From: Macrostomum lignano
Taxonomy: Eukaryota
Direction: 5' to 3'
Assembly: GCA_002269645.1 (NCBI GenBank)
Contig: NIVC01000512.1
Location: 296,753 to 360,752 of the forward strand
DNA length: 64,000 bases
Part shown: positions 1 to 64,000 of the stretch, in pieces
Layout: the number at the start of each line of letters is the position of its first letter
How positions within the stretch are numbered: position 1 is the first letter of the stretch
Made by a program: the position numbers and the translations under genes
Notes under the pieces: generated by a model
The model's input: the letters and a program-made list of their open reading frames with translations, nothing else
Told to the model about the DNA's origin: nothing
The model's database searches: none

Positions 1-231
1 AAAGAGACTAATTCGACACTCTGAACTACCGGAAGAGACTAATTCAACTCTAAAGAAGAACCTAACCGAAGACCCCGACAACCTATGAGCATATTAACCT
101 TGGTTTTTTAATTTGAATCGACGGAATTTCTTCAAAGTTATGAACTCGGTACGAAAGCTTATTCGGTATGGTAGCGATGTCACACTTAGCGTATTAAAGT
201 GTTAAAGGTAGTTGTATTTAGCGAGCGCGTC

Positions 232-680
232 CGACGTTTTCATGTGGTCGCTGTCCCTGTCAGACGAGTACAGCGACCCTCGGCTAGTGAGCTCCTCTGG
301 GCTGACGTGCTGGTAGTCGTAGTAGTCGTTGTCGTCGTCCTGCGTCGGCGTTACTACGATAACTTGTTATAGCGACACGTCTGTCTGGACCTCACGTCGT
401 AGTCGAGTGTCGACCTCTCGCATCTGGTCCGGTAGTCCCGGTTCTCGACGGTCAAGTTGGCCCTGTACGCGGTGTACGCGCTCGCTTAGCGCTTAGACGA
501 TTCTCTAGCCCTTTAAGATCACGCTGCGAACGTTGCAAGCTCCCGTTTAGGTTCCGCCTGTAGCTCAGGCTCGACGACCTCTGTCGGCGAAGTTGCCCGC
601 CGCGGTCGCCGTCGCCGGCCCCGTATCTCGACTGCGTGTCCTTAGACGACCTGAGCGATCGGTTTGGCGAACTGAAAATT
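232..680. CDS. Probable terminal coding exon of an unidentified His/Gln-rich coiled-coil protein, readable only as the left-to-right complement
   Basis: Complement reads cgcgcAG|GCT GCA AAA... giving AAKVHQRQ...HDHQHHQQQQQDAAAMMLLNNIAVQTDLECSISSQLESVDQAIRAKSCQFNRDMRHMRERIANLLRDREILVRRL. It is open to 627. An overlapping frame (FEGKSKADIESELLE...KPLDF*) ends at 680, suggesting a 1-nt indel near 530. Confidence 0.55.
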
Positions 681-1195
681 ATTAATTAAATAGCGTCATT
701 AATTAAAAGAGAACTGGTACAAACGCTTGAGCTAGTATTTTAGTATGAATATCTCATACGGTGAAGAACGAGCGAATCTCCGATCCCCCGCTAAGAGGGT
801 TACTTTTACCATGGATCCGGTTTTTCGCGGTCAGTATTAAGTCTCAGCAACGTCTCCATTGTGTCAATTTAATCCTTTCTTCACTGAGATCTGTTGACTT
901 TGCTACTCTACAGAGCCATTCGATTTTCAGCAGTCTCAGTGTATTCTAGTTAATTTCGAAAAATAACAGACGCTGAGACCCCGCGAAGATCTGAGACCCC
1001 GGCATCTGAATGAACATAGACTCCACACGACATGAGAAAAATGCTAGGACGTTGAGTGCACTACGTGAACAGTAGAGTGGCAGCTTAACGTCAGTAAATT
1101 TAGTAATTTCTCAGCTAGGTCACTGCAATCTCAGTGATTCATAGTACAACCGTTACTGCATCGCTAAGAACGGTGCCATTGTAAAAGTTACCCAG

Positions 1196-2727
1196 ATGAC
1201 CCAATCCCCGCTAAGAGATGTGACCCAGTCCCCGCTAAGAGATGTGAACCAATCCCTGCTAAGATGTGACCCAATCCCCGCTAAGAGATGTGACCCAATC
1301 CCGCTAAGAGATGTGACCCAATCCCCGCTAAGAGATGTGACCCAATCCCCGCTAAGAGATGTGAACCAATCCCCGCTAAGAGATGTGACCCAATCCCCGC
1401 TAAGAGATGTGACCCAATCCCCGCTAAGAGATGTGACCCAATCCCCTAAGAGATGTGACCCAGTCCCCGCTAAGAGATGTGACCCAATCCCCGCTAAGAT
1501 GTGACCCAATCCCCGCTAAGAGATGTGACCCAATCCCCGCTAAGAGATGTGAACCAATCCCCGCTAAGAGATGTGAACCAATCCCCGCTAAGAGATGTGA
1601 CCCAATCCCCGCTAAGAGATGTGACCCAGTCCCCGCTAAGAGATGTGACCCATTCCCCGCTAAGAGATGTGACCCAATCCCCGCTAAGAGATGTGACCCA
1701 ATCCCCGCTAAGAGATGTGACCCAATCCCCGCTAAGAGATGTGACCCAATCCCCGCTAAGAGATGTGAACCAATCCCCGCTAAGAGATGTGACCCAGTCC
1801 CCGCTAAGAGATGTGACCCATTCCCCGCTAAGAGATGTGACCCATTCCCCGCTCTAAGAGATGTGACCCATTCCCCGCTAAGAGATGTGACCCAATCCCC
1901 GCTAAGAGATGTGACCCAGTCCCCGCTAAGAGATGTGACCCAATCCCCGCTAAGAGATGTGAACCAATCCCCGCTAAGAGATGTGACCCAATCCCCGCTA
2001 AGAGATGTGACCCAGTCCCCGCTAAGAGATGTGACCCAATCCCCGCTAAGAGATGTGACCCAATCCCCGCTAAGAGATGTGACCCAATCCCCGCTAAGAG
2101 ATGTGAACCAATCCCCGCTAAGAGATGTGACCCAATCCCCGCTAAGAGATGTGACCCAGTCCCCGCTAAGAGATGTGACCCAATCCCCGCTAAGATGTGA
2201 CCCAATCCCCGCTAAGAGATGTGACCATCCCCGCTAAGAGATGTGAACCAATCCCCGCTAAGAGATGTGACCCAATCCCCGCTAAGAGATGTGACCCAAT
2301 CCCCGCTAAGAGATGTGACCCATTCCCCGCTAAGAGATGTGACCCAATCCCCGCTAAGAGATGTGACCCAGTCCCCGCTAAGAGATGTGACCCATTCCCC
2401 GCTAAGAGATGTGACCCATTCCCCGCTAAGAGATGTGACCCAATCCCCGCTAAGAGATGTGACCCAGTCCCCGCTAAGAGATGTGACCCAATCCCCGCTA
2501 AGAGATGTGACCATCCCCGCTAAGAGATGTGACCCAGTCCCCGCTAAGAGATGTGACCCATCCCCGCTAAGAGATGTGACCCAATCCCGCTAAGAGATGT
2601 GACCCAATCCCCGCTAAGAGATGTGACCCAGTCCCCGCTAAGAGATGTGACCCATTCCCCGCTAAGAGATGTGACCCAATCCCCGCAAAGAGATGTGACC
2701 CAATCCCCGCTAAGATGTGACCCAATC
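1196..2727. repeat. 24-bp satellite (atgtgacccaatccccgctaagag), ~64 copies
   Basis: Direct inspection. The complement reading of the unit contains GGGTTAGGGG. Confidence 0.97.
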
Positions 2728-4233
2728 TAATATGTCCGTTCATGTTCGTAACACTCGTCGCGCCGGGGTTCGGACTTACGTCAATATTAAAGCTGGCGTT
2801 TGTTTTTATTTAGAGCTACGTTTTTACTTCAGTCTTTCTTTTCGAAAAAGCAACTTGAAGGTAGGACTGTCAAGCAGTTGATTCCTTCGAGAGAAAGTTC
2901 ACGTCTGTCTTCAAAACTATAATATAATAAATATAATGATATCGATCTTTCTCATGTGTTCGTCGTTAGTTCTTTCGTTGTCAATATTCTGAGACGATAT
3001 GTCCTTTTTGTCGTTTTGTCCACTAGACTATTTTTATAAATATTATAACCAAACCTTCTTTACAGGAACGACATTGAATGAGGTACAAACGCCTAATTAT
3101 AAAAATGTGTTCTTTTACACGTCGTTGAGACTGCGTTCCTATTTTAGTGTCTTTCCGACAGAATATCTTGTTGCCTCTTAGAAGAGTCTTACGTTACACC
3201 TCTGTCCTCGCTCTCGCTTATAGACTCGGGTCAATGGCCCTGCTACTCTTGGTTACTCGTATCTCGAGTGAACTCCTTACTTGCTATCAATCTACTATTT
3301 TCGTTACGTTATTTTACTCTGTTCTAGACTACTTTGTACAAAACTTAAAATGATGAAACATATTGTTTAAACTTTTCGTGGCCACACACATTTAATTTTG
3401 TTTGTGCCCGTCCTCCATACTGTAGACGACTTCCATTGACCCCGATACCGCCGATTAGTGAATAATAATATAGTATATATGACCCCGACGCCACTTATTT
3501 GTTTGTGTCATTTTTATAATTTTGAGAAGTTTGAGATGACGTCGCGCTTTGGGTCTTCATCATAGATGTCAAACACTGTTACTTTTACACAGTTAAATTT
3601 TGTTTTATTGTCTATTGAGACTCGTTCGTGGCTAGGTCGACTGGTCTGGGTGTCTTTGCGTCTGTGTTCTTCTGTGTGTTCTTCCTTTTCGTAAGCGAGG
3701 TTTTCCACTAAATTTATTTATAAGAATGCTTCTCACCTTCTTATTTATAGTTAGATACATTATTTTATTTGAACGGAAATATATATCGCACTTTCTCGCG
3801 TCCTCCGCTAATCTAATGTGCTTCGTCTATACGCGCGTTTTTTACTTATAAACAAAACGAAATAGTGAAGATGATTATCATCGTGGTTTAAATATTTTAA
3901 TATTTCAGTGAACAAACTATAAGTATACGGTTTATCAAAGTTCCTATCAAAACGCCTAGAATTTTGTGACGCTCCATGACACGAATAATGTGTGAACGTG
4001 TACGTTAGAGAGACCGGTAACTAAAGACGAATTGCAGCTATGAAACAATACAGTACGTGAAATCCCTTTAAAGGCTTTTCAGAATACCGATGTAAGATGT
4101 GGTAGACACCAAACATAATTGGTAACGAAAATTATTTGTGTTGGGTTCTCACACTGTCAGCGATTTCACACTTTTTGTTGCTTTGTTTGTTTTTAGTTTC
4201 GACGACCTCGTGTGCTTGTCTCCCGGTTAACCG

Positions 4234-5064
4234 AGTGACGTAAGGTCACGACCTGACTCGCCCGTCGTACCAGACCCGGCCGAATTTAGAACATGTCCGG
4301 AAGAAGGTCGCCGTGACGCACGTGGTGTAAGAGGCCAATAGTTGCGGTATTTAAGCCGCCGTAAACGGCGCGCCGCTGTCGCCGCAATCGCTCCGACTCC
4401 TCCGCAGCGGCGGTCTCTTGCTCCTGCTGTTACTGCTGCCGCCCCAGTGCCGGTCGTCGACAACGCCCAGAAGGCCCGGCGGCGGACGTGGCGGCGGAGA
4501 CGGAGGCGGCGGTCAGCTTTGCCGGCCTCCTCCTTTGCTTTTGCTCCTGCTTCGGCTGTCCGCTTTGCCGCTCTGCCGCTTCGGCGGTTTTTTACGCGGT
4601 GAGGGCCGCGGCTGCAACTGCGACTCGCCGTTCCGATTTGACCGCGTCGTCTGACCTCCGCCGCGCCTCCCGCCCCGTGACGTCGACATGTACACGTCTC
4701 GGACGACGACGACGACGCCTGCGTTAGCGCCGCCTAGTTCGCGAACCAAACGGGGTTAACCACAGCTCTTAGGTTGTCGCGCTGAGACTACGACGCCTAC
4801 GACGACCGACCGGAGCTACAGTTAAAGCTTAAGCAGGAGCAGTCGTAGCAGGCGAACCGACAAGAGGCGTCGAAGTCGGCGTCGCCGCCGAAGCCGTTGT
4901 CGCGCACCGTCCGTTAGCCGGTCCGCCGCGTGTCAAACTTAGGCCCGCGGTCTGCTGTCGCACTCCGACTGTTCGTGTCTCAGGTCGAGCCCTAGCGTCG
5001 CGAGATGCTACGGCTCCCGCAGGAGCGGAAACATTTGATAGTGATGAAGCAGCGGTCCGACGTA
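4234..5064. CDS. Intronless 276-aa ZNF395/ZNF704/SLC2A4RG-like C-clamp protein, readable only right-to-left without complementing (ATG at 5064, TGA ending at 4234)
   Basis: 831-nt open frame. The N-terminus MQPGDEVVIVYKGEDALGIVERCDPELDSVLV resembles the ZNF395/704 N-terminal conserved region. The C-terminus [30 protein letters not shown] matches the C-clamp (ZNF704-type [28 protein letters not shown]). Confidence 0.88.
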
Positions 5065-5344
5065 CGATCTAACTTATTTAAGAATGATAGTTACGTGGAA
5101 CCGAATCCGTACTTTACGATATCGACTTAGCCGGTCTAACCCGACTTTTTCCAACCTATTACTTGTATTGAGGATATTTTTCTTGAATGATAGGTAAAAA
5201 TGTTTGATGAATTCGGATTCTGTTACTTATCGATTTACTGTAGAAACCGTTCGTCACCTAACCGATACCTCTTGGGTACGTGACCAGACGAACTACATTG
5301 TTTACATTGTTGTTTAACTGTTGGTACTACTGTACGTGTACTTC

Positions 5345-7550
5345 ATGTTCCCGACGAATTATTTATTCAAACACCTTTTTCTGTGAAGACTTATACGAAG
5401 GTGAATTTTTTAATGAACGTAAATAGGGGTGAATTACTCTGAAAAGTTGTATCAAAGATCTATCTAACTACGTAAAGAGGTAGGATATCTTGGTACGATG
5501 TTTTGTCAGGGAATTAAGGTGGATTCACTGTCGAAGGTCGAAACGAAAGTTCCGGAGAGGTTCGAGGAACGCACTCAGTTTCGTGAAAGGGAACTCTAAC
5601 AAGAACTAGAAACCTTTCTTCTTCAGTCGACCTCGTTCCAACCCGTTTATCCGACCCATACCGTCGTCTGAGTCAACTCAACTATGGTCTTTGAGGATAC
5701 AGTGGGACCGAACCATTCGATCTTGTAACAATACCATGTCCTTTTACCGTACCATAGATGATAAACCGGTGAGAACTAACTCCTTGACGTCGTGGATCCC
5801 GTTCGTTTGTGAAGTCATGTTTACTGGTCAGTGACACCGTGAAAGAAACTCATCTTATCCGTCGTCCTATAGTATGATGGTCTTCTTCTGATGACAATAC
5901 TGGAACGGTTATGAAGAGAGTGTATCCTTAAACTATCTCCTTAGGAGAAGTTTTCGTTAGGTGACGGATGAGATCCTAAAACATAGATCCAGTATTTTCA
6001 TTTGGATTCAAAGTAGGGGATAATCCTATAACAGATGGTTAAAACTTCGAGGACGTAGTTAAATAACTCGTACTTCAAACGTTTGAGTTGTGTTCGAACG
6101 TAGATCCAACCCAAGTTCACTATCCCGTAGATCGTACATCTGTGAAAGGAGTACGGATCTACTAGTACGTCCTATCTTTACCACGAACTTAGACTTTAGG
6201 GTTGTACAAAGAACTAAAGTACTTGATAGTAAATAATTAGAAGTAACTAGAAACCTGTGTTCGGTGACAATATAAACATTATCGGTTTAAATCTATCAGA
6301 AACACAAATAATAGTAGATCGAGGTCCGTCGATCTTGTTTTAAACGGTTTGGTGAACATGTGGTAACAGACCCTGACCCCACTCCGAAATAGTAGATTAC
6401 GAAAAACTTCATAGACGTTCGTGAGTTTCCGTCTAACCGGTTCAGTTTTAACTTGTTCCTAACGTTGAACAGACAGTGTAACTTGTAACAGTTAACGTTC
6501 CGTTCCAGATCTCAGTATAGTGAAAAAACTGGTAACGTAAAATCGTAAAATCAATCTCCGACTTTTAACTGTATTTTCTACAGTTAAAGATATATTTTTC
6601 TTTACGGTTTATTTTATAATAAAATAAACATGTTTTCTTTCAATCTAAAAGGTGTTTGACTAATCCGTCACGAATAAATCGACCGTGACCGGTTTATTCA
6701 AACGATGATAAATCGACCGTCAGGACGGGGTGACGGTCATTTTATTCGAACAGTGATAAATAAATCGGTCGTTAGGACGGGGTGACGACCAGTTTATTCG
6801 AGCAGTGATAAATCGGTCGTTAGGACCGGGGATTACCGGTGCGGTAATATATATAAATAAATTCTATAAATTTGAAACCCGTTATGTTTCATCCATATCA
6901 CTTATATTTAGTTACATCTAAGTCATGTTAAATAATAAACGGAAATTCAAACAAATTAACAAAGACCTTCAGAACGTATAAGGCTTTTAATAAACATCGT
7001 CGTCTTTTGTATATTTGTTTAATTTTTAATTAATACGTATAAAATGAAAGTGAAATTAGAGATTTAGTTTTGGTGAGTAATTTCGGTTTTTGGTGATGTT
7101 TGTGGAAATAGTTTTTTGAGGTTTTAACATTATATTTATTAATCGAACATCATACAATTTAATAATTAAATTCCAGTACTGTTCGTCACGCATATATATT
7201 TATATATATTTACATAAAACTGATCGTACGGTAACCCCTTAAGGAGATCATTATCACTCACTTGTCCCTTCTTGGATTGTGGTTTAGGGAACCGCGTCCA
7301 GTTGTCCTTTACACCACAATCGGTTCTAACGGCCGATTTATCACTGCTCGAATAAACTGGCCGTCACCCTGTCCTGACGGTCGATTTATCACTGTACGAA
7401 TAAACTGGCCGTCACCCCGTTCTGACGGTCGATTTATCACTGTCCTAATAAACTGACCGTCACCCCGTCCTGACGGCCGATTTATCACTGCGCGAATAAA
7501 CTGACCACGACCGATTTATTCGTGACGGTTAAATAATTCGTTGGGAACAT
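5345..7550. mobile_element. Decayed mariner transposon in the mirror segment, with its right TIR split by a nested element
   Basis: Reverse reading gives LGMRKVSTC*MP (WVP region), ILIGDET*VYFYD, FLYHNNVLAY (HDNARPH region) and PYPAYLPNLAPADFFFP (YSPDLAPxD). In complement reading the left end is TA-caagggctgcttaataaataagtttgtggaaaa. The right end is ttttccacaaact...[insert]...tttattaagcaacccttg-TA. Confidence 0.8.
6665..7528. mobile_element. Non-autonomous foldback/MITE-like element with TIRs built from ~48-bp tandem subrepeats
   Basis: Units at 6670-6840 are inverted copies of units at 7330-7520. The termini ccgtcacgaataaatc and gatttattcgtgacgg are inverted. No clean TSD. Confidence 0.7.
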
Positions 7551-10031
7551 TAATACACTTTATCAAAAAATTTAAACCTTGGGTTAAAATTTTTCATTTT
7601 ATTTATGAGACAAGCTTTTTCTTTAACGGTACTTTATTACCCCATCCGGATTGAATTCTCGACCTATTTTTATTTTCATCCGGGATTCTTGATCTTCATT
7701 ATGATAATGATCCGGATTTGTTGACTAGACATTTACAGTGTATACAAACAAAACACACCGAACGTGTAACATTTGAAACAGGTTTAAGATAATCCGGATC
7801 CGGATCATGAAGAACAGTCGACACTGTTTATAGGATCAAAGAAAACCAGCTAAAAGCAATAATTTTTTAAATCTGGAAGACTCCGAATAGTTCTGTTATG
7901 CTTCCAAAATAACCATAATGATAGATTTCCTTTATTTCCTAATCTGTTTTTCAGTAATCTGCTTTGTTGTGTGGGATAGATTTCCTGGCCTAGCATATCT
8001 GAATCTAATTTGCCAACTGCTCGAAGCCGTATATTTGATTAATAGGCCTATCTATGACGAGAAATAACTTATTTTAGCATGTCATAGCTTAGTTTTCGCA
8101 GAATCGCAGTAGCTAAGGGATTGTCTTTAAGGCGGGCAAAGAACAATACCAGAGCACGCACGCACGCAGAGAAGCGTGCGTTAAGCAAAGAACAGCTAGC
8201 ATTTGATAATTTAGTACTGACTGTTGTACTGTAAGCCTACTGTCATCTGTTGTACGCTCGCTTTACAACAAAATGATTTCAAAATTTCATTATTGAGATA
8301 CACGTAAAACAAGTTTTAATATAACTTTAAGTATTAATTTGGTTCAATTAGATACGTTAGATTATTAAATAAGGTAAAAATTTGAATGCCAATTTTATCT
8401 AAAATATATATAAAGTAGCTGTGTCCCACTCGTGAGGCCATTCTATCCTCGGAAAACACGGCCTTACAGACCAGTAATGAATGCAGCGCTGCATGTAGCT
8501 TTATTTTGTTGTATTGAAAACATTTGCGCACGCATGCACCAGCCTTGTATAGAGAATACAAATGACTCCAAACTCCCATTTTAGGCCTAGTTTTGTGGAT
8601 AATTGGAAGTAAAGATTGTAAAGAATCAATAAAGATTGATTTAAGGATTTTACTAAAGTTCAACAAGGTCGATAAAGTGCTACTAGGCCTATATTGAATT
8701 TTTTGTTTTGAAAAAAATTGATAGGCCTATATTGAATTTTTTTGTTTTGAAAAAAATTGATAGGCCTATATTAATTGAATTTTGAAATATTATAAACTGT
8801 TAAATTTAATTTTATACATTATATGTATAATTGTTTAATTATTATTAAACTAAATAATTTAAAATCATAAAATGTAGGCCCCTATAATACATACAACTTA
8901 AGACAAAAAAGTCTCTTCATCTTTGTATAAATTGGTAGGCCTAGAACTTTTAAATTAGGCCTATGCTTTGTCTAGGCCTGTATCAATGAAATATGATAGG
9001 CCAAAGATTTTTTTATTGTTATTTAGGAGAGAAGGGAAGGCAATCTTTTGGAATACTATCGACAACAAGTAATGTGATAATCTGCTAATCAAATTTAACA
9101 ACTGCACTTGATAAACCAATGTTTATTGTACTTTATAAGCCAATGATTATTGCACTTGATAAGCCAAGGATTATTGCACTTGATAAGACAATTATTATTG
9201 CATTTGATGTGTAAAGGATTATTTTACTAGATGAGTAAAAAGATTATTGAATTTGATGGTGCATCAATTATTGCACTAGATGATCAGGGGATGCCTGATA
9301 TTGGGAAAGCGAAAGGCTGGCTCTTAGGAGGGGGTACATGCCATCATGCTTGGGCACAACCTTGGGATTCATTTGGCCGTTTCAATTGGCAACATACACA
9401 TGTAAGTTGCTATTGGACAGAATAGTAATCACGTGACTGCTCTCAGCCAATAGCGACTTACATGTATGTGTTGCCAATAGAAACGGCCAGGTGATTCCTA
9501 AAGTTTTGCATGTATGCATGCCATCTTGGAGTATACTATCTGGGGGATGCTTGCCATTGTATTTTGGGGATTTTGCTATTGTATTTGGGGGGGGGTACTT
9601 ACTTTTGTATTTGGGTATATGTTTGCTATCTTGGAGGAAGGGGGTAAGGATACTTTTCTGCTTTTTTAATAAATACCAACATCAAAAAGTCTATGAAAGC
9701 TTAGTATATGCCTGTGTATACTAGTATATGCCAGAATGTAGCTTTGAGATAAATTTTGTATGCTAGTATACACTAGCCAATGCTTTGTATGCTTGATTAA
9801 TCTTGAATTTTCTGCATTATCGACCTTATTGCATAGGTAAGCCTTGTAAAGGATTATTCTCCTTTAGGTTAGTAAAAGCAAAATCAAGTTTATAGAAATA
9901 TAAATTTCAATACTGCATAGACACAAGCTATTGGCTTCTTTACAAACTAGCAATCATTATCTAGAACATTTTATTTAAACTTCAATTGAGTAGAGCAAGA
10001 TTAATAGCATTTTGCTGGCTCATGCTTCCAG

Positions 10032-13000
10032 ATGCGCAGTGAATCTTGGTTAATGCTGCTTTGTGCTCTGTTCTGTTCGGCATTTGTGCCAGCCCAGTTC
10101 ACGCAAGAGTGCCGTTCCGATACCTACCCACCCCCAAGCAGCTCAGAGGTGGAGTGGTTTGATGTCAGCTTAGACGAAGCTCCAATTATTCGCTGGCGCC
10201 ATGTGGTAGCGCGCCGTCAATCCCAGATACGCGACCTACTGTTGCAGTTTAAAAATTTCATTCGGCAACTGACCGGCTCGAGTGTGTACTTTAACCTTGT
10301 TGCGCGGTCTCTGACTCTTATTGCGCCCACTGTGCCGCAGCCCTACCAGGACGAAATGGTTGGCATTAGCACAGTGACTGGCATTCCATTGGGCGAGATT
10401 TTGCTTTACAATATCTTCTACGAAGCCACTAACCTGTGCACGTCTGTGTTGGCTGAGGATTCCAAGGTAGATATAATATTTACTATCTTCTTAGTGAGAC
10501 TTTCTGCTCAAGTCTGACAACACAACAAAAACAACAAAATACGCTGTCAGGATGGCAAAAGTCAGCGTCGCAGGGCGCGCTTCATGGCTTGGGCGCGAAC
10601 AAAGGCCGCGCCACCGGCAGTGTCCGGGGCGCCGGCGTCAGCCAGCAGACAGTCGACGTAACGCCGAGTTCGCGCTTGACCTCGCCGGTAGGGTGCCTGC
10701 AGTGTGAACAGCAGCACCTGCACCGGCTGTGGGCAGTACGACTCGGCGCAGATGAGATGGCCTGCGAGCTGGAGTCGCCGACGGCGCAGTAGATCGCTTG
10801 GACGTGGCAGGCCAGCGCGGCGATAGAGTGCCGCGTTGGTGACTCGCTCGACGCCGATGTTGAAGGCGGCGCGCAGCAGGCCAGCGTGCGCCGCATCGAC
10901 TTGCTGAGACTTCTCAATTCTAAGACCCATTGAAAACGATACTCTACGGCCCCAGAGTCACTATAGAAGCGTCCGAGAGTAGTTTCAGAGTCGCAGACAA
11001 TAAAGCATCTCAAATTGGCTCTTAGGCCATCCTTTTTGGTAACTTGCGCCGTGCCGTGACATCTCGTCGTTTTGGACTCGTCTAGAGTCACTTCTTTCGT
11101 ATTTACCTGTGTTATCTGCAACAACTCTGGGGTGACGCAATTGACGGAAATGGCCCGAATGCCCGATTTTTTTAAGGGTGGCCCGAATTTATGTGTAGCT
11201 AATGGGCCTGATTTTTCCTCACTAATTCTTATTCTCTATTGACGAAGTCGTGAGAAGGACAGCCTTGCAGCCTTGGATTGCTGACCATCAGGGCACTTGT
11301 TGTATCACAATCGTGTCTGGTGGCTAAAGGTTGGGCTGCTGCCAGTCTGTAGGTCTCACCAGACTCAAAGAATTTGTGCGCCAGTGCCTATGCTGTATGC
11401 CGCTGGCAGCTGGAGGAGGAAAGATGATAATAACGTAAGAAAAGGGAGAAGCTGGAGAAGAGTCACGTCAGATATCCAAAATGAAAGTAGAGCCAGCAAG
11501 AAATACACCGACTTGGAGAAGTTGGTTCAGTAGACGCCCGAGCAGATTAGGGAGAAGCTGAAGCAGAGCAACTGTTGTTGGAGACGACAAAGGCCAAGGA
11601 AGCAAAAAAGTGCGGCCCGAAAAAACGGCTACCCCTCCCTCCCACAACTGATCGGGAGCTTTTTTGTGCGTATTTTTATTATTAATTCTCATTCTTATAC
11701 CATGTACTCGTTATTGATCATCGTTTCCATCTTGTCAGGGAGTCCTTTACCACGCTCGCAATCTGGATTTCGGTCTCTTCTTTGGCTGGGACAAAGCCAA
11801 AAAGACTTGGCTCGTCACCGAGTACCTTCGGCCAACCATTGTGAACATCCGGTTCAAGAAGTCCGGCCAGACGGTGTTCATGTCCACCCACTTTGCCGGC
11901 TATGTTGGCATTCTGACCGCCCTGAAGCCGGGCAGGTTCAGCCTCACCGTGAATTCTAGAAATAGTCTCGATGGCAGCTCGACTCTCGGCATCATCGAAT
12001 GGATTCTGGGCAAGAGGGACGCCGTCTGGATGGGCTTCCTAACTCGCAGAGTCATGGAGACGGCCGACAGCTACGCCCAGGCCAAGCAGATGCTGACGGG
12101 CACCAAGATGCTGGCACCGGCCTACTTCATCTTGGGTGGCAACAGCACTATGCAGGTTCGTGAGTTACTAAAATTAGAATAATCGAAAGAGTATCCGATT
12201 TTATTAGTGACTGTATTGTCAGATAAGGCTAGCTAGGCTTCCAAGGGGCTCTATGCACTGCTAGGTTGACTCAGCTGCAGAGGGGGGGGTCCGAGCATCC
12301 GGATACAACAGGGAAAGCCCCGGATACACCCCGGCAAGCACAGGCAGCTGGTGTTGCCGTGTCCGCAGCGCGGTCCCCCTCCGGGGAGTCCAGGAGGTGG
12401 ATGGTCACTCGCCCGGTAGCTTTTAAGTAGCGGACGAGCTGGCAGAGATTCTCGGGCCTGAAAACGTCGAAGAGGTCCGAGTTTGTGCCGAGGTAGATGA
12501 GCCTGTCCTGGGTAAAGACGGGGCATTTGCAGGTGAAGTGCTCCGCATTCTCAACACCTAAGAGGCAGAATGGACATTCCTCACTGCTGATTTTTCCGTG
12601 GAGGTGACGATGACTTGCAAAACAGCCATGACCCGGGAGGGCCATGGTCACCGCCCTAGTGTCGCTGCGGCTTTACATAGGTTAGATAGAACTTTATAAT
12701 TGCTCACACAACCCTGCGGATTAGATCGAGTCTAAGAATTCTGTAGTCTAAACTTTATATATTTATAAATATTTGATATTCAAAAGTTAAAAGTCTCGAA
12801 ATTACACTGTCCGACAAGCCAAATCTACTACAAATCAAATGATTCTAATCTCCTCCCGGCTGCACTGGCGCAGGGCTGCATCATCACCCGGTCCCGAAAC
12901 GCCGCCATCGACGTGTGGGAGCGCTCGGCGGCCGCCAACCACACCTGGTACCTGCTGCAGACCAACTACGATCACTGGAAGCCACCGTTTGTGCTTGACG

Positions 13001-13194
13001 ACAGGCGAACCCCCGGCAACAAGTGCATGATGGCCAAGGGTCAGGCTAGCATGGGGTTCAAGGAGATCTTCAATGTGCTGAGCTCGATTCCTGTGCTCAA
13101 CAAGCTCACAACTTACACGGCTCTGATGCGGGTGGACACGGGAGAGTATCACAGCTACCGCCAGACCTGCAAGGACCCGTGTCCGATTTGGTAG
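10032..13194 (+). CDS. ASAH1: Acid ceramidase paralog A, 390 aa; exons 10032-10466, 11739-12155, 12874-13194
   Basis: Signal peptide, CRSDTYPP, NIFYE...CTS (nucleophile Cys), [19 protein letters not shown], DPCxxW. All introns are GT-AG phase 0 and the frame is continuous. Confidence 0.93.
10517..10925 (-). mobile_element. 5'-truncated non-LTR retrotransposon 3' fragment (post-RT region) in ASAH1-A intron 1
   Basis: Minus ORF with ...LYRRAGLPRPSDLLRRRRLQLAGHL..., typical of the LINE RT C-terminal region, followed by a (TTG)-rich tail. Confidence 0.65.
12255..12655 (-). mobile_element. Non-LTR retrotransposon 3' fragment with CCHC zinc knuckle (R1/I/Loa-like) in ASAH1-A intron 2
   Basis: Minus ORF LPGHGCFASHRH...CPFCLLGVENAEHFTCKCP. 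Confidence 0.65.
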
Positions 13195-13472
13195 ATTGGC
13201 ATTAAACTGACTCAATTTGTGCTTGTTTTATAAAGCAGATTTTAACTGCTTTGGTGCGTGGCTTTCAATTTTGTTTTTTAAATTCCATTTTCACTAACTT
13301 CCTGCATTCAGAGTTTTTTAATGCACTTTTACAATATTTTCTATCTTCCGCAATAGTCAGTTGTCTTTGATCGCTTTTAAAAAATATAATATTTTGTAAG
13401 CTCGATTGAAGCTTTGCTTGTCACTATAATAAACTATTTTGTTGATCCTGATTTTTTAATACTTGCTAGCTG

Positions 13473-14043
13473 ATTCAAAGACTTAGGGAGCGGAGAGGCA
13501 GATTCAAGGACTTAGGGAGCGGAGAGGCAGATTCAAGGACTGAGAGAGCGGAGAGGCAGATTCAAAGACTGAGGGAGCGGAGAGGCAGATTCAAGGACTG
13601 AGGGAGCGGAGGGGCAGATTCAAGGACACTGAGGGAGCGGAGAGGCAGATTCAAGGACACTGAGGGAGCGGAGAGGCAAATTCAAGGACTGAGGGAGCGG
13701 AGAGGCAGATTCAAGGACTGAGAGAGCGGAGAGACAGGTTCAAGGACTGAGGGAGCGGAGAGGCAGATTCAAGGACACCGAGGAAGCGGAGAGGCAGATT
13801 CAAGGACACCGAGGGAGCGGAGAGGCAGATTCAAGGACTGAGGGAGCGGAGAGGCAGATTCAAGGACACTGAGGGAGCGGAGAGGCAGATTCAAGGACAC
13901 TGAGGGAGCGGAGAGGCAGATTCAAGGACACTGAGGGAGCGGAGAGGTAGATTCAAGGACACTGAGGGAGCGGAGAGGCAGATTCAAGGACACTGAGGGA
14001 GCGGAGAGGCAAATTCAAGGACTGAGGGAGCGGAGAGGCAGCG
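13473..14043. repeat. 29/31-bp purine-rich minisatellite (gagggagcggagaggcagattcaaggact), ~19 copies, upstream of SNRPA1
   Basis: Direct inspection. Confidence 0.95.
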
Positions 14044-14181
14044 GAGGGAACTGGGGAAGTAGCCAGACAAGGAGGAATTTAGACAAACTAACAACTAGTG
14101 GATGCTTGTGCTAAATTATTAAATCTATTATTTCCCGATTGCAGCTCATTGATTTGTCCACTGATTGCATTGCCAACAAGC

Positions 14182-15612
14182 ATGAAGCTGACGCCCGAGC
14201 TTATACAGAACTCGGTGCAGACCACTAATCCGCTGGGTGACCGCGAACTAGATCTGCGAGGATACAAGGTGGCTTTGTTAGAGAATCTCAGCGCTACTCT
14301 GGACCAGTTTGATACCATCGACCTCACAGATAATGAGGTATATATAATGCTTCCATTGCAACACTATCATTGATGTACTCTCAGCTTGATGCATCACTCT
14401 CTGTTCGTTGTTTGGCCTAGCTGATATGCATGTACTCTCCAATCTCACTTTCTCTTCCTCTTAACAAACTGCCGGAACGGAGAGACAGATTCTTCCTCTA
14501 ACAAACTGCCATTCTTCCTCAAACAAACTGCTATTCTTTCCCTAACAAACTGCCATTCTTCCTCAAACAAACTGCTATTCTTTCCCTAACAAACTGCCAT
14601 TCTTCCTCAAACAAACTGCTATTCTTTCCCTAACAAACTGTCATTCTTTCCCTAACAATCTGCCATTCTTCCTCAAACAAACTGCCATTCTTCCTTCAAC
14701 AAACTGCCATTCTTCCTCTAACAAACTACCATTCTTTCCCTAACAAACTGTCATTCTTTCCCTAACAATCTGCCATTCTTCCTCTAACAAACTACCATTC
14801 TTCACCTAACAAACTACCATTCTTCACCTAACAAACTACCATTCTTCACCTAACAAACTACCATTCTTCACCTAACAAACTACCATTCTTCACCTAACAA
14901 ACTACCATTCTTCACCTAACAAACTACCATTCTTCACCTAACAAACTGCCATTCTTACTGCCCTAACAAACGCATTCTTCCCACGAATCGGCAGATCCGC
15001 AAGCTGGACGGCTTCCCCCACCTGCCCCGGCTGGCAAACCTGATGCTGAACAATAACAAGGTGATGCGCATTGGCGACGGCCTTTCAAGCAGCCTGCCGC
15101 GCCTGTCGACCCTCCTGCTGACCAACAACTGCCTGCAGGAGCTGGCGGACTTGGAGCCCCTGACCGCCCTGAAGCGGCTGCGCTTCCTGTCCCTGCTGAA
15201 GAACCCCGTCTGCAGCCGGCGCAACTACCGCCTACACGTGGTGCACAAGCTGCCCAGTCTGCGCTTCCTCGACTTTCGACGCATCACCGACGCCGAACGT
15301 CGACAAGCGGCCGCGCTGTTTACCTCCGGTGGCGTCGGGGATGTCGCCGATAAATCGGCGGCGAGCTTGAAGTCCAAGCCTGCCAAGACTTTCACGCCCG
15401 GAGCGCCAGTGCCGGCGGCTGCTGCCGCTGCGTCGGCGCCTGTCTCGGCAGCCGGCGGCCCGACTTCCGCTGACCTGCTGGCTGTGCGCGAGGCGATCCG
15501 GCGGGCAAACACCCTGGACGAGGTGGACCGGCTCAACCGGCTGCTCACTACAGGAAACTATGCCGGCTTTGCTAAGACTGGCGGCGGAGGCGGCGGAGAG
15601 AAGCAGGCCTGA
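14182..15612 (+). CDS. SNRPA1: U2 snRNP protein A', 257 aa; exons 14182-14337 and 14995-15612
   Basis: MKLTPELIQNS...RELDLRGYK...ENLSATLDQFDTIDLTDNE|IRKLDGFPHLPRL...LRFLDFRRI...AIRRANTLDEVDRLNRLL. GT-AG phase 0 intron. Confidence 0.95.
14462..14975 (+). repeat. 22-bp intronic minisatellite (ctaacaaactaccattcttcac), ~23 copies, AG-free on the sense strand
   Basis: No AG dinucleotide between 14490 and the acceptor at 14993-14994. Many units contain CTAAC. Confidence 0.95.
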
Positions 15613-15719
15613 CTGTCTGTTGTTATTGCATTGCTCTGTCTGCCGTGACGCGTTCTGTACTCTGCTTTTCTATTAGTCAATTGTTTCATTCATTGGCCTC
15701 ATCAGCATGTTTAATTAGG

Positions 15720-16280
15720 TGCTCCATGGATGGCTCCTTGCCCCTCACTGAAGCCATGGATGGGTCCTTTGGTCATTCCCCACTCACTGAAGCCATGGAT
15801 GGGTTCTTTAATTGGTCAGCCATTTCCCCTCACTGAAGCCATGGATGGCTCCTTTGGTCATTCCCCACTCACTGAAGCCATGGATGGGTCCTTTAATTAG
15901 TCAGCCATTCCCCCTCACTGAAGCCATAGATGGGTCCTTTGGTCATTCCCGACTCACTGAAGCCATGGATGGGTCCTTTAATTGGTCAGCCATTCCCCCT
16001 CACTGAAGCCATGGATGGGTTCTTTAATTGGTCAGCCATTCCCCCTCACTGAAGCCATGGATGGCTCCTTTAATTGGTCAGCCATTCCCCCTCACTGAAG
16101 CCATGGATGGGTCCTTTAATTGGTCAGCCATTCCCCCTCACTGAAGCCATGGATGGGTCCTTTAATTGGTCAGCCATTCCCCCTCACTGAAGCCATGGAT
16201 GGGTCCTTTAATTGGTCAGCCATTCCCCCTCACTGAAGCCATGGATGGCTCCTTTAATTGGTCAGCCATTCCCCCTCCCT
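15720..16280. repeat. 37- to 46-bp minisatellite (ctcactgaagccatggatgggtcctttaattggtcagccattcccc) just 3' of SNRPA1
   Basis: Direct inspection; about 13 units. Confidence 0.93.
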
Positions 16281-16691
16281 GAAGAAATAAAGGTGATCCC
16301 TTGGTCGGCCATTGTGAAAGAATTGGGATTGGGATATTGGCGAAGTGCGGTTTTTATTAGGCAAAATAAATTTTATACTATGCTGCACAAAAAGACGCTG
16401 ACGCATTCATTCATTTCCTACCTACCGTTTAATACTGTGGATGACGCATTTCCTTCGTGTCGGTGGGCTCTTGAAAGAGTCGAAGCGATTTGTGTTTTTT
16501 TCCAGTTTGATCACATTGGCTGGATTTGACTTGTTCCTTTTTTCTTAAATTAGTATCTTATTCTTAGTTAAACTCATCGTAACAATTAGGTAATTAGCTT
16601 GATGAATGTCGTAAATAGGACTTTACGCATCTGAATTTCAAATGTCAATTTTGTTGTTAAATAAAAAAATATTTTTCATTCTTTCAACTTA

Positions 16692-17040
16692 GGGCGGCCG
16701 TAGCCCAGTGGTCCAGCGCGGCGCTCTGGTGTGCCAGCGGCCCAGGCTCGATTCCCAGTGCAGTCACATTAATTTGGGGCTAAATTGGAATCTCGGCTTG
16801 GCTCTGCTCGTGCAATCAACGCCCTTGAGGGTCAACCCCTATGGCACAGTGAAGTGTACATGCCTAACGAATAAAGTTAGGGCCGCTGTGCACTCCTGTG
16901 TGTGCCTGTGCGTATGACTGCGTACGTATCCGCGCGCTTGTGTGCCTGCTCAGGGGAGTCAGCGGAATGGGCAGTAATGCCTCTCGCCGGTTGTGTGACC
17001 ATGTCGCTTAAATGCACACAGACCCTGTCTCTATTAATAA
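16692..17040 (+). mobile_element. tRNA-derived SINE
   Basis: Pol III A box (tagcccagtgg) and B-box-like (ggctcgattccc) in a ~73-nt tRNA-like head, followed by an unrelated body. Confidence 0.55.
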
Positions 17041-17304
17041 ATGCTTCAATTTAACCTTAAAAGAATTAGGATACTAATGTTCTTGATTTAAGAACACAAA
17101 GTTACAGATTAGAGAAAGAAAGAAATTGTAGGAAATCTTCAAATAATCAATCATAGGATATCTATATAAATGACTTATTACAGATTATTAAATACTAAAA
17201 TTTTCAGCCAACGTTGAGCCCGTTGTCAGGGGACAATTAAAAACTTCAAAGAATCCACTGAACTGAAATTTCCTGACTAACGAAAGCATCGATAAAAAGT
17301 AGGC

Positions 17305-18230
17305 ATGGCATCCGGTGTATCAGTTGATCCTCAGGTTGAAGAGCACTTCAAAGCCATCAAGATCGGGCACAGGTATCGCTACATTGTGTTTCACATAGTC
17401 AACGATTCCACCATCACCACGGAGCGCATTGTTGAGGAGAGCAGCTACGAAGATTTCGTTGATTCCTTGCCTAGAAACGATTGTCGCTACATTATTTACG
17501 ATTACGCCTACACGCTGGAGGATGGCGGCAAGCGGGAGAAGCTGCTGTTTATTCACTGGGCACCGGATGTGTGCAAAATTCGCTGCAAAATGATCTACGC
17601 CTCATCCAAGGTTTGTAGTGCTAAGCTCTTAAGCTTCTTGATTTATACTTTAAAACACTTATGGTTAGCAAATATCAGTTTTGTTCTTAATAAATTGTTC
17701 CGGTCGGTTGCTATGGTGATTGGTCGTGGTTGCTATGGAGATTAGTGATGGTTGCTATGGTGGTTCGTCATGGTTGCTATGGTGATTGGTCATGATTGCT
17801 ATGGTAATTGGTCGTTGCTGTTATCGTGATTGGTAATGGTTGCTATGGTGATCGGTCATGGTTGCTATGGTAATTGGTCATGGTTGCTATGGTAATTGGT
17901 CATGGTTGCTATGCTGATTGGTCATGGTTGCTATCGCAATTGGTCCTTGTATCTATGGTCATTAGGCCCGGTAGCAAGTATATTAGGAAATATTACGCTA
18001 TTTAGATTGAAGCAAAGTATCGTAGAACAATCCAAGTGGTAAGTCAATGTGGGTTGCTATGGTAAATTTTTTCAAACGAAGCTTAACAATCGCATGATTA
18101 TAATTTTCAGGACGCCATCAAGCACAAGCTGCGCGGCGTGGTGGAGATTCAGGCCAACGATATCAGTGAAGTGGCCGAGGACTGCATCCGCGATCGGCTG
18201 AAGGCCGCCGGAGCCTCCGGCGACAAGTGA
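17305..18230 (+). CDS. CFL: Cofilin/ADF, 141 aa; exons 17305-17610 and 18111-18230
   Basis: MASGVSV...YRYIVF...CRYIIYD...KLLFIHWAPD...KMIYASSK|DAIKHKL...EIQAND. GT-AG phase 0 intron. Confidence 0.93.
17700..17960 (+). repeat. 22-bp minisatellite (ggttgctatggtgattggtcat) in the cofilin intron
   Basis: Direct inspection. Confidence 0.9.
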
Positions 18231-19494
18231 AACCTGTTGGTTGATTTATTGACAAATCTATTGCAGAATGAAAGGATAGAATTAACTGGTTGGCATGCAG
18301 TTGTGCACCTACGGATAAGGGGCTTACCTTTATTTGGACTCTTCTTTACAGTTGATTTCTTGTATTGAAAGCGATACTTTATTTCTTGCTTGTCAAATAT
18401 TTTCCAACACTAAAAACCAAGATAGAGTGAAGCATATCGAGTACATTGCGCTACTACGCATTGCATGCCTTCTCAAAAGCTTTCCGAGTACTCCCATTGT
18501 CCCAGATACGAGTGCACACTCGAAATTTTTTGCTTGATGATAATTAGATACACCCTGCTGCATGGCTTTCTACTTACTTTTTGAAGTGACAGTGGACAGT
18601 AGTAGTATAGTTAGTACTTGCTGTGCTAAATTTATTTTATTCTCCTCACCTCTCACAGTAAGGCATCTATTTGCATCAATTTTTTACAGTCCTTTTCTAT
18701 TCGACTATTCAGCAGTATTTTTTTCAGTCCTTTTTAGTGTTGCTATTTATCACTTTCAATTTCTAGTCGTTTTTTTGTTTTATTTTCCCCGCCCACCTAC
18801 CTGCCGTCTTTGAAGTGCTAATGCTCGCTAATAACCTGGCTAAAATAGTACACGCCTTTGATTTACCTAATTCTACTCAAGCATCGAGTATCTGTCATGT
18901 TTCTGTTTGATTACTGAAATTTATTAATTAGTGAGCATATAGGAGGCAATTAAATTTGGTTTGCCTTTTTTACAGTGACGATGCGCCAGTCGGCAGTTGA
19001 GTAGAGCTCATATGAGTAGCTGCTTTACTGACGGATGTGCAATACACCCTATCTGAAGCGTTTGATTTTTGCCTTTTTCATTTGAACCGTTTTAGAGGCT
19101 TTAGAGGCCAGTATCCATAGTCTAGTGGTCTTGGTCTAGCTTATTAATCTGGCGCCATTTAGGGACTTGTCTGGCTACCGGGTCGGGAAACGAACCCGCT
19201 TCCACCCAAAAAGCTTAGTTCCCAGTTCTCATACTTTGCAGGTACAGGTAACAGTAATAAGTAGACCGTATTAAGTATAGTTGGCATACTTAGTATATTG
19301 TAATGACTAGCACACTTTTTGGGACTTAAATGAAGTTTTAAAAGTATAATCAACATTTCATCACAGTTTTGCACAAGTGCTGTGTTAATTGCATACATAA
19401 ATTCGCATGATTCACAGTTAACCAATGGCCCTGATACGCTTAGACATCAAGGCAGACAATTAAACGGCCTGTTGCGCATTTTTTCGTCACTTTG

Positions 19495-20846
19495 TACATC
19501 GGCTGTCCGGAAAGTCGTGAGATTGTATTTAAAAAAACCAGTCAGAACTATCAGAAAACACGATAACAGCACTAGTTGGTAATGTAATCTCCCCTTGCGT
19601 TGATTACAGCTTGGCAATGGTCAACGAGTCGCTGAACCTCTCTTTTCAAGCAATCTTCGTCAAGGCCTCTTGCCCATTGCAATGCAGCTTCTCGAACTTC
19701 ATTGTGGTCGCTGAACACTCGCCTGGAGAAATCAGTCTTCATCTAAATGAACAAAAAATGGTCGCACAAATTGAAGTCTGGGCCGTAAGGACTCTGAAAC
19801 ACCAGCTGAACTCCACGGGACTCCATGTACTGCTGCACAGAACGGGCTACGTGAGGTCGCGCATTGTCCCACTGCCAAAGAACATCCGACAGATGAATTG
19901 GCCTTGACCTGAGAGTACGCCATAGATCTCCGGTGTGCCGAATGAACTCAACTATGCCATTTGCATCAGCAGTTTGCTTTGGGGCTGTGGATTCAATGGA
20001 GAAGCGCTTGTTTGGAGTAAAAGCAACCAGAAGCATTGTCTTTGCATTGCCGACTGAGTGCCTGACAACCTAGGGCCGATGATCCCCTTGGCCAAGCCAG
20101 CACCTGTTGTTTTGCTTTGTGCCAGTGTTGTTCAGGTACTCCCACGTCTCATCTTCCACCACGTACTTGTCGCAAAAGTTTTTCATGCCCTCGTAAAAAA
20201 GCCCGCGAATTTGCTTGGCACAATTGATGCGAGCAGTCTTGTTCTCCTCGGATAGAGCATGCGGAACCCAGACAGCAGAAACGTTTCGAAGGTGCAAATC
20301 CTCAGTCACAATTTCGCGCACTGTTGTTTTTCCAACTTCCAAAAAGTCAGCGAGGTCTCGGACACTAACTTTTGGATCCTCTTCAATAAGAGCTCGGCAG
20401 GTTTCGATCAGTTCCGCTGTCCTTGTTGACCGTGGCCGGCCAGTCCGAGGAGCTGAGACCGGGGGAAATGCTTCGTCACGGAACTTCGAATACCATCTGT
20501 AAACCGTTGACTGACCTGGTGCAGCATCTCCATAAACTTTGAGCAGCTCGTCATGGCAGCTGATAGCGGAGATTCCAAGACGGTATCTAGCATAGGCATA
20601 ACCCTGGAAGTCTTCCATTTTGAAGAACTCGCTGTCAAAATTTTCAAGCTTGATCACCGCGTTGCATTTGTTATTGAGCACTTTATACTGAGCTCGCCCC
20701 TGCCCCCCAATTTTGCTACTAGAATAACAAGAATTTTCACCATTGACATATATGAGTCTATTATTGAAAATTTATGTGTGCCACGTCAACAGCTTGCTGC
20801 TTTCTTGCTTAATTGACACATTCTCATGACTTTCCGGACAGAAGTA
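19495..20846 (-). mobile_element. Full-length mariner (DD34D) element, ~1.35 kb
   Basis: Inverted repeats ctgtccggaaagtcgtgaga and tctcatgactttccggacag match at 19/20. TA lies at both outer ends. The element contains a transposase. Confidence 0.9.
19572..20618 (-). pseudogene. Mariner transposase (~348 codons) with two in-frame TAG stops at 20070-20072 and 19743-19745
   Basis: HTH region, WVPH, VEDETW, WDNARPH, SPYGPDFNLCD, GDYIT*. The frame is continuous across both stops. Confidence 0.88.
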
Positions 20847-21689
20847 CATCAGTAGTGCAATTTGATGGCACTTTAAACGAGCTACTACTACTAATTAAGA
20901 CGCTAAAACAAGTTTACGTGTACCAAGTAAACCTATACTAAACTCTACTCTAATTTTTATCAAATGAACGGGGTATTTTTATGTTCATTATGTGCTTACA
21001 AGTGCTAAAATGTTCGAATTCGCACCAGATTTCTCATTGACTTTGCTTGTCTTACAATGCTCTCAAAAACCTGTTTAATAAGAACAACGTCGGTGAAATT
21101 TGAGCAAGAAGAGAGCAATTGCTCATTTCCAATAGTGCATATGCTCCGGAACACAGTTTTGTGACCTCTAAAACAGACGCGGTGGCTGACAGGCGTGTCA
21201 TGTGCTTTCATGCAGCTTACTTTGAAAACCTAGATGTACACTTTGTACATCAATTGGTCTAAATAATCAGTCCATACTTTGTGTACGACGGTCAGATGTG
21301 AAAGTTCGTGCTTCATGGACGGATTATCATCTGTTTTAGTTGGGCGTACGCGCTCATTATCGAGAGTGATAGCATCACCTGGCAGAGATGAAAGCAGCCT
21401 ATGGGCCTTGCCAATCATAAGTTTATTTATGTTAGAATAGTTCATATATAGGGTCCATAATAATGCCTTATCAACTGCAATTTGCGTCATATTTCAAAGT
21501 GACTTTCTCTCTTACCGTGTGCGTGCCTGGTGCAGTTGGTTTTATCTCTAGCTTTATCAAGTAAGTGGCCGCAGCCAGTATAGCGAACTTGTCTGTTATA
21601 GTTGTGGCATAAAACTGACCCAACCCACCAGAGAGCCCGGGTGCAAACTTAGGTTTGGCGTACTGTTTCTATCTCAGAGTTTCGCAGCC

Positions 21690-24600
21690 ATGACTTGTCA
21701 AAGCCGCCTCACGCCACTGCTGCTGCTGCTGCTGCTGGCTTGTCTGGCAGCGAACAGCCAGGCTCAGATTCCGACTCAGTGCCGGTCGGACGCCTACCCG
21801 CCGCCTGCCGATTCCGAGATCGATTGGGTTGATGTCGACCTTGACGAGGCTCCCCTCACCCGCTGGCGCAACGTGGTGGCCCACCGCGGGCCCCAGCTGC
21901 GCGCCCTCATCGCCCAGTTCAGGATCTTCGTGCGCAACATGACCGGCTCCGAACTGCTCATCAATCTGGTGGACAAAGACCTGACGCCGCTGGCGCACAC
22001 TCTGCCGCAGCCTTTCCGCGACGAGATTGTCGGCATCGCCAATATGACCGGCATTCCGCTGGGCGAGGTCACTCTCTACAACATCTTCTACGAGATCTTC
22101 ACCGTGTGCACTTCTATCGTGGCTGAGGATCAGAAAGTGAGCACATTTCTGCTTTCTGCTTTCAGTTTCTGGGAAGGGGTTTTAGAGTTTTTCATGATCG
22201 GTGCCAAAATTTTCAAGTTCCCAAGCTAGCACCTCTGATGGGACTTGTAGTTAACTAGCGTTGATATGCATATAATATATGTGTGCTTCAAAAGATACTT
22301 TTATCAAATGTTTTAAATGGGTTTCCCTCCAGCTAGGGGGGCAGGTGAGGAGGCAAGCTAGGAAGCTGAGGCGAGGAGGCAAAGGGGAGCTGAGGCGAGG
22401 CGAGACAAGGTTGAGCTTCATTCTCACTGAACGCAAGTATATATATAATTTCTACAATGCACTTCATTGGTGTTCGCTTCACACAAAAGGATCTTTTACT
22501 GCCGAATTAAGGTCAATTCACATGAAAACTTGGAATAAATAATGCCAATCTCGAATTTTATTGCGAATCACTATGATTTGCATTCTAAGATCCAATGCTA
22601 AGAATAGGATATAATTCTGGGTGCTCACAGACATTTTAATGATCACTCAGTGCATTTTGAAACACTCGGACCATTAGGGAGTCCTTTACCACGCTCGCAA
22701 TCTGGACTTCGGCCTGTTCCTCGGCTGGGACCTCGCCAACAGCACCTGGCTCATCACCGAGTACCTCCGTCCGGCCATTGTGAACATCCGGTTCAAGAAG
22801 TCCGGCCAGACGGTGTTCATGTCGACCAACTTTGCCGGCTATGTTGGCATTCTGACCGCCCTGAAGCCGGGCAGGTTCAGCCTCACCATGAACGAGAGAT
22901 TCAACGCTGACGGCGGCTACATCGGCGTTATCGAATGGATTCTGGGCAAGCGGGACGCCGTCTGGATGGGCTTCCTGACTCGCAGCGTCATGGAGACGGC
23001 CGACAGCTACGCCCAGGCCAAGCAGATGCTGACGGGCACCAAGATGCTGGCACCGGCCTACTTCATCTTGGGTGGCAACAGCACTATGCAGGTTCGGAAA
23101 GTAATTGTTCAACTGGTTGCCACAATCTATCCTGTATCGTGATATGGGTTCGAGGCTGCTGAATCCGTTTATTTAAATTCGTCTTTTTGAATAAGAAAGT
23201 TTATGAAAGAATGATAAACGTACCGTACAGGTTGGCAATGGCAACGATGTATCTCGCAAGCTATTACATTTGACAGCAAAGCTCCATGGGCAATTTGGTT
23301 GGTATAACTTTTGTCGCGCCATGTGGAACAGTGGGCATGCAACACGGAATGGCCCATTAGAGTTCTATGCCCAAGCGTTTGAATTAACTCGAGAAAGTAA
23401 GCCATGATAACTCAGTTTGTCACGCAATATGGAACGATGAGACAGAATAGAAGAGGAACAGTTTGAGTTTTATTTACAGAAAAAATAGAAACTGGCATTC
23501 AATAAAGCATATTTTAAGTCCCAAATCGAAAGCATCAAAATTTACGAGAGGTCAACTTTTTAAACAGATGTCGCTGCAAACACGGTTCAAACAATCTGTT
23601 GCAGCGCAACTCCCAGCCAGCGCACTTGTCAACAGCCTCTCGCTCGAGTAACATGAATCCCCACTGTGCATGCGTCACTCCCTCAAGATTCTTGCTGAAG
23701 TTCTGTTCCAATGGTTCTCTGGGATCTTCGTACCCTACGGTGGAAATTTGTGCCATCCATAAAAAACCCTGTTTCCGTTAGGGTCCAGATGATCAGTCTG
23801 CTAAGTGGCAGCTTCCAAACCTGCCGGCTTGTTTCAATGTTGACCGAACGCGGTGAACAGAATAATTGGATACTCTTAAAAGCACTGATACCCTTCATCA
23901 ACAGCCCACGTAGTGCAAGGCGGTGACGATACGCTGTCGATCGCGTACTGAAATTTCTGGACCCATTAGAGCTTAAATCGATTAACCGATAGAAAATGAA
24001 AGCATCTTGTTGTCTCTGTGAAAAGCTCAAACCGTTCTTTATATGTATATGGCTTTCTTTCTCGAGTTAATTCAAACGCTTGGCCATGGAACTCCAGTGG
24101 ACCATTCCGTTTTGCATGCCCAAGTTGAGAACTAACAAAGCTGATGATGAAATACGGAAGCACCTTTAGCAGCTTATGCAAGTGAATCCCTTTGCAAATT
24201 TAAAACAGATTTGTGCTGATGTCTATGGCCGAATTATCAACTTGCTTGTCTTTTTTCCGCCTATGTCTATGCCTTAACTGTCAACTTGGCTGACACAAGC
24301 CAATCCAAAGTGAGAATCCTGCCTACGCTGACTGCGAAGGGCCTGGCTGCGTGCAGCCTTAGTCTATGGGCCATAGACAATAAAGGACAAGCAAAGTGAT
24401 AAAAAGCCATCCAATATGAGAATCGATTGGTCTATGCGTCGTATTCTTTTATTTTTATACCTTCTGAGCCATATGACTAGCCAATAGCTTGAACGGAATA
24501 ACGGAAACAGGAACACACTGGATGATGTCTTTTTAAAACTTTGCTTGTCCTTTATAGTCTATGGCTCATAGACTAGGCTGGACGCAGCCCGGCCCTTCGT

Positions 24601-25133
24601 ATTCAGCGTAGGCAGGATTCTCACATTGGATGGCTTTTTATCACTTTGCTTGTCCTTTATTGTCTATGGCCCATAGACTAAGGCTGCACGCAGCCAGGCC
24701 CTTCGCAGTCAGCGTAGGCAGGATTCTCACTTTGGATGGCTTTATTCTCAGTTAGGCTGACAAAACCAATACTGTCCTCTGCATGAGCTGCCCCATCACA
24801 CTCCATAAAAAGGGCTGCATCATCACCCGGTCCCGAGACGACGCCATCGACGTGTGGGAGCGCTCGGCGGCCGCCAACCACACCTGGTACCTGCTGCAGA
24901 CCAACTACGATCACTGGAAGCCGCCGTTTGTGCTTGACGACAGGCGAACCCCCGGCAACAAGTGCATGATGGCCAAGGGTCAGGCTAGCATGGGGTTCAA
25001 GGAGATCTTCAATGTGCTGAGCTCGATTCCTGTGCTCAACAAGCTCACAACTTACACGGCTCTGATGCGGGTGGACACGGGAGAGTATCACAGCTACCGC
25101 CAGACCTGCAAGGACCCGTGCGCGCCCTGGTAG
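21690..25133 (+). CDS. ASAH1: Acid ceramidase paralog B, 393 aa; exons 21690-22136, 22678-23091, 24813-25133
   Basis: Signal peptide, [50 protein letters not shown] phase 0 introns at the same positions as in paralog A. Confidence 0.95.
23334..24120. mobile_element. Element bounded by ~70-bp imperfect inverted repeats (23334-23403 and 24052-24120)
   Basis: ggcatgcaacacggaatggcccattagagttctatgcccaagcgtttgaattaactcgagaaag recurs as a reverse complement with a few mismatches. Confidence 0.6.
24298..24740. mobile_element. Foldback/MITE-like element with ~125-bp near-perfect inverted arms
   Basis: 24298-24424 is the near-exact reverse complement of 24614-24740. Internal partial copies and GTCTATGG/CCATAGAC motifs are present. 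Confidence 0.8.
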
Positions 25134-26065
25134 CCCCTTGCCTCTTCTTTAATGGCGCAAGCTGCCTTACGGGACGCTATCTCAATAAATCAAAGTTCGA
25201 AGCACTTTCCAATAGTATGCAAGCGATCCGTTACAATATAATTTAATCAGATAAATTTATCCCGAATGCCTTCCGGTTGTTTACTGGCCTAATATTTTTC
25301 CGAACTCGCGCTTCAATTTTCATTTTAATTTGGTAAAAAGTTCGGAGAGAATAAACGGGAAACCGGCAGAATCTATAATTATATTTTGAACAAATTGTCG
25401 AAAATTATTCTTTTGCGCCAAATTTATTATGTGAAATAAACTTTACGTGAGAAATGATTTTCGTTAACAAAAAAGTTCGTTAGTCTTATGCAGTTTTATT
25501 TGAGTTCTAAAAAAGGGTAACCTACTAATCGGGCTAACCTTGGCTACCTACCTTTTATTTAGGAAAGCTGAACCAATTCCAGTTGGCTTTCCCAAGCGTA
25601 GCTAGCAAAGTATTCATAAATATCAACGTGCACTCCAGACATACAAAGTAACCAGAAATCCGTCTGTAAGTGTCTCGATTCACCTACCGTTTTTATTTCT
25701 GCTGATAAACTACTTTATTAGGGTTTGTCTGAAAGCAAACTTATATGTATGGATATGAACCCCGCGTTTGCTTGATGTGATGTAGGTCCCATGCGTCTAA
25801 GACTGTACCATTGTAGAGTACCTACGACTCTAGGTAACTAACTAGCTAGATGCGTGCTTGAACGAGAGCCCTTCATTTGGAATACAGCATTTTGGCTTTA
25901 TCTGCAACTGGTTCCATACATATCTGTAGGCTAAGTGCCACTTGGCTTCTTGTCTCGAACTTATTAGCTGTAGCAAATCTCTTAAGTAAGATTCTGGGTA
26001 GTTATGAGAATAATGATGAAGGCACAAGAAAAACTTCGGCAGGTATTTACTCTTACTCCTACTCC

Positions 26066-27150
26066 TAGATGATGCAGGTACCTATAGACCTGCTGCAGTT
26101 TCTGAATAGATGATGCAGGTACCTAGAGACCTGTTGCAGTTTCTGAGATGCAGGTACCTAGAGACCTGCTGCAGTTTCTGAATAGATGATGCAGGTACCT
26201 ATAGACCTGCTGCAGTTTCTGAATAGATGATGCAGGTACCTAGAGACCTGCTGCAGTTTCTGAATAGATGATGCAGGTACCTATAGACCTGCTGCAGTTT
26301 CTGAATAGATGATGCAGGTACCTAGAGACCTGCTGCAGTTTCTGAATAGATGATGCAGGTACCTAGAGACCTGCTGCCGTTTCTGAATAGATGATGCAGG
26401 TACCTATAGACCTGCTGCAGTTTCTGAATAGATGATGCAGGTACCTAGAGACCTGTTGCAGTTTCTGAGATGCAGGTACCTAGAGACCTGCTGCAGTTTC
26501 TGAATAGATGATGCAGGTACCTAGAGACCTGCTGCAGTTTCTGAATAGATGATGCAGGTACCTAGAGACCTGCTGCAGTTTCTGAATAGATGATGCAGGT
26601 ACCTAGAGACCTGCTGCCGTTTCTGAATAGATGATGCAGGTACCTATAGACCTGCTGCAGTTTCTGAATAGATGATGCAGGTACCTAGAGACCTGCTGCC
26701 GTTTCTGAATAGATGATGCAGGTACCTATAGACCTGCTGCAGTTTCTGAATAGATGATGCAGGTACCTAGAGACCAGTTGCAGTTTCTGAGATGCAGGTA
26801 CCTAGAGACCTGCTGCAGTTTCTGAATAGATGATGCAGGTACCTAGAGACCTGCTGCAGTTTCTGAATAGATGATGCAGGTACCTAGAGACCTGCTGCCG
26901 TTTCTGAATAGATGATGCAGGTACCTATAGACCTGCTGCAGTTTCTGAATAGATGATGCAGGTACCTAGAGACCTGTTGCAGTTTCTGAGATGCAGGTAC
27001 CTAGAGACCTGCTGCAGTTTCTGAATAGATGATGCAGGTACCTATAGACCTGCTGCAGTTTCTGAATAGATGATGCAGGTACTTATAGACCTGCTGCAGT
27101 TTCTGAATAGATGATGCAGGTACCTAGAGGCCTGGTTGCAGTTTCTGAAG
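26066..27150. repeat. 41-bp minisatellite (gatgatgcaggtacctagagacctgctgcagtttctgaata), ~27 copies with shorter variants
   Basis: Direct inspection. Each unit has an internal GCAGGT...ACCTGC stem. Confidence 0.96.
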
Positions 27151-28120
27151 TTCCTTTCTATGTGTCTGTCGTTCTTGAACGCACTTGATGTGTATCCATG
27201 CCCAATCTGCAGTTTAGGGACACTTTGGAGACCTAGCCAATAGTTTTCGACATTGGAAGCTGCAGTGACTCACAAGTTCCTTCTTGCTAGTACCGCCACA
27301 TTCGGTCAAGAAAGTGGATCGGCCTAGCTGCGTAAACACTCTAGGACTGGAAGGCGGCGTATTTTTTGTTCCCATTTTTAGTCCCATTATTAAAGAATCC
27401 TGCATCTATTAGTGTCGGTGAATTGGTATACATTGTGAAGTTAAATCGGGATTGGCATCGTCTGGCATTCCGGAGCTTCTAAAGCGTACGAAAGCGACAT
27501 TTCACTGTCGATCTTGATCTATGCGGATTTGGGCAGCCGCGTCATCCACTCGGACCCAGACTGGCCAGCCGGCCGTGTTTAACCTTTCCGCAGTCGGCGG
27601 CAGACTGGACAGCGCAACACCCGAGGCCAAGATGAATCGAGAGGCGTGTCCAAGGCGGGGGGTTGCAGACTTTTCGGGGGAATTTTCCTGCCTTCTTTTA
27701 GAAGGATTGGCGCGAGTTGACACAACACTGTACGCGCTGCGCATATGCGACTGCTGTATGCTGCTTTGCGAAAGAATCGCCAAGCAAAAAGGAAGCATCG
27801 ATGCGACGCTTCAGCATGACTAAAATTGCGGAAACTCTGCAGCACCAATCCCTGCTCGCGGGAGGGCGGGTTGATGGAGGCAGCTGTAGGCCTGGGTTTC
27901 GTGTCGGGAAGAGGCGCAATTGTTGCTAGAGCCCTTTCGTACCTTGGCCTTCCCAATCCAATCCTAGCGAAACCATTACTTAATTCTGTCTCTGCCCTTC
28001 ATCCTGTCTCTGATCTAGCAATTCTGATTTCTTTTTGCCTATAGCGTCATCGTCTGTTCCAGCAGATTGCCCTTCATGAGCCACTAACTAACTCTCTTGC
28101 TGCTTTGAAGTACCAGTCGG

Positions 28121-31100
28121 ATGGAGCCAACTCCCAAGCCGATTTGTCAGCTGATCGCTGGCAAGACCGTGTGCAGCTACCACGGCTCGCTTCTGCTTAC
28201 CCAGCTGCTGCTCAACATTACAACGCCGCGACAGTCGGCCGCGGTCACCCCGGCCATCAGGGGCGAGCATGGCAAAGAGAATCACGTCGATTTAGTGGAC
28301 GACCTCAGTAGCTACATCGGGCGTGAGCTGGGTTCTGGTGAATCGCTGCATTTTTGGGCCTGCATAGCACCAGAATGATTTATGTTGAATGAGCCTTCAA
28401 GCAAGTTTAGATGATTTACTAGCAATCTGGCGCCCAATAAGCGAGAGACAAAAATTATTTATGAGAATCCTTTAAAATGAGAGCACATTTTCTGTAAAGC
28501 ATTCCTATTTCCGTTTAAAAAATCACCTTTTCGAGTAAAATTGTTCAAAGAATGGGATAAAATTTTAGGAATAACTACATGTAGCTCGTAGATTCTGACC
28601 TCTCAGCCTCGATATCTCAGCATTTCCCCCAGTAAGCCTCGACATCTCAAAATCCCCCCAGTAAGCCTCGACATCTCAGCAATTCCCCCAGTAAGCCTCG
28701 ACATCTCAGCAATTCCCCCAGTAAGCCTCGACATCTCAGCAATTCCCCCAGTAAGCCTCGACATCTCAGCAATTCCCCCAGTAAGCCTCGATATCTCAGC
28801 AATTCCCCCAGTAAGCCTCGACATCTCAGCAATTCCCCCAGTAAGCCTCGACATCTCAGCAATTCCCCCAGTAAGCCTCGACGTCTCAGCAATTTCCCCA
28901 GTAAGCCTCGATATCTCAGCAATTTCCCCAGTAAGCCTCGATATCTCAGCAATTCCCCCAGTAAGCCTTGACCTCTCAGCAATTCCCCCAGTAAGCCTCG
29001 ATATCTCAGCAATTCCCCCAGTAAGCCTTGACCTCTCAGCAATTCTCCAAGTAAGCAATGACGTCTCGGCAATTTTCCTAGTGAGCCTAGACGGATAGCC
29101 TAATTTATTTAGCATCGGGGGTCACGTTACTGATAGATTAAGGATCAAGTGACCCAGCAAACTAGTCAATAGTCTGAGGGTCTTTTAGTGCAACTCCAGT
29201 ACAGCTGATCTTATTTTTGTCTTTCTTGGTTCAGTACCAGCTGTGCAAAGCCACTCGATACTCGATAGGGAGAAGATACCAGGGATGCCGCAGGTCAAAG
29301 ACCGAACCATTTCTCGACGATATTGTCTGCGCATTCCAGGCAATCCCAACTCTGGAGGCGGACGGTCGGCTGGCGGAAAACCAATCAGCTTCACGACGAA
29401 CACTGAGGTGACTTTTGGGTGATGATAGGGGTGGAGGGAGGAGGAACGACAAGAAAGTTGAGGCTTAAATCTACCTGTCCAAGTGTTAGCCAGTTTCATA
29501 AGGCATCCTAGGGGAGCCATGTGCTACTGCCACTCCAACTGTATCCTTCTATCGATGCTGGAGTCCCGTTCCAGCAACCCACCTTTCCCTAATTGATGCG
29601 CTTAGCCCCAGTGAAAAGTCTAAGAAATTGTCCTTCCTTCGATGCTGGCCATTAACAAGTAGCTAAAACACGTAGCTTTCATGTAATTTTTTTGTTGTAA
29701 ACAACTTTTGCGTCTTTCTAGCCGGCCCTGACGACTCCTAGCTCGCGGATGTACATTACTCCCATGGTGCGCAGGGGAGAAAAGGTAAACTGCTTCACTT
29801 CTGGGACTGTAAAATAACGTGTAACTTAGTTGCAATTTTCTCACCTGAATTCGCAGGGTGACACAGGTGCACCGGGACCTCCGGGCGTGTGTCCGGACTG
29901 CCGACAGTTAGATTTCAAAGGAGATCCGGTGAGCCCATCTCTGCCAGGTGTCTGAATGAAGCAATCCGTTCACAACAAGCAATTCTCTGTTGCATAACTT
30001 TTGCAGGGACCGCCTGGACCAAGAGGACCACCCGGATGGAAGGTAAAACTAGTGCTCAATTTATAGGGCAGCTGAAGCAGAAGGCCGATGCACTCACAAT
30101 TCGTGCGAATTCTGCTGGGGGAGTTTTCAGTTAATTAGCACTGAGTTCTCAACATCTCAACCTAACGGTGCACTCGCAAGTTTATCAAGTTAGTTTCTCA
30201 TTAATTTCTATTGAAGACAATCCTTGCAAAATTCGTAAAATCCTTGCAAAATTTGCAAACTGCATTTCGAGCGGTGCCGCTCTCCGATAGATATTTGAAA
30301 CTTTTCTTCATAAACTTGTGAAACAACCTTGTCAAACTGGCTTGTAAAGTTTCGAGCTAGTGATGAAGTTTCGAGCTTGTGAATTTTCGAGCTTGTAAAG
30401 TTTCGAACTTGTGATGAAGTTTCGAGCTTGTAAAGTTTCGAGCTTGTGGAGTTTCGAGCTTGTGAAGTTTCGAGCTTGTGAAGTTTCGAGCTTGTGATGA
30501 AGTTTCGAGCTTGTGGAGTTTCGAGCTTGTGAAGTTTCGAGCTAGTGATGAAGTTTCGAGCTTGTGAAGTTTCGAGCTTGTAAAGTTTCGAGCTTGTGGA
30601 GTTTCGAGCTTGTGAAGTTTCGAGCTTGTGATGAAGTTTCGAGCTTGTGAAGTTTCGAGCTTGTGAAGTTTCGAGCTTGTGATGAAGTTTCGAGCTTGTG
30701 AAGTTTCGAGCTTGTAAAGTTTCGAGCTTGTAAAGTTTCGAGCTTGTCAAGTTTCGAACTTGTGATGAAGTTTCGAGCTTGTAAAGTTTCGAGCTTGTGA
30801 AGTTTCGAGCTTGTAAAGTTTCGAGCTTGTGAAGTTTCGAGCTTATAAAGTTTCGAGCTTGTAAAGTTTCGAGCTTGTGAAGTTTCGAGCTTGTGAAGTT
30901 TCAAGCTTGTGAAGTTTCGAGCTTGTGATGAAGTTTCGAGCTTGTGAAGTTTCAAGCTTGTGAAGTTTCAAGCTTGTGAAGTTTCGAGCTTGTGAAACGC
31001 CCATGGCCGAAACACGCACTTACTCTATTTGCAATTCCAGATGTTGAAATATTTTCAATTCAGTATTTAGCAGCGAAATATGCACTATTTGCCACTGCAG

Positions 31101-34100
31101 CACCTTCTGCTCCACTTTGAAGTATGTTCAAAATCTACTTTAGAAATTTAACTACTAACCATTCTACTACTGCTACTTAAACGCAGTAGACAGTGCAGAG
31201 TTTTTTAGTGTTCAGAATGCAGTCACATAGAGCAGCTGGCATTCTCCACAGGGCGAGCCAGGCACAGACGGGCAGCGGGGTCCTCCAGGGACCTGCCAGC
31301 CCGAGCAGTGCCTCGCCGCCTCTGCTGGTCTCAAAGGCGTCTCGGCGATTCGTAAACTCGTGCGCGAGGAGCTGCAGGTGACCGCGAACGGGCCCAAGGG
31401 CGACAAAGGTGAACCAGGCTATTGTGGATCTTGCGGCGGTAGGACGGTGCCGTCAGGACGGACAGCTGCTGGTGCCAGTGGACAGGCGCTGGCTTCAACT
31501 AGCGTGGTAATGCAATTATGTCGCAAGTCTGCTTTTAAAACCCCTCATTATGGAACTCACTGCGATTACTGCTTTGACTCAGCACAGTTAGCTTTGTAAC
31601 TTGGTCTAAACTTACTCACCCTTTCCAAATTGCCTACCACACATTGCTCTCAATTGTGCCGATGTACACACACAGCTTATACCTCTTGGGACTTCACCTC
31701 GCTCCGACTAGTCCCAATGTACGCAGTAACCTCTACCCCCTCGAGAATCCACCTCGCTTCGACTAGTCCCAATGTACACAGTAACCTCTACCCCTCGAGA
31801 ATCCACCTCGCTCCGACTAGCCCCAATGTACACAGTTACCTCTATCCCCTCGGGAATCCACCTCACTCCGATTAGCCCCAATGTACGCAGTAGCCTCTAC
31901 CCCTCGAGAATCCACCTCGCTCCGACTAGCCCCAATGTACGCAGTGAATCAAATTGAATTATAGCTATGACTGCTCACTTCATTAGTTTTTTCAAGCTTA
32001 AACCTTGTGGGAAATAAAAAAATTCAAAAACAAATTTCAGCGCGTCATCGCAACGTATCAAGCTTTCGAGGACATCGCCTACGCTTTCGAAGAAGGCACC
32101 CTGGTGTTCACGAAGGACGAGAAGATTTTGTATTTGAAAACCGACTACCAACTGAACCAATGGATTGAAGTCGCGAACTACATTGTAAGTTTCGCTGCAT
32201 CCAATGCTTACAGCTAATAAAGTACGAGTAATTGTTAACATATTACATATTTAAGAACGATTTTCATTCAAGGTGAAGCCGAAACTTCTGCTCGGGTTTC
32301 CGGTAATCCATTTTTTTAAACTTTGCCATTTAATTTTGCCTAGTCGAAGTTGGTACATGAAAAGTAGCGATTATTGCTGAATAATATATTTTAGACCACA
32401 ACGGCGAGTCCCAGGCTGCGCTCCATGGCGCCGCAGCTGTTCCTGCCCTACGTGGTATCTGGCAAGAAGGTCAGCATGCTTTCACCTTTGCTTTCAAGCG
32501 AGTTCAATTCTTTACAGCTAAATTTTCGTTACAATCTGGAGAATAGGTTCTGGTGAAAAGAAAAAATTCACTGAGGCAAATTTTTATCAGTAGGCACAAT
32601 AAACAAATACAAATTATCACAATTGCACTTTGCACTTTCTAATGTTAGCTTTGCAACATAGATACTTTAATAAATTAGGCACTTTACAACTTTACAATAG
32701 TAGACACACTATGACATTAGGGACTTTACAACAGTAGGCAAATTATAACATTAGGGTCTTTACAATAGAAGGCACATTATGACATTAGGGACTTTACAAT
32801 AGTAGACACATTATGACATTAGGCACTTTACAATAGTAGACACATTATGACATTAGGCACTTTACAATAGAAGGCACATTATGACATTAAGGACTTTACA
32901 GCAGTAGGCAAATTATAACAATAGGCACTTTACAACAATGGGCACGTTATACCGTTAGGAACATTGCAACATTACTCGTAGGCACAATAGGCACGTTAAG
33001 GTACTTTATACAATATTAAACACTTTTCAACGTTGAACACTGTAAAACTTCCGACACATGACCATAAAACTGACGAAATTTCATACTTTCAAATTTCTGC
33101 ACACCTCACTACTATCCAGACGCTGCAAAAACCCTAGGAAAAAATGTAAAACTCACGCTACTCTTTCCTCATTCCATATCAAGTTTAACTTCCAAGAAAT
33201 TTGGCCCCAACCCAACACCAGCTTCGCCTAGTGGCCTTGACAACCAAGCTCCGCGGCGACCTGTACTACAAGAACGCATTCAGCACCCTGGGAGCTGACT
33301 ACGCCTGCCAGGACGCAGCCATGTTGGCCGGCCTAACCAAGAGCTACTTCAAAGTGTTCCTGAACGGCCAGTTCAACAATCTGGACACAATCGTTCACTC
33401 TTCGCAGAGAGCCGATGTTCCCGTGGTGAATTTGTATGTAAGTTTCTGCAGGAGGGAGCGAGCTGGGGGCAGAGTTGCTCATTGGTGGAAAGCACTCATG
33501 CTCCAACCCGTTCACCATGCCAGGGTCAGCAGCTGTTCAGCAGCTACGCGGACATGCTCAGGCGTGGCGCCTGGAACAGCAAAGTGCAGCTTCAGGATTT
33601 CAACGGGCGCAACTTGTCGCAGTGGCGCGAGCATCACGGACTGTGAGCCGATTGAGAGATTCATTTAACTCTGCAATAGAAACCTACTCACATCAACTTC
33701 AAGTAACTCTAAACTGACTCTGACAAACTCCAACCGACTCTGACAAACTCCAACCGACTCTGACAAACTCCAACCGACTCTGACAAACTCCAACCGACTC
33801 TGACAAACTCCAACCGACTCTGACAAACTCCAACCGACTCTGACAAACTCCAACCGACTCTGACAAACTCCAACCGACTCTGACAAACTCCAACCGACTC
33901 TGACAAACTCCAACCGACTCTGACAAACTCCAACCGACTCTGACAAACTCCAACCGACTCTGACAAACTCCAACCGACTCTGACAAACTCCAACCGACTC
34001 TGACAAACTCCAACCGACTTTGACAAACTCCAACCGACTCTGACAAACTCCAACCGACTCTGACAAACTTCAACCGACTCTGACAAACTCCAACCGACTC

Positions 34101-35583
34101 TGACAAACTCCAACCGACTCTGACAAACTTCAAACGACTCTGACAAACTCCAACCGACTCTGACAAACTCCAACCGACTCTGACAAACTCCAACCGACTC
34201 TGACAAACTCCAACCGACTCTGACAAACTCCAACCGACTTTTACAAACTTCAACCGACTCTGACAAACTCCAACCGACTCTGACAAACTCCAACCGACTC
34301 TGACAAACTCCAACCGAATCTGAAAAACTCCAACCGACTCTGACAAACTCCAACCGACTCTGACAAACTCCAACCAACTCTGACAAACTCCAACCGACTC
34401 TGACAAACTCCAACCGACTCTGACAAACTCCAACCGACTCTGACTAACTCCAACCAACTCCAACACGCTTTAATTAGTTCCAGCTAACTACGATCTACAA
34501 CCAACATCAACTGACTCCAACCAACTCCAAAAAACTCTAAAAATCTCCTACGGACTCCAACAGGCTCCAACCAACTCCAACAGGCTCCTACCAACTCCAA
34601 CAGGCTCCAACCAACTCCAACGGGCTAATACCAACTCCAACGGGCTAATACCAACTCCAACAGGCTCCAACCAACTCCAACGGGCTAATACCAACTCCAA
34701 CGGGCTAATACCAACTCCAACAGGCTCCAACCAACTCCAACAGGCTCCTACCAACTCCAACGGGCTAATACCAACTCCAACAGGCTAATACCAACTCCAA
34801 CAGGCTCCAACCAACTCCAACGGGCTCCAACCAACTCCAACGGGCTAATACCAACTCCAACAGGCTCCAACCAACTCCAACGGGCTAATACCAACTCCAA
34901 CGGGCTAATACCAACTCCAAAAGGCTCCTACCAACTCCAACAGGCTCCTTACCAACTCCAACGGGCTAATACCAACTCCAACGGGCTAATACCAACTCCA
35001 ACGGGCTCCAACCAACTCCAACGGGCTAATACCAACTCCAACAGGCTCCAACCAACTCCAACGGGCTAATACCAACTCCAACAGGCTAATACCAACTCCA
35101 ACAGGCTAATACCAACTCCAACAGGCTCCTACCAACTCCAACAGGCTCCTACCAACTCCAACGGGCTAATACCAACTCCAACAGGCTAATACCAACTCCA
35201 ACAGGCTCCTACCAACTCCAACGGGCTAATACCAACTCCAACAGGCTAATACCAACTCCAACAGGCTCCTACCAACTCCAACAGGCTAATACCAGCTCCA
35301 ACCCTTCTCAAACAACATTTGCAGCTCGGAGATCTTAGCCTGGCAGGGTCTTCGCCAGGCCCAGCGAGAAGCGAACATCTTCAGCCAGGACTGCGAGGGC
35401 TTCACCAACCGGGATCCCATGAAGCTTGGCTACGCGACCGACCTACTCAGCGGCCAGCTGTTCCAGTCCCGAGAGATCACCTGCGACGCTAGCCAGGTGG
35501 TCCTGTGCATCGAAGCCTTCGACGAGAATGCCGTCATCACCGACCCCGCTGATTACAGGCGGCGGCGAAGGCGGCGAAGGTGA
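28121..35583 (+). CDS. Short multiplexin (collagen XV/XVIII-like), ~542 aa; exons 28121-28337, 29235-29407, 29722-29784, 29857-29928, 30007-30042, 31252-31506, 32041-32184, 32395-32469, 33222-33437, 33524-33642, 35325-35583
   Basis: Gly-X-Y segments, a trimerization-like domain (RVIATYQAF...EEGTLVFTKDEKILYLK) and an endostatin domain (LRLVAL...GADYAC...VPVVNL...AWQG...C...VVLCIE). All GT-AG junctions are phase-compatible. The start codon is uncertain. Confidence 0.85.
28610..29100. repeat. 30-bp minisatellite (cccagtaagcctcgacatctcagcaattcc) in multiplexin intron 1
   Basis: Direct inspection. Confidence 0.95.
30330..30995. repeat. 16-19-bp minisatellite (gtgaagtttcgagctt) in multiplexin intron 5
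   Basis: Direct inspection. The same family occurs inverted at 57905-58318. Confidence 0.95.
31690..31945. repeat. ~62-bp tandem repeat, about 4 copies, multiplexin intron 6
   Basis: ctcgagaatccacctcgctccgactagccccaatgtac... repeated. Confidence 0.8.
32670..32960. repeat. ~34-bp degenerate tandem repeat, multiplexin intron 8
   Basis: ttacaatagtagacacattatgacattaggcact repeated. Confidence 0.8.
33715..35300. repeat. Two adjacent 20-bp arrays (ctgacaaactccaaccgact; ctaataccaactccaacggg-type) in multiplexin intron 10
   Basis: Direct inspection. Both share an aactccaac core. Confidence 0.95.
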
Positions 35584-36439
35584 CTGCGTTGAGAGTTCTC
35601 CGACGGAAAAGGGTTTTTTTCACAAATTCAGCATCTGATTGGGGGCTTCTATAACGGTTTGCCACCGTTTATTAATTAGCACTGATTGCGCTGATTCTGC
35701 CGTTGTCTCAACATGAAATCAAGTCATTCGTTTGTGCGCCCGCAGCCTGTCAAATGCCTGTTTTTTGTCTGAATTTTATTCGCTTTGCTATCATTTCTTG
35801 TCCACATGCGTTTATCAAGTAATCCCTTTCATTTTTTTCTTTTGTCAGCAAATTTAGGTTTTTTTGCGAGGCTTACGGGACAAAAAGCAATCGAACCAAC
35901 TAGAGAATACCGGTCCACGCTTAATCCTCTGAATATTGCAAAATTTCATCATCGATTTGATGAAGCAGTTTGATCACTGGAATTTATAGTCAAGTTTTTG
36001 CTTATAATCATATTTTTTAATTAGCTCTGCTCCTAAAAATGAATGCTTAAATTGCTTATTCTAGTGCACATTGGTAGCCAGTACATGTACTTTAGCGCGG
36101 CGAATTTTACTTTCGCAATTTAGAGGCATAAAATGCTACGGATTAGAAGCCTAGCTTTAGTGACCAAAAGCACAACATAAGCTCGCATACTGAACTAGGC
36201 AATATCCAGTCTGGTGCGTTGTCTTGCACCTAATTGATCATTGATCATTTCAAATCGATTTTGTAAGCCTTTTAAATGTACCAATAAAATAAATTTATCG
36301 ATATTTGAATCCCTTCTTAAAGGCCATTATTTCTAACTAAACATTTTAGACAAAAAACTAGAGTCTCGTAGAATATTCCGCGAACGTAAATTAACTTTTA
36401 ATAATTTTCAATTAATGTGAACCACATTAAAATCCCCCT

Positions 36440-36625
36440 CGGCCCTCGCCTAGCCCACTTAGACACCCACCTCACCCCCGCCTAGCCCACTTAGACACCC
36501 ACCTCACGCCCTCGCCTAGGCCACTAAGACGCCCACTTCACTTTCCCGCCTAGCCCACATAGACACCCACCTCACTCCCTCGCCTAGCCTACATAGACAC
36601 CCACCTCACGCCCTCGCCTAGCCAT
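36440..36625. repeat. ~36-bp tandem repeat, about 5 copies
   Basis: cctcgcctagcccacttagacacccacctcac repeated. Confidence 0.8.
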
Positions 36626-37368
36626 CTGAAGCAACCGGCTCTCCCTCCCTGTTTAGTTCTCCTCTCCCTACCTGCCTCCCTTGCCTTGCCCAGACTAGCG
36701 ATTCAAGAAAAATGAAATTTAAAATTACACCGCAGGCACCGAAAAGTCGGAACAAACTTTGGCTAATTGAATACGCAGACAAATACTATCGAATGTTTGT
36801 CGAAGTTTACTTTTCTGACGGGGTATACAGTTTTAGTTGCATCATTCAAATAGCATTGTTTTTTCGTTCAATCCGGACAACACATAAGAAAAACAGGTCG
36901 CGTATGTTATCATTGGTAAATCTTCGTAATGCTCAGACAAAAGGGATGGGGGCTACAGTGTGGTCGCTTGTGTGTAGTTTTGCATTAATTCGGTCACGCG
37001 CTGTTCCAGGGAATGTGGAAGAAACAGCGCGACCAACTGCGAACGGCAGATGGGTGAATGATCGCTAGCGTAAAGTCCATAGCAATGCAGCGATTGATTT
37101 ATGACCTTCGAATCATCGCGCTAAGAAGTTTGTCAAAAAATCGCGGGCTGCATCGAAAACGGTTCTGGTTGATGAGCGTAATGGGAAATGGTGTTTCGCA
37201 ATTCGTTATCGCAACCGACGACGGGTGACGACAGTAAAAAGACTAGGGGGGGGGGCGACTGCTGAGGGAAAATCCTCTCGGCCAGCCGATTCGGTGCTCC
37301 AGATCACACAGTTGTGAATTGATGCTCCGAAATTTTAACAACTAAAGCAAGAGTTGGTCCTGCCGCGG

Positions 37369-40300
37369 TCAGGCCTTGCTCCCTCCGCCACCGCTGCTGC
37401 CGCCGCCGTCGCCGTTACCGCCGCCCTCCGAGTCTGTGACCAGCAATTTGTAGAATTGCGAATTGAGAAACCTCGGATAGGAGTCCCGGTGCATCAGGGT
37501 GAAGATTTGCACCTGGGCGTCGTCGAATGTGTGCGCGGTCGGCTCCACCATGTTCTTGTTGATAATCTCTCGGACTCGAGCGTCCAGGCTCACCTGGGAT
37601 GAGAAAATTGAAATTAGGATAAAAGCTTTTTAGAAATATGTATTTAGATAAACAGCGCACTGTGCTTTTGAGGGGGTCATGTGCACACAGTTGGTAAAGA
37701 ACAGCAAGCAGTACACATGACAGAGTACACAGACCACAGCACACAGAGTACCAAAATGACCAGATCACAGTACATAGAGAACAGCACACAGACCACAGCA
37801 CACAGACCACAGCACACAGACCACAGCACACAGACCACAGCACACAGACCACAGCACACAGAACACAGCACACAGACCACAGCACACAGACCACAGCACA
37901 CAGAACACAGCACACAGAACACAGCACACAGACCACAGTACACTGAGAACAGCACACAGACCACAGCACACCCAGAACAGCACACAGACCACAGCACACC
38001 GAGAACAGCACACAGACCACAGCACACTGAGAACAGCACACAGACCACAGCACACAGACCACAGCACACAGACCACAGCACACCGAGAACAGCACACCGA
38101 GAACAGCACACAGACCACAGCACACAGACCACAGCACACAGACCACAGCACACAGATAACAGCACACAGACCACAGCACACAGACCACAGCACACAGACC
38201 ACAGCACACAGACCACAGCACACAGACCACAGCACACAGACCACAGCACACAGACCACAGCACACAGACCACAGCACACAGACCACAGCACACAGACCAC
38301 AGCACACAGATAACAGCACACAGACCACAGCACACCGAGAACAGCACACAGACCACAGCACACAGACCACAGCACACAGACCACAGCACACAGACCACAG
38401 CACACAGACCACAGCACACAGACCACAGCACACAGACCACAGCACACAGACCACAGAACACAGACCACAGCACACCGAGAACAGCACACAGACCAAAGCA
38501 CACAGACCACAGCACACAGACCACAGCACACAGACAACAGCACACAGATAACAGCACACAGACCACAGCACACAGACCACAGCACACAGACCACAGCACA
38601 CAGACCACAGCACACAGACCACAGCAAACAGAACACAGCACACAGACCACAGCACACAGACCACAGCACACAGAACACAGCACACAGATAACAGCACACA
38701 GACCACAGTACACTGAGAACAGCACACAGACCACAGCACACCCAGAACAGCACACAGACCACAGCACACCGAGAACAGCACACAGACCACAGCACACTGA
38801 GAACAGCACACAGACCACAGCACACAGACCACAGCACACAGACCACAGCACACCGAGAACAGCACACCGAGAACAGCACACAGACCACAGCACACAGATA
38901 ACAGCACACAGACCACAGCACACAGACCACAGCACACAGACCACAGCACACAGATAACAGCACACAGACCACAGCACACCGAGAACAGCACACAGACCAC
39001 AGCACACAGACCACAGCACACAGACCACAGCACACAGACCACAGCACACAGACCACAGCACACAGACCACAGCACACAGAACACAGCACACAGACCACAG
39101 CACACAGACCACAGCACACCGAGAACAGCACACAGACCACAGCACACTGAGAACAGCACACAGACCACAGCACACAGACCACAGCACACAGATAACAGCA
39201 CACAGACCACAGCACACAGACCACAGCACACAGACCACAGCACACTGAGAACAGCACACAGACCACAGCACACAGACCACAGCACACAGATAACAGCACA
39301 CAGACCACAGCACACAGACCACAGCACACAGATAACAGCACACCGAGAACAGCACACAGACCACAGCACACAGATAACAGCACACAGACCACAGCACACA
39401 GACCACAGCACACAGACCACAGCACACAGAACACAGCACACAGATAACAGCACACAGACCACAGCACACCGAGAACAGCACACAGACCACAGCACACAGA
39501 CCATAGTTGGTCAGTTCACAGCACACAGACCACAGCACACAGACCATAGTTGGTCAGTTCACAGCACACAGACCACAGCACACAGACCATAGTTGATCAG
39601 TTCACAGCACACAGACCACAGCACACAGACCATAGTTGGTCAGTTCACAGCACACAGACCACAGCACACAGACCATAGTTGGTCAGTTCACAGCACACAG
39701 ACCACAGCGCACAGACCATAGTTGGTCAGTTCACAGCACACAGACCACAGCACACAGACCATAGTTGGTCAGTTCACAGCACACAGACCACAGCACACAG
39801 ACCATAGTTGGTCAGTTCACAGCACACAGACCACAGTTGGTCAGTTCACAGCACACAGACCATAGTTGCTCAGTTCACAGCACACAGACCATAGTTGGTC
39901 AGTTCACAGCACAATACTCATACACTAAGTCCGTCAAAAACTACGCAGCGCACAGTACAAGCACAAAGCACACAGAAAGCATCCTCCACGGTATAGCGAG
40001 AGCAAATGTAAAATATGAGCTACAAGCAGAATACATCCAATATGCTTTAAAGAACCATGCGCTTTCTCACCTCCTTTGGGCTCAGAATGGAGATGTAATC
40101 CTCATAGATCACTCTGGCTCTCTCCTCGACTGCCTCTGGTGTGACTTCCTTCTTGAGATCCTCGCAGGCAAGCCAGAACAGAATGTTTTCTTCGCTGTAC
40201 TCAGATTTGAGGAACTCTCTGAATGCTTTGCGCCCATCTGGAAAAGCGAAATGACAAAACTCTTTAGAATGAGCTGTTCACGTGGGGCTGTCTGGACGGA

Positions 40301-40813
40301 ACTGGTTACATGGGACTGGTTAAATGGGACTGGTTACATGAGACTGGTTACATGGGACTGGTTACATGGGACTGGTTACATGGGACTGGTTACATGGGAC
40401 TGTTTACATGGGACTGGTTACATGGGACATTGTGGACTGTCTGGATGGGACTGTCTCAACGAGACTGTCGGGACATTGCAATCAAATAGGGAGATAGCAG
40501 TCTGCTGGCAACCATGTAGGCTCAACTCACTCGGACTCTGCATCAGCTTTTCGAACGACTCGCCCCAGACCTTGGCCTCGTCCTTTGAGATGCTGAAATG
40601 CGACAGGAAGTGCCTGAGCTGCGGGCTCATGTGCTGCCGCTTGCCTGACATGTCCTGGCCAGGCTCTCGGCTTCCCAGTCCTCTCTCTCTGTCCCTATTC
40701 ACTCTTATCTGCGCTTTGCCTGGAACTTGACGGCACCCAACAATGGGACTGACTTATAGCTGGGGCCTGTGGAAGGCGATTTCAACGTTTCTCCCGAGAG
40801 AAAACTACAATAT

Positions 40814-40852
<39 letters not shown>

Positions 40853-43800
40853 GGCTGCGGGCACTGCGAGCGGGAAACTTGAAAGGAAGCCAACCTTCCT
40901 TCGATTTCCCGTTTTGGAAAGCCGATAGAAAAAGCCGGGGAAAGAGAGGCTGGTGGTGGAGATGGAGGCAGAGGGAGAGAAATGATGAAGTTTGCCTGGC
41001 GACTGGCTGGGATATTGGGGATTGAGATGATGCTGGGGGGGGGTTGCAGGCCGTTGCTCGACCACAGGCCGCCTGGGTTTGAAACATTACGGTTGCCGGG
41101 GGGGGGGGGCAGAGAGGGGACAGAGGGCGGGGGGCGGCTTAATCACTGCTATTACCCGCCCGGGGGGTGCCACCAACTGAACTGGGCTGCAGTGGGGGGG
41201 GGCGTGAGGGCAATCCGGCCAGTTTGATCCTCCCCCCCCTGTCTGCAACCCTTTTGCTTCTGGCTGATAGAGAGCCAGAATTATGCGATATTAATAATAA
41301 CCTAATTATGCAAGCCCTTCTATTTTTACCGAAAAATTATTCTGGCAAGTCGGTTCAGCCTCTATATTGGGACTGGATGGTTGCTATTGTAAACAATCAG
41401 GCATTCCAGTTGAGAGGGAGACAGTGTCAGTTACTGCTCTTTGGAAACGGTCGCGTTTGATGAAAGAAGCGTTGTACTACAACTGAATAAGGTGTCATCA
41501 AGGCCTCTGGCCTGCGTATGATTGATTTTCCAGCTTAAACCGATTTTCAGCACTACAGGCTTGATGATTAGCAACGTGGGATAGAGGGGAAGTGAGATGA
41601 GATAAAGGGGAAGTGAGGTGTGATGAAGGGGAAGTGAGATGAGATAGAGGGGAAGAAGGAAGGGATGAAGGGAAAGTCAGATGAGATAAAAGGGAAGGAA
41701 GGAATACAGGGGAAGGAGGAAGTGATGGAGGGCAAGAAGGAAGGGATAGAAGGGAAGGAGGAAGGGATAGAGGGGAAGGAGGAAGGGATAGAGGGCAAGA
41801 ACGAAGGGATAGAGGGGGAGAAGGAAGGGATAGAGGGGAAGAAGGAAGGGATAGAGGGGGAGAAGGAAGGGATAGAGGGGGAGAAGGAAGGGTTGGAGGG
41901 GGAGGAAGGAAGGGATAGAGGGCAAGAAGGAAGGGATAGAGGGGAAGAAGGAAGGGATAGAGGGGAAGGAGGAAGGGATAGAGGGGAAAAGGAAGGGATA
42001 GAGGGGAAGGAGGAAGGGATAGAGGGCAAGAACGAAGGGATAGAGGGGAAGAAGGAAGGGATAGAGGGGGAGAAGGAAGGGATAGAGGGGAGAAGGAAGG
42101 GATAGAGGGGGAGAAGGAAGGGATAGAGGGGAAGAAGGAAGGGATAGAGGGGAGAAGGAAGGAATAGAGGGGAAGGAGGAAGGGATAGAGGGCAAGAAGG
42201 AAGGGATAGAAGGGGAAGGAGGAAGGGATAGAGGGGAAGGAGGAAGGGATAGAGGGCAAGAAGGAAGGGATAGAGGGGAAGAAGGAAGGGATAGAGGGGA
42301 AGGAGGAAGGGATAGAGGGCAAGAAGGAAGGGATAGAGGGGAAGAAGGAAGGGATAGAGGGGAAGGAGGAAGGGATAGAGGGGAGAAGGAAGGGATAGAG
42401 GGGAAGGAGGAAGGGATAGAGGGAAAGAAGGAAGGGATAGAGGGGTATAAGGAAGGGATAGAGGGGGAGAAGGAAGGGGTGGAGGGGGAAAGAAGGAATA
42501 GAGGGGAAGAAGGAAGGGATAGAGGGGGAGAAGGAAGGGTTGGAGGGGGGAGGAAGGAATAGAGGGGAAGAAGGAAGGGTTGGAGGGGGGAGGAAGGAAT
42601 AGAGGGGAAGAAGGAAGGGGTGGAGGGGGGAGGAAGGAATAGAGGGGAAGAAGGAAGGGGTGGAGGGGGAGGAAGGAATAGAGGGGAAGAAGGAAGGGGT
42701 GGAGGGGAGAAGGAAGGGGTGGAGGGGGAGGAAGGAATAGAGGGGAAGAAGGAAGGGGTGGATGGGGAAGGAAGGAATAGAGGGGAAGAAGGAAGGGATA
42801 GAGGGGAAGAAGGAAGGGATAGAGGGCAAGAAGGAAGGGATAGAAGGGAAGAAGGAAGGGATAGAGGGCAAGAAGGAAGGGATAGAGGGGAAGAAGGAAG
42901 GGATAGAGGGCAAGAAGGAAGGGATAGAAGGGAAGAAGGAAGGGATAGAGGGCAAGAAGGAAGGGATAGAGGGGAAGAAGGAAGGGATAGAGGGGAGAAG
43001 GAAGGGATAGAGGGGAAGAAGGAAGGGATATGGGGAGAGGGGACGGTGAGATACATCGGAAGAAGAAAAACCCGAAGTGAAGGCAACGGAAAGCAAGAGA
43101 AATGCATTCGAAGGGTTGCGAGAGTAGACAGGGAAGAATGAGGTAGACTGAGAGGAGAGGCATGGAGAAATCCTAGAGATGGAAGAGTACACCAGGAGGG
43201 GGCGGACTAGATGAACACCAGTTTCTTAGCGCTAAGCCATGCGAGCGTCAGGTGTGCAACGCATTCTTCAGATTACACCGGACACTTTCCATTTGTACAG
43301 GCTAATTAATCTACTCGGTTTTTCCATGTAGGAGCACGAAGAGGGCGGAGTGCCGCCTGCACTTTTGCCTGAGGAGTCCGGGTCAGCCAGAGATTGAGCA
43401 GAGCAGAGAGCGGAGCAGCGATCCCCGGGCATTAATGCGCTGGCCAAAGCTGGCCGAGTGAATAAATTGCTTTTCCCCGCTGTCCTGCTGTGCAAGCCTT
43501 AATAGAATCGGGCCTCGTCTTCTTCTTGTGTGTATTTTTTCTCCCCAACCCCACTCCGTCTCTCGCTCTTCCTCTGGCTATATTTTTCCCAACTCTCCGC
43601 CGGGATTGCGAATTAATCTTATAGGACACGCTCCGTCGTCCCGGGGGCCTTTGCTACTCGGCTCTCCTACGGTAGGGGGGGGGGGCAGGAGGGGAGGCAG
43701 GGGCAGCGCTGCGGGGGCTGTGGCCGAGGGGGTCTCCGCTTGGCGACCGCGGGCCGGGCGCAGGGGAGGAATGGAATTCCTGGTCACGAGCCGGGCCGCA

Positions 43801-43916
43801 CTATAAGTAGGCTGCAGGGCGACTATAGGGCAAGCAAGCAGTTCGAAATCTGCTTCGCCTTCAGTGTTGAAAGCTGCAGCTGGAACCGGATACCAACTGG
43901 GAGAACTGGAGAGACT

Positions 43917-43961
<45 letters not shown>

Positions 43962-46630
43962 GTAGAGAGAGAGAGAGAACAGAGACAGGGTAGAGAGAGA
44001 TGCGAAGAGAGGGGAGAATTTGGGAGAGAGAAAAGAGACTGGTAGGCGGCGCAGAGACTTAAAGAGAGACGGAGAGAGAAGAAACAGGTGGGAGATAGAA
44101 GTAGAGAGAGACGGGAGAGAGAGAAGACACAGGTGAGAGAGAGAAGTAGAGAGAGACGGGAGAGAGAGAAGACACAGGTGGGAGAGAGAAGTAGAGAGAG
44201 ACGGGAGAGAGAGAAGACACATGTGGGAGAGAGAAGAGAGAGACGGGAGAGAGAGAAGACACAGGTGAGAGAGAGAAGTAGAGAGAGACGGGAGAGAGAG
44301 AAGACACAGGTGGGAGAGAGAAGTAGAGAGAGACGGGAGAGAGAGAAGACACAGGTGAGAGAGAGAAGTAGAGAGAGACGGGAGAGAGAGAAGACACAGG
44401 TGGGAGAGAGAGAAGAGAGAGACGGGAGAGAGAGAAGACACAGGTGGGAGAGAGAAGTAGAGAGAGACGGGAGAGAGAGAAGACACAGGTGAGAGAGAGA
44501 AGTAGAGAGAGACGGGAGAGAGAGAAGACACAGGTGAGAGAGAGAAGTAGAGAGAGACGGGAGAGAGAGAAGACACAGGTGAGAGAGAGAAGTAGAGAGA
44601 GACGGGAGAGAGAGAAGACACAGGTGAGAGAGAGAAGTAGAGAGAGACGGGAGAGAGAGAAGACACAGGTGAGAGAGAAGTGGGGAGAGAGAGCGACTGA
44701 GGGAAGAGTCATAGAGGAGAGACGGAGCAATGAAGGGTAATGAGGGCTTGGTTGATAAAAACAATACATTTTATCCTCACTGCAACAGGATTATCCATGC
44801 TTAGTTTAGTTCACGGCTCAGAAAGCCATCAGTCATTCGCTCTCAGTTTGAATAGAAATTCGCTTGTCATCAATCAGGCAGGTACGGGCCATTGAGCTGC
44901 ATCATCCACTTTGAGCAGACCCTCTTCCTGTGCAACCCCCACTACAGTCTTCAAGCGCTTCCAGCGTCGAACTTATTTTTTGCCATTAGCTTCTACCCGA
45001 AATAAGACAACATATTATTTAATGGTAAAAAATCATAATTATCCATGTGTGTTAATGCATTCTATTAATCTGACAGGTAAATTAAGTAGCCTCACCTGTC
45101 AAAGTCTCGCACCGATGGCTCTTTCGGAGGCTGAGTATTGTTGCCAGAGGTTCTGGAGGATTCGTCCTGCCTTCCAGGCTGTGTTGTCAGACTAAAAATG
45201 TAATGCAAGTGATTGGAGACGGGCAAATAAAGTTTTAGCAAGCTTTATTTCATTTTAAAGCAAACTAACTAACTACAACATGGATAACTTCCGGCATGAT
45301 TTTTGGCTAAATATGGATGCAGAATCATCTCTATTCATTTTATATCCTCAATAACTTTCCAGACCGCCATCTCACCCCTCTGATAACACCCACCGCACAC
45401 CCAGCCTGTCCTGCCAAAGCGCCACTCAGCCCTCTGATAACACCCACCCCACACCCAGCCTGTCCTGCCAAAGCGCCACTCAGCCCTCTGATAACACCCA
45501 CCGCACACCCAGCCTGTCCTGCCAAAGCGCCACTCAGCCCTCTGATAACACCCACCCCACACCCAGCCTGTCCTGCCAAAGCGCCACTCAGCCCTCTGAT
45601 AACACCCACCCCACACACAGTCTGTCCTGCCAGAGCGCCACTCAGCCCTCTGATAACACCCACCCCACACCCTGCCTGTCCTGCCAGAGCGCCACTCAGC
45701 CCTCTGATAACACCCACCCCACACACAGTCTGTCCTGCCAGAGCGCCACTCAGCCCTCTGATAACACCCACCCCACACCCTGCCTGTCCTGCCAGAGCGC
45801 CACTCAGCCCTCTGATAACACCCACCCCACACACAGTCTGTCCTGCCAGAGCGCCACTCAGCCCTCTGATAACACCCACCCCACACCCTGCCTGTCCTGC
45901 CAGAGCGCCACTCAGCCCTCTGATAACACCCACCCCACACACAGTCTGTCCTGCCAGAGCGCCACTCAGCCCTCTGATAACACCCACCCCACACCCTGCC
46001 TGTCCTGCCAGAGCGCCACTCAGCCCTCTGATAACACCCACCCCACACACAGTCTGTCCTGCCAGAGCGCCACTCAGCCCTCTGATAACACCCACCCCAC
46101 ACCCTGCCTGTCCTGCCAAAGCGCCACTCAGCCCTCTGATAACACCCACCCCACACCCAGCCTGTCCTGCCAGAATTGCAAAATTTCAAAATAACTGTTT
46201 ACTGACACGACACACACCACATTAATAAAAGATTCTAATGCGAAAGTGAAGACTGTTGAACAATTGCTTATCTGTGATTGTAGGCCGGCGTACGCACTGG
46301 TAGTGGAGTTTAAAACCAAACTACAAGCTAAACAACGAATCAATTCATACTACCGCACTCCGACAACGCTAACCCTCAGATAAAAGCTTCAGATCTCCTA
46401 CAGATAAAAAGAACAATCCGAAAGCTTCATCCCTACCAGGTGCAGCAGCAGCACCAGAACAGGCAGCAGGTGTGACTGTTGGACCCGCCGCTGCCGCCGC
46501 GGCCCCTGCCGGGAAAATCCTTGTCATCATTCCTGTCCTCGTTGCTCTGGTGGCCGCCGCCGCCGCCACCTCCAACCCCGACTCCGCCGCTGCTGCTGTG
46601 GTCGGATGAGGCGTGAGCCAGTCGGCGCAT
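37369..46630 (-). CDS. RZ-family RGS protein (RGS17/19/20-like), ~247 aa; exons 46630-46437, 45191-45096, 40592-40531, 40237-40071, 37593-37369
   Basis: Cysteine string TCCLFWCCCCTC plus RGS box (WGESFEKLM...FREFLKSEYSEENILFWLACE...ISILSPKEVSLDARVRE...MHRDSYPRFLNS). Phases are compatible. The true start may lie further upstream. Confidence 0.9.
37700..39900. repeat. 14-bp satellite (cacacagaccacag) grading into a ~43-bp variant, last RGS intron
   Basis: Direct inspection. Confidence 0.96.
40290..40428. repeat. 14-bp tandem repeat (gggactggttacat) in an RGS intron
   Basis: Direct inspection. Confidence 0.85.
41580..43030. repeat. Polypurine minisatellite (gaagggatagaggggaag-type)
   Basis: Near-pure purine on the plus strand. 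Confidence 0.95.
43920..44680. repeat. (GA)n followed by a ~43-bp purine-rich minisatellite
   Basis: Direct inspection. Confidence 0.93.
45362..46172. repeat. 54-bp minisatellite, ~15 copies, RGS intron
   Basis: An 18-aa periodicity in the spurious ORFs matches the unit length. Confidence 0.95.
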
Positions 46631-46717
46631 TTGCCCGCCGTTGCTTCTGCCCGGAGAGTCGATTTTGCTTGTTGCTTTTTTTGAAGCTGGTTTTGCTGCT
46701 TTTTTTGTCGCTGCTTT

Positions 46718-46758
<41 letters not shown>

Positions 46759-49700
46759 CTGTTTTGCTAGACTGCTATTGGAGTTGGACAGCGGTTTGGG
46801 CGACTTGTTAATCAGTGCCTGCTGCTGCTGATGCTGCTGCTTGGCAGGCGCTGCCGACATTGACTGCTGCTGATGCCGCTGTCCCGGCAGTCGCTGAAGC
46901 CGCTTTCGGTAGAGGAGGAGAAGTTGCTCTTTTTATCAGCGATTTCTTAGAAACTGATTTTAATTAGACGTTTCACAAATTGATTTCCAAATCTGGATTT
47001 GGATTTAAACTGTTGGAATTGACTTTCTCTTCTTAGAATTGTGGCAGAATTTATCAGCGGAGAAGTTTTACGTAGCAAGCTAGTGCTGCGGATTAATCCT
47101 TCATCCAAACACTGTGCGGTAAGAGTTGAGTGCAGTAGCAATTAGTGCACTGGTGAGGCGAGGTTGGCCGCTGCCTCGTGTCGGCTCTCGTCTCTCCCTG
47201 TCTCTCCAGCTGAGATTTTCGCCTTTTCTATCGAGCACGAGGATGGGGAGGGAGCGGCGCGGGGGTGGGCAAGTCAGTCTAGAAGGTTGGGCTTTCCGCT
47301 TCGCCTCTGGGCCGACGCAGGCCTCCCTGCCCCGCTCTCCTCCCGCCACTGTTCTCCCCCTCTCAACTTCTCCCAATCCCCCGCCTGCTCCTTGGCGCTT
47401 GGGACGAGGTCGCACACTTGGACCAGAGAAGCGTGCGGCGCCCGAAACAGAGGGCGGAGAGGAGCTTAGCAGGATTACCAGTGCACTCAGGGAGCCGCTC
47501 TCAGGAGCAGACCTTAATTTGCAGAAGCTCTGCAGAAATTTCGAGCACGCCAATCCCACCATCCTTCATCTCTCTCCCCCGCTGAGTTCCCTCCCTTTCA
47601 TCATTATTCTTTTTCGACAACTGCACAGAGCTAATCGAGGCTCATTGAACAATGCCGCCACTTATTAAGACACTAAGAGCCCTGACTCAAGAGGAAGTTC
47701 TTACCAGAAACGAAGCTAGCGCACTCGCAAAAGCTGTTGCTGGGCTCTGATGAGCCCCGCCTTTTGCTAAGCCTTCTGCTGCTTCTGAGAGGTAGAAAAG
47801 TTGCAGAAATCGCAGGGGTGGTACGTCTGGCAGGACGGTTTAAGCCTTTCTCTTGTCCGTGACTCCTTGAGCTCTCTGGCCACCCCTCCCCCTGTCTTCC
47901 TTAGCTGTTTTTGGCTAAGCTATTTTCGACGTTCCCCTTTTCTCTCGTCTCTCCCCCTCACTCGATCCTATTCTACGAGCTAGTTTGCCTTCTCTTCTGT
48001 TGCTATCTGGCTGGCAGCTCGCTGGTCCCAGCCGTCCCTGTCTGCCACTGACTGTCTGGGCGCTGTGCCGCAGCGGAGGAGGCCGACGCAGAGTCTGGGA
48101 CGCTCGGCGGGGGTCACAGCCGAAACGAGTAGTTGAAGACGGCAGGGAGGGCCACTGTGTGTATACTCGTATTAAAAGCGAGCGAGCGGGGAGATTGAGG
48201 CAGAGAGGGAGATGGGGGGGGTGGGGGCAGATCGAGCGAAACTCTGCCGCTGCTGCAGGAGGAGGCTCCCGGGCTTCCCGGGAGGGGGCGATGGGAGGGG
48301 AGAAGAGGGGAGGCGCCGGACCGGCTCGGGCAAGAAGTGCAAAAGCGGGCGGCAGTGCAAGAGAAGAAGTGTGGAAAGCGGGACGGGTGGTGAGGATGAA
48401 CAGGGGGATAGAGGGGAGTCGGGCGGGGAGAGGCTCCGGCCATCTTAGCGTCGTTACTATTCAGAGAGCGCAGGCTAGTAGCGCAAAGGACACGGGAGCG
48501 GGGAGAGGCGTCACCCAACCCACCCTCCGCCCATCCCCGGCTGCCATCACCCCTCTCGGTCTATCGGACAGATCCAGCTGCAGCGGAGATAGAAATAGAA
48601 CGTAGAAAGGAGAATTTTCAGCCCGACTGACGCAAGACAGGAATGAGCATGAAGGGGAAAGTGAAGGATGAAGAGAGGAGACAGGGAAAGAGGCAGGAGG
48701 TGGAGATCATCACTCGGACCCTCGGCTTTTGTTCCAACCTCTCAGCTGCGGCGCTTGCAGAGTCAGTCAGCTTAAAGACTAAGAGGCAGACTTGAGCGAG
48801 CCGTGTTAAAAAATGATGGGGTCGGAGAGGCGGTCAGAGGTCTGGAGAGAGAGGGGATGGAAATAAGCTAAAGCTGCCTCAAGGATTGGCTTTTTCCGCG
48901 AAGCTTAAGAAATCCCATTTTGCTGTTGACATGATAGAATCTGATCTTCAGAGTCTGCATTATTTTTGAAACAGAAAATTTGCTGCTCATCAGCAGCGGC
49001 TCATTCATCACTCTATTTGCTCAGTCTGCGGCTTTCCAGTCTCTGTAGCGTGCAGCGCCGTTTATTCAATTCTTGTAAGACGCCTTTGATCTCCCCTTTG
49101 AAGGCGCACCGCTGCTGCCTCCACCTCTTAACAAAATTGCCTAATCTCCTCCTTTTGCAGACTGGGGCTTTGACAAAACCAGGCCCGATATGATAGAGTG
49201 AAAGAAGACGGACAGGCAAAACCGAGAAATATAGTGAGATATTGATACTCATCGAATAATACCTTGGCGCAGTCAACTTTTTTGACACCCTTCAAATCTC
49301 TGCATCTGTTCATCAGATTAAAGCAAAAATTGACGCAATTCAGCAACAATTTACTGGATTATCCACGGAATCGAAAATATGATTTTCCTCTTGCTTTGAC
49401 CACACAGTGTTCATGAAACAGTCGTCTCATGCGAATCGAATAAGCCCAAAATATCGCGATCTCATATGTTATCTCTACGCTGCTATCATATCATCACTTA
49501 TTCTAAGGTTAGGAGTTTTGGCCATAGACTAACCCTGCACATAAGCAAATCAACAGAAGCCATAAACTTGACACCAGCCGCAGAGTCACCAATCCGGAAG
49601 TTGAATCGAGAATATTGTTTTTTCTATGGTTCTAGGCAAGAATTTCCCGGCAGTAATTTTGTATTGTACCCTTTTGTCTATGGTTTTCGCCAACAATTCA

Positions 49701-49869
49701 ATTGTTTGCCGGCTGTTTGAGATTATTTCCGGAAAATCAACGGTTGAATTTGGCTGTCAAAAAGAATCGCAAACATGACAACGACGAACAAAAACAAAAA
49801 ACGGAGTAATTTTTTGTTCCACTGTCCCAAGCAAGTTCGTAAGGACAAACCGAATAACGAAGCGGTCAT

Positions 49870-50230
49870 GTTTTACTTGTTCACCTGGCGATTGACGGAC
49901 GGGGATTCCACAGGTGCCTTTGAATGGCCGCACGAAAGCAGATGAGAGACTTCGGCGCGCAGTATGTTCCATCCTGCTTTCGAAGAAGCGAATAGAGAAG
50001 CTTCAGATAATCGTTCAGGAATCGATCCGGTACACGCTCGAACTCCTGGCAGAGCCCCTTCTCATTGAGGAACTGGCGGAACCCTGCCACGTGAAGTTCT
50101 CGTTGGTCTCGATCGATTTCGGCACAGATTCAATCTCAATCCGGTCCAGCATAAGCAGATCTTCGCTAGTCAGCTCAGACAGCTCTTCAGTACTAGACGA
50201 CGCATCTAAATTGTTAATCTCCAGAACAAA
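49870..50230 (-). mobile_element. Crypton-type tyrosine-recombinase element fragment (N-terminal part, frameshifted)
   Basis: FRQFLNEKG...LNDYLKLLYSLLRKQDGTYCAPKSLICFRAAIQRHL resembles the Crypton/KCTD1/ZMYM-family motif L..FY...RK.DG..Y...SL...RAAIQRHL. No catalytic RHR residues were seen. Confidence 0.7.
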
Positions 50231-50243
50231 GCGAGGTTTGTAA

Positions 50244-52560
50244 CCACAGACAAAAGTGAACAATACTTAATGCAGATTGCGCAATCCCGACCATAGACAA
50301 AAGAGAACAATACTTAATGCAGATTGCGCAATCCCGACCATAGACAAAAGGGAACAATACTTGATGCAGATTGCGCAATCCCGACCATAGACAAAAGGGA
50401 ACAATACTTAATGCAGATTACGCAATCCCGACCATAGACAAAAGTGAACAATACTTGATGCAGATTGCGCAATCCCGACCATAGACAAAAGTGAACAATA
50501 CTTGATGCAGATTGCGCAATCCCGACCATAGACAAAAGGGAACAATACTTAATGCAGATTACGCAATCCCGACCATAGACAAAAGTGAACAATACTTGAT
50601 GCAGATTGCGCAATCCCGACCATAGACAAAGGGGAACAATACTTGATGCAGATTGCGCAATCCCAGCCATAGACAAAGGGGAACAATACTTAATGCAGAT
50701 TGCGCAATCCCGACCATAGACAAAGGGGAACAATACTTAATGCAGATTGCGCAATCCCGACCATAGACAAAAGTGAACAATACTTGATGCAGATTGCGCA
50801 ATCCCGACCATAGACAAAGGGGAACAATACTTAATGCAGATTGCGCAATCCCGACCATAGACAAAAGTGAACAATACTTGATGCAGATTGCGCAATCCCG
50901 ACCATAGACAAAGGGGAACAATACTTGATGCAGATTGCGCAATCCCGACCATAGACAAAGGGGAACAATACTTAATGCAGATTGCGCAATCCCGACCATA
51001 GACAAAAGTGAACAATACTTGATGCAGATTGCGCAATCCCGACCATAGACAAAAGTGAACAATACTTAATGCAGATTGCGCAATCCCGACCATAGACAAA
51101 AGGGAACAATACTTGATGCAGATTGCGCAATCCCGACTATAGACAAAAGTGAACAATACTTGATGCAGATTGCGCAATCCCGACTATAGACAAAAGGGAA
51201 CAATACTTGATGCAGATTGCGCAATCCCGACCATAGACAAAAGGGAACAATACTTGATGCAGATTGCGCAATCCCGACCATAGACAAAAGGGAACAATAC
51301 TTAATGCAGATTGCGCAATCCCGACCATAGACAAAAGTGAACAATACTTGATGCAGATTGCGCAATCCCGACCATAGACAAAAGTGAACAATACTTGATG
51401 CAGATTGCGCAATCCCGACCATAGACAAAGGGGAACAATACTTGATGCAGATTGCGCAATCCCGACCATAGACAAAGGGGAACAATACTTGATGCAGATT
51501 GCGCAATCCCGACCATAGACAAAAGGGAACAATACTTGATGCAGATTGCGCAATCCCGACCATAGACAAAAGGGAACAATACTTAATGCAGATTGCGCAA
51601 TCCCGACCATAGACAAAGGGGAACAATACTTAATGCAGATTGCGCAATCCCGACCATAGACAAAGGGGAACAATACTTAATGCAGATTGCGCAATCCCGA
51701 CCATAGACAAAAGGGAACAATACTTGATGCAGATTGCGCAATCCCGACCATAGACAAAAGTGAACAATACTTGATGCAGATTGCGCAATCCCGACCATAG
51801 ACAAAGGGGAACAATACTTAATGCAGATTGCGCAATCCCGACCATAGACAAAAGTGAACAATACTTAATGCAGATTGCGCAATCCCGACCATAGACAAAA
51901 GAGAACAATACTTGATGCAGATTGCGCAATCCCGACCATAGACAAAAGAGAACAATACTTGATGCAGATTGCGCAATCCCGACCATAGACAAAAGAGAAC
52001 AATACTTGATGCAGATTGCGCAATCCCGACCATAGACAAAAGAGAACAATACTTGATGCAGATTGCGCAATCCCGACCATAGACAAAAGAGAACAATACT
52101 TGATGCAGATTGCGCAATCCCGACCATAGACAAAAGTGAACAATACTTAATGCAGATTGCGCAATCCCGACCATAGACAAAAGTGAACAATACTTAATGC
52201 AGATTGCGCAATCCCGACCATAGACAAAACAGAACAATACTTGATGCAGATTGCGCAATCCCGACTATAGACAAAAGAGAACAATACTTGATGCAGATTG
52301 CGCAATCCCGACTATAGACAAAAGAGAACAATACTTGATGCAGATTGCGCAATCCCGACCATAGACAAAAGAGAACAATACTTGATGCAGATTGCGCAAT
52401 CCCGACTATAGACAAAAGAGAACAATACTTGATGCAGATTGCGCAATCCCGACCATAGACAAAAGAGAACAATACTTGATGCAGATTGCGCAATCCCGAC
52501 CATAGACAAAAGAGAACAATACTTGATGCAGATTGCGCCATTCCAACCATAGTCAAAAGG
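50244..52560. repeat. 47-bp satellite (ccatagacaaaagggaacaatacttgatgcagattgcgcaatcccga), ~49 copies
   Basis: Direct inspection. Each unit has the 12-bp palindrome GATTGCGCAATC. Confidence 0.97.
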
Positions 52561-53261
52561 GAAAAATGTGCATAACATTGTTTACAGGTATTTTCGGACA
52601 ACCCCATATTTTCAAAACCTTCCCTTTGAGTTTTTGATCATAGACAATCGACGTGACTTGACTATCTTTGGCTAAACTCAAATCAAACCCTACGTGACGC
52701 GTAGGTACCGATTTAAACCCGGAAAAATATCGCGAAAAAGGCAACAGACGACAAACTCATCGAGTTCTTGACAGTCTAGAAATAGTTTCAACTGGAACCC
52801 TACAAATGATTTTCTGAATCTAAAAGTTTCTGGGCCTTTCTATAGCTAGATACAAGCGGGAGCAGTTCCGTACTATAGCAACTATATCTATTGCTTTTTT
52901 GTGCTCCTACGAGTGTACAAGTTGACAGCTAATGTACTGGGCATGGCCTTAGCTACGCTTTTTAGTGCTAGAACGTTGCAGACCGGAATAGTGCAAATCC
53001 CAGAGGGAAAAGGAATTAGTATAGGGCTCGATGAAGCGCGAAATTTTCTTTTGCCTCAAGCTGACGGCTGCTCGCACCAGTGAGTCTGAGAGTCGGCAAG
53101 CGCTGCCCGACAAACCGAAACTCGAATCGAAATCTGAAACTTCATTTCCGCCCTTGGCGGCCAATCCGAAATTCTTTGAACTGCAGCTTTTATCGAGAGC
53201 TTGTTTTTTATTCTAGTTTTCAGGCTGCTAAAGTCTATTGGGAATAGTTGAGACTTGAAGG

Positions 53262-53965
53262 AGATGCTCTGAAGGAGACTGTGATAACACGACCTCTAGT
53301 GTGAGATGCTCTGAGGGAGACTGTGATAACACCACCTTTAGTGTGAGATGCTCTGAGGGAGACTGTGATAACACGACCTCTAGTGTGAGATGCTCTGAGG
53401 GAGACTGTGATAACACGACCTCTAGTGTGAGATACTCTGAGGGAGACTGTGATAACACCACCTTTAGTGTGAGATGCTCTGAGGAGACGGTGATAACACC
53501 ACCTCTAGTGTGAGATGCTCTGAGGAGACGGTGATAACACCACCTCTAGTGTGAGATGCTCTGAGGAGACGGTGATAACACCACCTCTAGTGTGAGATGC
53601 TCTGAGGAGACGGTGATAACACCACCTCTAGTGTGAGATGCTCTGAGGAGACGGTGATAACACCACCTCTAGTGTGAGATGCTCTGAGGAGACGGTGATA
53701 ACACCACCTCTAGTGTGAGATGCTCTGAGGAGACGGTGATAACACCACCTCTAGTGTGAGATGCTCTGAGGAGACGGTGATAACACCACCTCTAGTGTGA
53801 GATGCTCTGAGGAGACGGTGATAACACCACCTCTAGTGTGAGATGCTCTGAGGAGACGGTGATAACACCACCTCTAGTGTGAGATGCTCTGAGGAGACGG
53901 TGATAACACCACCTCTAGTGTGAGATGCTCTGAGGAGACGGTGATAACACGACCTCTAGTGTGAG
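53262..53965. repeat. 41/42-bp minisatellite (tagtgtgagatgctctgaggagacggtgataacaccacctc), ~17 copies
   Basis: Direct inspection. Confidence 0.95.
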
Positions 53966-54358
53966 ATGCTCTGAGGCGGAGTGAGACAGTACATGTAAAT
54001 TGACCCTGGGACTGAGCCAGCTACGAACTATAGCCAGTTAAATGCAAGGCAAGCGCAAAAGTCATGAAGAATGATGCATTATGATGGAAATTGGAGATTT
54101 ACATGCAAATTCGATAAGCGAGTATATTAGTGATAGAAAGCCGGTATACGGACAACTGAAGTACAAGGACGCTACACTGATATTCTTAGAAACGAGCTGG
54201 ACGGGGGAAAGGAACGCGTGTTTATCGCATCGCAAGTGCATATTGTACGTAACGGAGAACACCATAGCGCTGAATGGGGTTTCGCCCATAGACAAATTCG
54301 GATTATTCGTATTGGAGCTGTTAAAAATGTGGACAAAACTGGACTGTAAGGAGGCAAC

Positions 54359-55548
54359 CACAGAATACACCAGAATGCTCAATCAGCTTCCAAATCGAAA
54401 GCCGAAATATAAAACCATAGACACTACTCCTGAGGTGAAGAAGAGATAAGTAGTACTGAAATTTGAGAAGTAGTCAACTTTTTGTACGTCCATTCGGGGG
54501 GGGGATATTTTTATGGACAGAAGGTCCCGATTATATATTTGCAGCTGTAGCGACATGAAAATGCTGCAGCTGTTGCAGTCAAACTTGAAGTAACGCATCG
54601 CCGTTTTAGAGTATCATTTTGGCATCTCAGTCGTGCTGAAGTGTTTCTCTCGGCCTTGAGTTTTTGCCTTAGCTGCTGCGTGGTCGCAACTCTTCGACCG
54701 GTAGGCTTGGGTAAGGGCACAGTAATCGGCGGAGCGTCCTTTCTCGGAGACATGTCTAAAGGTTCACCTCGGACAGTCGGAGATTTTCGTTGCAGGACTG
54801 GTGGAATCGCTTTGTACAGATTTCTAGCAGGAAACGCCGTAGTCAGTAGTTGCGTGCCCGGCTCTTGGCGAAGTCTTGGGCAGCTGTACATTTCATCAGT
54901 GAAGTGGAGGCTGCACACGACGGCACATGCCCACTTGTGCCAGTTGGCTTTGCCAAGCAGGTCGACTCTGTAGAGTCGGCGCGCCCATTCTTCGCATTTC
55001 TGCATGAAACAGTTATTATGGCATGCCTGTCAAAAGCGACTACAATAACTCATAATACTGATGTCACGTACCTTTCAGGACTCTTGATTGGAAACTTATG
55101 AAAACAAACTCCAGGTTGATTTCTATACGCATAGGATTTACAGCCGTATGATGCGCACTGCTGACGTGAAACAGTTGGCATGGCGCAACAGAGGCGTGAA
55201 ACTGAGAATCACGGGACACTTACAATTGAAGCGATTTATTTATTTTCCAAATCGATTTATTTGGAGCGACCAAAGGGGGTATAAATATAAGGAACGCAGG
55301 CAACTAAGCTGAGTTATTATACACTATAATAGATTCACAGGGCATCAAATAGATGGGATAGATGGACGGAAAGACAAGCGAAAAATATCGTCTATGGCAA
55401 AATCGATCTCATTACACTCGGGTTGATGAAAATAAGCCAGCACTACTCACAAATCACTTCACCTTAGAAGTAGCGTAGCTAGCGAATAGTTTTTGCCTCA
55501 AAATTTTTTTCGCAGGGAGCTTGATTGAGCATTCTGGTGTATTCTGTG
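54359..55548 (-). mobile_element. Internally deleted P-superfamily element (1190 bp) retaining a THAP plus coiled-coil gene
   Basis: Perfect 27-bp TIR cacagaatacaccagaatgctcaatca. Exact 8-bp TSD GAGGCAAC at 54351-54358 and 55549-55556. THAP motifs MPTVSRQQCASYGC...FHKFP and W...VCSLHF...AIP. Confidence 0.88.
54511..55181 (-). CDS. THAP-domain plus coiled-coil protein without a transposase catalytic domain; two exons (55181 to ~55070 and 54999-54511), splice phase ambiguous
   Basis: C2CH THAP residues are split across a ~70-nt intron. The strong donor at 55071 is out of phase with the acceptor, while a weaker donor at 55067 is in phase. Confidence 0.6.
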
Positions 55549-55954
55549 GAGGCAACCATTGGAATGAAGGCGAAATAAACAATAATAGAGTACAAGTTGA
55601 AGCATTTCAGACAGACAGGCGGTCTGACCGAGCTTCTCTAACGTAAAGTCAATGATAGCCTAGCGACAGACAGGGCGCCCGGAATTCTCCCAGCGAGGTA
55701 GAATTATTGAATCAGCTCCCTTTGCTGCAATAATTAGCTATATAGGCTTACACCAGAGGCTTCCCTTCCCGGCTAATGCTCACTTTGCAGCAGGGGTCTC
55801 TGGTCCTGTTTTTACACAAGTTAGTTTGCAATGCGAATAGTCTTATGGACACTTTGTCCTGCTGTAGCTGATGATAAGCTAAAATAACGAATACATGCTA
55901 AAAAACTGGGACGGCATGTATGGAGTCCGGATAGACTGCGACTGCGAGAATGGA

Positions 55955-56700
55955 TTATGAATCTGTGAGAATAAGCTGTGAATCTGTGAGAATAAGCTGA
56001 GAATCTGTGAGAATAGACTGAATCTGTGAGAATAAAATGTGAATCTGTGAGAATAAAATGTGAATCTGTGAGAATAAAATGTGAATCTGTGAGAATAGAC
56101 TTGAGAACCTGTGAGAATAGACTGAGAATCTGTGAGATTTAACTGACAATATGTGATAAGAATTGATAATCTGTGAGAATAGACTTAAAAATATGTGAGA
56201 ATAGACTTAAGAATCTGTGAGAATATACTTGAGAATCTGTAAGAATAGACTTGAGAATCTGTGAGAATAGAGACTTGAGAATCTGTGAGAATAGAGACTT
56301 GAGAATCTGTGAGAATAGGCTGTGAATATGTGAGATTGATAGAATCGATTTGTGAATGTGATGAGAGTAGAGCGTGAATCTGATAGAAATATTCGTGAAT
56401 GTGAGAGTAGACCGTGAATCTGATAGAATAGATTTGTGAATGTGAAGTTAGACTGTGAATCTGATAGAATAGATTTGTTAATGTGATAGTAGACTGTGAA
56501 TCTGATAGAATAGATTTTTAAATGTGAGAGTAGACTGTGAATATGATAGAATAGATTTGTTAATGTGAGAGTAGACTGTGAATATGATAGAATAGATTTT
56601 TTAATGTGAAATTAGACTGTGAATCTGATAGAATAGATTTTTAAATGGGAGAGTAGACTGTGAATCTGATAGAATATTTGGGAATGTGAGAGTAGACTGT
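55955..56700. repeat. Degenerate tandem repeats (gaatctgtgagaatagact-type)
   Basis: Direct inspection. Confidence 0.85.
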
Positions 56701-57169
56701 AAATCTGAGTAGGGATTGGGAAGAGCGGATGGCGAAGACTGGATGGATTGAAGCTTCCGCCCGGTTTTCATTGTTTTTTCAAGCATTTTTAATGACAAAA
56801 TGGTTGGCCAGGTGATAGAGGCTGGTCGAAAGACACTGCTCACTGGGGCAAAGGGTGGCGACTTTTCAATGTTGGTGAGCATATTTAGTCAACTGTCCCA
56901 TGTTGCCTGATCAAGATCAAGTACTATATGCATCCCTATAAGTAGCATATCAGTAATGTAGATTTCTGCAATGCATCAATTTAATTTATTTTTATTATTC
57001 AGCCCACTGAAAAGCTGGATCGATATGAATCCTGAAATATTATTGCTTATAAAATGCAATACAGTCTTACTAGATAGACAACAAACTTATTGCTGGGAGT
57101 TGATAAACTCAAAATATTATAGTTGATCACACGGCCTCATGCCCTGCGCACATCCGCCACGGTGAGTTT

Positions 57170-57397
57170 CCGTCTAACTTTAATATAGGAGTCCGGATTG
57201 ACCAGCCAAGCCAGCTGCACAGAGGCCAGTATGATCTTCAGGTGCAGGTTAGTCAGCAAGCAGATCCGCTGCTGCCCGTAGTTCAGGCTGCTGTTCTGCT
57301 GACTCCAGTGGACGCTGAAGCCCAGCCCGACAAGCAGTGCGGTGACAGACACTGAGGCGAAGACAATTAAAGCTATCAGGGCTGCTCCGAGTGACAT
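57170..57397 (-). CDS. Possible first exon of an unidentified membrane protein with an N-terminal hydrophobic helix
   Basis: GC-rich ORF MSLGAALIALIVFASVSVTALLVGLGFSVHWSQQNSS... with a possible donor GTTAGA near 57180. Family not recognised. Confidence 0.35.
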
Positions 57398-57609
57398 AGT
57401 TCCAGTATTTTTAGAATATTTTCTTATTAACTTTGTTCAAAAGGCAATAATCCATCGAAAGCAAGGATTGCTAATCTCGGGGAACGCTGTCTGTGGCCAA
57501 GGCTCTGGGTTTTCCTACAGAACTATTGCTATTCATATTGTAGAGTAGCTCTTTCCTGAACCCTGTGACGGGCGCCTTTCACAAGCGCAGAACTTCACAA
57601 TAATAATAA

Positions 57610-57881
57610 TTGATTACACCTGCCCCAATTGGGCCAGGTGTGCAACCGGCAGCTCAGCCGCAGCTATTGCGCGGCGAATCTGAAGGCTGCGCACGGCTGT
57701 TCAGTCCAAGGACTGGGAGGGGGAGGGTCGCCACACACAACCCTCAATTACCCCAGCTAATGCTGGCACCCATTTTACAGCTGGGTGAACTGAAGCAATG
57801 CAGAGTTAAGTGGGATCGGGAATCGAACACCCGACCTTCAAGTCGTGAGTCCGACGCTCTAACCACTAGGCTACAACCCCC
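57610..57881 (-). mobile_element. tRNA-derived SINE with CORE-like central motif
   Basis: Minus strand shows gggggttgtagcctagtggttagagc (A box), gttcgattccc (B box), then cacccagctgtaaaatggg. Confidence 0.65.
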
Positions 57882-57904
57882 TTCAAATTTAAGCTCGAAT
57901 GACG

Positions 57905-58318
57905 AAGCTTTAAAGCTTGAAACTTCACAAACTCGAAAATTCACAAGCTCAAAGCTTTAAAGCTTAAAACTTCACAAGCTCGAAGCTTTAAAGCTTGAAA
58001 CTTCACAAGCTCGAAGCTTTAAAGCGTGAAACTTCACAAGCTCGAAGCTTTAAAGCTTGAAACTTCACAAGCTCGAAGCTTCAAAGCTTGAAACTTCACA
58101 AGCTCGAAAATTCACAAGCTCGAAGCTTCAAAGCTCGAAGCTTCAAAGCTCGAAACTTCACAAGCTCGAAGCTTCAAAGCTTGAAACTTCACAAGCTCGA
58201 AAAGTCACAAGCTCGAAGCTTCAAAGCTTGAAACTTCACAAGCTCGAAAAGTCACAAGCTCGAAGCTTCAAAGCTCGAAACTTCACAAGCTCGAAGCTTC
58301 AAAGCTCGAAACTTCAAA
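57905..58318. repeat. Minisatellite (aagctcgaaacttcac), an inverted relative of the 30330-30995 array
   Basis: The reverse complement of the unit matches gtgaagtttcgagctt. Confidence 0.92.
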
Positions 58319-58806
58319 GGCAACATTCAAACACAGCAGAAGACTCAGTCTGCTACCATTAGATTTTTATTACTATTTAATGATCCAGTGTTTATTATTA
58401 AAATCGCGACAATACTGTACTATATTCAAAGAGTAAAACAAAGACAGATTTGAATCTCGCAGAATTAAAATGATTAATTTTCAAGTCCAATTACCGCAAA
58501 GCCTGTCTATAACAAAGGAAAATGAATGTAATGAGGAATATTCTGAATAGATATGGGATGCCGCACATTAAAGTTTAATCATCCGAGATCAAAGAATACA
58601 AAAAGAGAAGACTCAAAGTTGATAAAATTTTAGCTTATCAGACAGTCTTAAAACAGGGCAGGTGATCAAAATCTCTAAGACAACAGAGCAGGCGGAACTT
58701 CTCGAGTATTCTAGGAATTCTTTTATTGAGTCGGGCGTTTACAAAAAACTCTACCAGCTTTTGTCATGCGCACAGAATTTACAGTTTCACCCTGCCAATC
58801 AGGACT

Positions 58807-61800
58807 TCAAATCGTGTCGGCCGGCTTCTCCGGCAGCAGCAGTTGCTGCTTTTTCCCAATCAGAATGTCGCCAGACTGAATGGACGGCGGCGGCTGCTGT
58901 GGAAATTTTCAAGTTTGGGATAATGCTTGTTAAATTATGATGTTTTTATGTTTAACTGACTTGTCTCTCTAGCTGATCACAAAATTGCACAGCTGGGACA
59001 CAAAAAAACAGAACTCAAATCCAAACGACAGATCAGATCCAAAATGGCACAGACCAGACCTAAAATGGCACAGATTATATCCAAAATGGCACAGATCAGA
59101 CCCAAAATGGCACATATCAGACACAAAATGGCACAGATCAGACCCAAAATGGCACAGATCAGATCCAAAAAAGCACAGATCAGATCCAAAATGGCACAGA
59201 TCAGACCCAAAATGGCACAGATCAGACCCAAAATGGCACAGATCAGATCCAAAAAAGCACAGATCAGACCCAAAATGGCACAGATCAGATCCAAAATGGC
59301 ACAGATCAGATCCAAAATGGTAAAGATCAGATCCAAAATGGCACAGATCAGACCCAAAATGGCACAGATCAGACCCAAAATGGTACAGATCAGACCCAAA
59401 ATGGCAAAGATCAGACCCAAAATGGCAAAGATCAGACCCAAAATGGCAAAGATCAGACCCAAAATGGCACAGATCAGATCCAAAATGGCAAAGATTAGAC
59501 CCAAAATGGCAAAGATCAGATCCAAAATGGCACAGATCAGATCCAAAATGGCAAAGATTAGACCCAAAATGGCACAGATCAGATCCAAAATGGCAAAGAT
59601 TAGACCCAAAATGGCACAGATCAGATCCAAAATGGCAAAGATTAGACCCAAAATGGCACAGATCAGATCCAAAATGGCAAAGATTAGACCCAAAATGGCA
59701 CCGATCAGATCCAAAATGGCACAGATTATATCCAAAATGGCACAGATCAGATCAAAAATGGCACAGATCAGACCCAAAATGGTACAGATCAGATCCAAAA
59801 TGGCACATATCAGACCCAAAATGGTACAGATCAGATCCAAAATGGTACAGATCAGATCCAAAATGGTACAGATCAGGTCCAAAATGGCACAGATCAGATC
59901 CAAAATGGCACAGATCAGATCCAAAATGGTACAGATCAGATCCAAAATGGTACAGATCAGGTCCAAAATGGCACAGATCAGATCCAAAATGGCACAGATC
60001 AGATCCAAAATGGTACAGATCAGATCCAAAATGGTACAGATCAGATCCAAAATGGTACAGATCAGGTCCAAAATGGCACATATCAGACCCAAAATGGCAC
60101 AGATCAGACCCAAAATGGTACAGATCAGATCCAAAATGGTACAGATCAGATCCAAAATGGTACAGATCAGGTCCAAAATGGCACAGATCAGATCCAAAAT
60201 GGCACAGATCAGATCCAAAATGGCACAACTCATCCAGAATGGGACAGCCCATTACGAAGAACCTTCAGGATCTTCAAGCCCAACACGCCATGCCGCCTCA
60301 CCCGCTTAACGATGGCGCTGCGCAGCACACGAATCTGGCGCTGATTGGTTGAGCGGGCCAGGCTGCAGCAGAGGCACAGCAGGCCAATCAGCGAAGCGAT
60401 CAGGATGCCGCAGGCGGCCCAACGCAGCGCCACGCGGGTCCTATGGGACAGGTGCCTGTAGCGAAGAATCGAAGAGTGCGGATGATCGAACCAGTAGCTG
60501 GCGAACGGAGACCTGCGATGCGAGTCCGCCTGCACGGCGACCTGGCGAGGACCGCCGCCCGTCAGCCGGACGAGTCGAAGTGGAATGGCGCGCTCGGCCA
60601 GCTCAACCAGGTAGCGAGGCCGCCCGTCTGGCCCGGCCGGCATTGGGCGGATGTGGATTCTTACCGCGTGTAACCAGACGCTGCCCACTGCGGCCTGCGG
60701 GCCACGGGTTGTAGTACAGGATGGGGCACAGATTGCAGTACAGGATGGGGCACAGATTGCAGTACAGGATGGGGCACAGATTGCAGTACAGGATGGGGCA
60801 CAGATTGCAGTACAGGATGGGGCACAGATTGCAGTACAGGGTGGGGCACAGATTGCAGTACAGGATGGGGCACAGATTGCAGTACAGGATAGGGCACAGA
60901 TTGCAGTACAGGATGAGGCACAGATTGCAGTACAGGATGGGGCACAGATTGCAGTACAGGGTGGGGCACAGATTGCAGTACAGGATGGGGCACAGATTGC
61001 AGTACAGGGTGGGGCACAGATTGCAGTACAGGATGGGGCACAGATTGCAGTACAGGATGGGGCACAGATTTCAGTACAGGATGGGGCACAGATTGCAGTA
61101 CAGGATGGGGCACAGATTGCAGTACAGGATGGGGCACAGATTGCAGTACAGGATGGGGCACAGATTGCAGTACAGGATGGGGCACAGATTGCAGTACAGG
61201 AGGGCACAGATTGCAGTACAGGATAAGGCACAGATTGCAGTACAGGGTGGGGCACAGATTGCAGTACAGGATGGGGCACAGATTGCAGTACAGGATGGGC
61301 ACAGATTGCAGTACAGGAGGGCACAGATTGCAGTACAGGATAAGGCACAGATTGCAGTACAGGGTGGGGCACAGATTGCAGTACAGGATGGGGCACAGAT
61401 TGCAGCACAGTCCTACCTGCTGCTGCATTGGCCACGCCCGATCGAAGAGCCGCCAGTGCCGAGGCGAAGGCGAGTGCACAATGGGCGGCCTGGCAAGCCC
61501 TATCAGCACAGCCAACTTGGCCGAGTGGCCATCCAGGTGGTGCTGGCGGAAGACATGGTCCTGCTGTGCACAACCAGCAGCGCAGGCCTCAGTTTTGGCA
61601 TCAGAGCTGCCCCCGCTGGTGCAGGACTTGGCACAGAGGCTGGCAGTCTCGGTCCGGGCCACAATGGGATCATGTGCTAAGAAGATCATGCCATATAGTC
61701 TGCAGCCTCGCATGCAGGACTGAGTGAAGTGTAAGAGAAACAAAGAGAATTCATGTATTTTTGAGGCAAAATAAACATTGAATTTTTAATAGTATTTCTC

Positions 61801-62969
61801 TAAAGCTTTTAGCAAACAGCTTTTAATTAGGACTAAATATGGCTATTAACTAAAAAAAGTTGAATTGGTATAAATTTATTCAATTTTTTAAGTTATAATA
61901 CAAATGTAAATTTAAAATTCTAGTTTTTTGGAAAGAATACTTATGGCTTTTTATGAATGTTCCAATATAATTATAGCTGTAACATATGACAACAACAATA
62001 AAATGAGTACTATAATAGCTATAGATTTAGCAGATATTATTTGAAAGATAATAACAGAAATCAATAACAAGGAAAGGTAAAAGTAATTTTTAAATGATAA
62101 TAATAAGTGCAAAATTAATAAATTTGCTATATTTCATATTTTTTATAAATAGTAAAGATAAAAATAAAAATGCTTAAACATGTTATAAATAGTAAGCCTA
62201 TATTAAATTAAATATTATAGTCATAAATAAATTTTGCATGACAATACCATATTTATTTTATTTATTTTATATTCTAACTTTTCATCTAAAACATCCAATT
62301 TTGATAAAAGTCTGTTAACCAAAATATCTAATTGCCTGCCCTTTTGGTTTTATATAGTTTTTATAAGTTAGAACATAGCAATAGCCCATAGTCATTGTTC
62401 AAGTAATACAAAGATTGTCCCTATATTCTATAAAATTTATTCTAGTACACAAAAGTGCCACCTTCCTGACTATGGCCTTACTAGGAACTATCTATGGTAA
62501 GCAAAAACTATATGAGCTACATATATAAACAACCACTCCATATATTTGAGGAGGCTATGACTGATTTACTAAGTCATTGTGATTGACAAATATGTTGATT
62601 TAGAAAGAAGTCATTGTTTTGCCATTGACTATGCCATGCCATAAGCCTTAGGCTTAGGAGTCTAGGACCCCATTAAATTATAGAAGAACACAAATTTTAT
62701 TTAACTAAATACTTCCATGACTGCTAAATTAGTTTCTATTTTAATATTCATGAGTAAAAACAAAGTCATGGATGATCGCAATTACTTTTATTCAACGACT
62801 ATACAAAAGACGAAATTTAAATGATTCCTAAACTTACCGAGCGCAATTCAGAAGTATGGAACTTCGAAATACAAGACTTGCAACACATTTCATGTTCGTT
62901 TTCAACTGCAGCAGAAATCTGGTAATCACCATAGAGCAGTACAATTGTCACACAACTGTACAATTGCAT
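58807..62969 (-). CDS. TMEM59: TMEM59/TMEM59L (BSMAP)-like single-pass membrane protein, ~305 aa; exons 62969-62838, 61719-61417, 60694-60302, 58896-58807
   Basis: The Cys pattern C..SC...SCMRGCRLY...C..SC...AC..GC matches TMEM59 (ACQRGCRLF...CESAC...ACHLGC). TM helix ACGILIASLIGLLCLCCSL. The tail SIQSGD...LPEKPADTI resembles the TMEM59 tail. All four exons are phase 0 with GT-AG boundaries. Confidence 0.8.
59025..60230. repeat. 21-bp satellite (aaaatggcacagatcagatcc), ~57 copies, TMEM59 intron 3
   Basis: Direct inspection. Confidence 0.96.
60709..61409. repeat. 24-bp satellite (gattgcagtacaggatggggcaca), ~29 copies, filling TMEM59 intron 2
   Basis: The array occupies ~700 nt of the 722-nt intron (60695-61416). 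Confidence 0.96.
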
Positions 62970-64000
62970 CGTGCGTATTTTTCGTTTAATAAACGAAAAA
63001 TAAATAAAAAGGAATTACTATTCTTTAAATAATAATTCTTTACAGCTTTATTACAAACAACAAAAGCAACAATTCCTTCCAACAGGCTGTTTACTTACTT
63101 TATTAGCTTTTAAATACAATCCATAAAATGCACTTACAAAGAGGGTGATTCTCATCGAGAGGTTTCGGAGGTTTTGAGGTTTTTCAGAGGTTTCATTTCG
63201 AACAAATATTTTTGCACAAAAATTTTAATACTGTACAAAAATTGAAATCTTACTGAAATTTACTAATGAATACAAATTTTCTTTAGAATATAGCTCGAAG
63301 GTTTCGGATTATTTTTAATTTTTCTTCTGATAGGCACGCGCGAAAATTATTTAACTGTTTTTGTGCGAAGTGGTAGACTTCCATGACACATTTCATTTCA
63401 TAAGCGCAAAGTTGCGAATCGTCACAAGTGTGTGTTGTTCCCTTTCAATGCATATTCGTACTATCCTAATTTCTACTAGACCTGTCCATGTAATTAAATA
63501 CAGACACTATTTACCAATGCGAATTTCATATTGTTTTTTACTTGGTCTTAAGAAAGCTATCAATTTTTAAGCCAGACTTAAATTATGACTAACACTAACA
63601 AGACCAAGTCAGTATTTTTTCATCAAATCAGTATCAGTCGCTATTTAATATAGATTGTTAGTCTAACTAACTAAAGGCGCCTAAGTATTTTACTAGGCAT
63701 ATTTAATGTAAAATATATTATTTTTATTTCACTTATTTGATATTCTTTTTTATTTTACATCCAATTTACTAAAATTATTTTATTTTATATTATTTTACTA
63801 TTTTTACATCATCATCCTAAATCCTAACACACTATGCACAGGAAAAAATATTTATTACCTAAGACTAAGTCTCTAATCCTAGTGAATAATTCTCTTCACC
63901 AGGCTTTAAAAATGGCAATTTTTTATTTGATTGCTCTACCTCTACGTATAAATTTGAAAGCTCTAATGAACTGAAATTTTTACTTTTTAATTTTAATTAT

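Follow-up and report, generated by a model that had tools for sequence, protein, structure and literature searches.

Interlocus gene conversion in a tandem pair of predicted acid ceramidase genes of Macrostomum lignano

Introduction

Two acid ceramidase-like genes, here called A and B, lie in tandem in the genome of the flatworm Macrostomum lignano. Large parts of their second and third exons are nearly identical, and their first exons, their introns and several short coding patches are not. The question raised by this locus is how such a mosaic arose and why the patches were spared. A sequence-only reading of the same DNA had proposed that ongoing gene conversion keeps the beta-subunit scaffold common to both genes while selection protects patches of substrate specificity. 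The window analyzed was a stretch of 64,000 nt from contig NIVC01000512.1 of the M. lignano assembly Mlig_3_7. Comparison was made with other haplotypes or homeologs of the locus and with B orthologs from two other Macrostomum species (Bsp1 and Bsp2).

Results

Locus and gene models

Gene A, the divergent paralog, extends over 10032..13194 (+) and encodes 390 amino acids in three exons (10032-10466, 11739-12155 and 12874-13194). Its product is identical to Mlig_3_7 protein PAA81805.1 (P0123). Gene B, the canonical acid ceramidase, extends over 21690..25133 (+), encodes 393 amino acids in three exons (21690-22136, 22678-23091 and 24813-25133) and has a product identical to PAA81808.1 (P0124). 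The two genes are intact, on the same strand and arranged in tandem, with 11.7 kb between start codons. All introns are GT..AG and of phase 0, and the two intron positions are identical in both genes. A U2 snRNP A'-like gene (LRR_9, 14149..15612 (+)) and a cofilin/ADF gene (17305..18230 (+)) are located between A and B. The introns carry short repeated elements and a transposase remnant lies nearby. Intronic and antisense open reading frames at 10562-11124, 12271-12651 and 24678-25091 were searched against Pfam without a match.

Protein identity and catalytic residues

Pfam domains CBAH (1.6e-22 and 1.3e-27) and NAAA-beta (above cutoff) were found in both A and B. The best match among solved structures was acid ceramidase 5u81 (E = 6.5e-119), with NAAA structure 6dxw reaching only 1.2e-50. 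Both products are thus predicted to be ASAH1-type acid ceramidases, cysteine Ntn-hydrolases of the CBAH superfamily, and not NAAA; the earlier naming of the pair as acid ceramidases is borne out by the domains and by an ASAH1 structure match far above that to NAAA.

When A was aligned with human chain 5u7z_B, residues C136, R152, D155, the N of QTNYD and the first R of DDRRTP were found in register. A and B both keep the equivalents of Arg159, Asp162, Asn320 and Arg333, the catalytic Cys that follows the alpha/beta cleavage site, and the cysteines of both disulfides (C31/C340 and C388/C392). Glu225 is kept in B (NER) and absent from A (NSR, Ser for Glu). This position is Glu in 110 of 139 fetched sequences; Ser was found only in the A and C paralogs of M. 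lignano, and Gly in one sequence. Paralog C was considered as donor of the NSR island of A and rejected, as its Ser codon is AGC against TCT in A, island nucleotide identity is 33% and the intron structure of C also differs from that of A.

Segment-by-segment comparison of A and B

Exon 1 of A (10032..10466 (+)) encodes the signal peptide, the alpha subunit and the initial 10 beta-subunit residues including catalytic Cys136, and is unconverted; against B exon 1 (21690..22136 (+)) it has 65% nucleotide and 56-58% protein identity, the heavy divergence that had been noticed by eye. The alpha/beta junction, previously counted as a diverged island in homogenised sequence, is actually the 3' end of this wholly unconverted exon. 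No similarity between the paralogs was detected in introns and flanks at word size 7 and E < 0.01, in line with the original impression. Intron 1 of A (10467..11738 (+), 1272 nt) is unlike that of B and 98% identical between haplotypes. Intron 2 of A (12156..12873 (+), 718 nt) is 93-95% identical between haplotypes and unalignable with B past the GTTCG of its donor, the one place where A/B similarity does not end at the splice site. Overall, introns and flanks are 93-99% identical between haplotypes and unrelated between paralogs. For tracts with a genomic DNA template, identity running exactly to three splice sites is a little out of the ordinary.

Within exons 2 and 3, 608 nt are 98.7% identical between A and B, broken by islands of 70 and 45 nt. 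Exon 2 has an overall identity of 90.4%, most of it being near-identical, as had been proposed, in three blocks of at least 98.1% with two islands between them. Block 1 (11739..11765 (+), 27 nt) is 100% identical to B 22678-22704 and encodes GVLYHARNL, including the Arg159 equivalent. Island 1 (11766..11835 (+), 70 nt) has 75.7% identity and a dS of about 1.0, and covers the equivalents of human L167 and the L4-6 loop; where A reads FGWDKAKKTW, B has a different 10-residue stretch. Block 2 (11836..11948 (+), 113 nt) is 98.2% identical, with fixed differences at 11885 and 11889. Island 2 (11949..11993 (+)) is 45 nt in A and 42 nt in B owing to a 3-nt indel, has about 42% identity and encodes VNSRNSLDGSSTLGI in A, with Ser at the human Glu225 position, against 14 residues in B. 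Block 3a (11994..12155 (+), 162 nt) is 98.1% identical and runs to the final base of exon 2. In B exon 2 (22678..23091 (+)) the converted segments are 22678-22704, 22775-22887 and 22930-23091 and the islands 22705-22774 and 22888-22929.

Exon 3 has the same length, 321 nt, in A and B, and alignment returned the same count of eight differences that had been made by eye (12898, 12902, 12984, 13182, 13183, 13186, 13187 and 13188). The placing of five of these within the three codons preceding the final Trp also held, as did that of a core with a single synonymous change (CCA/CCG), which extends over 12903-13181 (279 nt). Converted block 3b (12874..13179 (+), 306 nt) is 99.0% identical with a dS of 0.015. 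It is followed by an unconverted C-terminal patch and stop codon (13180..13194 (+)), the 12 nt of the patch having 5 differences (CPIW in A, CAPW in B). The corresponding segments of B exon 3 (24813..25133 (+)) are 24813-25118 (converted) and 25119-25130 (C-terminal patch), then the stop codon.

Evidence for gene conversion

Synonymous divergence between A and B was 1.29 (1.285) in exon 1, 1.0 to saturated in the islands (1.0-2.1) and 0.029 in all converted blocks pooled (4 synonymous differences over 139 sites). In these same blocks dS between B and Bsp1 was 0.635. The islands are old at the nucleotide level and do not differ in protein alone. The steep variation of dS along the genes, ∼1.29 against saturation against 0.03, with an ortholog value of 0.64, is the reason for ascribing the near-identity of A and B to conversion and not to constraint or recent duplication. 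In a GENECONV-type check the longest A=B run over polymorphic sites was 95, and 0 of 100,000 column permutations reached this length (permutation maximum 39).

Trees differed between segments. For exon 1 the neighbor-joining (NJ) tree grouped B, Bsp1 and Bsp2 with 98% bootstrap and excluded A; for the converted beta subunit it joined A and B with 100% support. Quartet site counts for AB|xx were 13:0:0, 14:1:0 and 18:0:0 in converted blocks, and exon 1 gave no AB signal (9:9:5), with 14-15 sites placing A outside B and its ortholog. Exon 1 of A is equally far from M. lignano B (65.1%) and Bsp1 (65.3%). The converted tracts hold substitutions that are common to A and B and absent from the congener B orthologs.

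The dS, run-length and tree data together show A and B to be old duplicates, and interlocus (non-allelic) gene conversion to have homogenised 608 nt of their exons 2 and 3. That the duplication is old is read from saturated dS, the distinct base composition of A and unalignable introns at the same positions. A search for an A-type ortholog with the A exon-1 protein gave no match in an index made of cluster representatives, in which A is clustered under B; the age estimate therefore depends on saturated dS, on composition and on an NJ tree prone to long-branch effects. Three-taxon synonymous branch lengths were not clock-like (A 0.99, B 0.30, Bsp1 0.67).

Direction and timing

The GC3 of A rises from 0.60-0.61 in exon 1 and the islands to 0.84 in the converted blocks, where that of B is 0.85 (B exon 1 has 0.81). 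The A/B gap of 0.2-0.3 is confined to exon 1 and the islands. The distance of the converted sequence from Bsp1 equals the B-orthologous distance. Composition and distances point to conversion mainly from B to A, with B as main donor, and to at least one recent event from A to B; B of haplotype H2 (P0001) carries A-type states.

Over three haplotypes or homeologs, zero fixed A/B differences were found in block 3b and the exon-3 core. Three sites are polymorphic in both paralogs (exon-3 columns 27 and 111, exon-2 column 275), against about 0.02 expected from independent mutation by a rough estimate. Conversion is evidently still running, as had been suggested, because A and B differ at no fixed site of the exon-3 core and have polymorphisms in common. 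The islands are untouched in each of the three haplotypes, though the tracts flanking them are at least 98% identical and still exchanging.

As a proposed mechanism, a break within an exon would be repaired from the copy in the paralog, and strand pairing would reach only as far as A and B are similar. With pairing limited in this way, tracts would stop at the unalignable introns and at strongly diverged patches.

Location of the spared patches

In the passages searched of Gebai et al. (2018) (PMC5915598), the gate helix of human ASAH1 and its cleavage site lie at residues 135-142, L167 and W169/I171/W176 of the L4-6 loop belong to a hydrophobic membrane-facing surface, and Glu225 contributes to the oxyanion hole through its backbone and contacts the ceramide head group through its side chain. 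The proposal that the diverged patches lie on functional parts of ASAH1 agrees with these passages for three of the four, namely the junction and the L4-6 and Glu225 loops. For the C-terminus, nothing in the same passages places the patch in the channel, the Cys388/Cys392 disulfide turn alone being described there.

In the patches A makes radical replacements of residues that hardly vary among metazoan orthologs: F140, T141, V142, N173, M223, E225, F227, G232, Y233 and P394 (human numbering), on each of which 85-100% of 114 orthologs agree. The entropy of island 2 over orthologs, 0.49, is the lowest among the segments. Low constraint was considered as the origin of the islands and rejected, as they occupy the most conserved segments of the family. 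The chance that two islands would hit functional sites is roughly 1 in 10 by a rough estimate. The dN/dS of the islands is about 0.15-0.3 with saturated dS.

Discussion

Origin of the mosaic

The account considered highly probable is that A and B are old duplicates, with interlocus conversion mainly from B to A and patches kept by selection, by a mismatch barrier or by both. Three other origins were weighed. An assembly or polishing artefact, in which reads of one paralog corrected the other or a chimeric contig was formed, might be suspected of a PacBio-based contig from a repeat-rich neopolyploid genome whose sister contigs show single-base indel errors. It is scarcely credible, however, for a single contig carries both A and B, separated by unique genes, the mosaic recurs with other private variants in NIVC01000511.1 (twice) and NIVC01005020.1 and is also found in protein models P0130 and P0132 of the independent ML2 assembly, and polishing is unable to raise 65% identity to 99% yet spare in-frame islands of 45-70 nt. 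Polishing of this assembly may have erased a few real differences inside already similar blocks. Equally hard to credit is a reading without gene conversion, in which B was duplicated recently and the protein then diverged very rapidly, by adaptation or under relaxed constraint, in exon 1 and the patches. Intron positions common to A and B, and the detection of A-type sequence in M. lignano only (in the index of cluster representatives), would suit it. It is contradicted by synonymous divergence that is saturated in exon 1 and the islands and 0.03 elsewhere, by the GC3 gap being restricted to those same segments, by introns and flanks that are unalignable between paralogs yet conserved between haplotypes, and by exon 1 of A being as near to Bsp1 as to M. 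lignano B. Copying of the homogenised sequence from spliced B transcripts, that is RNA- or cDNA-templated conversion, is very unlikely. Identity does stop at three splice junctions, one A=B run crosses the exon 2/3 junction (CDS 750-876) and transposon-derived sequence is present in the genome, as the short intronic repeats and nearby transposase remnant indicate. Against this, a junction-crossing cDNA tract would delete intron 2, which both genes keep at the same position, and the initial 5 nt of that intron (GTTCG, an atypical donor) are also common to A and B; exon-limited tracts are moreover documented for DNA-templated conversion with unalignable introns (PMC3728101).

With conversion accepted, what holds the patches apart is less certain. 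A neutral mosaic, in which the islands persist since clustered substitutions and the 3-nt indel block pairing and A is a relaxed, drifting gene patched by B, is quite possible, if a little short of probable. Small divergence clusters can halt conversion (Willett 2013, PMC3728101). The dN/dS of the islands and exon 1 is below 1 without sign of positive selection, the A protein evolves about six times faster than that of B in exon 1 (dN 0.33 vs 0.05), and the lower GC3 of A would be expected if codon selection or biased conversion were relaxed. Against it, the reading frame, splice sites, catalytic Cys, Arg159/Asp162/Asn320/Arg333 equivalents and four disulfide cysteines of A are all intact; the full-length A protein models P0122, P0123 and P0128 and the A part of ML2 model P0130 are uninterrupted, and the A branch has an omega of about 0.3 where free drift would give 1. 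The islands lie in the most conserved segments and not in free-drifting loops, and they are intact in all haplotypes despite their exchanging flanks. The stronger alternative, that A is a neofunctionalised acid-ceramidase-like amidase whose four patches, namely the gate and cleavage junction, a lysine-rich L4-6 loop without the conserved glycosylation site, the loop with Ser for Glu225 and the C-terminus, have very long been held by selection (dS > 1) while B overwrites the remaining beta subunit, can be put forward only tentatively and is rather doubtful. Of the original proposal the conversion part is thus upheld by dS and trees; its selection part is not, the islands having dN/dS below 1 at saturated dS. 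Selection on the spared patches is plausible yet unproven, since a failure of conversion at mismatched sequence would by itself give the same pattern. Most likely A is a functionally shifted ceramidase-like amidase, with patches that would persist via selection, a mismatch barrier or both.

Consequences for annotation and experiment

The homogenised exons have already yielded a chimeric gene model (P0125) and placed A and B in one 90% protein cluster, and are set to interfere with read mapping, with expression counts and with the design of RNAi and in situ probes for both genes in this model flatworm. P0125 was considered as a true A/B recombinant and rejected: it is a 12-kb model over the U2A' and cofilin genes at a contig end, and its paralog switch inside an identical stretch of exon 2 marks it as an annotation artefact. 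Four independent signals (dS, incongruent trees, base composition and polymorphism shared by the paralogs) reveal partial concerted evolution at this locus, and, the genome being neopolyploid, its three homeologous or allelic copies serve as natural replicates. Should function be what maintains the spared patches, they would single out the residues by which acid ceramidase, an enzyme involved in human disease, adjusts its access to substrate or membrane; if A is indeed neofunctionalised, the pair would be a natural chimera experiment marking specificity determinants of the ASAH1 fold.

Comparison with known systems

Human and mammalian ASAH1 (PDB 5U7Z, 5U81, 5U84 and 6MHM) has ∼50-55% full-length identity to A and B, as read from alignments. 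Like ASAH1, A and B have a signal peptide, a predicted alpha/beta autocleavage site preceding the catalytic Cys and both disulfide pairs. Unlike ASAH1, A has Ser for Glu225 with a one-residue insertion there, three lysines in the L4-6 loop, loss of the conserved Asn173 sequon and A-T-N-L ahead of the cleavage site, where V/I-F-T-V is conserved. The human ASAH1 gene has 14 exons, whereas the flatworm genes have three. N-acylethanolamine acid amidase (NAAA) has its fold and Pfam domains (CBAH, NAAA-beta) in common with A and B, with a much weaker match.

Gene conversion between paralogs is a known kind of phenomenon, of which this pair is a clear but ordinary case. Interlocus conversion with divergence islands was described for the GOT1 paralogs of the copepod Tigriopus californicus (Willett 2013, PMC3728101). 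As in that system, exons are homogenised, introns are unalignable, divergence islands lie inside exons and variants are passed between paralogs. The flatworm pair differs in gene family and phylum, in its strong B to A bias and clear compositional signature, and in having islands on structurally characterised enzyme sites. Mammalian gene pairs with long-lasting concerted evolution include BMP8A/B, DDX19A/B and TUBG1/2 (PMC2720389). These are likewise old duplications with concerted evolution in part of the gene only, detected from paralogs that resemble each other more than their orthologs, from GENECONV-type runs and from GC3. Their tracts take in introns, as that study (PMC2720389) required in its search, whereas the introns of A and B are fully excluded from exchange.

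Gene structure and locus layout

Gene A (exons 10032-10466, 11739-12155 and 12874-13194, + strand) and gene B (exons 21690-22136, 22678-23091 and 24813-25133, + strand) encode proteins of 390 and 393 amino acids, PAA81805.1 and PAA81808.1 respectively. The introns of both genes are GT..AG, phase 0 and placed at the same two codon positions. Over 23,456 bp the window matches contig NIVC01000512.1 of M. lignano assembly Mlig_3_7 at 100% identity. Both proteins contain CBAH and NAAA-beta domains and match a solved acid ceramidase with E = 6.5e-119, against 1.2e-50 for NAAA. The catalytic Cys, the equivalents of Arg159, Asp162, Asn320 and Arg333, and all four disulfide cysteines are retained in both. 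A and B are separated by a U2A'-like LRR gene, a cofilin gene and the remnant of a degenerate mariner/Tc1-like transposase (HTH_48, HTH_32, weak DDE_3), which occupies 19743-20681 on the - strand, between the cofilin gene and gene B.

In the ML2 assembly A, U2A', cofilin and B, all on the + strand within 10032-25133, are fused into single 1173-aa protein models (P0130, P0132), and in Mlig_3_7 the transcript identifier Mlig023193 is given to both A and U2A'. Read-through or polycistronic transcription in a trans-splicing species may explain both observations, or the gene predictor may have over-merged. A further model, P0125 (672-12876 of locus L009, at the start of contig NIVC01000511.1), begins within A exon 2 and continues into B exons 2-3, spanning the U2A' and cofilin genes. 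Its switch of paralog falls within the homogenised stretch, and the model was rejected as an annotation artefact caused by converted sequence.

Minisatellites (periods of 14-54 nt) form approximately 17 arrays that make up roughly a quarter of the window, including those at 1197-2727, 13481-14041, 14489-14982, 15774-16284, 26066-27149, 28605-29092, 30340-30996, 33712-35302, 37727-39891, 41694-43030, 44072-44678, 45359-46174, 50243-52567, 53261-53976, 59028-60227 and 60709-61410. One array lies directly 3' of A, one inside the U2A' span and one ∼0.9 kb 3' of B. The AT skew of array 37727-39891 (period 14) is extreme, at 0.8. An inverted copy of the 16-nt-period satellite at 30340-30996 lies 27 kb downstream (57903-58319), with 82-88% identity. 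Short repeated or inverted elements that look like MITE-type insertions occur in B intron 2 (23092-24812), where positions 241-318 and 955-1031 have inverted-orientation matches to loci L008, L001, L010 and L009, and in A intron 1 (10467-11738), where positions 588-663 match sequence elsewhere in L008 and L010 at 84%.

Mosaic identity and gene conversion

A and B were compared by BLASTN and directly. Exon 3 differs at 8 of 321 nt, five of these in the three codons that precede the terminal Trp; its 279-nt core contains one change, which is synonymous. Exon 2 consists of three blocks of 27, 113 and 162 nt with 98-100% identity, split by island 1 (11766-11835 in A, 75.7% identity) and island 2 (11949-11993 in A, ∼42% identity with a 3-nt indel). 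Identity is 65% in exon 1, and no similarity was detectable between the introns or flanks. The mosaic is thus as described by the sequence-only reading, except that the alpha/beta junction, listed there as an island, is the 3' end of exon 1, which is unconverted throughout.

Two other Macrostomum species supplied coding sequences of B-type orthologs (P0133, P0134), as assembled from public RNA-seq runs, and a third M. lignano paralog, C, was added. Nei-Gojobori dS between A and B was non-uniform, as conversion predicts: it was 0.029 for the converted blocks taken together, but 1.29 for exon 1 and from 1.0 up to saturation for the islands. Synonymous sites in these blocks are free to change, since B differs there from one ortholog, Bsp1, with a dS of 0.635. 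The longest A=B run of polymorphic sites was 95, a length reached in 0 of 100,000 permutations (maximum 39). Quartet counts and bootstrapped NJ trees conflicted between segments: in exon 1 B clusters with its orthologs (98%) with A outside, and for the converted beta subunit A is sister to B (100%). A and B also share M. lignano-specific residues absent from both orthologs, such as FKKSGQTV for YLKGGKPL. These results support gene conversion as the source of the near-identity.

An artefact of assembly or polishing is a very unlikely source of the mosaic. Polishing might have erased a few A/B differences, but it cannot create this pattern, and the mosaic recurs, with different private variants, in three further Mlig_3_7 contig stretches and in the fused models of the independent ML2 assembly. 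The tracts reach three splice sites exactly, which fits pairing limited by unalignable introns. A cDNA template is improbable: both genes retain intron 2, and the first 5 nt of this intron are common to A and B.

Direction and timing

Native GC3 is 0.60-0.61 in A (exon 1 and islands) and 0.81-0.90 in B; in the converted blocks it is 0.84 and 0.85 respectively, and these blocks lie at a normal B-orthologous distance from Bsp1. This pattern points to B as the main donor. The comparison took in three haplotypes or homeologs, namely the window, L008/L001 and L010/L009. The islands are kept in each of them, and no A/B difference is fixed among them in the exon-3 core, which supports the earlier proposal that conversion is ongoing. 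Both paralogs are polymorphic at columns 27 and 111 of exon 3 and at column 275 of exon 2, against a rough expectation of ∼0.02 shared sites under independent mutation. A-type states, among them Asp to Ala, occur in B of haplotype 2 (P0001), which indicates a recent A-to-B event. Introns are 93-99% identical between haplotypes, which puts the last homogenisation at about the time the haplotypes diverged. Dating of the duplication relative to speciation rests on saturated distances, and database searches retrieved no A-type ortholog from other species.

Divergence between haplotypes 1 and 2 rises along gene A (9032-14194 against L008), from 0.3% upstream and 0% in exon 1 to 1.7% in intron 1, 1.9% in exon 2, 5% in intron 2 and ∼6% downstream, suggesting a recombination or homeolog-exchange breakpoint inside the gene.

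Location and constraint of the islands

Islands were mapped in human ASAH1 numbering by alignment to the human protein and read against Gebai et al. 2018 (PMC5915598), which places three of the diverged patches at substrate or membrane sites, as had been claimed. The end of exon 1 (residues 139-142) corresponds to the final turn of helix alpha5, whose outward swing opens the channel, and to autocleavage positions P1-P2. Island 1 covers L167 and the L4-6 loop (W169, I171, W176), which belong to the hydrophobic surface required for activity on liposomes, and island 2 includes Glu225, part of the oxyanion hole and in contact with the ceramide head group. For the C-terminal patch, which the claim also covered, the passages searched mention only the Cys388/Cys392 turn.

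Loose constraint was ruled out as the cause of the islands: among 114 metazoan orthologs no segment is as conserved as island 2 (entropy 0.49). At residues kept in 85-100% of these orthologs A carries F140T, T141N, V142L, N173K, M223V, E225S, F227N, G232S, Y233T and P394I. Three N-glycosylation sequons present in B have been lost from A. Ser likewise occupies the Glu225 position in paralog C, but comes from a different codon family (AGC, against TCT in A); this is convergence, and C was rejected as the donor. C is ∼51% identical to A and has two copies 31 kb apart on NIVC01000393.1 (L006 3001-5238, L007 3001-5237), with a single intron at a position unlike those of A and B; it has acquired the Ser, together with a loop one residue longer, independently.

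Protection of these patches by selection, as first proposed, is plausible, and a neutral mismatch barrier is about equally probable. Clustered mismatches and an indel can by themselves block conversion (PMC3728101), and island dN/dS is below 1 with dS saturated; selection is therefore unproven.

Limitation of pairing by unalignable introns, as proposed here for A and B, has been reported for copepod GOT1 paralogs (PMC3728101). Partial concerted evolution that leaves divergence islands is well known (PMC2720389, PMC3728101), and the A/B pair adds another case. The analysis extends the first reading of this pair by the probable direction from B to A, by the age of the islands and by the Glu225Ser replacement.
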